Below, piece after piece: positions 1 through 64,000 of a stretch of 64,000 bases of DNA. The stretch is from a virus (taxonomy: Duplodnaviria > Caudoviricetes), in IMG/VR virus record IMGVR_UViG_3300012983_000031, positions 1-64,000 of that record; one strand, given 5' to 3'. The position numbers were made by a program, and so were the translations under genes. The notes under the pieces are model-generated. The model saw only the letters and a program-made list of their open reading frames with translations, made no database searches and was not told the DNA's origin. Each line of letters starts with the position of its first letter. Positions within the stretch are counted from its first letter, which is position 1.

Positions 1-490
1 GTTATAGCTGGAAGAATAGATGGAGCGTTAACCAAACTTGTGCAACCAGAGAACATAAAATAATAACAATAAGGTGCCAAAGTTGTAGCTGGAAGTTCTG
101 GTGCTTTCACCAAACTTGTACAATTTTGGAACATATATTGATAACAATTATTTGCCAAAGTTGTTGCTGAAAGTTCTGGAGCGTTCACCAAACTTGTGCA
201 ACCAGAGAACATATATTGATAACAATCAGATGCCAAAGTTGTAGCTGGAAGTTCTGGAGCGTTAACCAAACTTGTGCAACCAGAGAACATATATGAATAA
301 CAATAAGTTGCTAATGTTATAGCAGGTAATTCTGGAGCAACTTCCAAACTTGTGCAATTTTGGAACATATATTGATAACAATAATTTGCCAATGTTGTTG
401 CTGGAAGTTCTGGAGCTTCAACCAAACTTGTGCAGCCAGAGAACATATTAGAATAACAAAAATTTGCCAAAGTTGTCACTGGAAGTTCAA
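1..490 (-). repeat. At least 6 tandem 78-bp (26-aa) coding repeats, consensus AxxCYxxMFxGCTSLVxAPELPATTL
   Basis: Recurrent ccaaacttgtgcaaccagagaacat and ggaagttctggagc blocks at 78-bp period. Confidence 0.95.
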
Positions 491-2282
491 GTTCTGCAGC
501 AGATGTTAATTTATCGCAATTATTGAACAAATTCGCAAAAGCATAAATTTTACCAGTTAAATCAGTTTGTCCTGCATAATCATCTCCATACAAAAGTGAC
601 ATAACATTTCCTTCAACAACAAATTGCCCACTTGACTTGAATGTGCCTATACCAGCTGATGTAGGTGTACATGTTCCTTTCCAAATAATTTTTGCACCAG
701 CTTCTATTTCATTAGTTGATGTATCGCTTGCTAAAGCTGTCCATGTTGAACCACCATCAGTTGAATAACTCAAACTGTTTGAACCTGTACCTGTGAATTT
801 AAATGTACCTGATTCTGATGGAATAAATGTCAAATATTTACCTTTATAAGAAAATGTCTTAAAACCAATATACCAAAATTCCTTATTTCCTTCTGAATCT
901 ACTGCGTAAACTGTACATTCACCTTTTTCTGAAACAATAACAACACCATCATTAACAACCGCACAAGAACATGTATTTTCAATCATACCATCATATGTTG
1001 AATCATATACACCCCATGAAACAGATCCAGATAAGGAACTTGTTAAATTAAATATATTTCCTACATCACTTGGTAATATTTCCATATGGAACGTTCTATC
1101 AAACCCAGATCCAACCCTGATGCATTTCACAACATCATTGCCAAGAAGAACAACATCAAACAGCTGAAGAAGATCATTTTCTTCATCCTCTGTGAATTCT
1201 CTTCCAGGATAAGCAGCATAACTTGAAAGCGGGGAACTCTGCATCTCATTGCTATTATAATCCGCAGCTACACCAATGCACAGAACACCATCAACATATG
1301 CCTGCACATCCTTATGCTCATTACCATGTATATTCAAAACTACATTTCCATAAGAATCCGAAAAATCAACACCATTAAAAGAAGTTTTAAAATTGAAAGC
1401 CTTTATAACATTTCTGACATCATCATATTTAATATTAGTAGTGACACCCATCACGGAAACATGTGAAACGATTACAATATTATATCCTTTCTTATTTGTC
1501 ATCAATGCAACATTTGCTAACCATTTCAATTGTTCTTTTCCAACAACATATGTATCACTGTCTACACCATCATGTGTATCCATAACAATATATCTTCTGC
1601 TGTTAGCATCATCATCGTAATAATAATAGCAACCATCTGGATCAGCATCGTTTGATACAATATCGTATTTTGATGGCTTCGGCATGATGAAATTCCTGTT
1701 CTCTTGCTGAGACAAAGCAAACTTAGGAAGATCCCTTTCTGCCTTCAGATAGAAATCATGGCTACCCTTTGCCTGAAGATATACGCCACCCTTAGATAAA
1801 GGATTGTACATTAACTTATCAAACAAACCCTTCACCCTCTTGATTTCCTCATACTGATCATCTGAATCGTATTTCATGTAGTCATACATGATGTCACCGC
1901 CATAAACGGATTTACTGATTCCAGTATTTTTCATAATATCCGAGGCAAGGCAACCTGCAAGACCGAAGTTAGATATTGATCCAGAGGCATCAGCCCATCC
2001 TAAATGGGAATCCGTAATGAAACATACACCGTCACCGTTTCCACCAATTTCTGAAAAAGCGGAATTAACCTTATCGGAAATCGTTCTCATGTATTCCTCG
2101 TAATAGGATGGAACAGACAACCCATTCTCCTTAAGGGTTTCTTTCGTTTGGGCGTTTATTTCACTTTGATAAAGACTTGCATCATAATCGAACACCTCTG
2201 ATGCTGCGGCAACTCTACCATCTGTTGCAGCGGAATGCAATTCACCAGGAATTGTAATTAGCTTATTGAAATCTCTTGTCAT
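1..2282 (-). CDS. Partial (runs off window start) multidomain protein: calcineurin-like metallophosphoesterase plus C-terminal 26-aa BspA-like leucine-rich repeats; probable virion appendage
   Basis: Not in ORF track. Manual translation from ATG 2282 gives MTRDFNKLITIPGELHSAATDG..., motifs ITDSH, YGGD, KGSHD, IVSH, IHGNEH, then repeats such as ANYCYQYMFQNCTSLEVAPELPAITL in the same frame. Two GATAAATA motifs lie upstream. Confidence 0.85.
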   Translation of the reverse strand, partial: MTRDFNKLITIPGELHSAATDGRVAAASEVFDYDASLYQSEINAQTKETLKENGLSVPSYYEEYMRTISDKVNSAFSEIGGNGDGVCFITDSHLGWADASGSISNFGLAGCLASDIMKNTGISKSVYGGDIMYDYMKYDSDDQYEEIKRVKGLFDKLMYNPLSKGGVYLQAKGSHDFYLKAERDLPKFALSQQENRNFIMPKPSKYDIVSNDADPDGCYYYYDDDANSRRYIVMDTHDGVDSDTYVVGKEQLKWLANVALMTNKKGYNIVIVSHVSVMGVTTNIKYDDVRNVIKAFNFKTSFNGVDFSDSYGNVVLNIHGNEHKDVQAYVDGVLCIGVAADYNSNEMQSSPLSSYAAYPGREFTEDEENDLLQLFDVVLLGNDVVKCIRVGSGFDRTFHMEILPSDVGNIFNLTSSLSGSVSWGVYDSTYDGMIENTCSCAVVNDGVVIVSEKGECTVYAVDSEGNKEFWYIGFKTFSYKGKYLTFIPSESGTFKFTGTGSNSLSYSTDGGSTWTALASDTSTNEIEAGAKIIWKGTCTPTSAGIGTFKSSGQFVVEGNVMSLLYGDDYAGQTDLTGKIYAFANLFNNCDKLTSAAELELPVTTLANFCYSNMFSGCTSLVEAPELPATTLANYCYQYMFQNCTSLEVAPELPAITLATYCYSYMFSGCTSLVNAPELPATTLASDCYQYMFSGCTSLVNAPELSATTLANNCYQYMFQNCTSLVKAPELPATTLAPYCYYFMFSGCTSLVNAPSILPAI

Positions 2283-2343
2283 ATCGCAAGATGTATAGTT
2301 TTAGTTTTTTGGATGCCACTGGTTTTGTGACGATTTATTTTAT

Positions 2344-2398
2344 TATTTATCTTAATTTCACGCGTTTTATTTTTAATGCCACTATTTTACTATTTATC
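2344..2398 (-). promoter_or_regulatory. Two tandem late-type promoters (GATAAATA at 2344-2351 and 2391-2398)
   Basis: Motif recurs upstream of many structural genes in the window and resembles the T4 late promoter TATAAATA. Confidence 0.7.
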
Positions 2399-2483
2399 TA
2401 AAATAACCATATAAATGGCACCAAAAATTATTTAAAATACAAAATATCATCAGCAACAATTTTTCTATATCAAAAATAAGTAG

Positions 2484-2491
2484 TATATTTG
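2484..2491 (+). promoter_or_regulatory. Bacteroidota-type -7 promoter element (TATATTTG) upstream of primase
   Basis: Matches TAnnTTTG, followed by CAAC, 17 nt before the ATG. Confidence 0.65.
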
Positions 2492-2508
2492 CAACAAAAT
2501 TAATTTTA

Positions 2509-3594
2509 ATGGAAGATAAAAGCATATTATCACCTCATGGCAACGTGTCTGAAAACTTGTCCAAAGAGGATTTCGTAAACGAACTCCAGCCATTGATTTC
2601 CAACATCCTGCAGACGGTTTTCCCTCACAATCCGCCGAAGCAGAAGATTCGTGTTCATCATGACAGGATATCTTTTGCGGCTCCTTGCTGTGGTGATTCA
2701 GCTTCCAACAATTACAAAAAACGAGGAAACATCATCCTTGAAGGAAAGTTCAAGAACCTGTACAAATGTTTCAACTGTGGCACATGCATGTCTTTGCAGA
2801 AGTTCCTCAAGACTTATGGGCAGAATCCTTCCATTGACATCATTGATTACATAGCGACATCAAAAGATTCGTCATCATTTGTCAAACAAACGAACATGTC
2901 TTACATATACAATGATGATGAGATTGACAAGTATGCGATCTCCAGGGATCACTTCCGTTCCATTTTGAATCTTCAAGAGTGCAGCACCCCATGTCAGGGA
3001 AGGAATTACCTTATATCCAGAAAGCAATACAATTTTGACAAATTCCTTTATTCGTCATCCCATGACAAGCTGTTTGTTTTGAACTTGACGAAGACTGGTA
3101 AAATATTCGGAATGCAGGTTCGTTCATTTGGATCTGGATCAGCGAAATACAAGACATACAATCTGCAGAAGCTACATCAGATTATATTGAATGATGATGT
3201 TGTTATTCCAGATGACATCAATACGTTGTCGATGATATTCAACATATTACTGATTGACTGCAACAAGCCTGTCACGGTCACGGAAGGTCCGATGGATTCA
3301 TTCCTGATAAAGAACTCAATTGCGTTATGTGGTGCTGGAAAGAACATGGATTTCCCTTTCATGATACGTTATTTGTTTGATGATGACAAGACTGGCAGGG
3401 AGCATGCTATTGAGAAACTTCATGAAGGGTATGAAGTTTTCCTTTGGGATTCATTCAAGAAGGACATAGGCATAGTGTCCCGTGGAAAACTTGATTATAA
3501 TGATGTTGTTATGTGGTGTTCAAAGGAAAACAAGGTTATCCCCAATCTTGATCAATATTTTTCCGATGATGAAATGGAATTGATAAATCTTTAA
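2509..3594 (+). CDS. gp61: DNA primase, T4 gp61-like
   Basis: Zn finger PCCGDS...YKCFNCG; TOPRIM motifs VTEGPMD and FDDD. Confidence 0.9.
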   Translation: MEDKSILSPHGNVSENLSKEDFVNELQPLISNILQTVFPHNPPKQKIRVHHDRISFAAPCCGDSASNNYKKRGNIILEGKFKNLYKCFNCGTCMSLQKFLKTYGQNPSIDIIDYIATSKDSSSFVKQTNMSYIYNDDEIDKYAISRDHFRSILNLQECSTPCQGRNYLISRKQYNFDKFLYSSSHDKLFVLNLTKTGKIFGMQVRSFGSGSAKYKTYNLQKLHQIILNDDVVIPDDINTLSMIFNILLIDCNKPVTVTEGPMDSFLIKNSIALCGAGKNMDFPFMIRYLFDDDKTGREHAIEKLHEGYEVFLWDSFKKDIGIVSRGKLDYNDVVMWCSKENKVIPNLDQYFSDDEMELINL

Positions 3595-3605
3595 AATAAA
3601 AGCAC

Positions 3606-3788
3606 ATGAAAAAATTTGCGTACAAGGAATTTTCAACGGAGTCCGATGTTTGCGATCAGCTTGAAACCTGGTCAAAGAATGGTTGGAATCTGAATGTTAT
3701 GTTTGTCAAGATAACAAGGATAATGGATAAGATTGTCATTTTCTATGACTCTATACTTGACAGAGGAACGTTTGATCCAGCGTTATAA
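3606..3788 (+). CDS. Small hypothetical protein
   Basis: ATG 11 nt after the primase stop; followed by a terminator. Confidence 0.65.
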   Translation: MKKFAYKEFSTESDVCDQLETWSKNGWNLNVMFVKITRIMDKIVIFYDSILDRGTFDPAL

Positions 3789-3792
3789 AAAG

Positions 3793-3822
3793 AAAAGGCT
3801 ATCACATTGATGATAGCCTTTT
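3793..3822. terminator. Bidirectional intrinsic terminator
   Basis: AAAAGGCTATCA-cattga-TGATAGCCTTTT between convergent genes. Confidence 0.85.
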
Positions 3823-3848
3823 TTCTTTTTTTGTATTTTTTAGAAACA

Positions 3849-4397
3849 TTATTCTGGTCGGGATATTCTAATCTTTCTACGTGGTCTTTCTGGTTCAGCT
3901 GGAGGTGATGGAGGAACATCACCAGAATTATCATTAGAATCATTATTGACCGCATCGAAACCGATTTCCATTCCATCATCCTTTCCATTGTTGTCCTCAT
4001 CGTTTCTTGGATTCTGGAAATCCTCCTTGTCATGCACAAGGTCAAGCATGTTATCGGTTTTCTTTGTATCGTGGCTGTAATATGAGAACTCTGTAGCCTT
4101 TTCACTTTCAAGGTATTTCCAAAGGTTAACGAGGGCGATATCCATCAATGAACGGAACTCTCCGTATTCTGCCTGAAGATCTTTCCAGTCTTTTCTCTCA
4201 TCGAAATTGAAATCCTTAAGCACATCGATAGCGAACTTCCTATCCTCTATATAGTTCAGAAGTTCATACTGGATGAATCCATGCAGACGGTCAACGTCGT
4301 TGTTCTGCACATCCTCCTGTGTAATCAGGTTCTTGTCGATTGCGGACTGAACCTTGTCGACAATTTCATTAAGGAACGAATCTTTATTAAACTTCAT
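3849..4397 (-). CDS. Hypothetical protein, possible head-internal protein
   Basis: 182-aa ORF in a late operon; N-terminal FLNE motif. Confidence 0.8.
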   Translation of the reverse strand: MKFNKDSFLNEIVDKVQSAIDKNLITQEDVQNNDVDRLHGFIQYELLNYIEDRKFAIDVLKDFNFDERKDWKDLQAEYGEFRSLMDIALVNLWKYLESEKATEFSYYSHDTKKTDNMLDLVHDKEDFQNPRNDEDNNGKDDGMEIGFDAVNNDSNDNSGDVPPSPPAEPERPRRKIRISRPE

Positions 4398-4413
4398 GAC
4401 TTACCGATTGCTT

Positions 4414-4902
4414 TTAGAATTTAATTGATTTAACCTTTTGTCCGATGAACGCGCAGCACACATCGAAGATCCACTGCTTTGCTGTCTTGGTTGAAACCTT
4501 CTTCTTTGTGTAAGTTTCTATCTTCTTCTTGAGTTCACCGCAGAAAGAGCATTCTTTACCAAGGACAAGAGTCTCAACGATCTTATCAACATTTGCCTTA
4601 ATTTCTCTCTTGAAGAATTTCTCGATTTGTTCATCGGTTGACTTCTCTGTAAGTACAGCTGCGCTTTCATTAAGGAAAGCAACTCCCTTACTTGTCAATC
4701 CGCTTTCTCTGTCCCACATTTCAGCGAGCATAGCCTTGAACGATTCCTTCTCAGCCTCGTTCACGAGTGTCGCGAAATCCTGCACGCCATATTCATGCTT
4801 GATTGCCGCAACAAGCTTTGCCTTATCAGCTGCTATAGCCTTCTGCTGCTCGTTGATTGCATTATGTTTTGATCTATTGTAAACGTTTTCAAATGATTTC
4901 AT
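4414..4902 (-). CDS. Hypothetical protein, possible head-internal protein (start moved to ATG 4902)
   Basis: GATAAATA at 4927-4934 abuts the GTG, so the ATG 24 nt downstream is the likelier start; AINEQ, LVNEA and FLNES motifs. Confidence 0.8.
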   Translation of the reverse strand: MKSFENVYNRSKHNAINEQQKAIAADKAKLVAAIKHEYGVQDFATLVNEAEKESFKAMLAEMWDRESGLTSKGVAFLNESAAVLTEKSTDEQIEKFFKREIKANVDKIVETLVLGKECSFCGELKKKIETYTKKKVSTKTAKQWIFDVCCAFIGQKVKSIKF

Positions 4903-4944
4903 TATCTTAAACTGTATCTTTTTCACTATTTATCTAAATTATTA

Positions 4945-5742
4945 CTACGCTATTTTTATGTTCTTAACTCTATAGAACGGATCAGAATCCTGATCATACT
5001 TGAACTGTCCTGGCTTTATCTCGTTGCCGAAATCTGAATCTTCGGCATAAAGAACAATCTCATGTCCTCTCTTGATGTTTCTTGTGGCGAATATCCTTAT
5101 AATAGGTGTTTCTCCATCCACATATTCATAATCCGCATTAGGCTCTATATTGCAATCAAGTGAATTTCGATAATACGATGCATACCCAAATGGTATAGCA
5201 TATATTCCTCTTGGTGCATCAATTGTGAACGCGAACTCCCGAATGTTCTCTGAATACATATCCTTCTCATAAAGTATTCTGACTGGGCATTCCTCTATTG
5301 TGTCATTTATTCCGAAGAACTGTCCAGCTATCATCTTTCCGCCTTTGAACATTATCTTATTATCGGTGTTGTTGTTCCAAAGTCTTACTCTTCCTATATT
5401 GAAATCCTTTTCATCAAAGTCAAAGTCAGCCATTTCCTCATATCTGGTGTTTATTGTGGTGTCGCCTATTTCATCAAAAGGATTCTCGAACGCCTCGTTC
5501 TTGTGCCTTTTCCTGAAATCATATTCCTTCACAAGTGATCTTATCTTATGGTACAGCGAAGACGACTCATTGATCGCCTCAGCATCTTGTTCACACTTTG
5601 ACATGATGGAGTACGCTTCAGCAAGATTCAACACCTTATCAAGAGATTTAGATGAAATCCTGTTATGATAGTATCTGTCATGATCGATATCATGGAGTGA
5701 CTCCATGATACCTTCCTTGTAATATAACATTTGATTATTCAT
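4945..5742 (-). CDS. SET-domain protein (vSET-like lysine methyltransferase fold) with N-terminal extension
   Basis: DTIEECPV...AIPFGYASYYRNS...EPNADYE...IRIFATRNIKRGHEIVLY follows the SET pattern G-E-x-V-E-E-C...NHS...PN...RIF...I-x-x-G-E-E-I-x-x-x-Y. Confidence 0.75.
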   Translation of the reverse strand: MNNQMLYYKEGIMESLHDIDHDRYYHNRISSKSLDKVLNLAEAYSIMSKCEQDAEAINESSSLYHKIRSLVKEYDFRKRHKNEAFENPFDEIGDTTINTRYEEMADFDFDEKDFNIGRVRLWNNNTDNKIMFKGGKMIAGQFFGINDTIEECPVRILYEKDMYSENIREFAFTIDAPRGIYAIPFGYASYYRNSLDCNIEPNADYEYVDGETPIIRIFATRNIKRGHEIVLYAEDSDFGNEIKPGQFKYDQDSDPFYRVKNIKIA

Positions 5743-5747
5743 CTTAA

Positions 5748-8700
5748 TTAACCGATTCTATGTTTACCAAGACTAATCTTTTCAACAACATTATCTAATT
5801 TATCGAACTTCACGAGAACAAGGCTTTCATAAAGAGGTGTTGCAACGGATGGTGTGTTACTTGCCTCAGAAACAAGATTGTAGTTTTGATTTATCTCGTA
5901 TTTCATGAACTTCGCAAGCTTAGATGACTTAGCGAACGCCGTACAGTCGGATCTGTCAAGAATCTTCTTTATGAACGAACTTTCATCAAGCTTAGATTTC
6001 TTTCCGCTTCCATTGTCATAAACAGCCTCTGAAATAACAAACCAATTCCTCATCCTTATGTCAAACCTACGGGTAACGTTGACGTTCGACTGATTGAGAC
6101 TTTCATTTACATCTGTATTGTATGAATATTCAACTGTCGGTTTCTCTGAAGTGCTTACGTTCTTATTAAATGTTTTAATCATCGTATCAGCAACAGCATT
6201 TACATTCCAATTCTTTTTCTCCATTGTAATTGATGGCAGCTGCGCACCTGTAACCAACCTAGTTATGAGGATATTATTAGTATTTTTTCCGCTGCAAGCT
6301 ATATTGAATTCAACATTAAGATCTTCAAATCTAACTTTAAATGAATCAACATTCGTTAACGATGAAGATTCTGTAAATATTTTAACACCATCCTTCTCGG
6401 TTGAAACAATATCAAATTGAGATGGTTCGTTGTTATTCATTTTAACACCACATTCATCTATCATAATTTTAACGCACTGTGCAATAAAATCATTATAAAC
6501 AAGCATATTAATCTTTTCTTCAAGAATATCAATATTTTTTACTTTAATTGGCTTTGGTTCATTTGAATTCTTAAATATGCCGTTAAGTTTATTTTGAAGA
6601 GAAGATCCTATAAAATGACTGTCCTTTGAAAATTTTAATTTATTAATTAATAATGAATCAAGATCTGAATCAGTAAAATATGTTCCAGTCATAAAAGATT
6701 TATATTCTCTGATTTCCTGAACATTTTTTGGAGAAACAACAACATGAAAAACATTATATTCATGCTCTCCATCGGTATCACCAGAAGCATATATATATTG
6801 ATCAGATGAATAAAGGGAACGTTTATAAATGTTACTATATTTTACGCCTGGTTTTTTATTATCCTTTGCGTTGAATTTCTCAATAAGCTTATCTGTTGTT
6901 CCAACATTCTCAATATCATCACCTTCTGGAAGAGGATGACTTTGACCATATTTGTCAGCATATTTCTTTAATTCAGAATCATTATAATTATCTCTTTGAG
7001 TAAATTGAGGATCGACCTTCTGTGTCATGAATTCATTAAGGTCATCGGCTGACATGTAATTATCAATCTTGTAAACAGATCTTGAAAGAATCTCTTTACT
7101 GTCGTTCTTTGTTGTAATTATAACAAACGAATTGAATTCATCCTTATCATCTTTGTCACCATATGCGTATACATACTGTCTAATATCGTTTTCCCCGTCA
7201 TTAAATTGCCTGTCATAAACATCACTGACGCGAACAGCTGCCTCTTCAGCTGACCGTTCATTAAGTGCCTTGATGAGTCCATCAGTTGTCTCTACATCAT
7301 CAATTTTAGGTTCATCTCCCTGATAAGATTTTACTGCATTTTTTATTCTATCTCCAAATGGCCAATAAGCAAACAATGGATCTAAACTCTTATCAGTAGT
7401 AAACAATGTATAAATAGCACTTTCACTGATAAAATTGTTTATTTTATACTTCTTTAATGATAATATCTCATATGGATCTCGTGTGCGATTTTTCATCATG
7501 ACAACGATGAATGTATTATAACCTTTAGTTTCGTTTTCTCTGTCTGCTGTTGCATACACAAACTGTGTTACACTGTTATCGTATTTTGGAATTCTAAAGA
7601 AAACACCTGTTTGAACGTCTGGTGTCCAATCAAGAAGAACAGGATCAAGCGACATCCACTTGTTATATGGAAGATCGATCTCACCCTTCTCTTTGTATGC
7701 ATCATAATCGATGTCATCTGTGCTTAATTCTGCGACACCATCATCATTAATTCTAAAATTATCACCTTCAGTTCCTTTCACCAAACCTGTAAGCTTAAAC
7801 TTCATGTTACCATTCTTTGGATCACAGCTAACAACCTCTGCAATAGCTACGTTTCCAATCTCAACCTCATTATCTCCAAGCATAGCCTGCCCGTTACCTG
7901 TCTGCCTGAGCAAATAATATTCACCCTTTCGTGGTTGAACACCAAGAACATAATCAGCATCGCTTGCAAGACCTGTCTTGAATACAGGTATAACTCTATC
8001 AAGAATAAAATTAAGATATTGAATATATGCTTCACTCGATACAATTTCAATAATAACATGAGAGAAATTATTATCATAGAAATCTTTCTGTGAATCCCAC
8101 ATATTTTCAAGCTTCTCCTTGGATGCAACAATAAGATTTGCATGCTTCTCATCCTTTGCTTCAGAATATTTAACAAAATTAGCAATAATACCGTTACCTA
8201 TTGCATAATAATGTCCAAGCATCTTACGATAAGCCTTTTCGATACGTTCATATTGCTTTGTGTATGAATTCTTTTCTGGTTTCTGATACTTCTTAAGAAT
8301 TTCAGCAAGCTTATCGCAATCAGATGCATTAATATCTGCAAGAGAATTTGTATCAATACCGATTTCCTTGAACACTTGCTTCATGTTCACATACTTGTCA
8401 GCATAATTATTGATAATTGCATAACAAATCTCTCTTGTAGACTCTTTTGTCACCGCAACCTTCTTTGGATCGCCAACAGGTTTTCCGTCCTTGTAACGCT
8501 GATAAAGGAACGTACCAGCACGAACGGCAAGAGTCGCGAGAGAAACGCCAGCCATCACAAGCGCAAGAACAGATTCGTTCACTTTTTCCTCTGCTACACC
8601 CTCGTTAAGGAGTTCTGTTGAATATGCCTCACGGAAACTTGAATAGATAACTACATCACCTACGCTTTCATTACTTCCACCATTTTTCTTCTTCTGCCCG

Positions 8701-9428
8701 TATGAATTATATTCGCCTTCACCCTTGTTAACCTTCTCATCTGTGTTTCTGCCGTCGTCAACGCTTGACCCATCAGCACCAAGCTTAATCTTGCTGAACG
8801 CATCAGTTGCAGTCTTATAATCCATTGCAATCTCTTCGATGTAAGCGTTACAGAAAGGATGCAAACCAATATTTCCGCGATGATGCTTCGCTGACTTCCA
8901 GTTGCCTGTCAATGTTCTGGAAATCCAGTCAAATATTCCGCTTCCTACACCAGGTAGAACGGATTTCATGTTAAGACCCTCTTCTTTAAGGGTGAAATCC
9001 TTTTGCGCTCTCTGAAGAGTCCTTACAACCTTATTGTAACGAATCTTTATGCTCTTATTGAGTGCCTTGATCATTTTTGCAATAGCATAAATCATCGCTG
9101 CTGCGCCTGCAACGATTGCTATTTCCTTCCAATGTGCGCCAAAGAACGCTAATCCGTCCGCAACGCCTGAATGATGAACACTATTATCGATAAAAACGCT
9201 GTGATCATCTACATGAATATTGATTCCGCCGCTTCCTGCCATACTACCTGATACTCCTGTGTTTGAATTTTGTCCAACTAATGTTTTTGCTGCTTTTTTG
9301 GCTGATGCCACTAATTGTGGTGGATCGATTGGCATGGGAGCATCATTTCCTCCCGTAACACCCCTATCTAATCCAGTGTGAACAAGATGTGAATGATATC
9401 CTGTTACATTATCCTCGTTGAGTGCCAT
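5748..9428 (-). CDS. Large late protein with hydrophobic helices and three internal repeated domains; candidate head-internal/ejection protein (alternative start 9455)
   Basis: About 1230-aa ORF; GATAAATA at 9456-9463; ALNED, LLNEG, KVNES, DVNES and LYES motifs; TM-like segments. Confidence 0.85.
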   Translation of the reverse strand: MALNEDNVTGYHSHLVHTGLDRGVTGGNDAPMPIDPPQLVASAKKAAKTLVGQNSNTGVSGSMAGSGGINIHVDDHSVFIDNSVHHSGVADGLAFFGAHWKEIAIVAGAAAMIYAIAKMIKALNKSIKIRYNKVVRTLQRAQKDFTLKEEGLNMKSVLPGVGSGIFDWISRTLTGNWKSAKHHRGNIGLHPFCNAYIEEIAMDYKTATDAFSKIKLGADGSSVDDGRNTDEKVNKGEGEYNSYGQKKKNGGSNESVGDVVIYSSFREAYSTELLNEGVAEEKVNESVLALVMAGVSLATLAVRAGTFLYQRYKDGKPVGDPKKVAVTKESTREICYAIINNYADKYVNMKQVFKEIGIDTNSLADINASDCDKLAEILKKYQKPEKNSYTKQYERIEKAYRKMLGHYYAIGNGIIANFVKYSEAKDEKHANLIVASKEKLENMWDSQKDFYDNNFSHVIIEIVSSEAYIQYLNFILDRVIPVFKTGLASDADYVLGVQPRKGEYYLLRQTGNGQAMLGDNEVEIGNVAIAEVVSCDPKNGNMKFKLTGLVKGTEGDNFRINDDGVAELSTDDIDYDAYKEKGEIDLPYNKWMSLDPVLLDWTPDVQTGVFFRIPKYDNSVTQFVYATADRENETKGYNTFIVVMMKNRTRDPYEILSLKKYKINNFISESAIYTLFTTDKSLDPLFAYWPFGDRIKNAVKSYQGDEPKIDDVETTDGLIKALNERSAEEAAVRVSDVYDRQFNDGENDIRQYVYAYGDKDDKDEFNSFVIITTKNDSKEILSRSVYKIDNYMSADDLNEFMTQKVDPQFTQRDNYNDSELKKYADKYGQSHPLPEGDDIENVGTTDKLIEKFNAKDNKKPGVKYSNIYKRSLYSSDQYIYASGDTDGEHEYNVFHVVVSPKNVQEIREYKSFMTGTYFTDSDLDSLLINKLKFSKDSHFIGSSLQNKLNGIFKNSNEPKPIKVKNIDILEEKINMLVYNDFIAQCVKIMIDECGVKMNNNEPSQFDIVSTEKDGVKIFTESSSLTNVDSFKVRFEDLNVEFNIACSGKNTNNILITRLVTGAQLPSITMEKKNWNVNAVADTMIKTFNKNVSTSEKPTVEYSYNTDVNESLNQSNVNVTRRFDIRMRNWFVISEAVYDNGSGKKSKLDESSFIKKILDRSDCTAFAKSSKLAKFMKYEINQNYNLVSEASNTPSVATPLYESLVLVKFDKLDNVVEKISLGKHRIG

Positions 9429-9455
9429 TATATCGTTAAAATTAAATCTTTTCAT

Positions 9456-9502
9456 TATTTATCTAAACTAAAACAGTCCATAGTGGAAAAACAGGATAAA
9501 TA
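9456..9502. promoter_or_regulatory. Divergent pair of late promoters (GATAAATA minus 9456-9463, plus 9495-9502)
   Basis: Exact motif on both strands of a 70-bp divergent intergenic region. Confidence 0.75.
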
Positions 9503-9526
9503 GTCAAAAACATAAGAAAACAGACA

Positions 9527-10168
9527 ATGACAGCAGTATTTGGATTTGATTTCTCTTGTTCAAAACCAGCAATGACATCATACATAGACGGCAAGATTGA
9601 ATTTTACGTATGGCCAGCTGAAATTGATGATGTTTCACTTGAAAAGCTGACTTCATGTGGAGCTCACATATTCAACCGCGAACTCCATAAGATAAAGCCA
9701 AAATCCCTTGATCAGCATCAGCTCATAATCGAGCACACGACGCGAGCAACAAAACTTTCCGAAATGATTCTTGACACTATAAATGAAATATGTGAAAAGA
9801 ACAACATCAAGCGTTCTGATGTGTATGTGGCAAATGAAAGCTTCGCATTCTCAAGAAGCGGAAACGCCACCTTGCAACTTGCAGGATACAAGTACATCCT
9901 GATGCATGATCTGATGAAGAACGGATACACAAATCTCAAGACATATTCCCCAATAAGGATAAAAAAGACTGCTGGTTGCTCACAGAAAGGTTTGGGAAAG
10001 GAAGCGATGATTAACGCCATGGCGAAAGAACCAGCATCTAACATGTTCATGGATTTCTTGCAAAACCATAACGATGTTCTCAGAAAAAAGACAAACTATG
10101 TTCTTTGCATGGATGACATAGCGGATTCTTACTGGAACATGAAAACTTGCCTCGCAGACATAGGATAA
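9527..10168 (+). CDS. RuvC-like Holliday junction resolvase
   Basis: RNase H-fold acidic motifs GFDFS, ANESFAF, P-x-x-IKK, DDIADSY. Confidence 0.8.
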   Translation: MTAVFGFDFSCSKPAMTSYIDGKIEFYVWPAEIDDVSLEKLTSCGAHIFNRELHKIKPKSLDQHQLIIEHTTRATKLSEMILDTINEICEKNNIKRSDVYVANESFAFSRSGNATLQLAGYKYILMHDLMKNGYTNLKTYSPIRIKKTAGCSQKGLGKEAMINAMAKEPASNMFMDFLQNHNDVLRKKTNYVLCMDDIADSYWNMKTCLADIG

Positions 10169-10170
10169 TA

Positions 10171-12279
10171 ATGAAAATCATAAGAATCAGGATAGACACA
10201 GCTCAGTTTGACAACTCGATGGATCTTATCGAGTACGATGACTATACGCTTTACAAAACAATATGCGAAACAGATCAAGGAAAACTAGAATATTCAACAT
10301 CTGGATACAACATATACAGCGCAAGCGACAAATACATTTCACCATCATATTACGATGACTGGCGTTCAGAAGTTGAAAATGTAATAATCAGCCACAATAA
10401 CCAAATAATAACGTTGACCGCAGATGAAGTAACAATAAGGTATGAAATGCTTGATTTTGATAAGCGAGGCGGATTCACTTATGAAAAGTATATGAATAAT
10501 GAAAAAATAGAAGAAGGTCATGGATGGGGAAAAGATGTCCAAACACAAGTTGAATATGATGCGTGGATTCATGCGGCTAACGAATATAAACAAAAAATGC
10601 TGATTGAAACGCCAACAGACAAGATGAAGAAAAAGCTCAAAAAACTGGAACAAGCCATAGATGCGCTTGACGATGATCTTCCTGAAGATTTGCCATATGA
10701 CATACCTTTGATGGGAACATCTATTCCAGAACTTGGCACAGATCCATGCAAATATGTTGAAGATGTCAAACAAGCCGCAAAATCCGCAGCAGAAACAATA
10801 GCTGGAATGCCGCCGCCAAAAGAAACCCTAAACAGAAACATACATATTGCGCATCACAATGCCAAAAACACTGTGAGACGAGAAGTTGGTTCACAAGTAA
10901 AAATTGTGCGTCATGCTGCTGATCCGATTTTCCAGGGACTTGATGAATCAGAAAAATACTTCGATGAACTCAACGCACGCTGGGAAGAGATAAAAAGATC
11001 AGAATCACACGCCGTTGGAATATTTGAGGTGATATCTGAAAATCAATTCTTTCCACCTATAGAATACAATTACAGCAACGCCGAACTAATAGACGGAGAG
11101 TACGGGTATGGATGTGTCGATGCAAAAAAGCTAACGGCTGAAGGGACAAAAAATCTCAACATAATCATGAATTACCTGATGAGCATAGAGATGAAGATAA
11201 AAGACAGCAAAGGAAATGTTTTACGTGTAGAAAAACTACAGAAATTTCAGGCGGCTGGTCTTGCAGGAAACTTCATGAGAGAATCTGGTTGTTTACCAAC
11301 AGCTCTAAACAAATCTTCTGGCGCATATGGAATAGCACAATGGATAGGTGTTACAGCTACAGGTGCAGTATATCACAGAAGAAAAATACTTGAAAACATG
11401 TTTGGCAAAAATCCTTCATTGATACAACAATTAAACTTTGTTGAGCATGAACTAAATACAACACATAAATCTGGTTGGACACATCTTGTTGCATCAAAAA
11501 CAACAAGAGAAGCCGCACGAATGGCAATGGGATATTATGAATTTTCAGCTGGTCCTGAAGGTGCAATAAGGGACATGAACAAATACAATCAAGATGGAGA
11601 GGGTGCAATGGAAGAAGGAATAGCAAACGCTTTGTGGATCATGGATGAACCATGTGAACAAGTGCCAAAATTTCCAAGTTCAACAGAAAACATTGACACA
11701 TCCCAATATGTACCAAGAGGGGATGAATCAATGAACGAATATAAGGAAGTCACTTACCTCAACATATATAATAGAGGATCTAAATATGAAAACAGAAAGG
11801 TCATAACGAACGAGCTTGCAAGACAGCATATAGGTGAGGCGATGAGAAACCTTTGGGTTCCAATCCGTAAGGCATGGAACGCATATATGGAAAGCCAGCA
11901 TCAGAATCCATCGTGGACAATAACATCTGGATACAGACCTGTAGGATATCATTATTCTGGAGGCGGAACGCAATCAAACAACGGTTCAGCTCACATATAT
12001 GGATATGCAATCGATGTTCAACCGTATTTCACAGATAATTCATCAAAAAGAGCGAACGTCAAAAAACTGGCTGCATTTATCAAATCGTTCCTTTCACAAA
12101 ACAGGCAATACCCGTTTGATCAGATTCTTGTGGAATACACTGGAAATTTCAATACAACTGGATCGGCATGGGTTCACATAGGATACAGGAGACCAAATGG
12201 GGATCAAAGACGTGAATACTGGGGTGCTTATGCTGCGAACGCTGGTAAGGGTCAACACGGACAAAAGGAAATCATTTAA
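10171..12279 (+). CDS. Peptidoglycan hydrolase: phage tail-lysozyme-type domain plus peptidase M15 domain
   Basis: AAGLAGNFMRESG...GAYGIAQW...QQLNFVEHEL (lysozyme); ITSGYRP...SAHIYGYAID...DQILVEY...WVHIG (M15); ATG at 10171. Confidence 0.85.
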   Translation: MKIIRIRIDTAQFDNSMDLIEYDDYTLYKTICETDQGKLEYSTSGYNIYSASDKYISPSYYDDWRSEVENVIISHNNQIITLTADEVTIRYEMLDFDKRGGFTYEKYMNNEKIEEGHGWGKDVQTQVEYDAWIHAANEYKQKMLIETPTDKMKKKLKKLEQAIDALDDDLPEDLPYDIPLMGTSIPELGTDPCKYVEDVKQAAKSAAETIAGMPPPKETLNRNIHIAHHNAKNTVRREVGSQVKIVRHAADPIFQGLDESEKYFDELNARWEEIKRSESHAVGIFEVISENQFFPPIEYNYSNAELIDGEYGYGCVDAKKLTAEGTKNLNIIMNYLMSIEMKIKDSKGNVLRVEKLQKFQAAGLAGNFMRESGCLPTALNKSSGAYGIAQWIGVTATGAVYHRRKILENMFGKNPSLIQQLNFVEHELNTTHKSGWTHLVASKTTREAARMAMGYYEFSAGPEGAIRDMNKYNQDGEGAMEEGIANALWIMDEPCEQVPKFPSSTENIDTSQYVPRGDESMNEYKEVTYLNIYNRGSKYENRKVITNELARQHIGEAMRNLWVPIRKAWNAYMESQHQNPSWTITSGYRPVGYHYSGGGTQSNNGSAHIYGYAIDVQPYFTDNSSKRANVKKLAAFIKSFLSQNRQYPFDQILVEYTGNFNTTGSAWVHIGYRRPNGDQRREYWGAYAANAGKGQHGQKEII

Positions 12280-12282
12280 GCC

Positions 12283-12810
12283 ATGGATGAAGAGTATTTA
12301 GAAGAATATGATGAGCAAACTGACATCGACGCGCTTGAAACAGAAATGGCGACGATGAAGCTTCGTCTGTATCAAGAAATGGACAATATGACATCCCGTG
12401 ACAGAAGCGTGTTCATTAAACTGATACAAATGAATACAATCAATGAAGCACTTGACGCTGCGTGTAACCTAAAAAAAACATCGGAATCAACATGGAAACG
12501 CGTTCTTGGAAAACTTAACGCAATAAAGGGAATAAAGAACGCAACGGACAAAAGCGGATTTGATTTTGACAAACTTCTGGAAATATTATTGCCAGCTCTT
12601 GGCATGCTTGCTGGAACACTCCTGGCATTGAGACAATTTGAAAAAGCTTCATCTGATGCGGCAAAGCCAAAAGAAAACAAAAAAGACGAGGAACTGCATC
12701 TTAAAGCAAAAGCTGCAATAGAGGCAAAAAAGATAAAGAGTGTAATATTACAATATTGTTCAAACAACGAAAACGGTTATTCAATTGATGGCAGCACAGG
12801 ATCCAAATAG
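12283..12810 (+). CDS. Hypothetical protein with one hydrophobic helix
   Basis: Tightly packed in the operon; LLEILLPALGMLAGTLLAL segment. Confidence 0.75.
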   Translation: MDEEYLEEYDEQTDIDALETEMATMKLRLYQEMDNMTSRDRSVFIKLIQMNTINEALDAACNLKKTSESTWKRVLGKLNAIKGIKNATDKSGFDFDKLLEILLPALGMLAGTLLALRQFEKASSDAAKPKENKKDEELHLKAKAAIEAKKIKSVILQYCSNNENGYSIDGSTGSK

Positions 12811-15070
12811 TTTAGAGTCAAAATTAGGATGCATATCAATATGCCCTCCTGAAGTCAAAACGAGATTCGAGGATCTCGCTTCTGTAAGATCTGATGCAGC
12901 AACATCGGACAGGTTTATCGTGGAGTTCGGATATCCAAAAACACAAATAATGGTAACAGAAGGACAACGCATAAAAATGAATGACATGATTGCTACGATG
13001 AAAGGAATCGCCGTTAAATCAAAAATAATAGGAACAGTAACAGAAGTCCACGAAAACTACATCATAGGGAAATATGAGACAGATGTTTCAAAAATGGTTG
13101 GAATATCTGAAAATTCAACACAGCAGGAAATAGAGGATCTTGTTAGCAAAGATGATATGAACATAAGCGATCTGAATGAAATAATGCAGCGAACCACACA
13201 GGCAGAAATGTTCATTAAAGATTACATCCTTTATTTCAGACAGGCAGATATAGCCTGCAATTATCTAACCCACGTTTCACCAACAACATCATACACGGGA
13301 AACACGACATCCAGGATATGCAATTCATACAGAAATGCTGCAAAATCGCTATCTGAAAAATACAACGAATCGCTAATGGATGTATGTGGTGCTGACAATG
13401 TTCAGCAATACTGTGAAAATAATGACATGATGGGTCTGAAAGCTGAAATAGATTCAAGAAAAAAGCAGTTTTACGGAAAAATCATGTACATGTACAACAA
13501 TGTAAATGATTTCGGATACAATAAGGGAACGATAATGGATCAGATGTTGTTTGATGAATATCTTGATTACATAACTGGAGAGGATTTCTATTATGATGAC
13601 AGCAACCCATATGTCGTTGAACTGATGCATCACCTAACATCTTTCCTTCAGATAAGAAGCAGACTTGAATATAATGCAACAAACATAAAATCACTGATAA
13701 CAAAATTCAACGCATTATGTGATGATACAATCAAAAAATATTGGAAATCAGAATCTTACGATTATTATAGAAGATTAAAAACAATCTTTCAATATGATTT
13801 CTACGCAGATGACGAAAATGACTTGATACAGGCGAAGATAGATGACAAAAACAGAACAACGCTGTATTCAAAGGTGTTGAAATATCTTGAGACACTGTGC
13901 AAATATGTTCCACCAGCATCATTGGCTGACAAATACAAGTCAATGGACATGGAGACAATCATCAAAAACCCTAACGTAGAGGAATCCCCAGAAGATGCGG
14001 AAATGAAAAATCTGTACAATCGTCTTATGAAAATATCCATATCTTTCGTGCAAGTCAGAAGGGTTGAGAACGACATAGATGAAGAATACCTCACATCATA
14101 TATTGATGAGGAAGAATATGATGAACTACTGGAAGCGGCAACAGAACTGACAGAGAACTCTAAATCTACATCCATCAATGAACTCGTAAAAAAGTGGGAA
14201 CACGAAGAAATTACAAGAGCCTTAAATACAAGCAACCAGTACGATGGTCAAGTAAGCACATTTGAAAGAAAATATCTTGATCCTTTCCTCATCCTTTCAA
14301 AAAATGAAAGTAAAATCCTGAGAGAATTAGCAGATAAGGCAATAAGTTATTATAATAAACACATCAATCAGATAGAAAGCGGCGAACTTTTTGACAAATA
14401 CAAAGAAGCGAACTGGGGAGGAAAAAACAAAGTATATAAAGATAACATACCACATGATTTCTACTTCATAGATGAACCGCTTACAATAAAAGAAGAAAAA
14501 GAAAAGGAACTTCCAATATATCCAGAAAATTCACACCTGACAGCATGTGGAGTGAATGAATACAATTACTGGCTTAGATATTGTACAATAGCAACAATTG
14601 TTAACTGCACTATGCCGTCATACTGGGCAACAGGAATTGTAATAGACGGTGCCCCTATACCAATGCCCATCATATATATACCATACACCGTTCTTTACGG
14701 AAGAGTAACTGTTGTCATAGGTGTTGGGATATGCGGAATATGCACATTACCAATGCTGTTGTTTGTCAATCTTGGAAACATACCTGGCTCATTGATGCCA
14801 GCTCTGAATATGCTTATTGATATGATGAAAATGCTTTGCAAATTAATAATGAGCAAAGCTGACCAATCATCAAAACTATCAGCCAACATGCTAATCACAA
14901 TGCAGGATCAAATAATCAATCAGCTAAAACTTGAAAAATCTAATTTGGAAAACCAAATATACATATTGAAATCAGGTGTCGAAACAGATAAGGAAACATT
15001 AAGAAACCTAAGAAAAAAACTGAAAAAAGACCCGACATCAAATTCAAACGAAGATCATAATTGCGATTAA
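12788..15070 (+). CDS. Hypothetical (probably structural) protein with hydrophobic C-terminal region
   Basis: 760-aa ORF ending a late operon at a terminator. Confidence 0.8.
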   Translation: MAAQDPNSLESKLGCISICPPEVKTRFEDLASVRSDAATSDRFIVEFGYPKTQIMVTEGQRIKMNDMIATMKGIAVKSKIIGTVTEVHENYIIGKYETDVSKMVGISENSTQQEIEDLVSKDDMNISDLNEIMQRTTQAEMFIKDYILYFRQADIACNYLTHVSPTTSYTGNTTSRICNSYRNAAKSLSEKYNESLMDVCGADNVQQYCENNDMMGLKAEIDSRKKQFYGKIMYMYNNVNDFGYNKGTIMDQMLFDEYLDYITGEDFYYDDSNPYVVELMHHLTSFLQIRSRLEYNATNIKSLITKFNALCDDTIKKYWKSESYDYYRRLKTIFQYDFYADDENDLIQAKIDDKNRTTLYSKVLKYLETLCKYVPPASLADKYKSMDMETIIKNPNVEESPEDAEMKNLYNRLMKISISFVQVRRVENDIDEEYLTSYIDEEEYDELLEAATELTENSKSTSINELVKKWEHEEITRALNTSNQYDGQVSTFERKYLDPFLILSKNESKILRELADKAISYYNKHINQIESGELFDKYKEANWGGKNKVYKDNIPHDFYFIDEPLTIKEEKEKELPIYPENSHLTACGVNEYNYWLRYCTIATIVNCTMPSYWATGIVIDGAPIPMPIIYIPYTVLYGRVTVVIGVGICGICTLPMLLFVNLGNIPGSLMPALNMLIDMMKMLCKLIMSKADQSSKLSANMLITMQDQIINQLKLEKSNLENQIYILKSGVETDKETLRNLRKKLKKDPTSNSNEDHNCD

Positions 15071-15071
15071 A

Positions 15072-15099
15072 AAAGGATCCCCGATTTCGAGGATCCTTT
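15072..15099. terminator. Bidirectional intrinsic terminator
   Basis: AAAGGATCC-ccgatttcga-GGATCCTTT between convergent genes. Confidence 0.85.
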
Positions 15100-15112
15100 A
15101 TTTTTCTAACCT

Positions 15113-16282
15113 TTAAAGTTTTGCGAGAACATCGTCCATATTCATACCTGACACTGGAGCTGCAACAGGAGCATCTACGGACTTTGGTGTCACCGTTGGT
15201 GGTGTTACACCTGTAACGCCTGGCATAACTGGTGCTGCTGTTGGCATTGGTGCTGCGGCAGGTGGTGGTGTCGCACCTGGGAATACTGGCGCAGATGCTG
15301 GTGGTTGAACTGCACCTGGGAATACTGGCGCAGATGCTGGTGGTGGAACTGCACCTGGAGCTGGTGCTGCACCTGGGAATACTGGAGCCGACGTTGGAGG
15401 TGGAACTGCACCTGGAGTTGGCTGAGAACCAGGAATAAACGGTTGCGCTGGTGCTGGTGTAGCTGGTGCTGGTGTAGCAGAAGCGAGTGTTCCGCTTGCC
15501 ATGAAATTCGCACAATTCGCAAGAACTGACTGAACATGAGCAGTCTGCTCCTCTGTCCAAGGATGATAATCATACTTGGAAAGGTCTGGAGAATTTGTCT
15601 TCAAATACTCAACAAGAACTTCCTGATCCGTGTTCTCATCAACGATTGAGTAAGAATTTGGATTCTTTGGATCCACATACCACATACCTGATGGTAGAAT
15701 CTGGTTGCCATTCTTCTCATCGAAGAAACCTGACTGATCGAAGTTGTTGAATCCAGATTGGTTGGTGCAAATCAACGAGAACTTACGCCCGTAAATTGGA
15801 TGGAACGGATTGATTCCCTGCTGTCCAGATGGAGGAAACTCCTCATTGTGAAGCTTCTCCTGAACCTTCTTGCCATAAACCCAAATCTTAATCTGACCTA
15901 CAAGTTCTGGATGCTGTTCATCAGACATAATCTGAACAAGTGATGCATACTGCTTCTTCGATCCGAGATACGTCTTTGCAAACTCAACATAACTTGGAAT
16001 GCCAGTATGATAGAACTTGAAGAACATGTCTGTTACTGGAGAGAACTCTCCAATGCTCTTAGGATCATCCACATACAACCCCTTGTGTGTAATTGGGTCT
16101 TTCACCCATGATACCTCCTTCTCCATCTGACAATGGCTTGGGTCTGCATACCAAGGAATGAATCGGATGACCGAACGATAAATTCCATTCTTTCCTTCTT
16201 TAAATGATACTCTGTACTGATCGGTGTTCTTTCTGTCTTCTTTAACGCCGCCTGTTGGATTAAAAATGTCGATTGATGCCAT
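15113..16282 (-). CDS. gp32: Single-stranded DNA-binding protein, T4 gp32-like, with Pro/Ala-rich tail
   Basis: [44 protein letters not shown]; C-terminus DDVLAKL. Confidence 0.85.
15160..15480 (-). repeat. Pro/Ala-rich coding repeats ([12 protein letters not shown]) in the SSB tail
   Basis: gcacctgggaatactgg repeated at about 15273, 15312 and 15369. Confidence 0.85.
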
Positions 16283-16372
16283 AATTAATTCTTTTTTAAA
16301 TTTTTGATATTCTTTTAATTATTAAAAAAATTATTGATTAAACTATCAAATATTCTTTTTAAATTCTTTTGT

Positions 16373-17380
16373 TCACGCTTTATTTATCTTCCTGTAAATA
16401 TACAACAACTTATCCTTTATATCAGGGCTAAAGCTGTCAAATTTTGATACATCGGAAGAAAACGTTACAACAAGAATCCTAAATATATTCTTATACACAT
16501 CACTACTCATGCAAACTAACTTAATAGGTAACGATAACTTCGTGTAATCAAGATCACCAATATAGCCAGCAGCAGGAGGAAGGAGATCTTCTGGTTCAAG
16601 ATAATGCCTCGTGAACAAGTTCGTCTTATCAACATACAAAACGAACAATTTTGAAATCTTATCTATGTATGATTGTCTACTGTTCATGATCGCTTTGGCA
16701 TCATCAATATCATAGATGACATTGCAAAAGTTCTCAAGAACTGTATCCCTGTATAATTTCTTTGTTGTCTTTTCAATATGAGGCGTTACATCATTGACAG
16801 TAATCTTATAATTAAGCCTTCCAGATGTAAGTATGATGCCTTCAATTTCTTCAATTCCATTTCCTGACCATGTTTTTCCTCCTGTGAAAAATTCCACCAA
16901 GGCAACAGGATCATGTCTGTCAACTTCTTCTATTCCTTCAATTGATTCTCTGATAGCTATCGGAGTTAAATGCACTGTGCTAAGTATTCTCGAAAGTTCG
17001 ACAATATCATTCTTTTGTTTTTCTTTTGTATAAAAATGACCGATGATGAACTTTTCTTTAATATTTGGATATCTGATGATTTTTGTCTGGGACCAGGACT
17101 TGCAGAAAAAACCTATCTCTGACGCTCCAAATTTCTCTGTCAATTCTGTTGAGTTCGCTACTACAAAGTTCGTATAATATTCTTTAATGTCTTTGTACAC
17201 CGAATTAACAAGACAATCAATATCCGTTATCGGCTTATTCTTTGAATTAAGCAATTCTGTTCCTTCTTCGTTAATCTTTACCTTAAACTGAATGAGATCC
17301 AGCTTCTCATTTACGATGACAGGATGGCTCATCATATACTGCAGATTATCTTCTGTTATTTCTTTAAATTCTTTTATCAT
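16373..17380 (-). CDS. Hypothetical protein, RNA/DNA-ligase-like nucleotidyltransferase fold (degenerate)
   Basis: VNEKLDL resembles motif I (KxDG); EIEGIIL...YKI resembles motifs IV/V. Confidence 0.5.
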   Translation of the reverse strand: MIKEFKEITEDNLQYMMSHPVIVNEKLDLIQFKVKINEEGTELLNSKNKPITDIDCLVNSVYKDIKEYYTNFVVANSTELTEKFGASEIGFFCKSWSQTKIIRYPNIKEKFIIGHFYTKEKQKNDIVELSRILSTVHLTPIAIRESIEGIEEVDRHDPVALVEFFTGGKTWSGNGIEEIEGIILTSGRLNYKITVNDVTPHIEKTTKKLYRDTVLENFCNVIYDIDDAKAIMNSRQSYIDKISKLFVLYVDKTNLFTRHYLEPEDLLPPAAGYIGDLDYTKLSLPIKLVCMSSDVYKNIFRILVVTFSSDVSKFDSFSPDIKDKLLYIYRKINKA

Positions 17381-17404
17381 CTTTGTTCTTTTTTAATTCT
17401 GTTG

Positions 17405-17412
17405 CAAAGTTA
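17405..17412 (-). promoter_or_regulatory. Bacteroidota-type -7 promoter element (TAACTTTG)
   Basis: AAAGTTGTAACTTTGCAAA-type context, AAAGTTGTAACTTTGCAAC identical to the site at 22387. Confidence 0.7.
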
Positions 17413-17453
17413 CAACTTTTTTTTGACATAGAAAAATGTTTTCGCAAAAAAGT

Positions 17454-19133
17454 TTATATTTTTTTCAAAACTGAATATTCAGATGTCTTTTCAACAACAA
17501 TATGCTCATCAAAAAGGTTCTCGTCCAGCGTCGTGTGAGACACTATGAAAATGTTAAGACACATTTCACGGGAAATCTCCTTCAGGTATTTTATGATTTC
17601 TGTGCTGCTTTCATAATCAAGTGAACTCACAGTTTCATCCAAACAAACAAGATTTATCTGAGGATACTTTCTCTTAATCATCTTCAGCAGCGAGCAAAGA
17701 ACAGTCAAATCAACCTTCTTATGCTCACCGATACTAAGATTCTTCGATTTAATCGACTTCCCCAAATAAGTCATGTGAGGATCAAAATTATTATCGAACT
17801 CCAGAGAATACGGAAAACCAAGGAAGCTCAAAGTTTCAGCAATCTCAGCATTCAATGAAGGAATATAATTATTCATCATCGTCTGCTTTATTCCATCCGC
17901 TGAATACATCGTCTCAATGATTTCCATCATCTTCATCTTCTCATTTGACTCCTTTATCCCCCTTTCTATTTCATCCTTTGTCTTATTTGTCGTGGCAATT
18001 ATGTTCTTGATGGCAGCTGACTCGCTGAGGTTCTTAGACGATGCCTCGATCCTCGTGAACTCATTGACAAGCTCATTCTTCTTCGCTGTAATCTTTCTAA
18101 TGTTTTCCTGAACAAGAGAAATCTGATCATTTATATTTGAAATCTCACCAGAAAGCAAACTTCGCTGCTGATTATATGAATTAACAGTTTCCTGTCTTGC
18201 ATCCATCTGCTCCTGGAGTTCGTTTTTAAGCGACACAAATTCGGATGAATTAAATGATGTACCGCAAGTCGGACACTTATCTTGATTAAACAAGTTTATC
18301 TTCTTCTGTATGTTTGCAATCTCATAATTTTCTGAATTGATCGCAAGCACAATTTTGTTGTCTGCCTGATACAACTCATTATACTTGGAACACAATTGCT
18401 GATATATTGAATTCTGATCATTATATAAAGCATCCACTTTGCCAAGCTTCATCTTAATCGCATCAAGCTTTTCCTGAACATTGTCATCAGTGTTTGTGCT
18501 CAAATTGTCAAGTTCCTGTTGTGATGTCTTTATTGTCTGATCAAGAGAATATATCTGAGAATTGCTTATATTGATTGCATTTCCAAGATCCTTCATGTCC
18601 TTTTTGACAAGTTCGTAAACCTTGTTGATTATCTCCAGCGAGAAAATCTTGTCAATGATGAGCCTCTTATCAGCTGGAGACATTGATATGAACGACTTGA
18701 AATTGTTAAGCGATAGACTCATGACGTTCGCAAATATGTTGTACGGCATATTATCAAGAATCTCGCTATCAATTACACCCTGCATGTTTTTAACGCCAGC
18801 TTTATCAATCGGTTCACCATTCTTTGTTATTGACAAAGCTGAAGGGGAAAATGTACGCTCTATCACATACATGTCACTGTTCTTCATGATTGTCCCAGAT
18901 ATCCAACCTTTCTTGTTGATCCAATTTGATATGTCCGCAACATCCACAGGTTTTCCGTCACCCCCTTCGGTCTTTCCAAAAAGAAGCAACTTCGGGATCG
19001 AAAGCAAGCTACTCTTTCCAGAACCAGATTTTCCAGAAAGCTGCCAAAGCTTTGCATCATCACCCAACTCAAGTTCAGTCACATCGTCTCCATACGAGAA
19101 TATGTTTCTCCATTGTAATTTTAATATCTTCAT
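17454..19133 (-). CDS. gp46: Recombination endonuclease ATPase subunit, gp46/SbcC-like
   Basis: Walker A GKSGSGKS; zinc hook CPTCG; signature LSIGE; Walker B LDE; IVSH. Confidence 0.93.
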   Translation of the reverse strand: MKILKLQWRNIFSYGDDVTELELGDDAKLWQLSGKSGSGKSSLLSIPKLLLFGKTEGGDGKPVDVADISNWINKKGWISGTIMKNSDMYVIERTFSPSALSITKNGEPIDKAGVKNMQGVIDSEILDNMPYNIFANVMSLSLNNFKSFISMSPADKRLIIDKIFSLEIINKVYELVKKDMKDLGNAINISNSQIYSLDQTIKTSQQELDNLSTNTDDNVQEKLDAIKMKLGKVDALYNDQNSIYQQLCSKYNELYQADNKIVLAINSENYEIANIQKKINLFNQDKCPTCGTSFNSSEFVSLKNELQEQMDARQETVNSYNQQRSLLSGEISNINDQISLVQENIRKITAKKNELVNEFTRIEASSKNLSESAAIKNIIATTNKTKDEIERGIKESNEKMKMMEIIETMYSADGIKQTMMNNYIPSLNAEIAETLSFLGFPYSLEFDNNFDPHMTYLGKSIKSKNLSIGEHKKVDLTVLCSLLKMIKRKYPQINLVCLDETVSSLDYESSTEIIKYLKEISREMCLNIFIVSHTTLDENLFDEHIVVEKTSEYSVLKKI

Positions 19134-20251
19134 GATAAAGCCTGTGTAAGATAATCAGTATTCATTTTATTAATAACCTTCTGTTGATCCTTAGTCAACT
19201 TGAATGCCCGAAGCTTTGTCTCAAAAATCTCCTCAATCGTAGCATCTGGCTTAACACTTAAATCAACAACTTCACCGCCGCCATCAACAACAGCCTGATC
19301 AACATTCACATTAACAACCTGTTTCTCTTCTATGATGTTTATATCCTTTGGCTTGTATTCCTGGAGTTCGTTCACAAACTTTGTCACATTCACTACATCA
19401 AGCTCACTCGTGGTGAAAACTATATATACATAATTGTTATGCACGATATCTTTCCAATCCTCAGCCTTTCTTCCAACCTCAGAGAAACGTTTCAATATAA
19501 ATTCTGGTGAAATATTGTTTCCAGTAAATGATATAGTCAACAACCCGTCATCTTCTGAGAAAAACGTATATATGCCCTTCTTGTTACCTATATCCATTCT
19601 GCTTGTATGATACGGCGAACCCAAGTATATTCCCCTTTTGCTTTCCTGTCTTTTATGTATATGCCCAGAAACAATCCTCATGTCATCCACGATATCAATA
19701 TTCAAACCATTAATGATTTTTCTGCCGTTGTCATATGACATGCCTGAAAGCTCAGTGTGGAAAACAAGTATATCATATTTGTCCTTGTTCTCCGCTATAA
19801 TCTTGTTTTCCTTTTTCATGTCACCGATCCATGAAACGAGAAGGAACTTCTTGTCATTCTTTATAACAAGTTCAGCAATATCATGAACAATGTTCACATT
19901 CTTTATATATGATAAAGGACGAAGTGAATTAATGTCAACATCATTGCTCTTGTATATGTCATGATTTCCGATTATCATGTAAACCTTGCATTCCTTCGCA
20001 ATAAGCTCCATAATGTCCAATGCAGTGTTAAGCACATTGATATCCACGAACTGCCTGTTATCAAAATAGTCGCCAGCGACAACAACGCAAGGGTGATTGG
20101 TCTTCTTGATCCTCTTCACATACGGAATAAAGAAATCCATGAAATACATTTTCATATTTTCAAGCCAATCAATCGATCCGTTCTTCACTCCAAAATGAAC
20201 GTCTGATATGAAAATTACTGAATCTATCTTTGGTTCGTTAAATGTTACCAT
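19130..20251 (-). CDS. gp47: Recombination endonuclease nuclease subunit, gp47/SbcD-like (start ATG 20251)
   Basis: SDVHFG, AGDYFD, GNHD and SGHIH phosphoesterase motifs; adjacent to gp46. Confidence 0.93.
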   Translation of the reverse strand: MVTFNEPKIDSVIFISDVHFGVKNGSIDWLENMKMYFMDFFIPYVKRIKKTNHPCVVVAGDYFDNRQFVDINVLNTALDIMELIAKECKVYMIIGNHDIYKSNDVDINSLRPLSYIKNVNIVHDIAELVIKNDKKFLLVSWIGDMKKENKIIAENKDKYDILVFHTELSGMSYDNGRKIINGLNIDIVDDMRIVSGHIHKRQESKRGIYLGSPYHTSRMDIGNKKGIYTFFSEDDGLLTISFTGNNISPEFILKRFSEVGRKAEDWKDIVHNNYVYIVFTTSELDVVNVTKFVNELQEYKPKDINIIEEKQVVNVNVDQAVVDGGGEVVDLSVKPDATIEEIFETKLRAFKLTKDQQKVINKMNTDYLTQALS

Positions 20252-20252
20252 G

Positions 20253-20714
20253 TTAAAATAAAGCTTTTGATTGGGTGAACTGCTTCTCAAGCCCGTAATC
20301 CTTCTCAAGCTGATCAAGTATCGAAACCTTGTCCTCAAGAGTTAGTATATCATTGTAAAGCGTTCTATAATTCAAATCGAAAAATTCTGCAATAGTACAG
20401 AATATCTGAATTATTGTAAACTCTTCCCTTTTAAGCAGTTCCTCCTTAAAATGATAATATATATCGAAGAAGTCACATCGTTCGATCTTCTTATTGTTAT
20501 TATTATATTTCTCATGGAACGGCGATTCCTTGTAAAGGGTTTCCATTAGATCCATGAGCTTTCTTTTTGTGTATATGTCCTCTATGTTTTCTGCGACGCT
20601 TTCCTCGTACCTGTCTTCTACGCAAGGGTTAATCGCGATGGCGGACTGTGTAGTTCGTTCTGTACCATATTCTACATTGTCAAATGTGTTATTAAATATC
20701 TTATCCTCTAACAT
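20253..20714 (-). CDS. Hypothetical protein, possibly a gp33-like late transcription coactivator
   Basis: ORF is real by tight packing; C-terminal helical pattern only loosely recalls gp33, so the product call is speculative. Confidence 0.6.
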   Translation of the reverse strand: MLEDKIFNNTFDNVEYGTERTTQSAIAINPCVEDRYEESVAENIEDIYTKRKLMDLMETLYKESPFHEKYNNNNKKIERCDFFDIYYHFKEELLKREEFTIIQIFCTIAEFFDLNYRTLYNDILTLEDKVSILDQLEKDYGLEKQFTQSKALF

Positions 20715-20715
20715 T

Positions 20716-22296
20716 TTAGGATTTGTTTTCTTTTAAGTCGAACAATCCCTGACCCTTCACCTTGAAGAAAGGAGAAATGATCTTGTTCTCGCTCTGTGAT
20801 GGTGCTGATTCAATAAGGTTAACTGATTGGTTCGGTGCATCATCTGGTTTTGGTGCTTCACCTGGGGTGAATGTTTGATTAATTTTCTGTTGGTTTCTTT
20901 TTTTGGCAGCACCAGCTATGAATCTATTGCTGTTGTTGTCAAGTGGATTCTGTAATGCTGTGTCAATTATTTCTTCTGTTGTATCTTCTGTTATTCTTAA
21001 ATATGTAAAATCGCATTTAAATAGCTTCTTTTTATTGGCGCGAGGTGCAACTCGATCGTACAAGCATTTCAAATAATACTGTCCTTGTGCGAGCATGAGA
21101 GCGTCGGCTATTATACCGAACAATGCATCAACTGTAGCACCAAGACCTGTTGATTCTGAAATCTGGTTAGCCTGCATGTCGTTCGTATCGAACTGAGATC
21201 GATTGGTTTGTGTAGCGGTTATTATACACCAACCATTTTTCTTTCCCATTGCCCTGAGATCCTCCGCTATCTGCTTAATCTTCATATACGTATTCTCAGT
21301 GTTCGGGTTTCTATAATTCCTCATAATGTTCAAATAATCAAGAAATATGTTCTTGAACTTGAAAGGATGACCTTCTGTCGACAACTCTTCCTCCTTTGAA
21401 AGAAGATAACTTTCCAACTCAATCACGCTTAACGTAGATGTCGGAAAATCCTTCACAATCAACGCTCCAGGCTTCACCATCTGAGATTTCCTGTAACGGT
21501 TAATCTTTTCCTTGAACGTTACAGTATCCTGTGAGTATTTAGAGTATTCCAGTGATGGAATGGAAAACATGTTCGCACCCATACGCTCAATAACCATTTC
21601 CTCTGGAAGCTCCAACGAAATATAAGCGTTATTCTCACCCTTCTCAACAGATTTTACACAAATATTCTGCATCCATAACGATTTACCTGTCTTCGGGGCA
21701 CCAGCAAAACAAATCAACGCACCAGAAAAACCTCCACCGTTAAGACAAAAATCAATGAAATCATAACCAAGCGACGATCGTATCAACTTCTTTTGCTTAT
21801 GACTTTCAGCATCCCAAAAATCTGACCCAGTATCAATATTTTCCTCAAACTCAAGAACGCACGATCTGTTAAACATCGTCTTCACATGTTCAACAACTTC
21901 CTTCGCCTTCCCGTCTTCCATCGTCTCCTGATTCAACTTTATGTATGCAGTCGCATCATAGATTGACTTCTTCACGTTTTCAAGGATCGCCCAGTTTGTC
22001 GCCTCATCATACAACCATTCATCCGTGTAATTATCCAACATCCTCTTCTGCGCATAAAGGACATCAATGATATCATCAGTCAACGTCTCTTCCTGATGAT
22101 TATTGATTACCAACTGCTTCATCTGCTCACTGGACGGAGCCTGATGATACTTGATCACATAATCCTTTGCCAGCCTGAACGCAATCTGCAGATTCTTGGC
22201 TGAAAAGAATTCTGGCTCAAATCTCATGACTAAACTCGGTTCAGATAGGATATAATGATAATATACATTCTGTAAGAATGGTGATGAACTTGCCAT
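20716..22296 (-). CDS. gp41: Replicative DnaB-family helicase, T4 gp41-like
   Basis: AGAPKTGKS, YISLEL, VKDFPT, FLDYL, TATQTNR, SES motifs. Confidence 0.93.
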   Translation of the reverse strand: MASSSPFLQNVYYHYILSEPSLVMRFEPEFFSAKNLQIAFRLAKDYVIKYHQAPSSEQMKQLVINNHQEETLTDDIIDVLYAQKRMLDNYTDEWLYDEATNWAILENVKKSIYDATAYIKLNQETMEDGKAKEVVEHVKTMFNRSCVLEFEENIDTGSDFWDAESHKQKKLIRSSLGYDFIDFCLNGGGFSGALICFAGAPKTGKSLWMQNICVKSVEKGENNAYISLELPEEMVIERMGANMFSIPSLEYSKYSQDTVTFKEKINRYRKSQMVKPGALIVKDFPTSTLSVIELESYLLSKEEELSTEGHPFKFKNIFLDYLNIMRNYRNPNTENTYMKIKQIAEDLRAMGKKNGWCIITATQTNRSQFDTNDMQANQISESTGLGATVDALFGIIADALMLAQGQYYLKCLYDRVAPRANKKKLFKCDFTYLRITEDTTEEIIDTALQNPLDNNSNRFIAGAAKKRNQQKINQTFTPGEAPKPDDAPNQSVNLIESAPSQSENKIISPFFKVKGQGLFDLKENKS

Positions 22297-22319
22297 TAAA
22301 TTGAATTCTCCTTTACATT

Positions 22320-22351
22320 ATTATACTGCAAAAAACAGAAAAAGATTAAAA
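22320..22351 (-). promoter_or_regulatory. Phage middle-type promoter TTTTAATC-N18-TATAAT upstream of helicase
   Basis: One of six copies with conserved spacing. Confidence 0.8.
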
Positions 22352-22386
22352 TCACTATCTATTTTTCGCAATAAACAATTTTGTTG

Positions 22387-22394
22387 CAAAGTTA
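22387..22394 (-). promoter_or_regulatory. Bacteroidota-type -7 element (TAACTTTG) upstream of helicase
   Basis: Same 19-bp context as the site at 17405. Confidence 0.7.
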
Positions 22395-22445
22395 CAACTT
22401 TTATTTTAAATAGATAAATAAGTAACCAAAAAACTTTTGAAAAAA

Positions 22446-23237
22446 ATGGAAAAGAGGAAAGATATACAGATTTTTGAGCTCGCATATAAAAAAGTTCCAT
22501 ACGGCTTTTGGGATAATGCGTTGTACACCCCGATACAATGCGGGGCGGCAACAGCGAAAAATAAAATATGCGAACTCCAGGACAACACTGGTGACAACAT
22601 ATCCGACAAGAACTATTTCTATTCGGAAACAACTGGAACATACTGGATCTGGAAAAACACGGACACAGACTTCGTCGGACAATGCCAGTATCGCCGAAGA
22701 CTAAAGTTCGACGAGGACACCGATTTCTCCAAAATGTTGGACAAATACAGAATCATAACAAACACGCCGATGGAAATAAAAGGATCAATAAAAAGGCAAA
22801 TGCTTGCATGTCACCCTCAAATTGATTATGACGCATTTGTCAATATCATCTGCAAATCTTTTCCAGAATACAAAGAAAGCGTGAATTACATATTCAACAA
22901 TCTAAAAATACTGTTCTTCTCATCATCATATGTAATGAGAAGAGAAGATTTTGAACGATACTGTTCGTTCGCGTTCACAGTCCTTGAGAGATATTTCTAT
23001 GACATGGGGTTCGAAAACAAAGACGTCCTTGAGAAATATGTCAGAGAACGTATAAATGGAAAAAGAAAGGAAATCCTCTCAAGACCTGTGAATTATCACA
23101 TGCTCATTGGAGGATTCCTTCAGGAAAGATTATATAGCGCATGGCTGTTATCAAATTTTGATATCAACAAGATAAAGTTTGTCGACTTCAAGTTCCTTGA
23201 AAATGACATCAAGGTTGTTCACAGCTTAAGTCTATAA
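22446..23237 (+). CDS. DUF4422-family glycosyltransferase-like protein
   Basis: PIQCGA...DNTGDNISDKNYFYSETTGTYWIWKN...FVGQCQYRR...GFLQERL; GATAAATA at 22413-22420. Confidence 0.85.
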   Translation: MEKRKDIQIFELAYKKVPYGFWDNALYTPIQCGAATAKNKICELQDNTGDNISDKNYFYSETTGTYWIWKNTDTDFVGQCQYRRRLKFDEDTDFSKMLDKYRIITNTPMEIKGSIKRQMLACHPQIDYDAFVNIICKSFPEYKESVNYIFNNLKILFFSSSYVMRREDFERYCSFAFTVLERYFYDMGFENKDVLEKYVRERINGKRKEILSRPVNYHMLIGGFLQERLYSAWLLSNFDINKIKFVDFKFLENDIKVVHSLSL

Positions 23238-23691
23238 TTCTTTGATTTGATGATCCCCTAAACTTCAAAGTTACATCTGCCTTATCCATTTCAAACGGAC
23301 CATCGACAACGGTATCGCACTTACCAGCTACCCTACGCTGATCATCGCTGAGAGATTCATACTTATACCCAGTATAAATCCATATCGTCTTCTCTGGATT
23401 ATTGTATCCGAACTTCTCTCTAAACTGATCAATTATGTTTTCAACCTCTGATAAATTATTCGGATCCAGCGGTTCACCTCCAAGAATTGTCAAGCCAGAA
23501 CAATATTCTATATCAATAGATGTAAGTATCCTGTCTATCACTTCCTGTGTAAACTCTTTCCCGTACTGGAAATCCCACGCCTGCTTATTGAAGCAACCCT
23601 TGCAGTGAATTCTGCAGCCACTAACGAACAAAGAGGTTCTGACTCCTGTTCCGTTAGTGGTTGAGCAATATTTGATGTTCGCGTAATGCAT
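23209..23691 (-). CDS. nrdG: Anaerobic ribonucleotide reductase activating enzyme (radical SAM)
   Basis: NGTGVRTSLFVSGCRIHCKGCFN, LGGEP, FRGSSNQR; start ATG 23691. Confidence 0.95.
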   Translation of the reverse strand: MHYANIKYCSTTNGTGVRTSLFVSGCRIHCKGCFNKQAWDFQYGKEFTQEVIDRILTSIDIEYCSGLTILGGEPLDPNNLSEVENIIDQFREKFGYNNPEKTIWIYTGYKYESLSDDQRRVAGKCDTVVDGPFEMDKADVTLKFRGSSNQRIIDLSCEQP

Positions 23692-23719
23692 AATCAATCT
23701 GTGTAGTTTTTTGGTTAAA

Positions 23720-26700
23720 TTACTCTTCAGCTTCCTTATTCTCATCAATATCAGTGTGAATGACTCTGTGATATATGTCATCAAGACGACCCTTGTTCGT
23801 GTTTCCAGCATTCACCTTGCCAAGATATCCACAGATGCGAGCTGTAACATCAAGAGAATCATCATCATCATTTCCACAATTTGGGCAAATGAATTTGAAA
23901 ACACCATCTTCTGTTTTAATAAGTTGAATGTCACCTTCATATCCACAATGTTTACAAACACCTATTTTTCTATTAACCTCCGCATATATAATATGATTAT
24001 GCATCCACTGAATCATCTTGATAATCGCCTCTGGATTATTAACGAGATCAGCAGTTTCAACATAACTAACCGCACCACCAGATGATAACGCAAGATATTC
24101 ACCCTCAATTTCAAGCTTTTTAAATGCATCAATTTCCTCACGAGGATCTACATGATATGAATTTACGACATAATCCTTATCCGTAATCTTCGGAATCAAT
24201 CCAAAACTTTTACGAAGAGCAAGTGCAAATTTATATGTCAGCGATTCCTCTGGTGTTCCATAAATCGCATACATAATATTATCATTTTTCTTCCATTCAG
24301 AAAGAATATTATTTATATGTTGCATTATTTCCTTGCACAATTTTCGTCCTTTGTCTGTTGTATTAGATTCTCCTATCAACGCCTCTACGGTTTCATAGAG
24401 CCCAACATAACCAAGACTGACAGTTGAACGAGTAGGATGTTGATCCATCAATTCACCAACAGTCATGTCTGGTTCCATTCTTGACAATGCACCATACATC
24501 CACAATATTGGTGAATTCTTTGCCTTGATCTTTCTGCAAGATTTAACTCTTTCCTGCATCGCTCGTCTACACAATTCAAGCCAATTATCAAGATTTTCAT
24601 AGAAGTCAATTCCCCTCTCCTTAGATTCCAAAGCAACATAAGGAAGATTAATTGTTATCACACCATTATTCCAACGTCCATAAACCATAGGTTGTTTAAT
24701 AACAACTTCTGTATCTGTCTTTTTAATCAACCAACCTGTATTTCCTCTAAAATTGATAGAGTATTCACCATCATCGTATCCTGATTTATATTCTCCATTT
24801 GGCAAAGATTCAAACGATCTTGCATCAATAAACTCACAATACGGATAAACAGAGCCAGCAACCCAGAAAAACTTTGTATCAACTGGATATGTACGCTCTT
24901 CCCAAATAGGACCTAACAAAGAGCGACACCCCATCATCGGGATAATTTGACCCTGTTTGACCTCACGTGTCATCTTTTCAGAAACAATATCTGGCTGCAT
25001 TCTTTTTGCAATACATTCAGCTGCAAGTTCTGTCAGATAATAATATGGATCTGATTTTTTAACGTTTAACCCATCACACGTCCAATATAACAGCTTCGGG
25101 AACAATGGGCTGATATACTGACCACTCGCATCTTTTACGCCCTTTATACGGCGTTTTAGAACCTCCTCAATCAACATAGCAAAATCATCAAGCTCTTGTT
25201 GCGTCTGTGCTTCACGTAAACAAAGATTATTAGAAACGAAAGGTGTCTGACCATTAGCCGAAGAATGACAAAGAACCTGATACTGATAAATCTTCACACC
25301 TTCGGAGACTTCTTCACGAAGTTTAATCTCGGTAAGACGAACGATCTGTTCCTCTGTAATTTCAACACCTATATTTTTAGCATCATTTATGATATTTTTA
25401 CGAATAACCTTTCTCGATTGATTAATATACGGGACAAGATGAATCCACGACATTGTTTGACCACCATACTGCCTCCCTGATATTAGCAATGCAATTTGAG
25501 CAGCAAGGTTAACCATTGTTCTAAACGGTGTCTCACCATTAGGTTCTATCAACGTATCACCCATCACAAACCCATGTTCAAACATATTTTCAAGGTCATA
25601 TACATCACAATTTCCTGTTATTATTCCATTTTCAAGAGTAAATGTATGAGTAATTGGTTCATTAACACAATAAACATTAACTGATGGATTTCCACGTCTA
25701 AAACTTTCTATAGATTTAACAATCCAATATGAATCATTTTTTTGAGGCGGTAAAAATTTAAAATAACAATAATATCTATTTTCTTTATAATTTGTTGAAT
25801 TATATCCATCGCGCTTGATTGTTATAAAATAACCAGCCATTCCTGCACACTCCTCTATAAGTTCTATAACACGCGAATCTGATGTTTGAATACTATAGTC
25901 CTTTGTTCTACCATCAGCTGCATACAAACCTTCAAATAACAAAGCTTTATGTTTTGTTGACAGATATCTCCAACATCTACCATTAAGAAAATCTTGTTTA
26001 GATTTATATTTTGTATATGGTACCATGTCGCCATTAGACAAACATTTCATTCTATAACCAGCTTTTTCGAAAATGTGTGCATATTTATTTTTTGAACCAC
26101 ATAATCTACAAGTCATGTGTAATTGTTCGTGAGGTGTTTGATCGCTACCATCTCCAACAACAAAACCCATACACCATGCACGAGCGTCATCAATGGTTTC
26201 TATTTCTTGTTTTACATCTGGTCCATTTGTCTGCCACAATTTATCACCAACTTTTAACGATGTTGTAAAATTTCCATCACTTAACAACCATTTATGATCT
26301 GCTGTTGCGACAACCGTTCTTGCACCTGTTCCTTTTTTTCTCACAAATGTAATGTTATATAATTTTTGTGGTTCATATATATGAACAGTTGCCTCCCGAA
26401 ACGATCCAAGATAATCTTTAACAATAACCTTTTCTCCGTTTATAAAATCTGAAAATTTTCTTATACCTTTATCTGTGATAAATTTTTGAGATGGACCAAA
26501 ACAATTATGAAGTGGTTGAATTGGACTGTAATCAGCATCATGCCAATGAATGATTCCTTCATTATGTGCCTTAACAATATCCTTTGGGATAACTTTATTT
26601 GCTAAACCTTTACACATAATTCCTGCAATATAATCACGAATTGAAGCGTTGTCATCAATGTGCTTGTTCGCGTTATCACCTCTCAGCGAAGAAGTACCGT

Positions 26701-27019
26701 CAAGCAATGACATAATCTTTTCCTCATTACCTGTGAACTTCTTGCTTTGCCTCTTCTTATCCCTGTAAAGGATATAAGACTTTGCCACACTGTACTTGTT
26801 GTGGCGCACAAGAGCCTGCTCGACAAAATCCTGGATGTCCTCAACCTTTACAGAATTGAATCCAGTAAGCTTCTTCAACACAGTGTTTATCACTTTCTGT
26901 ATAGCCTCATCGTTCATCTGCTCATCTGGGCTTACAGTGGAGTTCGCCTTTCTAATTGCTTTCTCGATCTTATCAAGACAAAAGTCCTGTTCAGATTCAT
27001 TACGTTTAATTACCCGCAT
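23720..27019 (-). CDS. nrdD: Anaerobic (class III) ribonucleoside-triphosphate reductase with ATP-cone; contains an intein
   Basis: N-terminal ATP-cone MRVIKRN, QYGGQT, FPKL, MGCRS, TPEESL, NSYHV, CxxC...CxxC, RICGYL glycyl-radical motif. Confidence 0.95.
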   Translation of the reverse strand: MRVIKRNESEQDFCLDKIEKAIRKANSTVSPDEQMNDEAIQKVINTVLKKLTGFNSVKVEDIQDFVEQALVRHNKYSVAKSYILYRDKKRQSKKFTGNEEKIMSLLDGTSSLRGDNANKHIDDNASIRDYIAGIMCKGLANKVIPKDIVKAHNEGIIHWHDADYSPIQPLHNCFGPSQKFITDKGIRKFSDFINGEKVIVKDYLGSFREATVHIYEPQKLYNITFVRKKGTGARTVVATADHKWLLSDGNFTTSLKVGDKLWQTNGPDVKQEIETIDDARAWCMGFVVGDGSDQTPHEQLHMTCRLCGSKNKYAHIFEKAGYRMKCLSNGDMVPYTKYKSKQDFLNGRCWRYLSTKHKALLFEGLYAADGRTKDYSIQTSDSRVIELIEECAGMAGYFITIKRDGYNSTNYKENRYYCYFKFLPPQKNDSYWIVKSIESFRRGNPSVNVYCVNEPITHTFTLENGIITGNCDVYDLENMFEHGFVMGDTLIEPNGETPFRTMVNLAAQIALLISGRQYGGQTMSWIHLVPYINQSRKVIRKNIINDAKNIGVEITEEQIVRLTEIKLREEVSEGVKIYQYQVLCHSSANGQTPFVSNNLCLREAQTQQELDDFAMLIEEVLKRRIKGVKDASGQYISPLFPKLLYWTCDGLNVKKSDPYYYLTELAAECIAKRMQPDIVSEKMTREVKQGQIIPMMGCRSLLGPIWEERTYPVDTKFFWVAGSVYPYCEFIDARSFESLPNGEYKSGYDDGEYSINFRGNTGWLIKKTDTEVVIKQPMVYGRWNNGVITINLPYVALESKERGIDFYENLDNWLELCRRAMQERVKSCRKIKAKNSPILWMYGALSRMEPDMTVGELMDQHPTRSTVSLGYVGLYETVEALIGESNTTDKGRKLCKEIMQHINNILSEWKKNDNIMYAIYGTPEESLTYKFALALRKSFGLIPKITDKDYVVNSYHVDPREEIDAFKKLEIEGEYLALSSGGAVSYVETADLVNNPEAIIKMIQWMHNHIIYAEVNRKIGVCKHCGYEGDIQLIKTEDGVFKFICPNCGNDDDDSLDVTARICGYLGKVNAGNTNKGRLDDIYHRVIHTDIDENKEAEE
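25610..26503 (-). mobile_element. Intein (298 aa) with LAGLIDADG homing endonuclease in nrdD
   Basis: PLHN|CFGPSQKFIT...TADHKW...MGFVVGDGS...EGLYAADG...HTFTLENGIITGN|CDV. Confidence 0.92.
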
Positions 27020-27121
27020 GTTATAAAATTATTTTTGGTTTGTAGCACCTTATCTTCGATAAGGATGTACGTTATTTATTACAGTAGCCCAAAAACATTG
27101 TGTACATGAGCCTTCTACATT

Positions 27122-27153
27122 ATTATACGATCAAAAACAAATTTCGATTAAAA
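27122..27153 (-). promoter_or_regulatory. Middle-type promoter TTTTAATC-N18-TATAAT upstream of nrdD
   Basis: Exact bipartite motif with 18-nt spacer. Confidence 0.8.
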
Positions 27154-27234
27154 ATTGATGAGAAAAAATTAAATAAATAGATGTCGAAAACTCAACTTAA
27201 GATAAATAATGCAAAGAAATGTTTTGAACGAAAA

Positions 27235-27357
27235 ATGGCTAATCCTACATATATTGACAGCTCAACATGGGCAGAAAACAAAGAATACCTGAACTGGCCA
27301 GGTCTTCAATATCTATATTACACAAAACTGAAAGCCGATGCAAGCTCTAATTCATAA
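27235..27357 (+). CDS. Small 40-aa late protein (not in ORF track)
   Basis: MANPTYIDSSTWAENKEYLNWPGLQYLYYTKLKADASSNS; GATAAATA at 27201-27208; terminator directly after the stop. Confidence 0.7.
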   Translation: MANPTYIDSSTWAENKEYLNWPGLQYLYYTKLKADASSNS

Positions 27358-27362
27358 AAAAT

Positions 27363-27388
27363 AAAAGGAGGGAAAATCCCTCCTTTTT
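27363..27388. terminator. Bidirectional intrinsic terminator
   Basis: AAAAGGAGGGA-aaa-TCCCTCCTTTT. Confidence 0.9.
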
Positions 27389-28917
27389 TATATTGTGAAC
27401 GTTTTCTGCTTTACCGCATTTTCATCTTTCAAAACCTTTACACCAATCACTTCATTCCTCTTTCTACCTTTATATTCTTTTCCTTGCTCAAGTTCAAGAG
27501 GCTTAACGCTTTGAACATTATTCAGAACATCACCATACTCTAACAGAAAACTATCATATTCTTCACGAGCAGCATCAGATAAACCTTTCTTCAAAGCATC
27601 AACCTTCGCATTATACAGTTTCAACCCTATTGAAGAAGCACCATTAGCATTTCTGGATGTGACAACATACTTGTCACCATCCTTCATCGTCACCTTGTAC
27701 AAATCAGCTTTTTGATCCATGTTGCGATATATTTCACGGATAACGCTAACCGCGTATCTTGAATTAAACAACGATATCACATCCTTGACCTCATCATAAT
27801 CGTATGCTGGAAGGTTTATCGTGAAATTACCAAACCCTACCCTGTAATGTTCAAAACTTCCATATTTATAGACTGGCTTCGGGAGTTCATGCCGAACCCT
27901 GGTATTTCTTCGCTCTGGCTTATTTGTCGTGACAGCAAGAAACCTATCCTTCTCTGGAAGCTCAATCTTCTTTCCTCTCTCGACACCAACCTTGCCATCA
28001 AGAACTGGAGTGTCCAAATCATCAATCTGAACATTTCCTGGCATAACCTTGTTCATCTCATCACATAGACTTTTTCTTGTCAACAACGCCTCTTTTTGAG
28101 CTTGCTTCTGTGTTGGCGCAGACCAATAACATTTCTCACCATCAGAAAAATAAAATGTGTACTTAGGCATGCCTTTCTCAATTCTTGCATTCATCGTATC
28201 ATAACAAGGCTTTTCAGTTCGTTCGATGATAAGATTAGCCATCATCTTAGCATGTTCCTCTGAATCAGCTCTAACACGAATAATCTCTCCGTTAGACAAC
28301 GTAACCCAGTAAGGAACAAACACGGCATTCATCAACATGCTTTTAGCCTCATCCTTATCAAGTTCAGTTGAAGAATCCGCTGCATCTAATGACGAATCCT
28401 TTGCGAGTAACGCTGCACCAGCCGCTGCACCAGCTGCGCCTCCAGCACCAAGCAAAGCCTGCTTTGCCCTGTCAACCCATGAAGTCTCACTTTTATCTTT
28501 ACTTGATCCAAACAATGAAGATTTCGACGAAGACGATGAAGATGAAGATACACGAGAATGACCTAAATAATCTGTCCAATATCCAGGAGATAAAGTATTC
28601 ATCCATGAATTTTTATCTTCAAAATTTCTGCTGAATCTATTATACAATGCAGCAACTCCTGTCAACAAAGCAATAGGCCAACTAATAAACGATGTCAGCA
28701 AAAAACTTGGAATTGACTTAGCAAAACCAGAGAGACCGCTTGTTTTATATCCACCAGTCTGATCATAACCATACTTTTCTCTATGTCCTTCGTTTAACGA
28801 CTGAACAACTAAATCGGATCCATATGAAGAAACAAGATACTCAAGAATTTCTTTATCAAAATCGTCAATCTTCGGAACATTAAGAGATTCAGATGTATAT
28901 ATTGGCTGAATTATCAT
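27388..28917 (-). CDS. Late protein with hydrophobic helices and four small repeated domains; candidate head-internal protein
   Basis: GATAAATA at 28940-28947; SLNEG motif; SFLLTSFISWPIALLTGVAALY; poly-Ser linker. Confidence 0.8.
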   Translation of the reverse strand: MIIQPIYTSESLNVPKIDDFDKEILEYLVSSYGSDLVVQSLNEGHREKYGYDQTGGYKTSGLSGFAKSIPSFLLTSFISWPIALLTGVAALYNRFSRNFEDKNSWMNTLSPGYWTDYLGHSRVSSSSSSSSKSSLFGSSKDKSETSWVDRAKQALLGAGGAAGAAAGAALLAKDSSLDAADSSTELDKDEAKSMLMNAVFVPYWVTLSNGEIIRVRADSEEHAKMMANLIIERTEKPCYDTMNARIEKGMPKYTFYFSDGEKCYWSAPTQKQAQKEALLTRKSLCDEMNKVMPGNVQIDDLDTPVLDGKVGVERGKKIELPEKDRFLAVTTNKPERRNTRVRHELPKPVYKYGSFEHYRVGFGNFTINLPAYDYDEVKDVISLFNSRYAVSVIREIYRNMDQKADLYKVTMKDGDKYVVTSRNANGASSIGLKLYNAKVDALKKGLSDAAREEYDSFLLEYGDVLNNVQSVKPLELEQGKEYKGRKRNEVIGVKVLKDENAVKQKTFTI

Positions 28918-28958
28918 GTAAATAAAATGTAATTTACACTATTTATCCAACAAATAAA

Positions 28959-28976
28959 GCGATCCAAAAAGATCGC
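28959..28976 (-). terminator. Probable terminator hairpin after the vWA gene
   Basis: GCGATC-caaaaa-GATCGC. Confidence 0.55.
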
Positions 28977-29004
28977 CTTATCATAATATTATGTTTTTAT
29001 ATTT

Positions 29005-32000
29005 TTACGCAGTAGCCGCTCCACTTAAAGAATAAGATCCAGATTGGAAGCTTCTTGCTATTTTAACAACAGATCTGCATGCACCATCCAAGTCAACAAG
29101 GAAATCTGTAATATTTTCAGCATCAGTAGTATTCATAACTGAATCACAAATATCGTTAACATCTTTAATTTTTCCAAATGTCGTATTCATCCAATCAACA
29201 TCTCCATTTGTAATGATTGTATTTGCAAACTCAATAACTTTATTCAATTGATTTGAAATTCTTCGAACCATGTCGCCCTTTGTTGCAAAATGATCAATAG
29301 CGTCATCAGATGCTTTATTGAAATCAACATAATTAACAACATTTAATACGTTTTGCGCATTTGCTGAAAGTTTATCGAAAACATCTTTATAATTCTTTTT
29401 TACAGCATCAGACTTATCATGTGATTCCGAATCCTGCTGAACCACCTTCTTATTCTTATTATAATCGCTAAGTCTGTTCACCTTTTTCTGCACAATCTTT
29501 GCATATGTTTCAGATTTACCAGCAAGTGTACGATACAATTCACCAAACTTCCTAATGATTTTAATCATATCATTTGCATTTTCAATTATTTGGTTTTCAT
29601 CGCTTTGTGAAGGATCCATTATTTCTCCAAGATAATCAACAATAGATGTTGCATTTTCAATTATAATATCAACAACATCAGGTTTTTCATCAACGACATT
29701 GGAATTATTTCTGATATAAGCCTTGATCAAATCTGTGTAATTAATTATATTATCAACACACTCGTCAAATTTCTTAAGTTCAGCATTAACATTAGTATAA
29801 CCTTTTTTATCAAGAGCATCCTTATATACATTCTTTGCGTCTTTGAACATATCTTTATTATCAACGATATAATTAACAATATTATTAATATCATCATATC
29901 TATCGACTTTCTTAGCGACATTCTTGGATTCACCTGTACCTAAAATATCAGCCCTTTCACGTTCCCCCGTCTCTCTGTTATACTTATAATCCTTGATTGT
30001 TGAATACATTCCAGATTTATATATATCACGAGTGACAGTTTTGTTTATCCTATCCAACACCTCATCGTTAACATCAACACGAATATCATATTCTTTTTCA
30101 CATTTATCTGGGAACATCATAAGAACATCGAAAGGATTAGAGTGATCATATTTTGCACCGCCCTGTCCGCGTTCCTTTCCCTTAAATGACAACGTTTTCA
30201 ACGATGTTTTTATCAATTCAACATCCTTAACATTGTTTATCATTTCCAATAAAGTTTCACGATCCGCATCAATAATTTCATCGATATCAAATTTTGAATA
30301 GTCATCTACACCTCTCAAAGACGATCCAACAAGCAACGCCTTTATAAAATTATCAGAGAAGCAATCAAACACGTCCTTTTGATTTGAAGTGTTAAAATAT
30401 GCATGATTAAAATCGTCCTTTCTCTTTGGTTGAGAAGTAACAGACTGATCAAAATTAACGGTATCAACCTTTCCATATGTTGTGTAAATTTTATAAACAG
30501 CCCCATTTGAACTCTTTATATTATTTCCATAAAGATATCTCACAAGCCTGTCAAATATTTCTTCATCGGATGTTGCGTTCTCTGTAAACTGTGGTGCGAG
30601 CAGATCGTTTTTAAATGAATAATCGACAGCTTTAGCGTAACCAGCAAGCTTAGACATCATAAAATACAGAACATGCAGAGCTGCGCCTTCTACTGTTGCA
30701 TTCCGTCCTCTGCCATGAACAAGTGAGAATTTCTCTGGCAAGTTCTCTGGTTTCACGCCAACGCTATTCAAGAAATTAACAGTTTGCATAATGATGTTAA
30801 ATCTATCATCAACCTCTTTTTGGATTTCTTTTGGATCGGTAATTGCGTTTCCATCAGAATCACTCATATATACAATTGTTGGCTTTTTGCCTTTCTTAGA
30901 TTGTGCATAAACCGCACTAATAACATCATCAGATGTTGTAAATATGCGAATTCCTGCATAATCTAGCTGATTTATATTGTCTTTATTCTTTGCAAAATAA
31001 TTGCTATCCTTTGCAGCGAGACGAATCTGACTAACATCCGTAATAACAGTAATGTCATCATCTGATAATTCACCCCAATTAATTTCTATAAGAGGATCGA
31101 TAACATCAAAGAAAACATTTCTGTTTTTACGATAAAGTTCGGTAGAAGAAAGATAATCCTTATCCGTTATCTTGCTTCCAGACTGCGGCTTTGATCGTCT
31201 TGGAAAAATACTACTTAATTTATGAGGAAGAGCCATTTCATTAATGAACGATTCACTAAGAGCAACTCTATTCTTAATTATCTCATTTACACTTTCATCA
31301 TTTCTCTGTGTCATTGTGAATATGGATTTTGGTTTATTATCTTCATCATCAACAAAACCGATAGTTCTCTTAATCGATTTAATATAATCATTTTGCTCAT
31401 CTTTCTTAATATATCGACTCATAGGATAACTAACATTAATAGATACCCTTCCAGATACAGCTTCTGGTGCATTTTTAAATGTTCTCATGTTTGGAAGATT
31501 AAACATATTCAAATTTCCGCCAATTTCCTTTGGAAAGTTATCTGGGAATCCAGTAAATGTTCTATTGCTTCTAATTGAAACATCCCCAAACACCTGATCA
31601 ATATCCATAACGGAACAAGCATCACATAAATTCTGAATATTTTCATTATTTATATTCATATGCAAAATAACATGAGCATCTTCTGTTACATAATATGAAT
31701 CATCTGTATTCATTACAGCTGTATACTCTTTAACCATCTTACAATATGGAAAGAATTTTTCAAGATTTGCTACAAGTTCTGGAAGAACTTTTTCGAGTTG
31801 ACCTATCGCTCTGGCTCCCTGGATTTCACTCTTTCTTAGTCTATCATTTTTCTCTTCTTCAGAACGTTGAGAAGAATCCATCTGCGACTGCTGCTGTTTT
31901 TGTTTAATTTTATTTAATCCACCAAGAGCTTCATTTAAATTCAACCTTTTTTGCTTATTAATATTCATTGATTCATCTAATATTTGTTTTTTAAATGCAT

Positions 32001-34077
32001 TAACAGTAATTTCATAATGTCTGGAATATTTCGACACTAAGGTATCCATTTCTTCAGTAACCTCCTTTAAATACATATCGCTGTAATCATTATAAATTAC
32101 ATAAAGCATATGCTCAAGGGTATTCTTGCCAAGTTTATTAGCAAAAGGTTTAATGTTACCAGAATACTCCATACCAGAAACATCTGTAATAATTATAATT
32201 GCATTGATATCATATCTTAAATCATCATCTTCAACATAATTTTCAACAATATGCTTATATACATCATGAATATTTGTTCCACCGCCTGTAGATGCACCTT
32301 CTATACCCCATTCTTCATCGCTCACAACATAAGAATCAACATCAAAATGTTCATTATATACACCATCATCGAACAAATGTATATCAACGGTGTTAAAATG
32401 ACAATCTTGCATGATTTTTTCTATTTCTCCAATCATTATTGGAATAAGTTGTGTCTGTGAATTATTTATAGAGCCAGAAGTATCAATATAAACAACGCAT
32501 TTATTATAATCACTATATGATCTAACCCTATGCTTCAATCCTATTCCAGTTCTTTGATAAACATTCTTTCTAAGAGGACCCTTTTCATATGTATGAGATC
32601 TCTCTGAAATAAATTCCTGAAGAGCTTTCTTCCAATCTATAATACCTTCACGGCTCCTTCTAATACGACCTTGTATTTTATCCCTCATTGTATTAGCGGA
32701 AGACACAAGTTCTTTATCATCTTGCGGAGATGGCTTAAATATATCATTAATTATTGGAAATGCCTCTCTTATCATTGCATCCTCACTTTCACTCATACCC
32801 CAATCTGGATCTTTTGGATTGATTCCACGTTCTTTACGAATTTCATCACCAACATTTTGATCAATAACATGGGCACCTGTAAATAATTCATCCGTATCTA
32901 TAGATCCATTACGCATAATAATTACATCATCTGGAACATAAACATCTTTTACACTATCTTGCTTGTCTGTTAATTGATCAGTTGATGTACCAAAAAACAA
33001 ATCATGAATTTTATTTACACGCTTATCATCATCCAACGAAACATCATCAATAATATTAGCAATATCATCATCAAGAGATTCATTGACACTTTCAATTATT
33101 TTCATAACATCAAGATTATCAGGAAGTTCAACTTGATCTCTCATAATTGGGGCTAAACCACCATGATCGTACATTTCTTGTGCATATTTTTTTCCAAGAA
33201 TATATCCGATAGAATATTCATCAAGTTGAGGCATATTAGCATTCTGACCCTGCTGACCCTGCTGACCCTGCTGACCCTGCTGACCCTGCTGTCCTTGCTG
33301 TCCTTGCTGTCCTTGCTGACCCTGCTGACCCTGCTGACCCTGCTGTCCCTGCTGACCCTGCTGTCCTTGCTGACCCTGCTGTCCTTGCTGACCCTGCTGA
33401 CCTTGCTGACCCTGCTGTCCTTGCTGTCCTTGCTGTCCTTGCTGACCCTGCTGACCTTGCTGACCCTGCTGACCCTGCTGACCCTGCTGTCCCTGCTGTC
33501 CTTGCTGACCCTGCTGACCCTGCTGTCCCTGCTGTCCTTGCTGACCCTGCTGACCCTGCTGTCCTTGCTGACCCTGCTGTCCTTGCTGACCCTGCTGACC
33601 CTGCTGTCCTTGCTGACCCTGCTGTCCTTGCTGACCCTGCTGTCCTTGCTGACCCTGCTGACCTTGCTGACCCTGCTGACCCTGCTGACCCTGCTGACCC
33701 TGCTGTCCTTGCTGACCCTGCTGTCCTTGCTGACCCTGCTGACCATGCTGTCCTTGCTGACCTTGCTGACCCTGCTGATTTTTTAAATCATTATGCTTCG
33801 CGCTATGAACATTTTGTCCACTAGCATTTTGATCTAACTCACCTTGCTGGTTAGTTTGTCCTTGATGATTTCCAGAACCACCATCTAAATTATCATCACC
33901 ATCAGATGATGAACCATAAACTCCGTTTCCAGCACCACCAGCATCTTTCTTCTCAGAATCTGTTATACCAGAATTTGTAGAGTTATAAAGATCCTTAATC
34001 TTTTTAATTTTCTCTTGTTTTGTAAGAGTTTTATCTTTTAACAACCGATTTATCTCAGTCTTTACATCATAACGCAT
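29005..34077 (-). CDS. Giant vWA-domain protein with QQG low-complexity tract
   Basis: IDWKKALQEF, MIDAS VYIDTSGSI, GGGTN, IIIITD; 59 QQG units; long uncharacterised C-terminal region. Confidence 0.88.
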   Translation of the reverse strand: MRYDVKTEINRLLKDKTLTKQEKIKKIKDLYNSTNSGITDSEKKDAGGAGNGVYGSSSDGDDNLDGGSGNHQGQTNQQGELDQNASGQNVHSAKHNDLKNQQGQQGQQGQHGQQGQQGQQGQQGQQGQQGQQGQQGQQGQQGQQGQQGQQGQQGQQGQQGQQGQQGQQGQQGQQGQQGQQGQQGQQGQQGQQGQQGQQGQQGQQGQQGQQGQQGQQGQQGQQGQQGQQGQQGQQGQQGQQGQQGQQGQQGQQGQQGQQGQQGQQGQQGQQGQQGQQGQNANMPQLDEYSIGYILGKKYAQEMYDHGGLAPIMRDQVELPDNLDVMKIIESVNESLDDDIANIIDDVSLDDDKRVNKIHDLFFGTSTDQLTDKQDSVKDVYVPDDVIIMRNGSIDTDELFTGAHVIDQNVGDEIRKERGINPKDPDWGMSESEDAMIREAFPIINDIFKPSPQDDKELVSSANTMRDKIQGRIRRSREGIIDWKKALQEFISERSHTYEKGPLRKNVYQRTGIGLKHRVRSYSDYNKCVVYIDTSGSINNSQTQLIPIMIGEIEKIMQDCHFNTVDIHLFDDGVYNEHFDVDSYVVSDEEWGIEGASTGGGTNIHDVYKHIVENYVEDDDLRYDINAIIIITDVSGMEYSGNIKPFANKLGKNTLEHMLYVIYNDYSDMYLKEVTEEMDTLVSKYSRHYEITVNAFKKQILDESMNINKQKRLNLNEALGGLNKIKQKQQQSQMDSSQRSEEEKNDRLRKSEIQGARAIGQLEKVLPELVANLEKFFPYCKMVKEYTAVMNTDDSYYVTEDAHVILHMNINNENIQNLCDACSVMDIDQVFGDVSIRSNRTFTGFPDNFPKEIGGNLNMFNLPNMRTFKNAPEAVSGRVSINVSYPMSRYIKKDEQNDYIKSIKRTIGFVDDEDNKPKSIFTMTQRNDESVNEIIKNRVALSESFINEMALPHKLSSIFPRRSKPQSGSKITDKDYLSSTELYRKNRNVFFDVIDPLIEINWGELSDDDITVITDVSQIRLAAKDSNYFAKNKDNINQLDYAGIRIFTTSDDVISAVYAQSKKGKKPTIVYMSDSDGNAITDPKEIQKEVDDRFNIIMQTVNFLNSVGVKPENLPEKFSLVHGRGRNATVEGAALHVLYFMMSKLAGYAKAVDYSFKNDLLAPQFTENATSDEEIFDRLVRYLYGNNIKSSNGAVYKIYTTYGKVDTVNFDQSVTSQPKRKDDFNHAYFNTSNQKDVFDCFSDNFIKALLVGSSLRGVDDYSKFDIDEIIDADRETLLEMINNVKDVELIKTSLKTLSFKGKERGQGGAKYDHSNPFDVLMMFPDKCEKEYDIRVDVNDEVLDRINKTVTRDIYKSGMYSTIKDYKYNRETGERERADILGTGESKNVAKKVDRYDDINNIVNYIVDNKDMFKDAKNVYKDALDKKGYTNVNAELKKFDECVDNIINYTDLIKAYIRNNSNVVDEKPDVVDIIIENATSIVDYLGEIMDPSQSDENQIIENANDMIKIIRKFGELYRTLAGKSETYAKIVQKKVNRLSDYNKNKKVVQQDSESHDKSDAVKKNYKDVFDKLSANAQNVLNVVNYVDFNKASDDAIDHFATKGDMVRRISNQLNKVIEFANTIITNGDVDWMNTTFGKIKDVNDICDSVMNTTDAENITDFLVDLDGACRSVVKIARSFQSGSYSLSGAATA
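33247..33777 (-). repeat. 59 tandem 9-bp units encoding (Gln-Gln-Gly)n
   Basis: CAG CAR GGW units (one QHG), 531 bp. Confidence 0.97.
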
Positions 34078-34763
34078 TTTTCAACAAGACTTTCTTTTCG
34101 TAATTGATTAATAACTTCTGCAAAACCATCTGAAAAACCACGTTTCCATTCATCTGATGTCTTTGCAAGCTTTTTCTTGCGAACGATTTTTGGAATCTTA
34201 TCGTATATTTCTTCCCATGTCAACCCTTTTTTTCCATAATCATCATTATAACATCCATCGATAGCATTAGTAACACCCTTAAACGGAGAGTTTCCAGGAC
34301 CTTGTCTTAAAAAATTCTCAATTGTATAATTTATTTCATAATCCTGAGCCATATTAACTTTTTCAGAATCAGAATATTTATCAAGGCTTTCAGAATGTTT
34401 ATTACAATGATCAAACAAAATATGAAGTGCCTCATGAATAAGAACAAATTCCAAATATAACGGTCCTTTTTCCTCATCTTTATTGATTAAATATTCAGCA
34501 AACGCTGGATTAATAAAAATAGAAACACCATCAGTTGCCATTGTTGGAACATATGGACTATCTGTGTACACAATATCTTTATGCTTCATTATTCTTTCAA
34601 CGCTTGGAAAATATTGAGCAAGATCTTGCATAACGGCTTCAACTACCATAACAACAGTATCTATATCAACAACTGTACCGTCACTTTTTACCCAAATAGG
34701 ATTTCCAGTCTGAGATTCATTCAGACTGGAACCACATTTAGATTTATATTTAAGTATTAACAT
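34062..34763 (-). CDS. Zincin-like metallopeptidase (DUF2201 N-terminal type); start ATG 34763
   Basis: PTMATDG, LIHEALHILFDH (HExxH), NMAQDYEIN. Confidence 0.85.
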   Translation of the reverse strand: MLILKYKSKCGSSLNESQTGNPIWVKSDGTVVDIDTVVMVVEAVMQDLAQYFPSVERIMKHKDIVYTDSPYVPTMATDGVSIFINPAFAEYLINKDEEKGPLYLEFVLIHEALHILFDHCNKHSESLDKYSDSEKVNMAQDYEINYTIENFLRQGPGNSPFKGVTNAIDGCYNDDYGKKGLTWEEIYDKIPKIVRKKKLAKTSDEWKRGFSDGFAEVINQLRKESLVEKCVMM

Positions 34764-34767
34764 GTCA

Positions 34768-36786
34768 TCAAACCAATTCGTTTTTAGCAATAACATCTTC
34801 TTTATAGTTTGCTGCGTCAGCATAAGGTCCAGTTGTTGACTTCAAATCAACCCCAAACTCAAACCCGAACATTGTGCTTAAGGTTTTAAACCTATTTAAA
34901 TTAAATTGTCCAGAATCATAACAGCAAGCTTCCAAAAATTTCATAAAGTTAACAGCGGCATCTGGTGAAACCTTATCCTTTAACCCACCAGGATAATATT
35001 CCTTTAACAATGGAAATATATGTTTTGTAAAATATTCCTCAATGTTAGACGAATTCAATTTCTGCTGTTTTATAATTTCATATTTTGTATTATCACCCTT
35101 TGTCCATACATTAATTGCATCTTCTGGTTTGAATAAAGCAAATTGCGAAACAAATTGAGCAAAACGTTTTGCAACATCTCCACCAACAATACCAGAAGCA
35201 ATTTCTGCTAATGTCTTTGTTGGCATAGAAGAAATTGTTGAATATTTTTTTCCAAATTCATTTTCAAGACACTGATCAATAAGAGTTTCTGACAAAGCTT
35301 CCCAAGTACGAGGGTTAGCCGTTCCTTTCTCTCCATTTAATTCACCTGTTGGGTGTGTCCACATTTCATAAAAGTCTCCATAATTTTGAGGATCCCTTTT
35401 AATTTCACTTTCAATATAAGAAACTATATCGCTTAAAACATTTTTTCTTCCGCGTCTATGATTTGATTCCTGTCTTGCCCATTCTATCCAATCTTTTGGA
35501 TCTGGAACAAAATTACAATGGTTAAAACGAGTCTTTGATGCACCTTCAAATGACAATGCTTCCGCACCACCTCTACGACTCATATCTGATTTACGGTTTG
35601 CTGCACAAACAATAACCCATCGATCACCAAACTTTAATGTCGAATTTGAGCCAATTTCTCGTGTTGTTGGAGCTTGCATAAGAGCATCCATACCAGCTTG
35701 TGTCATACGAGAATATTCATCGATAAAGAAAATACCACCAGGACCGTTTTCTATAATATCATTTCCATTCTCATCTCTTACAAGTCCACCGCCGTTGGCT
35801 ATAGCATTCAAAAGTGCAGGATCTGCTTCCTCACTCTGCGGATTATAAACAGGCAACCAATTTTTTGGAAGATCCTTTATTGTTGTTTGTGTTGCGCCTT
35901 TAAAATCATCATTATCAGCATCCTCTATATCATTTGCCTTAAGTGTTCTAACAATCGTCGCTGGCATTGTGAAATCATCTGGTCCAACATTTCCTCCATT
36001 AATTGATATAATATTAATTGATTTTCCTGTTGTTTTCTGAACAACGCTTCTCAATGAACGAATAATAGATGTTTTTCCAATACCTGGAGCTCCCCATATA
36101 AACAACGGAAGTCCATTTGGTTTATTACCTTTATATCTACTCATGTATTCATTTCCGAGATAATTAACGATTTGTTCTGTTGTCCAATTGCAAAATGTTC
36201 CTTTTAAACTGATTTTTTCATTCTTTGCAAGGAAAGAATTCTCATCTTCAAATATAGCATCAATCAAGCTTGATGAAGTTTTTTCAGATTCATTTACATC
36301 ATCACCAAACTGAACAGCACCTTCATATGTGCCTGTAAATTCATAATTTTCAACAGCTTCTGGCTCAATTCCCAATTCATTACAAAGTTCTACAGTATCA
36401 CTTCCAGGAACATAATTCACACATGTTGTGTTTTTTGCACCCTCCATTGCATTAATAGGATGACTCGCTTCCAAAACATTTCCATCTTGATTCTTAAAAA
36501 ATACAAAATTTTCTGCTGTAAAAACATCAACAAAAAACTTCTTAACCTTTTCAGCAACATCCTTAACTTTACTTATAAATCTTTGTCCGTACTTGTTAAC
36601 ATTTTTTGCAGCATCCCTAACATAATCCAAAACACCTTCATCAATGTTGTCAAGATTGCTCACACGATTCTTTGGTACATTCTGAATAACACCGTTGTTA
36701 AAACGAACTATATAATCACCAGCGCTTTCGTTAAGAACCTCGCAATTAACTTTGTGATTACTATTTTTTAATTTATATTTTGCCAT
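34768..36786 (-). CDS. MoxR/dynein-related AAA+ ATPase with N-terminal extension
   Basis: WGAPGIGKT, FFIDE, CAANR, TRFNH, NPRTWE. Confidence 0.88.
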   Translation of the reverse strand: MAKYKLKNSNHKVNCEVLNESAGDYIVRFNNGVIQNVPKNRVSNLDNIDEGVLDYVRDAAKNVNKYGQRFISKVKDVAEKVKKFFVDVFTAENFVFFKNQDGNVLEASHPINAMEGAKNTTCVNYVPGSDTVELCNELGIEPEAVENYEFTGTYEGAVQFGDDVNESEKTSSSLIDAIFEDENSFLAKNEKISLKGTFCNWTTEQIVNYLGNEYMSRYKGNKPNGLPLFIWGAPGIGKTSIIRSLRSVVQKTTGKSINIISINGGNVGPDDFTMPATIVRTLKANDIEDADNDDFKGATQTTIKDLPKNWLPVYNPQSEEADPALLNAIANGGGLVRDENGNDIIENGPGGIFFIDEYSRMTQAGMDALMQAPTTREIGSNSTLKFGDRWVIVCAANRKSDMSRRGGAEALSFEGASKTRFNHCNFVPDPKDWIEWARQESNHRRGRKNVLSDIVSYIESEIKRDPQNYGDFYEMWTHPTGELNGEKGTANPRTWEALSETLIDQCLENEFGKKYSTISSMPTKTLAEIASGIVGGDVAKRFAQFVSQFALFKPEDAINVWTKGDNTKYEIIKQQKLNSSNIEEYFTKHIFPLLKEYYPGGLKDKVSPDAAVNFMKFLEACCYDSGQFNLNRFKTLSTMFGFEFGVDLKSTTGPYADAANYKEDVIAKNELV

Positions 36787-36816
36787 TTTTATATATTTTA
36801 GTTTTATTTTTCAATT

Positions 36817-37641
36817 TTATGCGAACACCCACTTGAACAAGGCGTTACTTTTCATTAAACCTACAAGATTATCAATAAACATATCTTTTTCCTTTAATGA
36901 AAGTGACAGATGGCTCGCCGTAAGCAAATTGTAAACAAACGTCTTAAATTCATTTTCTTTATTGCCGCTATCCCATCCAATCTTATTCAAGTAAGCAACA
37001 ATGTTTCTTGCGAACGTCCTGCATCGCGTGTTATCAGGTGTATATGATAGATCATCAATCTGTTCAAAAGCAAGACATATTTCAGCGAACATCTCATCGG
37101 TCTTGTTGAGTACAGATTCAAACAGCTTCTTACTGAACCTTGCATTAATCTTTACCTGTTCATCTATACAATTAGGTGATATGTTTCCTCCGTTCGCCGC
37201 AATTTTCTGATTAATTCCCATAAGTTTTTGATCCAAGTTCTTTATATTCATCTGATATGTATTTTTTAACATAAGTTTTTTATTCAACAATGTGTTTATA
37301 AGCACATTGGACTGAATAATCTTATTCTTTGTTATATCAGCCTGTTCATCATTTTCTGGTGCGATGTCCTCCAAATCATTTCTTTGCTTTATAATTGCAG
37401 ACGTTTGATCGTTGACATATTTTAGATTTGTTTGATACTGTGTCTTCAGTTGCGTCTTTTTTGTCATAATATCAGATGCATCCTGTTGTAAATCTGTTAC
37501 ATCAGAACTATATGATCCAGATTGATCGCCATCTTCCTTATTTTGGATATCAGTCTTTATTTCCTGGCTTGCATTGGTATCTCCGTTGCCATCCTGGATT
37601 TCATCAGCTTCTTCTATTTTATCAATAAACTTAATTTTCAT
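36817..37641 (-). CDS. Coiled-coil hypothetical late protein (start ATG 37641)
   Basis: GATAAATA at 37668-37675; KIEEA and LFESV motifs. Confidence 0.75.
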   Translation of the reverse strand: MKIKFIDKIEEADEIQDGNGDTNASQEIKTDIQNKEDGDQSGSYSSDVTDLQQDASDIMTKKTQLKTQYQTNLKYVNDQTSAIIKQRNDLEDIAPENDEQADITKNKIIQSNVLINTLLNKKLMLKNTYQMNIKNLDQKLMGINQKIAANGGNISPNCIDEQVKINARFSKKLFESVLNKTDEMFAEICLAFEQIDDLSYTPDNTRCRTFARNIVAYLNKIGWDSGNKENEFKTFVYNLLTASHLSLSLKEKDMFIDNLVGLMKSNALFKWVFA

Positions 37642-37708
37642 ACAATATTCAAACAAACGCGTTTTCTTATTTATCTGAAAAATAAATAAAAGAAAAAGAG
37701 CAATTATC

Positions 37709-37849
37709 ATGCGAAAATGCCCGAACTGCCCAAAAAAGAAAGCTCCAGCTTCATCAAATTACAATTTAATCAATGAAAGCAGAAGCACGAAGATTACCTC
37801 AATATTGAACAATCCTAAAATGTCAGGTTCCAAATCAATCACATTATAA
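37709..37849 (+). CDS. Small 46-aa protein (not in ORF track)
   Basis: MRKCPNCPKKKAPASSNYNLINESRSTKITSILNNPKMSGSKSITL; AATAAATA at 37681; hairpin after the stop. Confidence 0.6.
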   Translation: MRKCPNCPKKKAPASSNYNLINESRSTKITSILNNPKMSGSKSITL

Positions 37850-37856
37850 TAATAAA

Positions 37857-37876
37857 CGCCGCATATTTTGCGGCGA
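37857..37876. terminator. Hairpin terminator between convergent genes
   Basis: CGCCGCA-tatttt-GCGGCG stem. Confidence 0.65.
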
Positions 37877-37899
37877 TTATTGTCTTTTTTCACCGCACA

Positions 37900-38259
37900 T
37901 CATGCGGTTACCTGTATGTCAGAAAGAAGAAACGATTTAAGTTGTCCGCTTGGTTCAAGCTTAAACACAAACTTATTTGAGTTTATCTCCAGCATAGGAA
38001 CCCCTTCATAAGTTTCCCCGTCCTTCTTAAATGTCAAGGAACCTCTGTCAACTTCCTTCACCTTAAGTTCATCTCGTAACGCCTTCAACAACGTTTGTGG
38101 TTTAACAGTTGATTCAACATTGTCGATTTCATCAAATTCAAAATCATCTGGATCGTCCAAATCGATGGTATGATTGTCTGGTTCCAAATCATCCATCATA
38201 TCCTCGTCTGTAATTTCATCTTCCTTATCGAAGTAATCATAGTCATACAAATTTCTCAT
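37900..38259 (-). CDS. Acidic hypothetical protein
   Basis: 119-aa ORF; AATAAATA variant at 38287-38294. Confidence 0.75.
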   Translation of the reverse strand: MRNLYDYDYFDKEDEITDEDMMDDLEPDNHTIDLDDPDDFEFDEIDNVESTVKPQTLLKALRDELKVKEVDRGSLTFKKDGETYEGVPMLEINSNKFVFKLEPSGQLKSFLLSDIQVTA

Positions 38260-38299
38260 TATGAACGTGAAAGCGTTTCTTTGGACTATTTATTTTCAA

Positions 38300-38695
38300 T
38301 CAATCGTTCAATTTTTTGAAATTTTTCTTTGACTCCTCCTGCGAAATGCCATAAATCTGTTCACTGAACAGTTTCTTATACTTTCCTTTCTTTGCGTTTC
38401 TATAGAATTCCTTGTATATTTCACGTCTTCTTTGACGATTAACAAGGATGTCCTGACTCTTGATATAATTCTGAAGAAGTATTTCAGCCTGATTTTTAGG
38501 ATCTGAAAAATATTTCTTTCTGTATTCAATATCATCCTCTGACATCACATCATTGTTTATTTCAACAAACGACATGTTGTCACTTTCGTCAAGAAGCGAT
38601 GGCGAGTCAATAAGAGAAGATGCAACTTCTTCATTAAACAATGTTTCATTTTTGTTTACTTCTTCCATCAATGATGGAATACCCATCTCTTGCAT
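38300..38695 (-). CDS. Hypothetical protein
   Basis: 131-aa ORF directly downstream of the sigma factor gene. Confidence 0.75.
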   Translation of the reverse strand: MQEMGIPSLMEEVNKNETLFNEEVASSLIDSPSLLDESDNMSFVEINNDVMSEDDIEYRKKYFSDPKNQAEILLQNYIKSQDILVNRQRRREIYKEFYRNAKKGKYKKLFSEQIYGISQEESKKNFKKLND

Positions 38696-38717
38696 AATTG
38701 TAATTGGTTTATTTTTA

Positions 38718-39164
38718 TTAAATGTTGTAAATATTATCTGACAAGGAAACCCTCATGCTTTGAGGAAGTTTCATATAACCTAGATTTCGCCATCCTTTCG
38801 CAAATCCGTTTCTGCATATTGAAGTTATATATGCAAATGCGTTCTGGGTAACATTCTCGTTAAAGTCTTTAAAATACTTAATACAATCCCCGACAGCTGT
38901 ATAAATACAATCTATTTTATCCTCTTCATTTGTGTATTTTAATTTGTTTGATAGTTTCGTTGCAATCTGAACAAACATTTTAGCGAGTTCATCGCTTGCC
39001 TTTCCGTCGTTTTCCCTTTTGCATCTCAATATTTCAGCAAGAAGAACCGAATTTTTTACATAATGCTGTTCTTCTGGAGTTCTTCCTACACTACTAAGTG
39101 TTTCATCTACAAATTCTTCCCCACGCTTCTGGCAGCGAAGCTTTTCCTGTAATTTTGTTGACAT
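38718..39164 (-). CDS. gp55: Late transcription sigma factor, T4 gp55-like
   Basis: HYVKNSVLLAEI...ELAKMFVQIATKLS...DCIKYFKDFN...NAFAYITSICRNGF. Confidence 0.85.
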   Translation of the reverse strand: MSTKLQEKLRCQKRGEEFVDETLSSVGRTPEEQHYVKNSVLLAEILRCKRENDGKASDELAKMFVQIATKLSNKLKYTNEEDKIDCIYTAVGDCIKYFKDFNENVTQNAFAYITSICRNGFAKGWRNLGYMKLPQSMRVSLSDNIYNI

Positions 39165-39188
39165 CGTAAAAGATCATTCCTTTACATT

Positions 39189-39220
39189 ATTATACTGAAA
39201 AAAATATAAAAAGATTAAAA
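39189..39220 (-). promoter_or_regulatory. Middle-type promoter TTTTAATC-N18-TATAAT upstream of gp55
   Basis: Exact bipartite motif with 18-nt spacer. Confidence 0.8.
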
Positions 39221-39222
39221 AA

Positions 39223-39249
39223 GAAGGTGGAAATTTTAATTCCACCTTC
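39223..39249 (-). terminator. Intrinsic terminator
   Basis: GAAGGTGGAA-N7-TTCCACCTTC with a T-run on the minus strand. Confidence 0.85.
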
Positions 39250-39256
39250 AAATTTC

Positions 39257-39685
39257 TTATGATTCATCTTCAAATACCGCCAATTCTGGATGTTCATCCT
39301 TATACGCTCTATATCCGCCATTAAGATATTGAACGATACCAGTAACCTCTGTTTTAACACTTACAAGATCATCATGAATTCTATCCATCTTGACCTTCAC
39401 GTTCTCCCAAACATCCATGCGTTCAGTTCTCGTGTCTTCGGTTAAAGCGATGTTCTTGTTTGATGCCTCTTGTATTTTTTCAAGCATTGACAACATCTGA
39501 TTAACATACTTATCGCCTAAGTCTATTCTCTCAGACTGTTCCTGATTAGCGGCAGAATTCGCCTCTGTCTTAGCTTTGTTCTTGGTGTACTTAAGCGTTG
39601 CCAAAATTCCAAGTCCACCGCTAGTAATGACACTAATCAACGTTACGATGATTGTTGTCCAATCAATTCCTGCTGCTGGTTCCAT
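39257..39685 (-). CDS. Single-TM coiled-coil protein, holin-like candidate
   Basis: DWTTIIVTLISVITSGGLGILATL followed by a coiled coil. Confidence 0.6.
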   Translation of the reverse strand: MEPAAGIDWTTIIVTLISVITSGGLGILATLKYTKNKAKTEANSAANQEQSERIDLGDKYVNQMLSMLEKIQEASNKNIALTEDTRTERMDVWENVKVKMDRIHDDLVSVKTEVTGIVQYLNGGYRAYKDEHPELAVFEDES

Positions 39686-39704
39686 AATCAAACTTGGTTA
39701 CTTT

Positions 39705-42700
39705 TTAAGAAAGTGCTGCAATAGCACTCTCCATTAAACGTTCTGTTTCTGGCTTAAAGAAATCTTCAGATTCATTAATCATCAAATTTCCACCATTGAT
39801 ATAGCTTAAATGAGTTTCACCGTTGTCAGCAAAGATAAGTGTACGAACTGGAATTGTGGATTCATTCATCATCACATAATTCGAAAAGTCGCGAACGTTA
39901 ACAAGAACATCTGTTTTCTGAACAACACCTTCAACAACGAACGTCATTGTACCAGGAGAATAGTTAGCAAGATCCATAACATCGTTCAAATCTTCATTAA
40001 TTCTAACATACTTCTTCGCAACCTTTGTTTTCTCCCCTTCTATAATAATATTAATTTCTGTATTGTCAGATGCTTTCATGTATTCAAGAAGTTGCACTTT
40101 GCAGTCATTTGGAGTCACCTGTGTATTATTAACATACATTCCACAGTTCACATAACTCTCATAAATTCCGCGAAGAGTTGCCTCATCATACTTGAAAGGT
40201 GTGTCGACGAGATCTGGTCTTGCATATATCACCTCTACTTCATTCTTTGGGTATATTCTGGTATGACCCTGCACATTCACTATAAAATCACCATCAGCTT
40301 GCTTGCTAATAATCTGACCTTTAAGCCCGTCCTTACATTTAACGTAGTCAAGAACATTTGGTTCAGCGATACCGATACCTGCATTTGATTCATTCAACGC
40401 ATTTCCATCTTTGTCGGCAACAGATTCGTTTGATGCTTTTTTAGATTTAACCTTAAACTTAAACTTCTTCTTTGGTTTTTCTTCACTTTTCTCATTATCA
40501 GCATCGCCTTTATCCTTCTCGTCACCAGTTTCCTCACCATTTTCATCTTCATCATCATTATCTTCCTCACCAGCAGCTTCATCGGAGATAGCAGCGTCAC
40601 CCTTTTCCTCGTTCTTCTTCTGATCCTCTTCTTCCTTCTTCTTATCCTCGTCTTTCTTTTCATCCTTATCATCATCGGCAGAATCTTCATCATCCTTAAA
40701 TGCAAGACTTTCCTCTGGATTAAATGTCACGTTCTTGAACGAATCCTCAAAATCTGGTGTAACAGCTTCATCTTCGCCGCCTCCTGCACTCTTTCCGTTA
40801 AGTTCATCAGTATTGATTGTCACAGTTTTACCAGTTGAATCATCTTTTACAGTGATGGTAACATTTTCATTCACATGCTTGAAAAAATCCCTTGCTTCAA
40901 TTGGTGCAGAATCGCCGTAGAAAGATTCAAGAATCTTTTTAACGTTGTTGAAATCATCCTTAACAATATCAAGGTTCATGTTTTCATTCACAACATTAAC
41001 ATCAAACCCTTTAGACGTAAGCTTTTGTTTTAGAAAATTATTATAAGGAACACTCAAATTATAACAGCATGCACTTTCAGCAAGCTTTCCATATTTCTTT
41101 CCATATGCATCAAGAACATCAACAACATCTTGCTCTACGTTGCCATTGTTCTTCCTTGCATACATATAAAGAGATTCATAAATCTTATAAGCTTCCTGCT
41201 CATTCTCCGCAACAACACTGAATTGTTCATAATTTCCATGATTCTTTATATTGAAAATCTTCGCAATAGATTCATTACATGGAAGAATTATACGAAAGGA
41301 AGAATCGCTAATAGGCTTAACACCTTTAATTTGAACACCTTCATTAGCAGACATCACATTGATATGAGCTGGCTTATTATCAAAGCACTTTCTTAATTCT
41401 GGGAAATCATCACTGAACTGATCATCTGTATAAGAGAACCATTTCTTGTAATACTTTCTCAAAGCATTAGCCTGTGCTCTATTTGTAATCTTCAAAATAA
41501 CTTCTGTTTCATTACTCTCGCTCTTTGAATGCTCGATCTTAAGTTCGTCATCAAGATCCTTTTCAAAATCCTCCATATCCATTGGTGCTATCTCATCTGG
41601 AAGAAGACCTACAGAAATAGGATAGTTTGGAGTTTCATCCTCTGCATCCTTTGTTTCTGCTGGAGATTCTTTTGCAGCGGCATCATCGGATTCAAGATCT
41701 TCCTTTTTAACTGGAACTTCATCCTTTGTTTCAGTTTCCTTGAAATCTGGTGTTTCTACTGTAACGGATGTTTCTTTTTCATCTCCAAACATTGCTGGAA
41801 ACTCATCAGACGTTTCTTCTCCTGGTGCTTTCAATTCATTGTTTTCAGGTTCAACAACTGTATCGCCGCCAACAACAGAATCTGGCTTATTAGGGTCATT
41901 TTCAATAGCATCAACGATTTCAGTATACATATCAAGAGGCATGTACTCGTTATTGATGATAGGTTTCTTATCAGCATCAAGATAGAAGCTAACCTTACGA
42001 GTGTCATCATGAACATCGCCATTAGCATCAACAGATGGAATTAAAAGAAGAACTTCACCCTTGCCATTTGTCTTTCCGCTCTTAACATTCTTATTATACG
42101 AAACCTTCACAATCTGGAATCTTCCATAACCGATATCCTTTGTTGATTGACCTTCTTCTGGTGTGTCACTAACAGTAACAGATGTAGGAACATCAAAATC
42201 TGGATCATATTCAGCAACATCATCAAACTCTGATGGGAAATCCATATCTGAATCATCTTCAATATCTACTTCCTCTTCTCCACCTTCTGCACCTGTTATC
42301 GGATTTTCCATATCTTCCTTTGATTCCTTGTCTGGATCAAGTTCATCACCCTTCTTGTCATCATCTTCGCCATTCTCTCCATCTTCTCCATCACCGCCGT
42401 CAACATCATCATTCTTGTCACCATCTTCATCTCCAGTATCTGGAAGATCGTCCTTAAGACTATCATCCTCATCATCCTCATCACCGTTCAAATACTTATC
42501 AGCATCATCCTGATATTTCTTAAAGTCTTTCTTGGTGTCCTCAAGTTCTTTATCGATCATATCAATGGCATCATCAATATCCTTTGTGTCTGCAGCTTCA
42601 TCCTTCATACTCATGAGTGTCTTCTTCTTCTCTTCAAGTGAATCGATATAATCCTGATATTCCTTCTTCTTAGTCTCAATATCATGCTCAATCTTCTCCT

Positions 42701-44417
42701 GTTCTGGTAATTCATCCTCGAACAATGGAGAGCAATTGATTTCCATATGCTCATTTATATAATTGCGGCATTGTATCGGATTCACATTACGATAGAACGT
42801 AGAACGTCCAAGATTGCTGTTCGTTGTGTTTACGAAAATACTTTCTTTAAGCTTAAACACATCGCAAGATTTTCCGCTATTATCCTTTGATTCAATTCTC
42901 TTAACGAAATCAATATAAGCAATATCGTTATAATGTTCATTAAGAGCAACAGACATAGCATAGAACTCTGCATCATTACTTCTCATATTAATTGCAGATT
43001 CCATAAGTGACTTAAGCTCGTCAGTCGTAACCTCCTTATCATTAAGCAAAATTTCAGATTCATTGATGACACACTTGTTCTCATTTCCGTAAATTGTGAC
43101 AGAATTAAATTCTTGAGAGAAGCGAACGTTATCATTGTTGACAATATTGCAAAGAGCCTTGAACGATTCGCTCAAAGATGCCACCTCATTCTTTGTCAGC
43201 TTGGAAATTTCATTATTCTTTCTTGCGAAGTAAGCACCCTTTACATTGAACACACATTCGTTCTCCTTGATGTACTTAACTGGAGAAAACACCAATTCTG
43301 TCTTAACTTTATTGTTGAGGTATTCAACAGATTCACCGAGATAAACAGTATTTTCAATAGAAAGATCTCTTGTAATCAAGCATTCCATATCACGAACGAA
43401 CGGATCATACTCGAATGCCTCAAGTCTTTGAAGAAGAATGGTTCGCGTTGCCATGTTCTTATTATCCACATAATCGGCAACAACATCTTCAATAAGAGGA
43501 ACGATGTAATAAGATCCAGTCTGAGACATAGTTTCAAGAATCTTCTTAAGACTAATGTCTTGCTTATAACGGTTAACCCTGTCATTCAGAGCTGACAGTT
43601 CAGTATCAACAGCACTAAGATAATTCCAATTGGATATACCAGATATGAATGACTCATAAAGAAGTTCATCTGGCTTTCCGTTATTAAGGGCGTTAATGTA
43701 TTGCTCACAGAACACCTTAAGCTTCTCATTCTTATTGTTCTTGAGTATTGCTGCGATTGACTCACTTAACTTGATGTGATTAGGAATGGAATTCTTTGTC
43801 TTCTTTACGGCATTCTGTTTCTCAGTTTCCATTTCATTCATCTTGTTTGCCAAAATCTTGTCAACCTCATCCTGTGTGTATGTTTTAACTGGTTCAGCCT
43901 TAAACTCTTCCTTGAGAATAACATTTTGAAGAGTCTTTCCAGATTTCTCCTCATATTGCTCGAACTGAAGAGCCTCAAGAATTTGCTGAACAAGCGAATC
44001 GCTCTCGAACAAAGAAAGGTTCAGCTTGACATTATCACGCGTCGTCGAGTTCTTGTCAATCATATAATCAACAACTGCGGACTCAATCATTGGAGCGACA
44101 AACATGCATGAGCTGTTGTCAAGATTATAAACGCAATTAGCCAACTTGATGTTGGTCTCATTCATTTTGACGGATTCGTTGACTTCCTTAAGAACAGCCT
44201 TTGCTGATTCTGTATTGGCAATCTTTGCCAAATCATTCACAAAAGCCTCGCATATCTGCTCCTCTTTCATTCCGTCATTCAATTTCTTACTGTACTCGTT
44301 GCAGAAATTCTGCACTGCAATAGATTCAGACTCAGAAACTTTAAGTTTCTCGATTGATGAACGAATCGGCACGATGTTCACCATTGCAAGAGTCTTTTTA
44401 GTATTTGACATTTCCAT
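39705..44417 (-). CDS. Very large acidic protein, probable prohead core/scaffold
   Basis: 1570 aa; D/E-rich linkers; more than 20 [ILVMY]-x-E-S/[ILV]NE motifs; AATAAATA at 44460-44467. Confidence 0.75.
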   Translation of the reverse strand: MEMSNTKKTLAMVNIVPIRSSIEKLKVSESESIAVQNFCNEYSKKLNDGMKEEQICEAFVNDLAKIANTESAKAVLKEVNESVKMNETNIKLANCVYNLDNSSCMFVAPMIESAVVDYMIDKNSTTRDNVKLNLSLFESDSLVQQILEALQFEQYEEKSGKTLQNVILKEEFKAEPVKTYTQDEVDKILANKMNEMETEKQNAVKKTKNSIPNHIKLSESIAAILKNNKNEKLKVFCEQYINALNNGKPDELLYESFISGISNWNYLSAVDTELSALNDRVNRYKQDISLKKILETMSQTGSYYIVPLIEDVVADYVDNKNMATRTILLQRLEAFEYDPFVRDMECLITRDLSIENTVYLGESVEYLNNKVKTELVFSPVKYIKENECVFNVKGAYFARKNNEISKLTKNEVASLSESFKALCNIVNNDNVRFSQEFNSVTIYGNENKCVINESEILLNDKEVTTDELKSLMESAINMRSNDAEFYAMSVALNEHYNDIAYIDFVKRIESKDNSGKSCDVFKLKESIFVNTTNSNLGRSTFYRNVNPIQCRNYINEHMEINCSPLFEDELPEQEKIEHDIETKKKEYQDYIDSLEEKKKTLMSMKDEAADTKDIDDAIDMIDKELEDTKKDFKKYQDDADKYLNGDEDDEDDSLKDDLPDTGDEDGDKNDDVDGGDGEDGENGEDDDKKGDELDPDKESKEDMENPITGAEGGEEEVDIEDDSDMDFPSEFDDVAEYDPDFDVPTSVTVSDTPEEGQSTKDIGYGRFQIVKVSYNKNVKSGKTNGKGEVLLLIPSVDANGDVHDDTRKVSFYLDADKKPIINNEYMPLDMYTEIVDAIENDPNKPDSVVGGDTVVEPENNELKAPGEETSDEFPAMFGDEKETSVTVETPDFKETETKDEVPVKKEDLESDDAAAKESPAETKDAEDETPNYPISVGLLPDEIAPMDMEDFEKDLDDELKIEHSKSESNETEVILKITNRAQANALRKYYKKWFSYTDDQFSDDFPELRKCFDNKPAHINVMSANEGVQIKGVKPISDSSFRIILPCNESIAKIFNIKNHGNYEQFSVVAENEQEAYKIYESLYMYARKNNGNVEQDVVDVLDAYGKKYGKLAESACCYNLSVPYNNFLKQKLTSKGFDVNVVNENMNLDIVKDDFNNVKKILESFYGDSAPIEARDFFKHVNENVTITVKDDSTGKTVTINTDELNGKSAGGGEDEAVTPDFEDSFKNVTFNPEESLAFKDDEDSADDDKDEKKDEDKKKEEEDQKKNEEKGDAAISDEAAGEEDNDDEDENGEETGDEKDKGDADNEKSEEKPKKKFKFKVKSKKASNESVADKDGNALNESNAGIGIAEPNVLDYVKCKDGLKGQIISKQADGDFIVNVQGHTRIYPKNEVEVIYARPDLVDTPFKYDEATLRGIYESYVNCGMYVNNTQVTPNDCKVQLLEYMKASDNTEINIIIEGEKTKVAKKYVRINEDLNDVMDLANYSPGTMTFVVEGVVQKTDVLVNVRDFSNYVMMNESTIPVRTLIFADNGETHLSYINGGNLMINESEDFFKPETERLMESAIAALS

Positions 44418-44511
44418 TGAAAATATTATATAATTATTGTTTAAAATCGATGCTTTTATTATTTATTTCAAATTCGGAAAAAATTTTTGCAAAAATAGAA
44501 CAAGCTAACTA

Positions 44512-45882
44512 TCAGATAATCAATATGTTATGAATTTCATCATTAATTGTTGTATCTTGAGGATACGCAATTCCAAGCGTAATTGGCACACCAAACTCGC
44601 CTTTTTTGTATTTTAAACGACGGGTGTTAGTGATGTCAAAATGAGCATCTGGGCAATCTTTGTAATAATAAATGTTGCTAACGCCTCCACTCTTTGTAAC
44701 TTCAGCAACATAGCAATCATGAATCTTCAAATTGGAAGAAGAATCATAAAATTCCAAAGAAACCTGAACATATCCATCACCAGAAAAAGATCCTGGATCC
44801 GATATAAAGAAACATCCAGTGTCAACATATCCAGTGGATTCTGGTATAACAGTGACATAAGGTTTCTTGACAACGCTTATTTCATCATCAATGAACACAA
44901 CGTTCGGCTGCTTGAAGTTCGATATAGTTTCTGGTATTGTCCAATCATACATATTATGCTGACGCATCGGACAATCTATAATATGCTTATCGCCGTCTGG
45001 TGTGATGTAATATAAAAGAATTGAATAAACATCCGATGAAAGCGAAGACACCTCCCATGTAATCGAAATAACCTGACCAACCGCATAATATGTGTCGGTT
45101 GGAATAGGATTAAGCTTCAATTCAATTCGCTGATTCATAGGTGTAACATTAGCATTGTAAACATTAGGATCAAATGCAAAATGTTCAATTGTCTTATCAG
45201 AAGGAACTGAAAGCGATTCATCAAAACATGGCTGATAAGTTTCAACGGAAAGTGTGAAATTCATCTTTATAAGCTGAGATTCCTGTTCAAACCCATACGT
45301 GACTGTTTTTTCACCTGTTCCATATTGTTCTGGAAAACCTGCACGGCAACCAATCTTCATACCCTTGTATAAAACATTATATGTCTGATTCTTATAAAAA
45401 GTGTCACGAATTTCCTGTTCAATCTTAAATGCTGTCTCCAAATGATCAATCCATCCCTCAAAATCAAAATTCAATGTCAATGGAATAGAATACATGAAAG
45501 CTGTGTAAGAGGTCAAAACACCATTTTCATCCTTCATGTAATTTCCTTTTACAAAACGATTTGTAATGTTCGCCGCATCAATAGTGGATCCAGTATAACT
45601 AACGGCGAAACGTGGACACATATCAAACTTTCCGTCAATCATCTTATCGGAAAAACACTCTCTCCCAAAAAATGTATAATTATCCTGAGCAAAACGCTGA
45701 TCCCTGGATTGCGCAAAATTATACGCGAACGGCACGGTTACATTTTCAACAGTGTTATCATCCCACACTTGTTGATATGTCAATTTATGATTAAGCAGAT
45801 AAAGAAGACCAGCTATGACGGATCTGTTGAACACGTTATCATAATTGTAACGCTGATATAAAGGTGATGTATTTTCTTCCAT
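44512..45882 (-). CDS. Tail sheath stabiliser/terminator, T4 gp15-like, with C-terminal extension
   Basis: VTVPFAY...PRFAVSYTG...SIPLTLNF...FTLSVETY pattern. Confidence 0.65.
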   Translation of the reverse strand: MEENTSPLYQRYNYDNVFNRSVIAGLLYLLNHKLTYQQVWDDNTVENVTVPFAYNFAQSRDQRFAQDNYTFFGRECFSDKMIDGKFDMCPRFAVSYTGSTIDAANITNRFVKGNYMKDENGVLTSYTAFMYSIPLTLNFDFEGWIDHLETAFKIEQEIRDTFYKNQTYNVLYKGMKIGCRAGFPEQYGTGEKTVTYGFEQESQLIKMNFTLSVETYQPCFDESLSVPSDKTIEHFAFDPNVYNANVTPMNQRIELKLNPIPTDTYYAVGQVISITWEVSSLSSDVYSILLYYITPDGDKHIIDCPMRQHNMYDWTIPETISNFKQPNVVFIDDEISVVKKPYVTVIPESTGYVDTGCFFISDPGSFSGDGYVQVSLEFYDSSSNLKIHDCYVAEVTKSGGVSNIYYYKDCPDAHFDITNTRRLKYKKGEFGVPITLGIAYPQDTTINDEIHNILII

Positions 45883-46097
45883 TAATTTCTTTTCTTCCTT
45901 TTAACTCTATAACGTCTCTTTGGTCGAAGGGAATTATTGTATCCAACAAATCCAGCACCAAGAACATTATCCCAACGATCTCCAGACATGCACGGAACAG
46001 CATCTCCCATTCCAACCGACAACGCGCCATCAACTGGAGCCGCGCACCCGTCACACTCATTGGTCTTTTTATTTAATCTGACATGAAAACGAACCAT
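45882..46097 (-). CDS. Small late protein with basic C-terminus
   Basis: GATAAATA at 46124-46131; stop overlaps the start of the gp15-like gene. Confidence 0.7.
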   Translation of the reverse strand: MVRFHVRLNKKTNECDGCAAPVDGALSVGMGDAVPCMSGDRWDNVLGAGFVGYNNSLRPKRRYRVKRKKRN

Positions 46098-46123
46098 CTT
46101 ATTTTAACGCAAAAGATTTTCAC

Positions 46124-46171
46124 TATTTATCTGTCACAAAGACAACTACACATCCAAAATACAGATAAATA
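46124..46171. promoter_or_regulatory. Divergent late promoters (GATAAATA minus 46124-46131, plus 46164-46171)
   Basis: Exact motifs on both strands. Confidence 0.75.
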
Positions 46172-46192
46172 GTGAAAATACATTTTTTGATA

Positions 46193-46741
46193 ATGGTACT
46201 TAACAACCTTCCTCAGATGTTCACTTTTTATTTCCCGTCAAACTTCTGGTATGACGAGGTTATCAACACGTGGACACCTATGGTTCAAAAGATGAGGCTT
46301 CCATATGAAACTGTTAGCGATTTCATGAATTCACAGGTTCAGGCTGTCACGTTCCCAGCAATGAACATTGATTTGTCAACTCAACAGAGAGGACAATATG
46401 AAGTTGCATACTACGGCGGAAAAGAACTTGAACCGATCATCGACAAGAATCTTAGATTGACGATGAAGCTTACAGAAAGCTATCTTTCATACTGGATATT
46501 TTGGCACCAGATTGATGTGTTCCTTCACTATGTGGACAATTACAAAAACAAGCAACCGTGCTGGATGGAACCAGTAAAATTAGGATTCCTCACAGACTCT
46601 GGCATGCAACTGCTTGAATTCACATTCTGGGAAATAACACCGACAGCAACAAGTGAACTGAACTTAAGCTATGCGGCAACAGTAGCATCATACAACACAT
46701 TTAATATCAATCTTAGATACAATCGTTTCGATATCAATTAA
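46193..46741 (+). CDS. Tail tube terminator/completion protein, T4 gp3-like
   Basis: VQAVTFPAMNI...LRLTMKLTESYLSY...FTFWEITPTATSELNLSY...FNINLRY tube-fold pattern. Confidence 0.6.
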   Translation: MVLNNLPQMFTFYFPSNFWYDEVINTWTPMVQKMRLPYETVSDFMNSQVQAVTFPAMNIDLSTQQRGQYEVAYYGGKELEPIIDKNLRLTMKLTESYLSYWIFWHQIDVFLHYVDNYKNKQPCWMEPVKLGFLTDSGMQLLEFTFWEITPTATSELNLSYAATVASYNTFNINLRYNRFDIN

Positions 46742-46768
46742 TTGTGAAATAAAACAAAATACAACATA

Positions 46769-48208
46769 ATGGCAACTGATTTATTTAACCAATATTATAA
46801 CAATCCGACAAAATCTTACATTTATGCCGACATCATCTGCAGCAACGCAAGTTCTGCCGACGAAATCTCGTTTGACATCAATGATTCTGCTGGACAAATC
46901 ACATCAAATGATGACATACTTTCATCAATAGACCTGTCAGAGATACATGTTCCAGCATCACAGTATATGTCAGATGTAAGGACAATCGATCCAAACGGAT
47001 ATTGCTATATCAAAGGATTCCTGTATGGGGACGCTTATTGCCAGAAAGCATACGGAAGGATAATTGGAGAAATCACCGAAGATGAAGACTGGATGTTATA
47101 CGGCATGATATTCTTTGCAATAAGATACCTTGACAGAAAAACTGGAAACATCAAGACTGAGTTCATCAAGGCGCAAGGAAATCCAGACGAGGAAAAGACA
47201 TTCATCGATGTCATAAACGAATATTTCGAGAAACAGGAAATACCTATTGTCGTATCATTCGATGACGGATACGTTATATTCACTGCAACAATCCTTGCAT
47301 ATGAATTCTGGATCGATCATGTGCTGTTCTGGAAATCGGAAGAAGGAATGGACATATTCTATTATGTTAACCAGTGGATGATCGAAAACGGCAAATCTTA
47401 TGAATACGGATGGGATGACGGATTTGTAACAGGTAACAACATGGACAGTTCTTCACTTGGCGCTGTGAACCTGTACTCAAGCATACTGAAAAGAAGCGAC
47501 TATTCACGCCTTTACAACCTGTTCACTTGTCTCGAAAAGGACTTCAACGACATATTGATGGAAAACGATGTGCATAAAATATATCTGTATGAAGATTTCA
47601 CAAAATATGTTCCATCAAAACTCTACAGAAACGGAGCAATGAAAGGAATCATCATGTCGGTTATTTATCCACAATACAACGCGGACAGCATAACAGAATT
47701 ACAGAAGGCTGTCAAGGTTGCTCACCTTGTTGACAGGGTGCAGGAATTCTATGCAATACCAGAAAGCCTTGTCGAAGGAACGTTCACTGGAGTTCGCAAG
47801 CTTATAGACGTAAACGATATGTTCCATTGCGAATACGACCACGAACTCTACAACAAATGGATGGGATTCTATTCACACCATAATGTTAATGACGACTGGA
47901 TTTATGCAGATGAAATACCACAGGTAATCCCTAAGATGCTTGAAGACTGGGAAGAGTCCGCTGTATCGTTCACAGAACAGGGAAAATCAATATACAAGGA
48001 CATAGAGCACAGAGAAACAATGGGACTTGAAGGATATTGCGCATACCTTTCACATACAAAGCAATGGATGACGGTTGGACAGTTCTACGCAAGAACAACA
48101 ATATCTGATGATCCAGAACACCCAGAAACAAGAAACCTAATCCCAAGTGTAATAATATATAATCCGAACAATTTCCCAGTTCAAGTAAAATATATGGCGT
48201 TCGCATAA
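46769..48208 (+). CDS. Hypothetical (probably structural) protein
   Basis: 479-aa ORF in a late operon. Confidence 0.8.
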   Translation: MATDLFNQYYNNPTKSYIYADIICSNASSADEISFDINDSAGQITSNDDILSSIDLSEIHVPASQYMSDVRTIDPNGYCYIKGFLYGDAYCQKAYGRIIGEITEDEDWMLYGMIFFAIRYLDRKTGNIKTEFIKAQGNPDEEKTFIDVINEYFEKQEIPIVVSFDDGYVIFTATILAYEFWIDHVLFWKSEEGMDIFYYVNQWMIENGKSYEYGWDDGFVTGNNMDSSSLGAVNLYSSILKRSDYSRLYNLFTCLEKDFNDILMENDVHKIYLYEDFTKYVPSKLYRNGAMKGIIMSVIYPQYNADSITELQKAVKVAHLVDRVQEFYAIPESLVEGTFTGVRKLIDVNDMFHCEYDHELYNKWMGFYSHHNVNDDWIYADEIPQVIPKMLEDWEESAVSFTEQGKSIYKDIEHRETMGLEGYCAYLSHTKQWMTVGQFYARTTISDDPEHPETRNLIPSVIIYNPNNFPVQVKYMAFA

Positions 48209-48210
48209 TC

Positions 48211-48675
48211 ATGAAAAAAAGAAGAAGCATCAACGAAAGCACACTTATAAGTGGCGGATACGGATTTGTTGGAGGAGGAGGCTATGACAACACGCTTTCC
48301 CCAGCATCATACAACGTGCAAGGAAGACAACCTGGATATGTGTACCAAGTTCTTCCTATGACAGACGAACTCCAGCAGAAGCCTACACCGATGAACCATG
48401 AGTATTACATACATCCTGGATCAACGGTAAAAGGAAGAGGTTTCAACAACCCCCAAAAGACTTACACTGGAATCGTAAACAGAATAGTCAAGGATGAAAG
48501 CGGAAAAGTTGTTTGCCTTTATGTCCAAGCGTTCAAGACGGCAAAACTTGTAGCTGTGAGAGCAGATGAAGATCTTGAACTCATCCTACCAAAGGGAGTA
48601 GACCAGTACGGCGGTCACCGATTAGCTACATCAGATAACCTCGAAATAGCAAACAAGAGCCTTGTCAGTCAATGA
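48211..48675 (+). CDS. Hypothetical protein with N-terminal SINES motif and SH3/KOW-like core
   Basis: MKKRRSINEST; IHPGSTVKG...YTGIVNRI. Confidence 0.75.
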   Translation: MKKRRSINESTLISGGYGFVGGGGYDNTLSPASYNVQGRQPGYVYQVLPMTDELQQKPTPMNHEYYIHPGSTVKGRGFNNPQKTYTGIVNRIVKDESGKVVCLYVQAFKTAKLVAVRADEDLELILPKGVDQYGGHRLATSDNLEIANKSLVSQ

Positions 48676-48685
48676 CGAGGCTCTT
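48655..48685. terminator. Bidirectional terminator
   Basis: AAGAGCCTTGTCA-gtcaa-TGACGAGGCTCTT. Confidence 0.8.
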
Positions 48686-48689
48686 TCTT

Positions 48690-49295
48690 TTATGACGGAT
48701 AAATCTTTTTCGCAATCCTGCTGTCAACTTCATCAACACCGCCGCGAACTACACTATTAACACGCTCCTTCTTCGGTTCATCGTTGGATGTTTCAGCCGA
48801 TTGCGCATCATTTTCATCAATAACGACTGAATTTTCCACAAGATTCTCTTCCTTTATTCCGTTAGCAACCATTTCAGTCATCAAAAGCGCAACAATCGGC
48901 AATATCGCTCCAATAATCCAAGAAACAATTATCTGTACAGTTTCTTCACTGATGTCCTGAACGAAAAACAATAGCGGTTTCGCAAGATAGCTGTAGTAAT
49001 TTTGCTCGGATTCGGATATGAACTTAAAAACAGAGTAAGTGTTTCCTATCACCTGAACGATGACAAGAATTGTCAAAAGCACCCAAGCCATATTGTTCCT
49101 CTTGTTTGTTCCTATCAGAATTGAAGCAAGACAGACGGCAAGACCAAGCTCAAACGCTAACGCCAGAATAACGGACATCCAGCTGACGTTACCTATATCA
49201 AAAAACTCTATTGCATGACAGAACGATATAAAGGCTACAAGTGCATAAAGGAACAGAAACACATATATGAATATCTTATTGATATATTTCTTCAT
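48690..49295 (-). CDS. Multi-pass (about 4 TM) membrane protein
   Basis: Four hydrophobic segments. Confidence 0.8.
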   Translation of the reverse strand: MKKYINKIFIYVFLFLYALVAFISFCHAIEFFDIGNVSWMSVILALAFELGLAVCLASILIGTNKRNNMAWVLLTILVIVQVIGNTYSVFKFISESEQNYYSYLAKPLLFFVQDISEETVQIIVSWIIGAILPIVALLMTEMVANGIKEENLVENSVVIDENDAQSAETSNDEPKKERVNSVVRGGVDEVDSRIAKKIYPS

Positions 49296-49296
49296 G

Positions 49297-49605
49297 TCAT
49301 TTCTTGCTTACCTTTACAACAACTGGCTTGTTCGCCAGCTTATCATTTTGATCCTGGTATATCCTTATCTCGTTTTCAAGTGATTCTATCTTTGCGTCAC
49401 GCATCTTTATTGCGTTCTTGAGGCTATCTATTGTCTTTACAGAATTTGCAAAAACATCATTAATGGAATCAATCTCAGCCTTGTGCTCAATCTCAAGGCG
49501 TGCGCATTTGCGCTGGAAGTTTCCCTTACTCGTGCAGTTCGCTATAAAAAAGAGCGAAAGCAGAAACATTGTTATTTCTTTCCAGTATTTCTTTATTGTA
49601 TCCAT
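49297..49605 (-). CDS. Membrane-anchored coiled-coil protein (spanin/lipoprotein-like candidate)
   Basis: MFLLSLFFIANC then heptads; GATAAATA at 49631-49638. Confidence 0.65.
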   Translation of the reverse strand: MDTIKKYWKEITMFLLSLFFIANCTSKGNFQRKCARLEIEHKAEIDSINDVFANSVKTIDSLKNAIKMRDAKIESLENEIRIYQDQNDKLANKPVVVKVSKK

Positions 49606-49646
49606 CAGTCATCATGTTATTTTTCAGAAATATTTATCCAAAAAAG

Positions 49647-49676
49647 TTCGATCCTGTCATCACGACAGGACCGAAC
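49647..49676 (-). terminator. Terminator hairpin
   Basis: GTTCGATCCTGTC-atcac-GACAGGACCGAAC with a T-run on the minus strand. Confidence 0.7.
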
Positions 49677-49717
49677 GGCAATGAAGAAATTTAAAATATA
49701 CGTGAATATTATTATCT

Positions 49718-50023
49718 TCATATCTTAGGGAAATTGAAGCCGCTTGTTAGGCTTGACGGGGTCATTGAACCCATTCCCCTTGTTATATTCGCCATTTGAG
49801 ACGATATGTTGGAGTACTTTGAATTGTATTCCTCTTGCTGTGCCTCGTACTGCTTCTGCTGCTCCTTCTGGCTTTCCTGTTCATCCTGTACATACTGGTC
49901 GTACCTGTTGTACAACATCATTATGTCATAGAAATACATTTTTCCAAGAACATCTGGAGTGATGTGAAGCTTCATCGCGAACACAAGCTCAAGATCAACA
50001 TATTGACTGTAACGGATTTGAAA
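49718..50023 (-). CDS. gp51-like baseplate hub assembly protein, probably reached by +1 frameshift from the upstream gene (track start GTG 49984)
   Basis: Frame is open upstream to 50056 with no ATG; reads FQIRYSQYVDLELVFAMKLHITPDVLGKMYFYDIMMLY. Confidence 0.6.
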   Translation of the reverse strand, partial: FQIRYSQYVDLELVFAMKLHITPDVLGKMYFYDIMMLYNRYDQYVQDEQESQKEQQKQYEAQQEEYNSKYSNISSQMANITRGMGSMTPSSLTSGFNFPKI

Positions 50024-51047
50024 GGATGAAAATATTGCGCATTCCGCCTCGAAATGTCAACGGGATTTCAACCTCTGCCCCGTCCTCATTCACATACTTG
50101 ATTTTTGGTTCACTTGCATTTCCCAACAGCGTTGTCACATGAGACACGACTGACCATTCCTTTACGCCCCACAGACGCGAAGAAGCGACAAGCTCCTCAT
50201 ATGAACTCTGTGTAAGTCCACGGAAATCACGTATCAACATAGGTGCATATGTGAGGAAGTCCTCGTCATACCCCTCCTTAGCGTTGATCTTCTGTGCTGC
50301 ATATTTCTTCAGCCATTCATTGACACCAAGCGACGGGATATGGATCTTCATAAGCGTTCCGTTGACATTGAAATGGAAACACTTGTCATCACTGTTGTAG
50401 AATTTCATGACTTCATCAGGAATCTTAATGAAGTTAATCATTTCCTTGACAACAGGTATCTCCTTTCCTTCAGAAATAGGAACCATTAACTCATTTTCTC
50501 CGTTCAAGAATGTAAACTCTTTGATTGCCAACAAGATATAAAATCTGTCAACATTCTTCAAATCTTTCCAGCAGTTACCAGGGTACTGTGGATTCTTCAC
50601 TGAACAACATTTTTCGATCATATAGTTGAGAATATCATCCACTCTGGAAAGCTGATTGATATCCTGATCGTTCATTGTAGACCAGTGCTTGATTTCCTCA
50701 CCACGAGCTGCACGAATGCTTATCTCAAATCCGTCTGGATAAAACATTCCTCCAGTAGGAAGCGAATCAATTGGAATCTTAAGCCAACCGATGTTATCTC
50801 TATAATGCAAGCCAGAGCCGTCTTCCCTTGTCACAGGAATGTCATCTCTTCCATGTGTCCTGTTTTCACGGGCAATTTCAGCCATAGTCTTCTGTGGCTG
50901 AACATTTTCCTGACTTGGTTGTTCACTAACTGTCTGCATACCTGCAGTCTTGAATGGATTTTGCGTTACTGCGCCGTCCTGAAAATCATTTTCTTCTTGA
51001 GCAACATAAGCGCTCATGAGATCTTCTTCTCTTGTTTTCTTAGCCAT
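49995..51047 (-). CDS. Baseplate hub/tail assembly chaperone, T4 gp26-like
   Basis: LPTGGMFYPDG...EEIK...DLKNVDRFYILLAIKEFT...EIPLTFRGGMRNIF. Confidence 0.65.
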   Translation of the reverse strand: MAKKTREEDLMSAYVAQEENDFQDGAVTQNPFKTAGMQTVSEQPSQENVQPQKTMAEIARENRTHGRDDIPVTREDGSGLHYRDNIGWLKIPIDSLPTGGMFYPDGFEISIRAARGEEIKHWSTMNDQDINQLSRVDDILNYMIEKCCSVKNPQYPGNCWKDLKNVDRFYILLAIKEFTFLNGENELMVPISEGKEIPVVKEMINFIKIPDEVMKFYNSDDKCFHFNVNGTLMKIHIPSLGVNEWLKKYAAQKINAKEGYDEDFLTYAPMLIRDFRGLTQSSYEELVASSRLWGVKEWSVVSHVTTLLGNASEPKIKYVNEDGAEVEIPLTFRGGMRNIFILSNPLQSIC

Positions 51048-51071
51048 TGCCTTTGAATGTTCTTTTATATT

Positions 51072-51103
51072 ATTATACTTGAAAGTTGAAAAAACGATTA
51101 AAA
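51072..51103 (-). promoter_or_regulatory. Middle-type promoter TTTTAATC-N18-TATAAT
   Basis: Exact bipartite motif with 18-nt spacer. Confidence 0.8.
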
Positions 51104-51117
51104 TCTAAAGAATTATT

Positions 51118-53040
51118 TTATATTTCGTACATAAAATCAAACATTGAACTGACAGATCCGTCCTCATTCTGTACAACAATTGACATTTTTCTGTCAGTGT
51201 CCTGCACACCCATAAGCTTAGTGATCATGACTGAACTTATATTGAATTCAAGCTCACCTACATACAGGTTCATGTTCTGTGTGTATGTAGGCTCTATGAC
51301 AACATCTATGCCATCAGAACCCTTGAACATTAACTTATAATAACCGTTTGAAAGATCCAGATACGTATACGTTCCGTTCGTTCCTGTCTTCTTAAACGTA
51401 AACTTATAGCTCTTCGGTGCAGAACTCATCGAAAGCACGTATGAGTAATTACCCTGAACTGGATCGCCATGATCGTCAAGAACTATATCCGTTGAATTGT
51501 AGAACATCTTCACGTATTTCGTTCGCTGAAGCTGATTACCGTTGCCGACAAACTCATGCTTGTTCTCTATAATCTTATTGAATATCTTATAAGGTTTGAG
51601 CTGGTTCATCTTCAGTGTCGTCCCCTTTGCATAATATTTCTGAAGATCATCATACAGCGACAACGTCGCCACCTTCACGAACTGAACCTTGTCATGTGAA
51701 TTGATGAACCTCATCGTGTACACAATCTGTACATTGTTTATGTACATTCCAAGTTCCTGATCAAATATTGTCGGTCTGTAATAGAATATGTGAGGGTCTG
51801 TCTCGTTGACGAAAATCTGCGTCATCGAATACGTCTCTTCCTTCGCTACATGATCACCCATGCAGAACGATGTCTTAATCTCATGAAGACATATCCATTT
51901 CTTCATGTCATACTCAACCTTATAGTCATCATCAATCTCATAATCGTAATGATCCCTTATCAAGCTGGTGTCATAAAGACGTATCGTCTTGTTGAACTGC
52001 CAAACTATTTCACTTGTAAGCGGGTTGTCCATCCATGTAGCATAGAACATCAGATAAGGAACATCTGTACATTCAGATATATACGCTCCCAGATTATCAG
52101 AATTGAGGAAAGATGTAGGAAGGCTTCCGTTGAGAACAGACGAACGCGTGAAATTCAGGTTAACCATGTCGTTCGTCACGACATTAGGATTGGCGAGCTC
52201 GGATATGCTATAGTCTATTCTGTTTATTTCCTTGTCGTCATCAAATATGTACGCAAAGTTCAGATTAAGCATCGTCCAGTTCTTTATGTTAACATCCTGT
52301 ATGAACTGGCTGACCGAAGATGAGCTGTCATTCACCCTCATCAGGTCATAAAGGCACGGAACTTTGACCTCTATGTACCTGTCATATATGTTGTTTCCGA
52401 AAATTATAGGTGTAGGAAGGAACTCGACAAGCTTGAAGAACGTTGACTTATTCAGGAAGAAATTGCAAAGATCAATTTCCCTTTCAATGATCCTTCCCTG
52501 AGCATCCTTCTGGTCATTTCCGTCAGCGCAAAGCCTCATCATGATTCCATATACGTTGCTAAAGTCATATCCGTTGACAAAATACAGTCTCATTGAGTCA
52601 AACCGTATATCTGGAACCTTATAGTAATATCTGCAATAAGGGTTAGATGAGTTTTCACCCATCGGATCTGAAAGATATTTCGCGTATTCCCTTGCTTTTA
52701 TTTGATCTGGATCAATTGAGTTCATAATGGAATCATCAATGTACTCATAATCTGGATCAAGAAACGAATACCACTCCGACAGGTTCACATCCTTCGGGAC
52801 TGAAAGGTGATTCAGCGTATTTATTGAAACAGGTTTTCTGATCTTCTTGTATGAGTCAGACTCAACATCCTTCTCGCACTCATATGAAATTGGAGAAAGA
52901 ATCAGGTAGCGCCCGTCCACCTGTTTTGTATATATGAACGAAATCGATTCGAGATTTTCATAGTCGGCTCCTTCGCCGAGCATGTCCATCTCGAACATCA
53001 TTATGTCACTAATCTGCAAATATCTCTTCTTGTTAGCCAT
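51118..53040 (-). CDS. Hypothetical structural protein
   Basis: 640-aa ORF; GATAAATA at 53213-53220 inside the upstream gene. Confidence 0.8.
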   Translation of the reverse strand: MANKKRYLQISDIMMFEMDMLGEGADYENLESISFIYTKQVDGRYLILSPISYECEKDVESDSYKKIRKPVSINTLNHLSVPKDVNLSEWYSFLDPDYEYIDDSIMNSIDPDQIKAREYAKYLSDPMGENSSNPYCRYYYKVPDIRFDSMRLYFVNGYDFSNVYGIMMRLCADGNDQKDAQGRIIEREIDLCNFFLNKSTFFKLVEFLPTPIIFGNNIYDRYIEVKVPCLYDLMRVNDSSSSVSQFIQDVNIKNWTMLNLNFAYIFDDDKEINRIDYSISELANPNVVTNDMVNLNFTRSSVLNGSLPTSFLNSDNLGAYISECTDVPYLMFYATWMDNPLTSEIVWQFNKTIRLYDTSLIRDHYDYEIDDDYKVEYDMKKWICLHEIKTSFCMGDHVAKEETYSMTQIFVNETDPHIFYYRPTIFDQELGMYINNVQIVYTMRFINSHDKVQFVKVATLSLYDDLQKYYAKGTTLKMNQLKPYKIFNKIIENKHEFVGNGNQLQRTKYVKMFYNSTDIVLDDHGDPVQGNYSYVLSMSSAPKSYKFTFKKTGTNGTYTYLDLSNGYYKLMFKGSDGIDVVIEPTYTQNMNLYVGELEFNISSVMITKLMGVQDTDRKMSIVVQNEDGSVSSMFDFMYEI

Positions 53041-53798
53041 CAGAAAGCAAAAAGTTTTCTACCGAACGTCACCTGAACCCCTGGAACAAGAATAACCTTG
53101 TTGTTGTATATCGTTCCAGACGCTCCAACTCCATAAATGAAATACCAGTTCTTTTCAAACCTTCTTTTCAGGACTTTGGACTTTTCTGGGGAAAGGATTG
53201 TTCCGTTTAGACTATTTATCTGACAATATGGATTGTCCGTCTTTGCGAGGAACGACAGCTTGTCTCCCTTCTCTATGATGTCTACTGTTATGTTGTTCGG
53301 AACCGAAATGGAATCGAACTTCACTGTCCCCAGCATCTTGCTGACATCGAACGAAGACTTTCCATTTATGGAGATCCATTGATCGTTATGATTCACTGGA
53401 AAGAAATAGTTTCCCTGTGGATCTATTTTAACGGTATCATGGACTTCTATATCCTTGTATTTGATCTCCGTCTTTATCTTTGTCACGACAATCGGGTTTT
53501 CCTTTAGATTCTTCACCTCGTTATACAGTTCCTCATTCTTCAGTTTCAGATTTTTTATATCCGTGATCGCTGAAGCTCGTTCCTTGTATATTTCCCCAAT
53601 CTTGTTCTTATACACCTTTATCGTGTCTTCTGTGCTGTCCACAAGATTATAATATTTGTCTTTCATGTATGTGTATTTGAATTGCAATATGCATACACAT
53701 ACGCACGCGAGCACGAGCAACGCATGTGTGAAATCTGAGAAGATCCACTTAAATGCTTTGACGAAAAAATTTTTTATAGCTTTCCAGACATTTTCCAT
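53040..53798 (-). CDS. TM + coiled-coil + C-terminal beta-hairpin protein, spanin-like candidate (alternative start 53852)
   Basis: HALLVLACVCVCIL TM, heptads, C-terminus WYFIYGVGASGTIY...VPGVQVTFGRKLFAF. Confidence 0.65.
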   Translation of the reverse strand: MENVWKAIKNFFVKAFKWIFSDFTHALLVLACVCVCILQFKYTYMKDKYYNLVDSTEDTIKVYKNKIGEIYKERASAITDIKNLKLKNEELYNEVKNLKENPIVVTKIKTEIKYKDIEVHDTVKIDPQGNYFFPVNHNDQWISINGKSSFDVSKMLGTVKFDSISVPNNITVDIIEKGDKLSFLAKTDNPYCQINSLNGTILSPEKSKVLKRRFEKNWYFIYGVGASGTIYNNKVILVPGVQVTFGRKLFAF

Positions 53799-53852
53799 TT
53801 TATTTTTGGTTGAATTTTTTGCGCGTAGATTTGAGTCTTCATTTTGACTCAT

Positions 53853-54226
53853 TTCCTTTTTTCTTTCTTTTTTTGCTTTTTTCTTTTTATTTTCTTTTTC
53901 AGGGGACCATTTTCGGGGGCCTATTTAAGAATTTACCTTTTTACTTATTTTTTGTTCTTTTTCGAGGGCCACCCCAATAATATAATAATACTAATAATAT
54001 CTTCTTAATATATTTTTAAATTTAAAATAACTTTCCTTTTCCAAAAGCCCTCACTTTATTATACTACCGCCACGGCCAAAACGATTAAAATTTTTACAAC
54101 TTTTTTTCGAGAATTTTTTGATTAAACTTGTAACTTGTTGATTTTCATTTAAATAAAAATGTAATTTATACAATGTTTAAATAAGGAAATTATAGTAAAT
54201 CATTTAACTATTTATTAATCAGATAA
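53853..54226. other. Long AT-rich non-coding region; candidate replication origin
   Basis: Largest intergenic gap in the window; polypyrimidine tract; three TTTC(A/G)(G/A)GGG..CC motifs; promoter at 54058-54090; strand skew changes nearby. Confidence 0.45.
54058..54090 (-). promoter_or_regulatory. Middle-type promoter TTTTAATC-N19-TATAAT
   Basis: Bipartite motif with 19-nt spacer. Confidence 0.7.
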
Positions 54227-54964
54227 TTAGATTAAAGTTACGTTGTTTGATAGAATTTCCTCAAATGTCTTTCCAGTTAAAGGTGAAGGTTCTTGAGGAT
54301 CCTTTGTATCAATAACTTCTGACATTGTTTGAAGAACTTCTATTAGTTTGTCACCATTAACTGCCTTTGCTGTCGCATTTTCGCCCAACGCTATGGAATT
54401 TGCATTCACATTAACTGTTTCGGCGGTAAGGTTAACTGTTGCCCCACTTGAGATGTTCACTGCACCTCCACCGCTTGCGATTATGTTTACGTCGCTGTCA
54501 TTCACTTCAATTACGTTGCTATTGTTTCTGTGGTGAAGCCTGATTGATCCGTCAGCGTCAATTATTATCATAGACCCAGCGAGATACATTTTGTATCCTG
54601 TCATTGGCTGATATATGACAAGAAGCTCCTTTTCTGAATCGTAGAGAACAACATGTGTGTTTTGATAATCTGACTTTATTTCGTCAATAAGCGCTGGATC
54701 GATTGTCTGTATGTTTGAATATTCTCCAGAATATAAGTCACCAAAAGGAAATCGAACACGGACAATTGTTCCTATTTTTGGAACAGACAACGAACCACCA
54801 CCATGTTCGCTGCTGAACATTGTTGATGATTGTGGTGTAAACCACGGAATTTGTTCTGTAGAAAATTCTTCGAATAAACCGAATACGTTTATTTTACACC
54901 TGCCAGAAAATGTAGGGTCTTCGTTGAATACGACTCTTCCAATAAAGTCTTTACTTAAATCCAT
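54227..54964 (-). CDS. Baseplate central spike, gp5/VgrG-like OB-fold plus beta-helix (no lysozyme domain)
   Basis: GRVVFNEDPTFSGRCKINVFG...IPWF...SLSVPKIGTIVRVRF; short beta repeats. Confidence 0.8.
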   Translation of the reverse strand: MDLSKDFIGRVVFNEDPTFSGRCKINVFGLFEEFSTEQIPWFTPQSSTMFSSEHGGGSLSVPKIGTIVRVRFPFGDLYSGEYSNIQTIDPALIDEIKSDYQNTHVVLYDSEKELLVIYQPMTGYKMYLAGSMIIIDADGSIRLHHRNNSNVIEVNDSDVNIIASGGGAVNISSGATVNLTAETVNVNANSIALGENATAKAVNGDKLIEVLQTMSEVIDTKDPQEPSPLTGKTFEEILSNNVTLI

Positions 54965-56907
54965 TATGTGTTCTCCTCGTTTCTTATTGTTTTGTAATTT
55001 TGTATGAATGCGTGCAGAACAGGGTTTTCTGTTGCTGTTGATTTTTCCAGTTCATCAATATATGCCCTGAATGTGTTGTTAGCTATAGCCGCTCTTTGTT
55101 CATCGGAAACACCCTGCACTGCCATTGATTTCATTTCAGGTCCGTTGTATATCCTGTCCGCTGCGGCGTTCATTGTCTCCCCGATGCTGATCATTGCATT
55201 AACAAGTTCAGATCTTTGGTGTGTTGCCCTGCTGCTTCGTTCAACTATGTTTCCGTTAACTCCCAAATCAGTGGCGATGCTGACAGCTTCTCTCATTGCC
55301 GTTGTAAAGAGTGATGCGGATGCGGCGGACTGTGGAGCGTCGTCTGGACTGTAATTCATCGTTGTCATATGGTTCTGCATCATCTTTGACATCCTTGATA
55401 TAGATATAGTGTTCGCGTCGGCTACGCCTATTCCATACTTAAGGTTCTCGTTGTACTCTATAAGTCGTGAAGGCATTTTGTTGTTCAAATATCTTTTGTT
55501 CAGAACGTCATCATATATGAAATTACCTTGCTCTGGAACCTTTTCTCTTCTTGTTTCCTGAATTTCTTGCCTGCTGTCTGTGTTGCTGAACGCCGTTGCA
55601 TTGCTTCCGTAATCACTCAATGTTTTTGCATACCCGCTTCCATATTCTACTGGATGGAGAGCCTTGTTCAATGGAAACGCTTGTTTTTCACGAACTTGAC
55701 CAACCTTTATTCTGAGTCTTGGCTCCGCTGCAGTTGACGCACTGTTTGATGCACTCAAACTGCTGATGTGTTCAAGAGTGTTTTCAATGTCAAACTCACA
55801 CATATGACACTCGAAACAAAGAGTTGGCATAACTTCATTTATAGCGTTGTTGCAATACTCCCTCATATCGAGTGCCCCTGTTATTGAGTTTATTGCACTT
55901 TGTGCTGTCTGCAATGCGCCTGCCGTGAAATTCAATGCTTTTGATATGACGCTTTTTGTTCCAAGAAAAGCCTGTGATACGGCTGTTGCAGTTGAAATCG
56001 TGTTTGTGATCGTTCCAAGAAGATCCTTTTGTGGCTTTGCATATGTCATGTTGCGAACTTCAGCGTTTCTGAAATCATATAGTGTTCCGTTTTGTCCGCT
56101 TTCATTCTTTACGTCACTGAATAGTCTTATTTCAGATACATATATTCTCATTCCGAAATATCTCATCATGTCTGGTAGAACCCATCTTTGGTACACGTCA
56201 TCCCACACTATCTTTCTGTACAGTTGGAGGAGCTGTGTTATTTTAAGGTCTATACCTTCAAGACATGTAAGTTCTATGGCTACATCCTTTCCAAGACGCA
56301 TACCTCTTTCCGTGTTGACTTCTGCCAATTTATCCAAGCCATTAATTGACTGGAAATAAAACGGGAAGTTTTCCTGTATGTCTTTCAGTGCCATCTTGAA
56401 TGTTGCCAGAAGAGCTGCGCGACCGTGATCGCCAAGATTCATGTCAAGATAGTCTTCCGTTGAATATCTTTTACCTGTACTAACGTCATTCGACGTTGCA
56501 CTTCCAGCAAAGGTGATAGCAGCATCATCAAGGAAAGGTTCTGGCATGTAATCATACATAACTGAGTAATCGGCGGTTGCGACGGCGCTGTGTAATACAC
56601 TTTCGTTATTGTACGCCGTGTTTCTTGATCTGTTGTCTGGATCGTTGAACATGAATTCTATTCTGAATGATAGATATGTCGGTTCGTCGAACATTCTGGC
56701 GAAGAAGTTCGGTCTGAACATACTTTCCTGTGCAGCAAAACCGTTTGTGTGATAATCTCTCACAGTACCTGGTGACACATTGTCCTTGGTGAGGCTTTTC
56801 ACCTTCTTGATGATGCTGCCAGCTGATTGAGCGAGACCTCCAACGTTATTGATAAGTCCGCTTACGCCTCCTCCGCCTATGTTTAATATTTTATCATGAA
56901 TTGCCAT
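54964..56907 (-). CDS. Baseplate/tail-tube-associated structural protein
   Basis: 647-aa ORF in the baseplate operon. Confidence 0.7.
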   Translation of the reverse strand: MAIHDKILNIGGGGVSGLINNVGGLAQSAGSIIKKVKSLTKDNVSPGTVRDYHTNGFAAQESMFRPNFFARMFDEPTYLSFRIEFMFNDPDNRSRNTAYNNESVLHSAVATADYSVMYDYMPEPFLDDAAITFAGSATSNDVSTGKRYSTEDYLDMNLGDHGRAALLATFKMALKDIQENFPFYFQSINGLDKLAEVNTERGMRLGKDVAIELTCLEGIDLKITQLLQLYRKIVWDDVYQRWVLPDMMRYFGMRIYVSEIRLFSDVKNESGQNGTLYDFRNAEVRNMTYAKPQKDLLGTITNTISTATAVSQAFLGTKSVISKALNFTAGALQTAQSAINSITGALDMREYCNNAINEVMPTLCFECHMCEFDIENTLEHISSLSASNSASTAAEPRLRIKVGQVREKQAFPLNKALHPVEYGSGYAKTLSDYGSNATAFSNTDSRQEIQETRREKVPEQGNFIYDDVLNKRYLNNKMPSRLIEYNENLKYGIGVADANTISISRMSKMMQNHMTTMNYSPDDAPQSAASASLFTTAMREAVSIATDLGVNGNIVERSSRATHQRSELVNAMISIGETMNAAADRIYNGPEMKSMAVQGVSDEQRAAIANNTFRAYIDELEKSTATENPVLHAFIQNYKTIRNEENT

Positions 56908-58540
56908 TTTGCTCAGTTGTATCTTTTGCTATTATTTCAGGTGTAGGCCATTCTCTGCGCTTTAGCCTAAACATCGTTGTGTATGGTGACATTCCTGTTT
57001 CGCCACCCGTCATTGGTTTGTATGAATATTCCACGCTGTCCACATAATAATACCCAGAATATAATCTGTTGTATTCTCTTGGCATGTCTGTTTCTGTCGA
57101 GTTGTACATTTCTTGTTCTATTGTGTTGTTAAAAACGAGCAGGACAGGTATTCGTTCACCTCTCAATATCTGCATATTCAGTCCAGAGCAATACACGTCG
57201 ATGTACATTTTATTGAATTCGCTCATGTTTTGAGAATTATGAATTGGTGCCCTGTTGTAGTTTTTATGCACATTGCCAGACCACTTGTTAGGATGCTTAT
57301 TTCTTTCATCATCACTCAAGACATATTCAACACCTGTCCATTCTACCCTGTTATACAGACCAATGTAATCATAGTTAACACGAGCCTGTTCGGTTTCTGG
57401 ATTTTTGTCGCGATTATATTTTGTTCTGCCTCTCAAAATAGTGAAGGAATCAGTTTTGTTTTGATCATATGAAGGTATGTTTGTGAGAGTCTCGAAACAA
57501 TTCCAATCACCTTGATTTATCATATTCTGATTATGAAGAAATGTATATGTTGTTGTTGCATAACCTTTTGATAATGAAACCTTTGTAGATTTATTTAATG
57601 GATCCCATTTTTTGATGTAGAATGGTGTCTGCATAAATTCCTCTATATTTGATAATATCTTTGCAGCCATCATCGCATTTCCAACAGAAGAATCCACAGT
57701 TAACTGGTTGTACATGTTAAGCACATTTGTTGCGAACGTCACATCAACTTCCTCATCGTTTTCAGTTGAAAGCATGAACTTATTTATATTTACGAAACAG
57801 AGATTGTAATACAAGTCTATCCATGATTTGAAGAATGATGTTTCGTTTTTCCACGCATGTTCTGTGACAGAATTTAGAAATGAATCTGTTCTTTCCCTGC
57901 ATTGAATCCATGTCATGAAATCGTCTGTGTCATCTGAATCGTTGTACGCAAATCCGATTCCGTATGTTTTCGCCACTTCTCTCATCACGTTTTTAGATGT
58001 TCCTGTTATGGCATGAACAGCAGCCTTTGATTCGAATCCAGGGATAAACAGTCTTCCGCTTAGTGATACGCCGTTTCCCATTTTTCCATAACTTCTGTTA
58101 GACACAGAACATCGTGTTATCAAAAATTCACATCTTATGAATGTGATCGCATTTGTATCTGTTCTTATGTACAAAGAAATGATGTCACCATCCTTCGGCA
58201 TGTTTTTGCTCACGAAGTTTGTATCTTCAAAAACGAGCACAAGATCAATGGTTGGTATGAAACCAGTTTGTCTTATGCTCATTGACATGATGTTTTGTCG
58301 CGACAATATCATGTCGTTGATCCTTATCATTGGAAACGCCAAACCCAATTCAGATGTTTTAATGTTACCGCCTTGCGTCGTTGTCGGATCTGGTGTGTCA
58401 GGAACGGAAATCTCATCAAACTGTATGGTTTTAATAACCGTAGGGTCTTCCACGAGTCTGATGATGTTCGCTGGCTGTGACTCCATTACTGGGACGTAGC
58501 TTGCAGGTCTGTCTGTTATGTTATTAAGTACGATGCTCAT
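56894..58540 (-). CDS. Baseplate hub protein, gp27-like
   Basis: Lies between gp53- and gp5-like genes; GFIPTIDL...PKDGDIISLYI...LRGERIPV...YSGYYYVDSVEY. Confidence 0.6.
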   Translation of the reverse strand: MSIVLNNITDRPASYVPVMESQPANIIRLVEDPTVIKTIQFDEISVPDTPDPTTTQGGNIKTSELGLAFPMIRINDMILSRQNIMSMSIRQTGFIPTIDLVLVFEDTNFVSKNMPKDGDIISLYIRTDTNAITFIRCEFLITRCSVSNRSYGKMGNGVSLSGRLFIPGFESKAAVHAITGTSKNVMREVAKTYGIGFAYNDSDDTDDFMTWIQCRERTDSFLNSVTEHAWKNETSFFKSWIDLYYNLCFVNINKFMLSTENDEEVDVTFATNVLNMYNQLTVDSSVGNAMMAAKILSNIEEFMQTPFYIKKWDPLNKSTKVSLSKGYATTTYTFLHNQNMINQGDWNCFETLTNIPSYDQNKTDSFTILRGRTKYNRDKNPETEQARVNYDYIGLYNRVEWTGVEYVLSDDERNKHPNKWSGNVHKNYNRAPIHNSQNMSEFNKMYIDVYCSGLNMQILRGERIPVLLVFNNTIEQEMYNSTETDMPREYNRLYSGYYYVDSVEYSYKPMTGGETGMSPYTTMFRLKRREWPTPEIIAKDTTEQNGNS

Positions 58541-59118
58541 TTACTTTGTTCTATTGCGGCGTTTAAGAATTCTCCTATTGATGTGCCGTTTGTCGCACAG
58601 TTAACTATTGTTGTGTCAAGGTTTCCGAAATAAATCTTTCCATCTTTGATTGTTATTCCAGAATCACCCTTCTTCGATATGTTAGGTTCGATTGGTTCTC
58701 CGTTTCCAGGTATAGGTGTTGTGTTGACATCTGATCCTGATTTATCTGGAACCTTCGATTTATCTATATATTTGTGATAATTCTTCACAGCGTCAAACAC
58801 ACCAGTTGTATCAGTAACGTTCTCCTTAATCGGGTTGTAAATTTCTGAAAGCGACACACCGTATATCAAATCATCTTTTTCTATAGCGAACGGATTATTC
58901 ATGAGGGAATATTTCATAACCATTTCTGCATAATCGGATGTTCCATACAATGATGTTGAAATAAGATCTGGTCTCATTTCATATTCTTTTCTGACTTTGT
59001 ATACACTTCCTATCCTGGACATTGATTTTCCTGGATCGAAAATTCCTTCTGACAAGTCAACGACTTCATTGCCGTCAACCATATATGTGCCTTTTGCATC
59101 TAAACTTCTTGAAAACAT
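58537..59118 (-). CDS. Baseplate wedge protein, T4 gp53-like (LysM-like)
   Basis: YEMRPDLISTSLYG...MKYSLMNNPF. Confidence 0.75.
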   Translation of the reverse strand: MFSRSLDAKGTYMVDGNEVVDLSEGIFDPGKSMSRIGSVYKVRKEYEMRPDLISTSLYGTSDYAEMVMKYSLMNNPFAIEKDDLIYGVSLSEIYNPIKENVTDTTGVFDAVKNYHKYIDKSKVPDKSGSDVNTTPIPGNGEPIEPNISKKGDSGITIKDGKIYFGNLDTTIVNCATNGTSIGEFLNAAIEQSK

Positions 59119-59136
59119 AATATATAAATATTTGAT

Positions 59137-61461
59137 TTACAGTGTGTATCCCATTTGCCATGCGTTTACATAATAAGATGAGACTTCGTGTGTTGTCTTT
59201 AATGAAAGCGCGTTTGTTGGTTTTAAAGAAGCATAATTCATTGTTCCGCCGTTATACAATGTTCCTGTATTTGCGAGTGTCGTATGCTGTATGTTAGCTA
59301 TGAATCTTGTACCTCCGCCATAATATGTGTTTCTTGTTTCATCATAGTGAACTCGCCCTTCTGTCGAATTTACTCCACCTGTATATTTGTCAACTTTGGT
59401 TTCACCGTCTGCAGAAGATCTGAATTCTTTTGATAATGTGTATATTCTTCCAAATCCTCTATTGAACATAGATTCAATAGCGTCCCTATCACGACCAAGA
59501 CCATGATCAAGTGTAACAATGGCTTTAAATCCTATAGGAAAGTCATCAGGACCTAATTCGTCAGAAAATTCTATCTTAACGTCTTTGACAATTAAATTTC
59601 CTATCATTGCAATTGGATTAAGAGGGTTTCCTATTGTCAAATGCCAATCACCTACAGGTTCACCAGTTAACAATGCTCGTTGATCTTCTATATAAGGTAC
59701 AGTTGTTCCTTTTAAGGCTTTCGCCGCGATGACTTTTTGAATAGCTCTTGATGTTCCTGTTTGAAGTGCTCCTTCAAATTCAGCGTTGAGTGATGGTTTT
59801 TCTCCTTTTAATATGCTCGTTATGCTGTTCACCGCCCCCTTAAAAAGACCAGCAATAAAATTAGCGGCATCTGGTAAGAACATCGCAAGATATCCTACAC
59901 CGTCTCTGAAAATGTTTTTTGTTATAGATTGTGTAAATCCATCTTTGCCAAAAAGTTGTCCTCTATGCAGTTTATTCATTGAATCACCATATTTCCATGG
60001 ATAAACAGCTGGATCAGTGCAGTTGTATCTCCACATTCCACCAAACCATGTACCAGATGAATATGTAAGAACAAGCATATTTGATAGCAAATCAAGAAGA
60101 ACCGCCTTATTGTTAATTCCAGCAATTGGACGTGCAACGTACTCGAACGTCACCTTTAATCCATCTTGCTTGAATTCCAGACCCCGTTCGCGTCTCATTG
60201 TGTTTCTGATTACGTTAACAGGACCGAGAATACGATTTTCATAAGGACCTTTTTTGTAAGGATCTGGCGGAATATTATGAACAGCATCAAGGTTTATTGT
60301 GCTTCCAGGATTATTGACTTCACCAAAGAATCCCATTATTGCAGCAGTCATACTTAGTCCGCTTGATAAAGCCCCACCTAAGCCACCTAATGATGTATTG
60401 TTTATCAGACCAGAACCCATATCATTTTGCTTCGATGAAATGTCGATTGGATCATCTTCTGCGATTTTCTCCTTCCATCTGTAATTGGCACTGAATGTTA
60501 ATAAATCTGACAATTTGTTTCCAGTTTCTTCTCCAAAATATGTGACAGCTGTTGCCAGAGGTGTCCATGGATCATCACTGTTGCGCCCTTGATATGTTTG
60601 AACTTTTCCGCTTTGATCAACAGTTTCGAATGCCACGCTTTCTGTTGTATTGTTAGGAGTAATTGGTTCAATAACATAGTCTCTGAATTCTATGTTATCT
60701 GTTACAGGAGCAGCATAGCGGCGAAGTGTTATAAGTCTGTTGTTTTCTATTTTGTTCCACCATTTACAAAATACGAAGTCCTGGAATGAATACGGAGTTC
60801 TTCCTCTTGGTGATTCATTTCCCCATCGTATGAGTGTTGTCGTTGTTGGCGTTTTTGAATAATGTCCGCTATATTGCTGTTCACCATCAACCTCGTAGAA
60901 TCGTCTTTTATTATACTGATCATATGTAAGGAATTGACCAACAGCATCAGCGCTACCAGATGCACCAGCAAGCTTAACAAGAGCATATGGGTGAATCATT
61001 GATCTTGCCGTCATATACTCTCGATAGTTCTTGCGCATGAAGTCGTCAATATATTTCTTCCTCTTCTCAAGAGCTTCTATGACTTTTGGATCATAGTTTC
61101 CTTCACCGTTGCTTTTGTATTCTTCTATTTGCTGTTGAACCTCCGTCGGCGTTTCGTGTAAGTCGGCAATATAAGAACCATAATCGAAATGAGGATAGAA
61201 CGTCTGTTTACCGTTTTGTCCTTGCCCGCCAACGTTATATAGAAAGAGATTTCTGTATAGCCTTGTGTCAAAGAAAGCCATACGTTTATTGTCATAGAAA
61301 TCCTTAATTGAATGTTCTATGTCTGGATCTGAATATCCATCATCACCACTAGAACGTTCAGCCGATGTCGATGTTTCTGTCATATTCACAGCAGTTGGCG
61401 CAGAGTTATTTGCCGCGTTGACTTTTTCCAAATATGCTAATTTATCTTCCGCAAATCCCAT
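59137..61461 (-). CDS. Baseplate/tail tube cap-like structural protein
   Basis: 774-aa ORF in the baseplate operon; WHLTIGNP...NLIVKDVKIEF...DDFP tube-fold-like end. Confidence 0.6.
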   Translation of the reverse strand: MGFAEDKLAYLEKVNAANNSAPTAVNMTETSTSAERSSGDDGYSDPDIEHSIKDFYDNKRMAFFDTRLYRNLFLYNVGGQGQNGKQTFYPHFDYGSYIADLHETPTEVQQQIEEYKSNGEGNYDPKVIEALEKRKKYIDDFMRKNYREYMTARSMIHPYALVKLAGASGSADAVGQFLTYDQYNKRRFYEVDGEQQYSGHYSKTPTTTTLIRWGNESPRGRTPYSFQDFVFCKWWNKIENNRLITLRRYAAPVTDNIEFRDYVIEPITPNNTTESVAFETVDQSGKVQTYQGRNSDDPWTPLATAVTYFGEETGNKLSDLLTFSANYRWKEKIAEDDPIDISSKQNDMGSGLINNTSLGGLGGALSSGLSMTAAIMGFFGEVNNPGSTINLDAVHNIPPDPYKKGPYENRILGPVNVIRNTMRRERGLEFKQDGLKVTFEYVARPIAGINNKAVLLDLLSNMLVLTYSSGTWFGGMWRYNCTDPAVYPWKYGDSMNKLHRGQLFGKDGFTQSITKNIFRDGVGYLAMFLPDAANFIAGLFKGAVNSITSILKGEKPSLNAEFEGALQTGTSRAIQKVIAAKALKGTTVPYIEDQRALLTGEPVGDWHLTIGNPLNPIAMIGNLIVKDVKIEFSDELGPDDFPIGFKAIVTLDHGLGRDRDAIESMFNRGFGRIYTLSKEFRSSADGETKVDKYTGGVNSTEGRVHYDETRNTYYGGGTRFIANIQHTTLANTGTLYNGGTMNYASLKPTNALSLKTTHEVSSYYVNAWQMGYTL

Positions 61462-62993
61462 TATCTTTGTCTTCCTATATACTTTTGGTTGAGGTATGTA
61501 TCTGCGCTGTCATTGATGATAGCATGATGATCATTCCTTATGTTATATGAAACAAGTTCAGTAAGTTGTTTGTCTATGTTGTCGTTGATGCAGTCGTACA
61601 GTCTGATGTTTGTCATGTAAGCATTTGACGGAATGATGTAGTATTTCTCAACATCAATCTCATCATAAATCTCATTTTCAACAGATGATGATGACATTTG
61701 TGTGAGTTTTCCGTTCACTTGGGTAAACAGGTTAACTTCAAATTTGTCAGACATGTTAATAATGATTCCGTACCATTTGTCTGTTTGTATTTCTTCAGTT
61801 AACTGAACAAGCGTTTCTTCATCAGTTGTTGATATTGATACAAGTGACATTCCCTTTATTGATAGAGATAACGAATTAGATGTTAATAAGTTAAGTATAT
61901 TGTCAGATGTAATCGTGTATCCTGGTAGGTTATTCCATCCTTTGACGGTTTTATTAAGTTTGACTATTTGATCACCGTTTACGTGTATTCTGTTTTTGTT
62001 CACCACCGTACCTGGTATCGTTATGGAACCACGTTGAAGCTTTATTGGTTCATTCTCTTTGAATTTGCTACCAACTGAAACATCAAGATAATATTCGCCG
62101 CTTTCCTTATAAACGGATATACCTTTTTTGATGTTCTTGATATAGTTGTTCTTTGGTTCGTGTATGTTGAACCAGCAGGTGAAGCAACGTTCATCTTCAG
62201 GTGTTATGTGATCATTTTTCTTATATTCTACAATCTTCTTTACTTTCTTATTGAGGTTATAGTAATTTCTCGCAACAGTGTGTCCATCAATTATAAGATC
62301 GAACATCTCTATTGATTTGACATTGAGCATGATAGATTCATCAGATCTTTCTGGTGTCACTTTCTTCTGTTTATCCTGTGATGTAGAAGAATATTTTGAA
62401 AGCTGGTTATCATCAACAATATCTTCAATATTTTCGTGTATGTCTTCACCGAAGCTGTCCATGAGATTTGTTGTGTTGTTCTCGATGCTTTCTTTGAGCT
62501 GTTCTCCGACAATCCTGCTTCTTGTTGGCGTGTATATAGAAAGATTCACTTTATATGATGTCAATTGACCCCCAAGCTGTTTAACTGGTTGCATGCTTAC
62601 TACCTCCATAAGTTTCTTTGTCATTGGTATGTATACGATGTCACCCTTTTGTGGAATCGTTCCATCGTTTCCAGTTGCTGTTTTCCATGTGTCGACGGCA
62701 ATGTCCATTGTCATTGGGACAGCAAAGTTAATTCCCATGATGTTGTATGTGATAGCCGCGTCATCATATCCAGAGTCCGAATACATGGCTTTGAAGCTTA
62801 ACGGGCAGTCTTCTACACCAAAAAGTGTATATGATTGAAATATAACATCTTGTGATCTTTTATCTGGTACTAATCTAAACCACATGACATCAACGCCAGC
62901 GATTTCTGTCGCCGCCGAATTGAGTCCTCCAAGTATTTCGTTAACGAATTTTGTAGCAGCCTCTTGTATCGATGTTGGTGTTACTGTTGCCAT
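61461..62993 (-). CDS. Neck/head-completion protein, T4 gp14-like, with C-terminal extension
   Basis: GVDVMWF...QDVIFQSY...PQKGDIVYIPMTKKLMEV; GATAAATA at 63014-63021. Confidence 0.7.
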   Translation of the reverse strand: MATVTPTSIQEAATKFVNEILGGLNSAATEIAGVDVMWFRLVPDKRSQDVIFQSYTLFGVEDCPLSFKAMYSDSGYDDAAITYNIMGINFAVPMTMDIAVDTWKTATGNDGTIPQKGDIVYIPMTKKLMEVVSMQPVKQLGGQLTSYKVNLSIYTPTRSRIVGEQLKESIENNTTNLMDSFGEDIHENIEDIVDDNQLSKYSSTSQDKQKKVTPERSDESIMLNVKSIEMFDLIIDGHTVARNYYNLNKKVKKIVEYKKNDHITPEDERCFTCWFNIHEPKNNYIKNIKKGISVYKESGEYYLDVSVGSKFKENEPIKLQRGSITIPGTVVNKNRIHVNGDQIVKLNKTVKGWNNLPGYTITSDNILNLLTSNSLSLSIKGMSLVSISTTDEETLVQLTEEIQTDKWYGIIINMSDKFEVNLFTQVNGKLTQMSSSSVENEIYDEIDVEKYYIIPSNAYMTNIRLYDCINDNIDKQLTELVSYNIRNDHHAIINDSADTYLNQKYIGRQR

Positions 62994-63057
62994 TGTAGCA
63001 AGTTTCTTTGGACTATTTATCTGATTTTTGCATATTTAACAATTTTTAACACCCGAT

Positions 63058-63089
63058 TTTTAATCGTTTTTATGTTTTCTCCGTATAAT
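63058..63089 (+). promoter_or_regulatory. Middle-type promoter TTTTAATC-N18-TATAAT upstream of uvsW
   Basis: Exact bipartite motif with 18-nt spacer. Confidence 0.8.
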
Positions 63090-63125
63090 AGTGTAGAGAG
63101 CACCTTTTTGTGGTGCCGTTTGCAC

Positions 63126-64000
63126 ATGCTACAAGCACAATTATTAGATAACGGAAAATGGGTTCTTGTAGAGGGTGATGCTTTAGAGATGCAGCAGTTA
63201 AAGCTGAGTTTCACCAAAAAGATCAATTCTTGGTTCATAATCAAGAACAAGAACCCTAATGCACAAGTCGAGGAGAAGTTCATGAACAATTTTGGACTTA
63301 TGCCTGTTGGGTTGTGGATAGAATTGATCCGTGTCTGTGAGAAATTCAACTATAATATTCAGTTCATTGGGGATTTCGAAAATAAAATCAAGAATAGTGC
63401 TGTATCATATGATACGTTTGCCGAGTACATTTCTGGTTTGTTCAAAAATTCAACAATGAGTCCGAGGGATTATCAGATGGAAGGTGTGTTCAAGATGATT
63501 GAATACAAGAAGTGTTGTGTTGAGGTGTCTACATCTGGAGGAAAAACGTTAATGGCATATATGCTGTTCCGTTTTATGAAAGATTTTCTTCACTTCAATC
63601 ACATCTTGTTCATCACTCCAAAGACAAATCTAACAACTCAATCAGCAGATAAATTCCTTCAATACGATTCAACGAACCAACTTATTACTGACTGGACTTA
63701 TAGCGAAGTTCACGCAAAGGCTAAAAAGAAGGAACTTTATGATGAAAACATCGTTTTCGGAAACTATCAGTCATTGTGCAGAAAACCAGATGCGTTCTTC
63801 GAGAAGTTTGATGCAGTTATCATTGATGAGTGTCACCATGCTACGTCTCCAAGTATCAGAAAGATTGTTAGTAAATGCGTCAATGCTGAATATAAGATTG
63901 GAATGACTGGAACATTTCCAGAGGAAGGTTCATATGATAACTTTGTATTGTCATCATATGTTGGCCCTGTTGTGTTCCGTTTGCCAAGTTATGAACTAAT
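63126..64000 (+). CDS. uvsW: SF2 helicase, T4 UvsW-like (partial, runs off window end; not in ORF track)
   Basis: Manual translation MLQAQLLDNGKW...PRDYQ...STSGGKT...IIDECHHA...GMTGT. Confidence 0.88.
   Translation, partial: MLQAQLLDNGKWVLVEGDALEMQQLKLSFTKKINSWFIIKNKNPNAQVEEKFMNNFGLMPVGLWIELIRVCEKFNYNIQFIGDFENKIKNSAVSYDTFAEYISGLFKNSTMSPRDYQMEGVFKMIEYKKCCVEVSTSGGKTLMAYMLFRFMKDFLHFNHILFITPKTNLTTQSADKFLQYDSTNQLITDWTYSEVHAKAKKKELYDENIVFGNYQSLCRKPDAFFEKFDAVIIDECHHATSPSIRKIVSKCVNAEYKIGMTGTFPEEGSYDNFVLSSYVGPVVFRLPSYEL

Follow-up and report, generated by a model that had tools for sequence, protein, structure and literature searches.

In pairs of a MoxR-like AAA+ ATPase and a vWA protein, the vWA partner serves as adaptor for the ATPase ring, and bacterial RavA-ViaA resembles the system described here in joining an AAA+ motor to a vWA adaptor. 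A MoxR AAA+ ATPase with a metallopeptidase-vWA pair has been described in group 2.2 jumbo phages (Iyer et al., 2021, PMC7824862). That pair (PF13203/PF09967, PHROG 1297/1314) shares with our locus a homologous ATPase, an HExxH zincin and a vWA domain with a MIDAS, all in one neighbourhood, so the claim of a new system made for this DNA in a first-pass annotation does not stand; tagging, fission and cargo are what make our locus a variant of the known pair. In PA5oct, a RaK2-like phage, the ATPase is untagged and 371 aa long, has a fused partner of 394 aa and falls on the other side of the ATPase tree, whereas our locus has leaders, a partner whose split falls inside DUF2201_N and some 990 aa of appended modules. 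Because PA5oct lies on the untagged side, the Iyer-type system is probably the untagged, fused form, and ours is a split variant of the DUF2201 peptidase-vWA proteins rather than a typical member. The module goes unmentioned in the main text of the papers on PA5oct and on Atu_ph07, an example used by Iyer et al. The MoxR-vWA pair of Acidianus two-tailed virus, cited in PMC7824862, also combines an AAA+ motor with a vWA adaptor but has neither peptidase nor capsid tags. A single-protein scan of viral contigs found nothing.

The locus also bears comparison with proteins packaged into phage heads. Prohead proteases of T4-type and giant phages cleave after glutamate (PMC9026906, PMC5694885), and the short propeptides of T4 are capsid-targeting sequences for cargo that is later ejected into the host (PMC9026906). 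The gp21-processed T4 proteins IPI-III and Alt (PMC9026906) are like the proteins considered here in their short N-terminal propeptides with a hydrophobic-x-Glu-type end and in their late-type expression, and T4-like head genes occur in relatives of our phage as well. Our locus differs from them in its multi-subunit ATPase cargo, leaders of 100-450 aa, internal paired sites and lack of sequence homology. The ejection proteins of SPN3US and phiKZ have redundant cleavage sites in long pro-regions, as here (PMC5694885, PMC10052503), but these phages belong to another group and use an A-x-E motif, and the sections of those papers on substrates report no MoxR system.

The window, the whole stretch of DNA analysed, is the first 64 kb of a 220-kb virus record that is about 60% complete. 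The phage is T4-like, large and uncultured, and its nearest named ATPase relatives are Lak phages, at ~26% identity. The operon, with a gp55-like sigma gene nearby (38718-39164), contains the following features.

37668-37675, minus strand: GATAAATA, T4-late-like promoter element heading the operon (enrichment and relatives)
36817-37641, minus strand: coiled-coil protein, 274 aa, first gene in 10 related loci
34768-36786, minus strand: MoxR-like AAA+ ATPase, 672 aa, with a ~180-aa pro-region (PHROG 1297, E 3e-25)
36070-36093, minus strand: Walker A of the ATPase, residues 232-239 (G232, A233, P234, G235, G237 and K238 invariant in A1)
34703-34731, minus strand: RNA hairpin in the peptidase leader codons, directly past the ATPase stop (stability and covariation)
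34062-34763, minus strand: zincin peptidase, 233 aa, N-terminal part of DUF2201_N (PF13203, E 1.7e-7)
29005-34077, minus strand: vWA-chain protein, 1690 aa, made up of hairpin, linker, docking helix, rest of DUF2201, vWA domain, solenoid module and C-terminal module

The four co-oriented, packed genes that the first-pass annotation had placed behind one promoter are real, as are the promoter element and the gene order. All are minus-strand ORFs, the vWA chain overlaps the peptidase by 16 nt, and the order coiled-coil, ATPase, peptidase, vWA chain is common to the ten close relatives fetched (10/10). The window holds 17 copies of GATAAATA against 5.1 expected, and 31 of the 43 copies in the genome adjoin an ORF start, usually ~30 nt before the start codon. 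Either GATAAATA or its one-base variant AATAAATA lies ahead of the first operon gene in 9/9 relatives, and the ATAAATA core is found upstream of the capsid and protease genes in a fuller relative. Likeness to the T4 late box suggests late timing for the operon; a scan for sigma-70 promoters stayed at chance level. A second GATAAATA within the peptidase gene (34375-34382, minus strand), ~300 nt before the vWA start and shared with three relatives (L004, L252, L253), may be an internal promoter or a mere coding coincidence. Past the operon, a 509-aa gene (27388-28917, minus strand) has its own GATAAATA at 28940-28947, a leader motif and a Ser-rich stretch; there is no terminator-like site between it and the operon, and downstream genes of similar size are seen in some relatives.

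The coiled-coil ORF starts at an ATG 34 nt downstream of the promoter. Its product, which has no family match, comprises a short leader with a motif variant, a variable coiled coil, a motif-bearing internal linker and a conserved C-terminal helical domain. Maturation-like motifs had been ascribed to all four proteins, and this holds for the ATPase, the peptidase and the vWA chain; the coiled-coil protein of the window has variants only and no strict N-E, although its homologues do carry the strict motif.

The hairpin after the ATPase stop is the most stable 60-nt window of the operon (rank 1 of 1430, z -5.5). Of 11 split-clade relatives, seven reach a z of -3.2 or lower at the same position, often on a sequence that is unrelated, and in the few sequences that could be aligned (four copies) all 11 pairs are kept, with compensatory changes in two. 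Lak-A1, L187 and L193 instead have terminator-like hairpins between genes. The hairpin may act as a partial terminator or 3' stabiliser favouring ATPase synthesis, which would fit a hexamer with fewer partners.

The ATPase, HExxH and MIDAS motifs, reported as intact from the sequence alone, are indeed so, and their key residues are conserved across homologues. In the ATPase, D356/E357, N397, R420 and P492-R493 (Walker B, sensor 1, Arg finger and sensor 2) are also invariant in A1; hhalign to the PA5oct ATPase gives 99%, tblastn finds weak matches to MoxR-annotated genes of Staphylococcus jumbo phages, and the AAA_5 match (E 0.006) is below cut-off. The N-terminal extensions with N-E motifs noted in the ATPase and the peptidase are leaders with putative cleavage sites: among 59 non-redundant homologues the putative cleavage glutamates E20, E50, E166 and E180 of the ATPase are conserved at 0.98, 0.95, 1.0 and 0.90, with flanks at 0.30-0.62. 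E20 falls in what is predicted to be a small beta domain, where its role may be structural. By eye, the first ~47 ATPase residues (36646-36786, minus strand) resemble a small SH3-type beta domain, a segment present in Lak ATPases too, with similar segments at the end of a 1570-aa protein encoded nearby.

Leaders of huge-phage ATPases span about 70-500 residues, and the viral rows of the ATPase alignment hold 95 hydrophobic-N-E motifs over 9,167 residues of leader, compared with 15 over 22,143 residues of core (~15-fold); in bacterial and many other phage copies, Walker A lies ~45 residues or less from the start and there is no motif. In the ATPase tree, built with a quick search method and with rows labelled by pattern, one side of 92 rows (SH-aLRT 100) includes 81 of the 83 leader-bearing rows, and the other, of 120 rows from bacteria, other phages and PA5oct, has essentially no leaders. 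Judged from these sequences, the tagged ATPases appear to form a separate huge-phage branch that includes Lak. The short N-terminal leader of many distant ATPase homologues is similar to the targeting sequence of T4. In seven relatives (L043, L091, L179, L180, L183, L184 and L186) the module is larger, with ATPases of ~930-1000 aa that have up to six leader motifs and are flanked by several genes of ~600-650 aa. Preparations of virions from PA5oct, which belongs to the untagged branch, and from UFV_DC4, whose authors voice caution about contamination (PMC10638138), have yielded distant ATPases of the family; these detections are weak evidence, the homologues being untagged or unexamined and possibly contaminants.

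The PF13203 match to the peptidase is above cut-off and covers positions 31-142 of the 271 in the profile. The protein has a leader site at E16, HExxH at 110-114, a C-terminal GxxxG helix and a terminal L-[VI]-E228; H110, E111, H114 and the downstream Asp ligand D141 are invariant. Since the first part of PHROG 1314 matches the peptidase and the second part the vWA chain, the two genes together make up one DUF2201-type protein, each encoding a half. The earlier remark that two domains often found in one DUF2201-type chain are separate here extends to all close relatives: ten loci have separate genes, with varying junction frames. A programmed frameshift or an assembly error at the junction was rejected, as frames and spacing vary and the start is conserved. 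L005 and L251 seem to be split further, but these breaks are errors of the gene caller, with an upstream ATG in frame. The fused form occurs in Lak-A1, L171, L173 and L256, and split and fused states are interleaved among the huge-phage tree rows, which suggests repeated fission.

No solved relative of the peptidase was found by sequence. A complex model of the peptidase with vWA residues 284-702 scored 0.85, a mark reached by 58 of 80 solved pairs and two of 110 mismatched pairs; the highest score among three controls was 0.00. Runs share at least 88% of contacts, and partner pLDDT is at least 84. The pairing of GxxxG helices, forecast ahead of modelling, appears in the model, where vWA G295, Y292 and A299 contact peptidase F210, G213 and F214. 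The model supports binding between the two proteins, in a test that halves of split genes tend to pass. The parts of the vWA chain up to the vWA domain are as follows.

33244-33778, minus strand: Gly-Gln-Gln repeat, 59 copies, predicted disordered linker (repeat count and homologues)
33163-33222, minus strand: GxxxG docking helix, residues 286-305, predicted partner of the peptidase C-terminal helix (complex model)
33076-33087, minus strand: putative cleavage site E333 (conservation 0.85 versus flanks at 0.48)
32869-32871, minus strand: H403, which does not vary within the clade; the model places its segment against the active-site strand of the peptidase
31978-32505, minus strand: vWA domain with MIDAS residues D532, S534, S536, T601 and D632 (PF09967 and PF13519 below curated cut-offs)

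The repeat, which the first description of the chain had passed over, occupies a place where most homologues have a G/Q/N/S linker of 130-670 aa without Gly-x-x periodicity (longest run 0-5, with 28 in L005). A collagen triple helix was rejected: the Pfam Collagen match is due to the repeat alone, and the periodicity is absent from most homologues. The linker is 670 aa long and rich in Q/A/S/G in L254 (3159-9407) and is an 8-residue tandem repeat in L255 (12930-14786). The chain has no N-terminal leader. A helical hairpin is duplicated, with a basic copy at the N terminus (33973-34077, minus strand) and an acidic copy directly past E333 (32974-33078, minus strand), and the two might pair and loop out the linker. 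MIDAS residues D532, S534, S536 and D632 are invariant and T601 is nearly so, and PF09967 is found, below its curated cut-off, in 12 of 15 members. That H403 acts as a zinc ligand or inhibitor is speculation.

The hydrophobic-N-E motif is short and common, and its counts in single proteins are not significant (four in the vWA chain versus 1.4 expected, p=0.055). The signal comes instead from conservation across homologues: E333, E702, E716, E928 and E947 of the vWA chain are kept in 85-100% versus about 45% for flanks, so that conservation in related phages, the check proposed at the outset, finds the sites kept at domain borders. Motifs are at chance level in the control proteins NrdD, gp15-like and gp55-like, and enriched 3.3-fold in the adjacent 1500-aa protein. 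They lie within the first 75 residues, the propeptide region, of 120/120 related capsid proteins, a closely knit set, and of four that are more distant; in a protease-scaffold fusion they also come C-terminal to the protease domain. An ordinary cytoplasmic MoxR/vWA/peptidase chaperone with chance or compositional motifs would suit the non-significant counts and the wide spread of the untagged family in bacteria, but it is hard to square with the ~15-fold leader enrichment, the position-specific conservation, the chance-level controls and the late-type promoter, and we consider it highly improbable.

The proposal of capsid packaging and maturation is, by contrast, well supported by comparison as regards head targeting and prohead-protease processing. 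Given its capsid-type tags, the module probably travels inside the virus particle, and we regard its packaging and processing together as quite probable. The phage's own capsid (gp23) and gp21-type protease genes were not found in this ~60%-complete contig, and the cleavage-site specificity is therefore borrowed from relatives, four of which have both genes; an S77 protease is encoded by 4/4 relatives tested. Motif-bearing genes at 3849-9455 (minus strand) are like the immediate upstream neighbours of the protease and capsid genes in the relative G001, but the head genes seen there do not follow here. Upstream of the operon lies the gene for an acidic 1570-aa protein (39705-44417, minus strand), kept there in relatives, with 12 motifs versus 3.3 expected; this is probably a prohead core or scaffold-like protein. 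Elsewhere in the window, the NrdD gene for anaerobic ribonucleotide reductase (23720-27019, minus strand) encodes 1099 aa, a length that suggests an intein, as annotated in the L007, L253 and L254 homologues.

The remainder of the vWA chain is divided as follows.

31930-31974, minus strand: double putative cleavage site E702/E716 in a low-confidence linker (0.95 each versus flanks at 0.42-0.46; pLDDT <50)
31294-31929, minus strand: Module 1, residues 717-928, helices and a short L-domain/LRR-like beta-solenoid (AF2 model)
31237-31296, minus strand: double putative cleavage site E928/E947 (0.85 and 1.00 versus flanks at about 0.4)
29008-31236, minus strand: Module 2, residues 948-1690, 743 aa, an alpha/beta domain (948-1380) and two helical bundles (model)

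The ~1000 extra residues, described as cut by N-E motifs, measure about 990 aa, with conserved sites at E702, E716, E928 and E947 (rank 1 of 89 glutamates). The VNE site at E932 drops out, with a conservation of 0.20 against 0.85 for E928, and E333 and E702 had been overlooked. Residues 948-1690 contain no conserved hydrophobic-N-E motif, so the tail splits into two modules only. The two LRR-like units turn out to be coils of one beta-solenoid domain in Module 1, for which fold searches gave weak receptor L-domain leads. The first 433 residues of Module 2 (948-1380), which is known from 22 relatives only, are modelled with pLDDT 81 and pTM 0.78, and the module has no fold match (best VIA Z 3.8, Atlas TM 0.30 or less). 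For the tail, Foldseek gave no match at E<1e-3 against PDB and viral structures, VIA returned generic helical bundles or Z of 3.8 or less, Atlas gave TM 0.30 or less with feature scores <0.9, and Pfam and NCBIfam showed no families. Several weak VIA rows with a papain-like fold were rejected, there being no conserved Cys or His in the alignment, and no conserved catalytic residues were seen in the alignment of either module. The idea of a polyprotein that releases effectors thus survives in a weak form, with two modules but no identifiable enzyme fold and no conserved catalytic residues, and with the alpha/beta domain unmatched, 'passengers' is a safer word than 'effectors'.

If only the leaders were removed, the internal motifs of the vWA chain would be core-binding or structural and the tail would stay on as a substrate-recognition arm. 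A solenoid and helical bundles without catalytic residues or an enzyme fold suit binding, and about 80% of head proteins of SPN3US are uncleaved (PMC10052503). The tail sites are, however, paired and placed in linkers modelled with low confidence, no other glutamate in the tail is as well conserved, and the modules also occur as separate genes with leaders, so we find this reading unlikely. Fission points coincide with motif sites in L173, L255, L007, L009, P0127 and P0132. Between its docking helices, fused L173 carries motif-like sites; this is the point at which a stop codon follows the conserved L-[VI]-E in the split clade. The vWA gene of L255 ends at the E702/E716 border, with a separate gene for a tail whose likeness was judged by eye and which the profile did not detect; P0127 and P0132 are stand-alone tails, each with its own leader, and L007 and L009 have extra, motif-flanked single-module copies (Module 2 in L007, E 7e-4; Module 1 in L009, by eye). 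The strongest case for reading the sites as marks of functional units comes from these gene breaks.

We favour a packaged, processed, modular machine, with near even odds on its site of action, and give this reading a probability of roughly 0.58. A late promoter would drive the operon, the hairpin yielding excess ATPase message for the hexamer. The separate peptidase and vWA chain would join non-covalently, as modelled, into the equivalent of a fused DUF2201 protein, with the vWA domain as adaptor for the ATPase ring by analogy with known pairs. As in T4, leaders on the ATPase, peptidase and coiled-coil protein and the internal motif linkers of the vWA chain would anchor the proteins in the prohead core, where a gp21-type prohead protease would trim the machine by cleavage after glutamate. 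This would free an ATPase of ~55 kDa, a peptidase of ~24 kDa and a vWA adaptor of ~44 kDa, together with two passengers of ~24 and ~84 kDa. At infection the pieces may then be released from the head and engage a host protein complex, in the manner of T4 Alt and the IP proteins.

Given packaging, we put such action on a host complex after exit at about even odds. Alternatively, the module could be targeted to the prohead and work there as a maturation chaperone or protease, clearing or rearranging core proteins or loading cargo, to be later discarded or left inert. Iyer et al. propose a role in virion assembly and structural-protein processing (PMC7824862), the conserved synteny with a gp15-like gene and with a core-like protein of 1500 aa that is rich in motifs agrees with this, and the ATP that the ATPase requires is present in the producing cell. 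Yet an untagged sister branch occurs in bacterial contigs and the peptidase in small N4-like phages without a T4-type head, so the core activity is not head-specific, and the passengers are variable and shuffled among genes, which is more typical of host-directed cargo. We hold this prohead role to be doubtful. For the packaged machine, the newly infected cell is slightly favoured, since its untagged ancestor has no need of a T4-type head and the passengers are variable. Only tentatively do we extend this to the huge T4-like branch as a whole, Lak included, which might inject an ATP-dependent unfoldase-protease whose vWA chain is a carrier polyprotein releasing exchangeable passengers of new fold, with fission and cleavage interchangeable.

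The MoxR/DUF2201 pair is widespread, and head-targeting tags in one branch indicate where and when the pair acts. If the proposal is true, an injected ATP-driven protease would be a means of host takeover or counter-defence that we did not find described in the literature searched. With the motif one can predict, from sequence only, which proteins of uncultured huge phages are head cargo and where their domains meet, and here it delimits a well-modelled domain without a fold match (948-1380).
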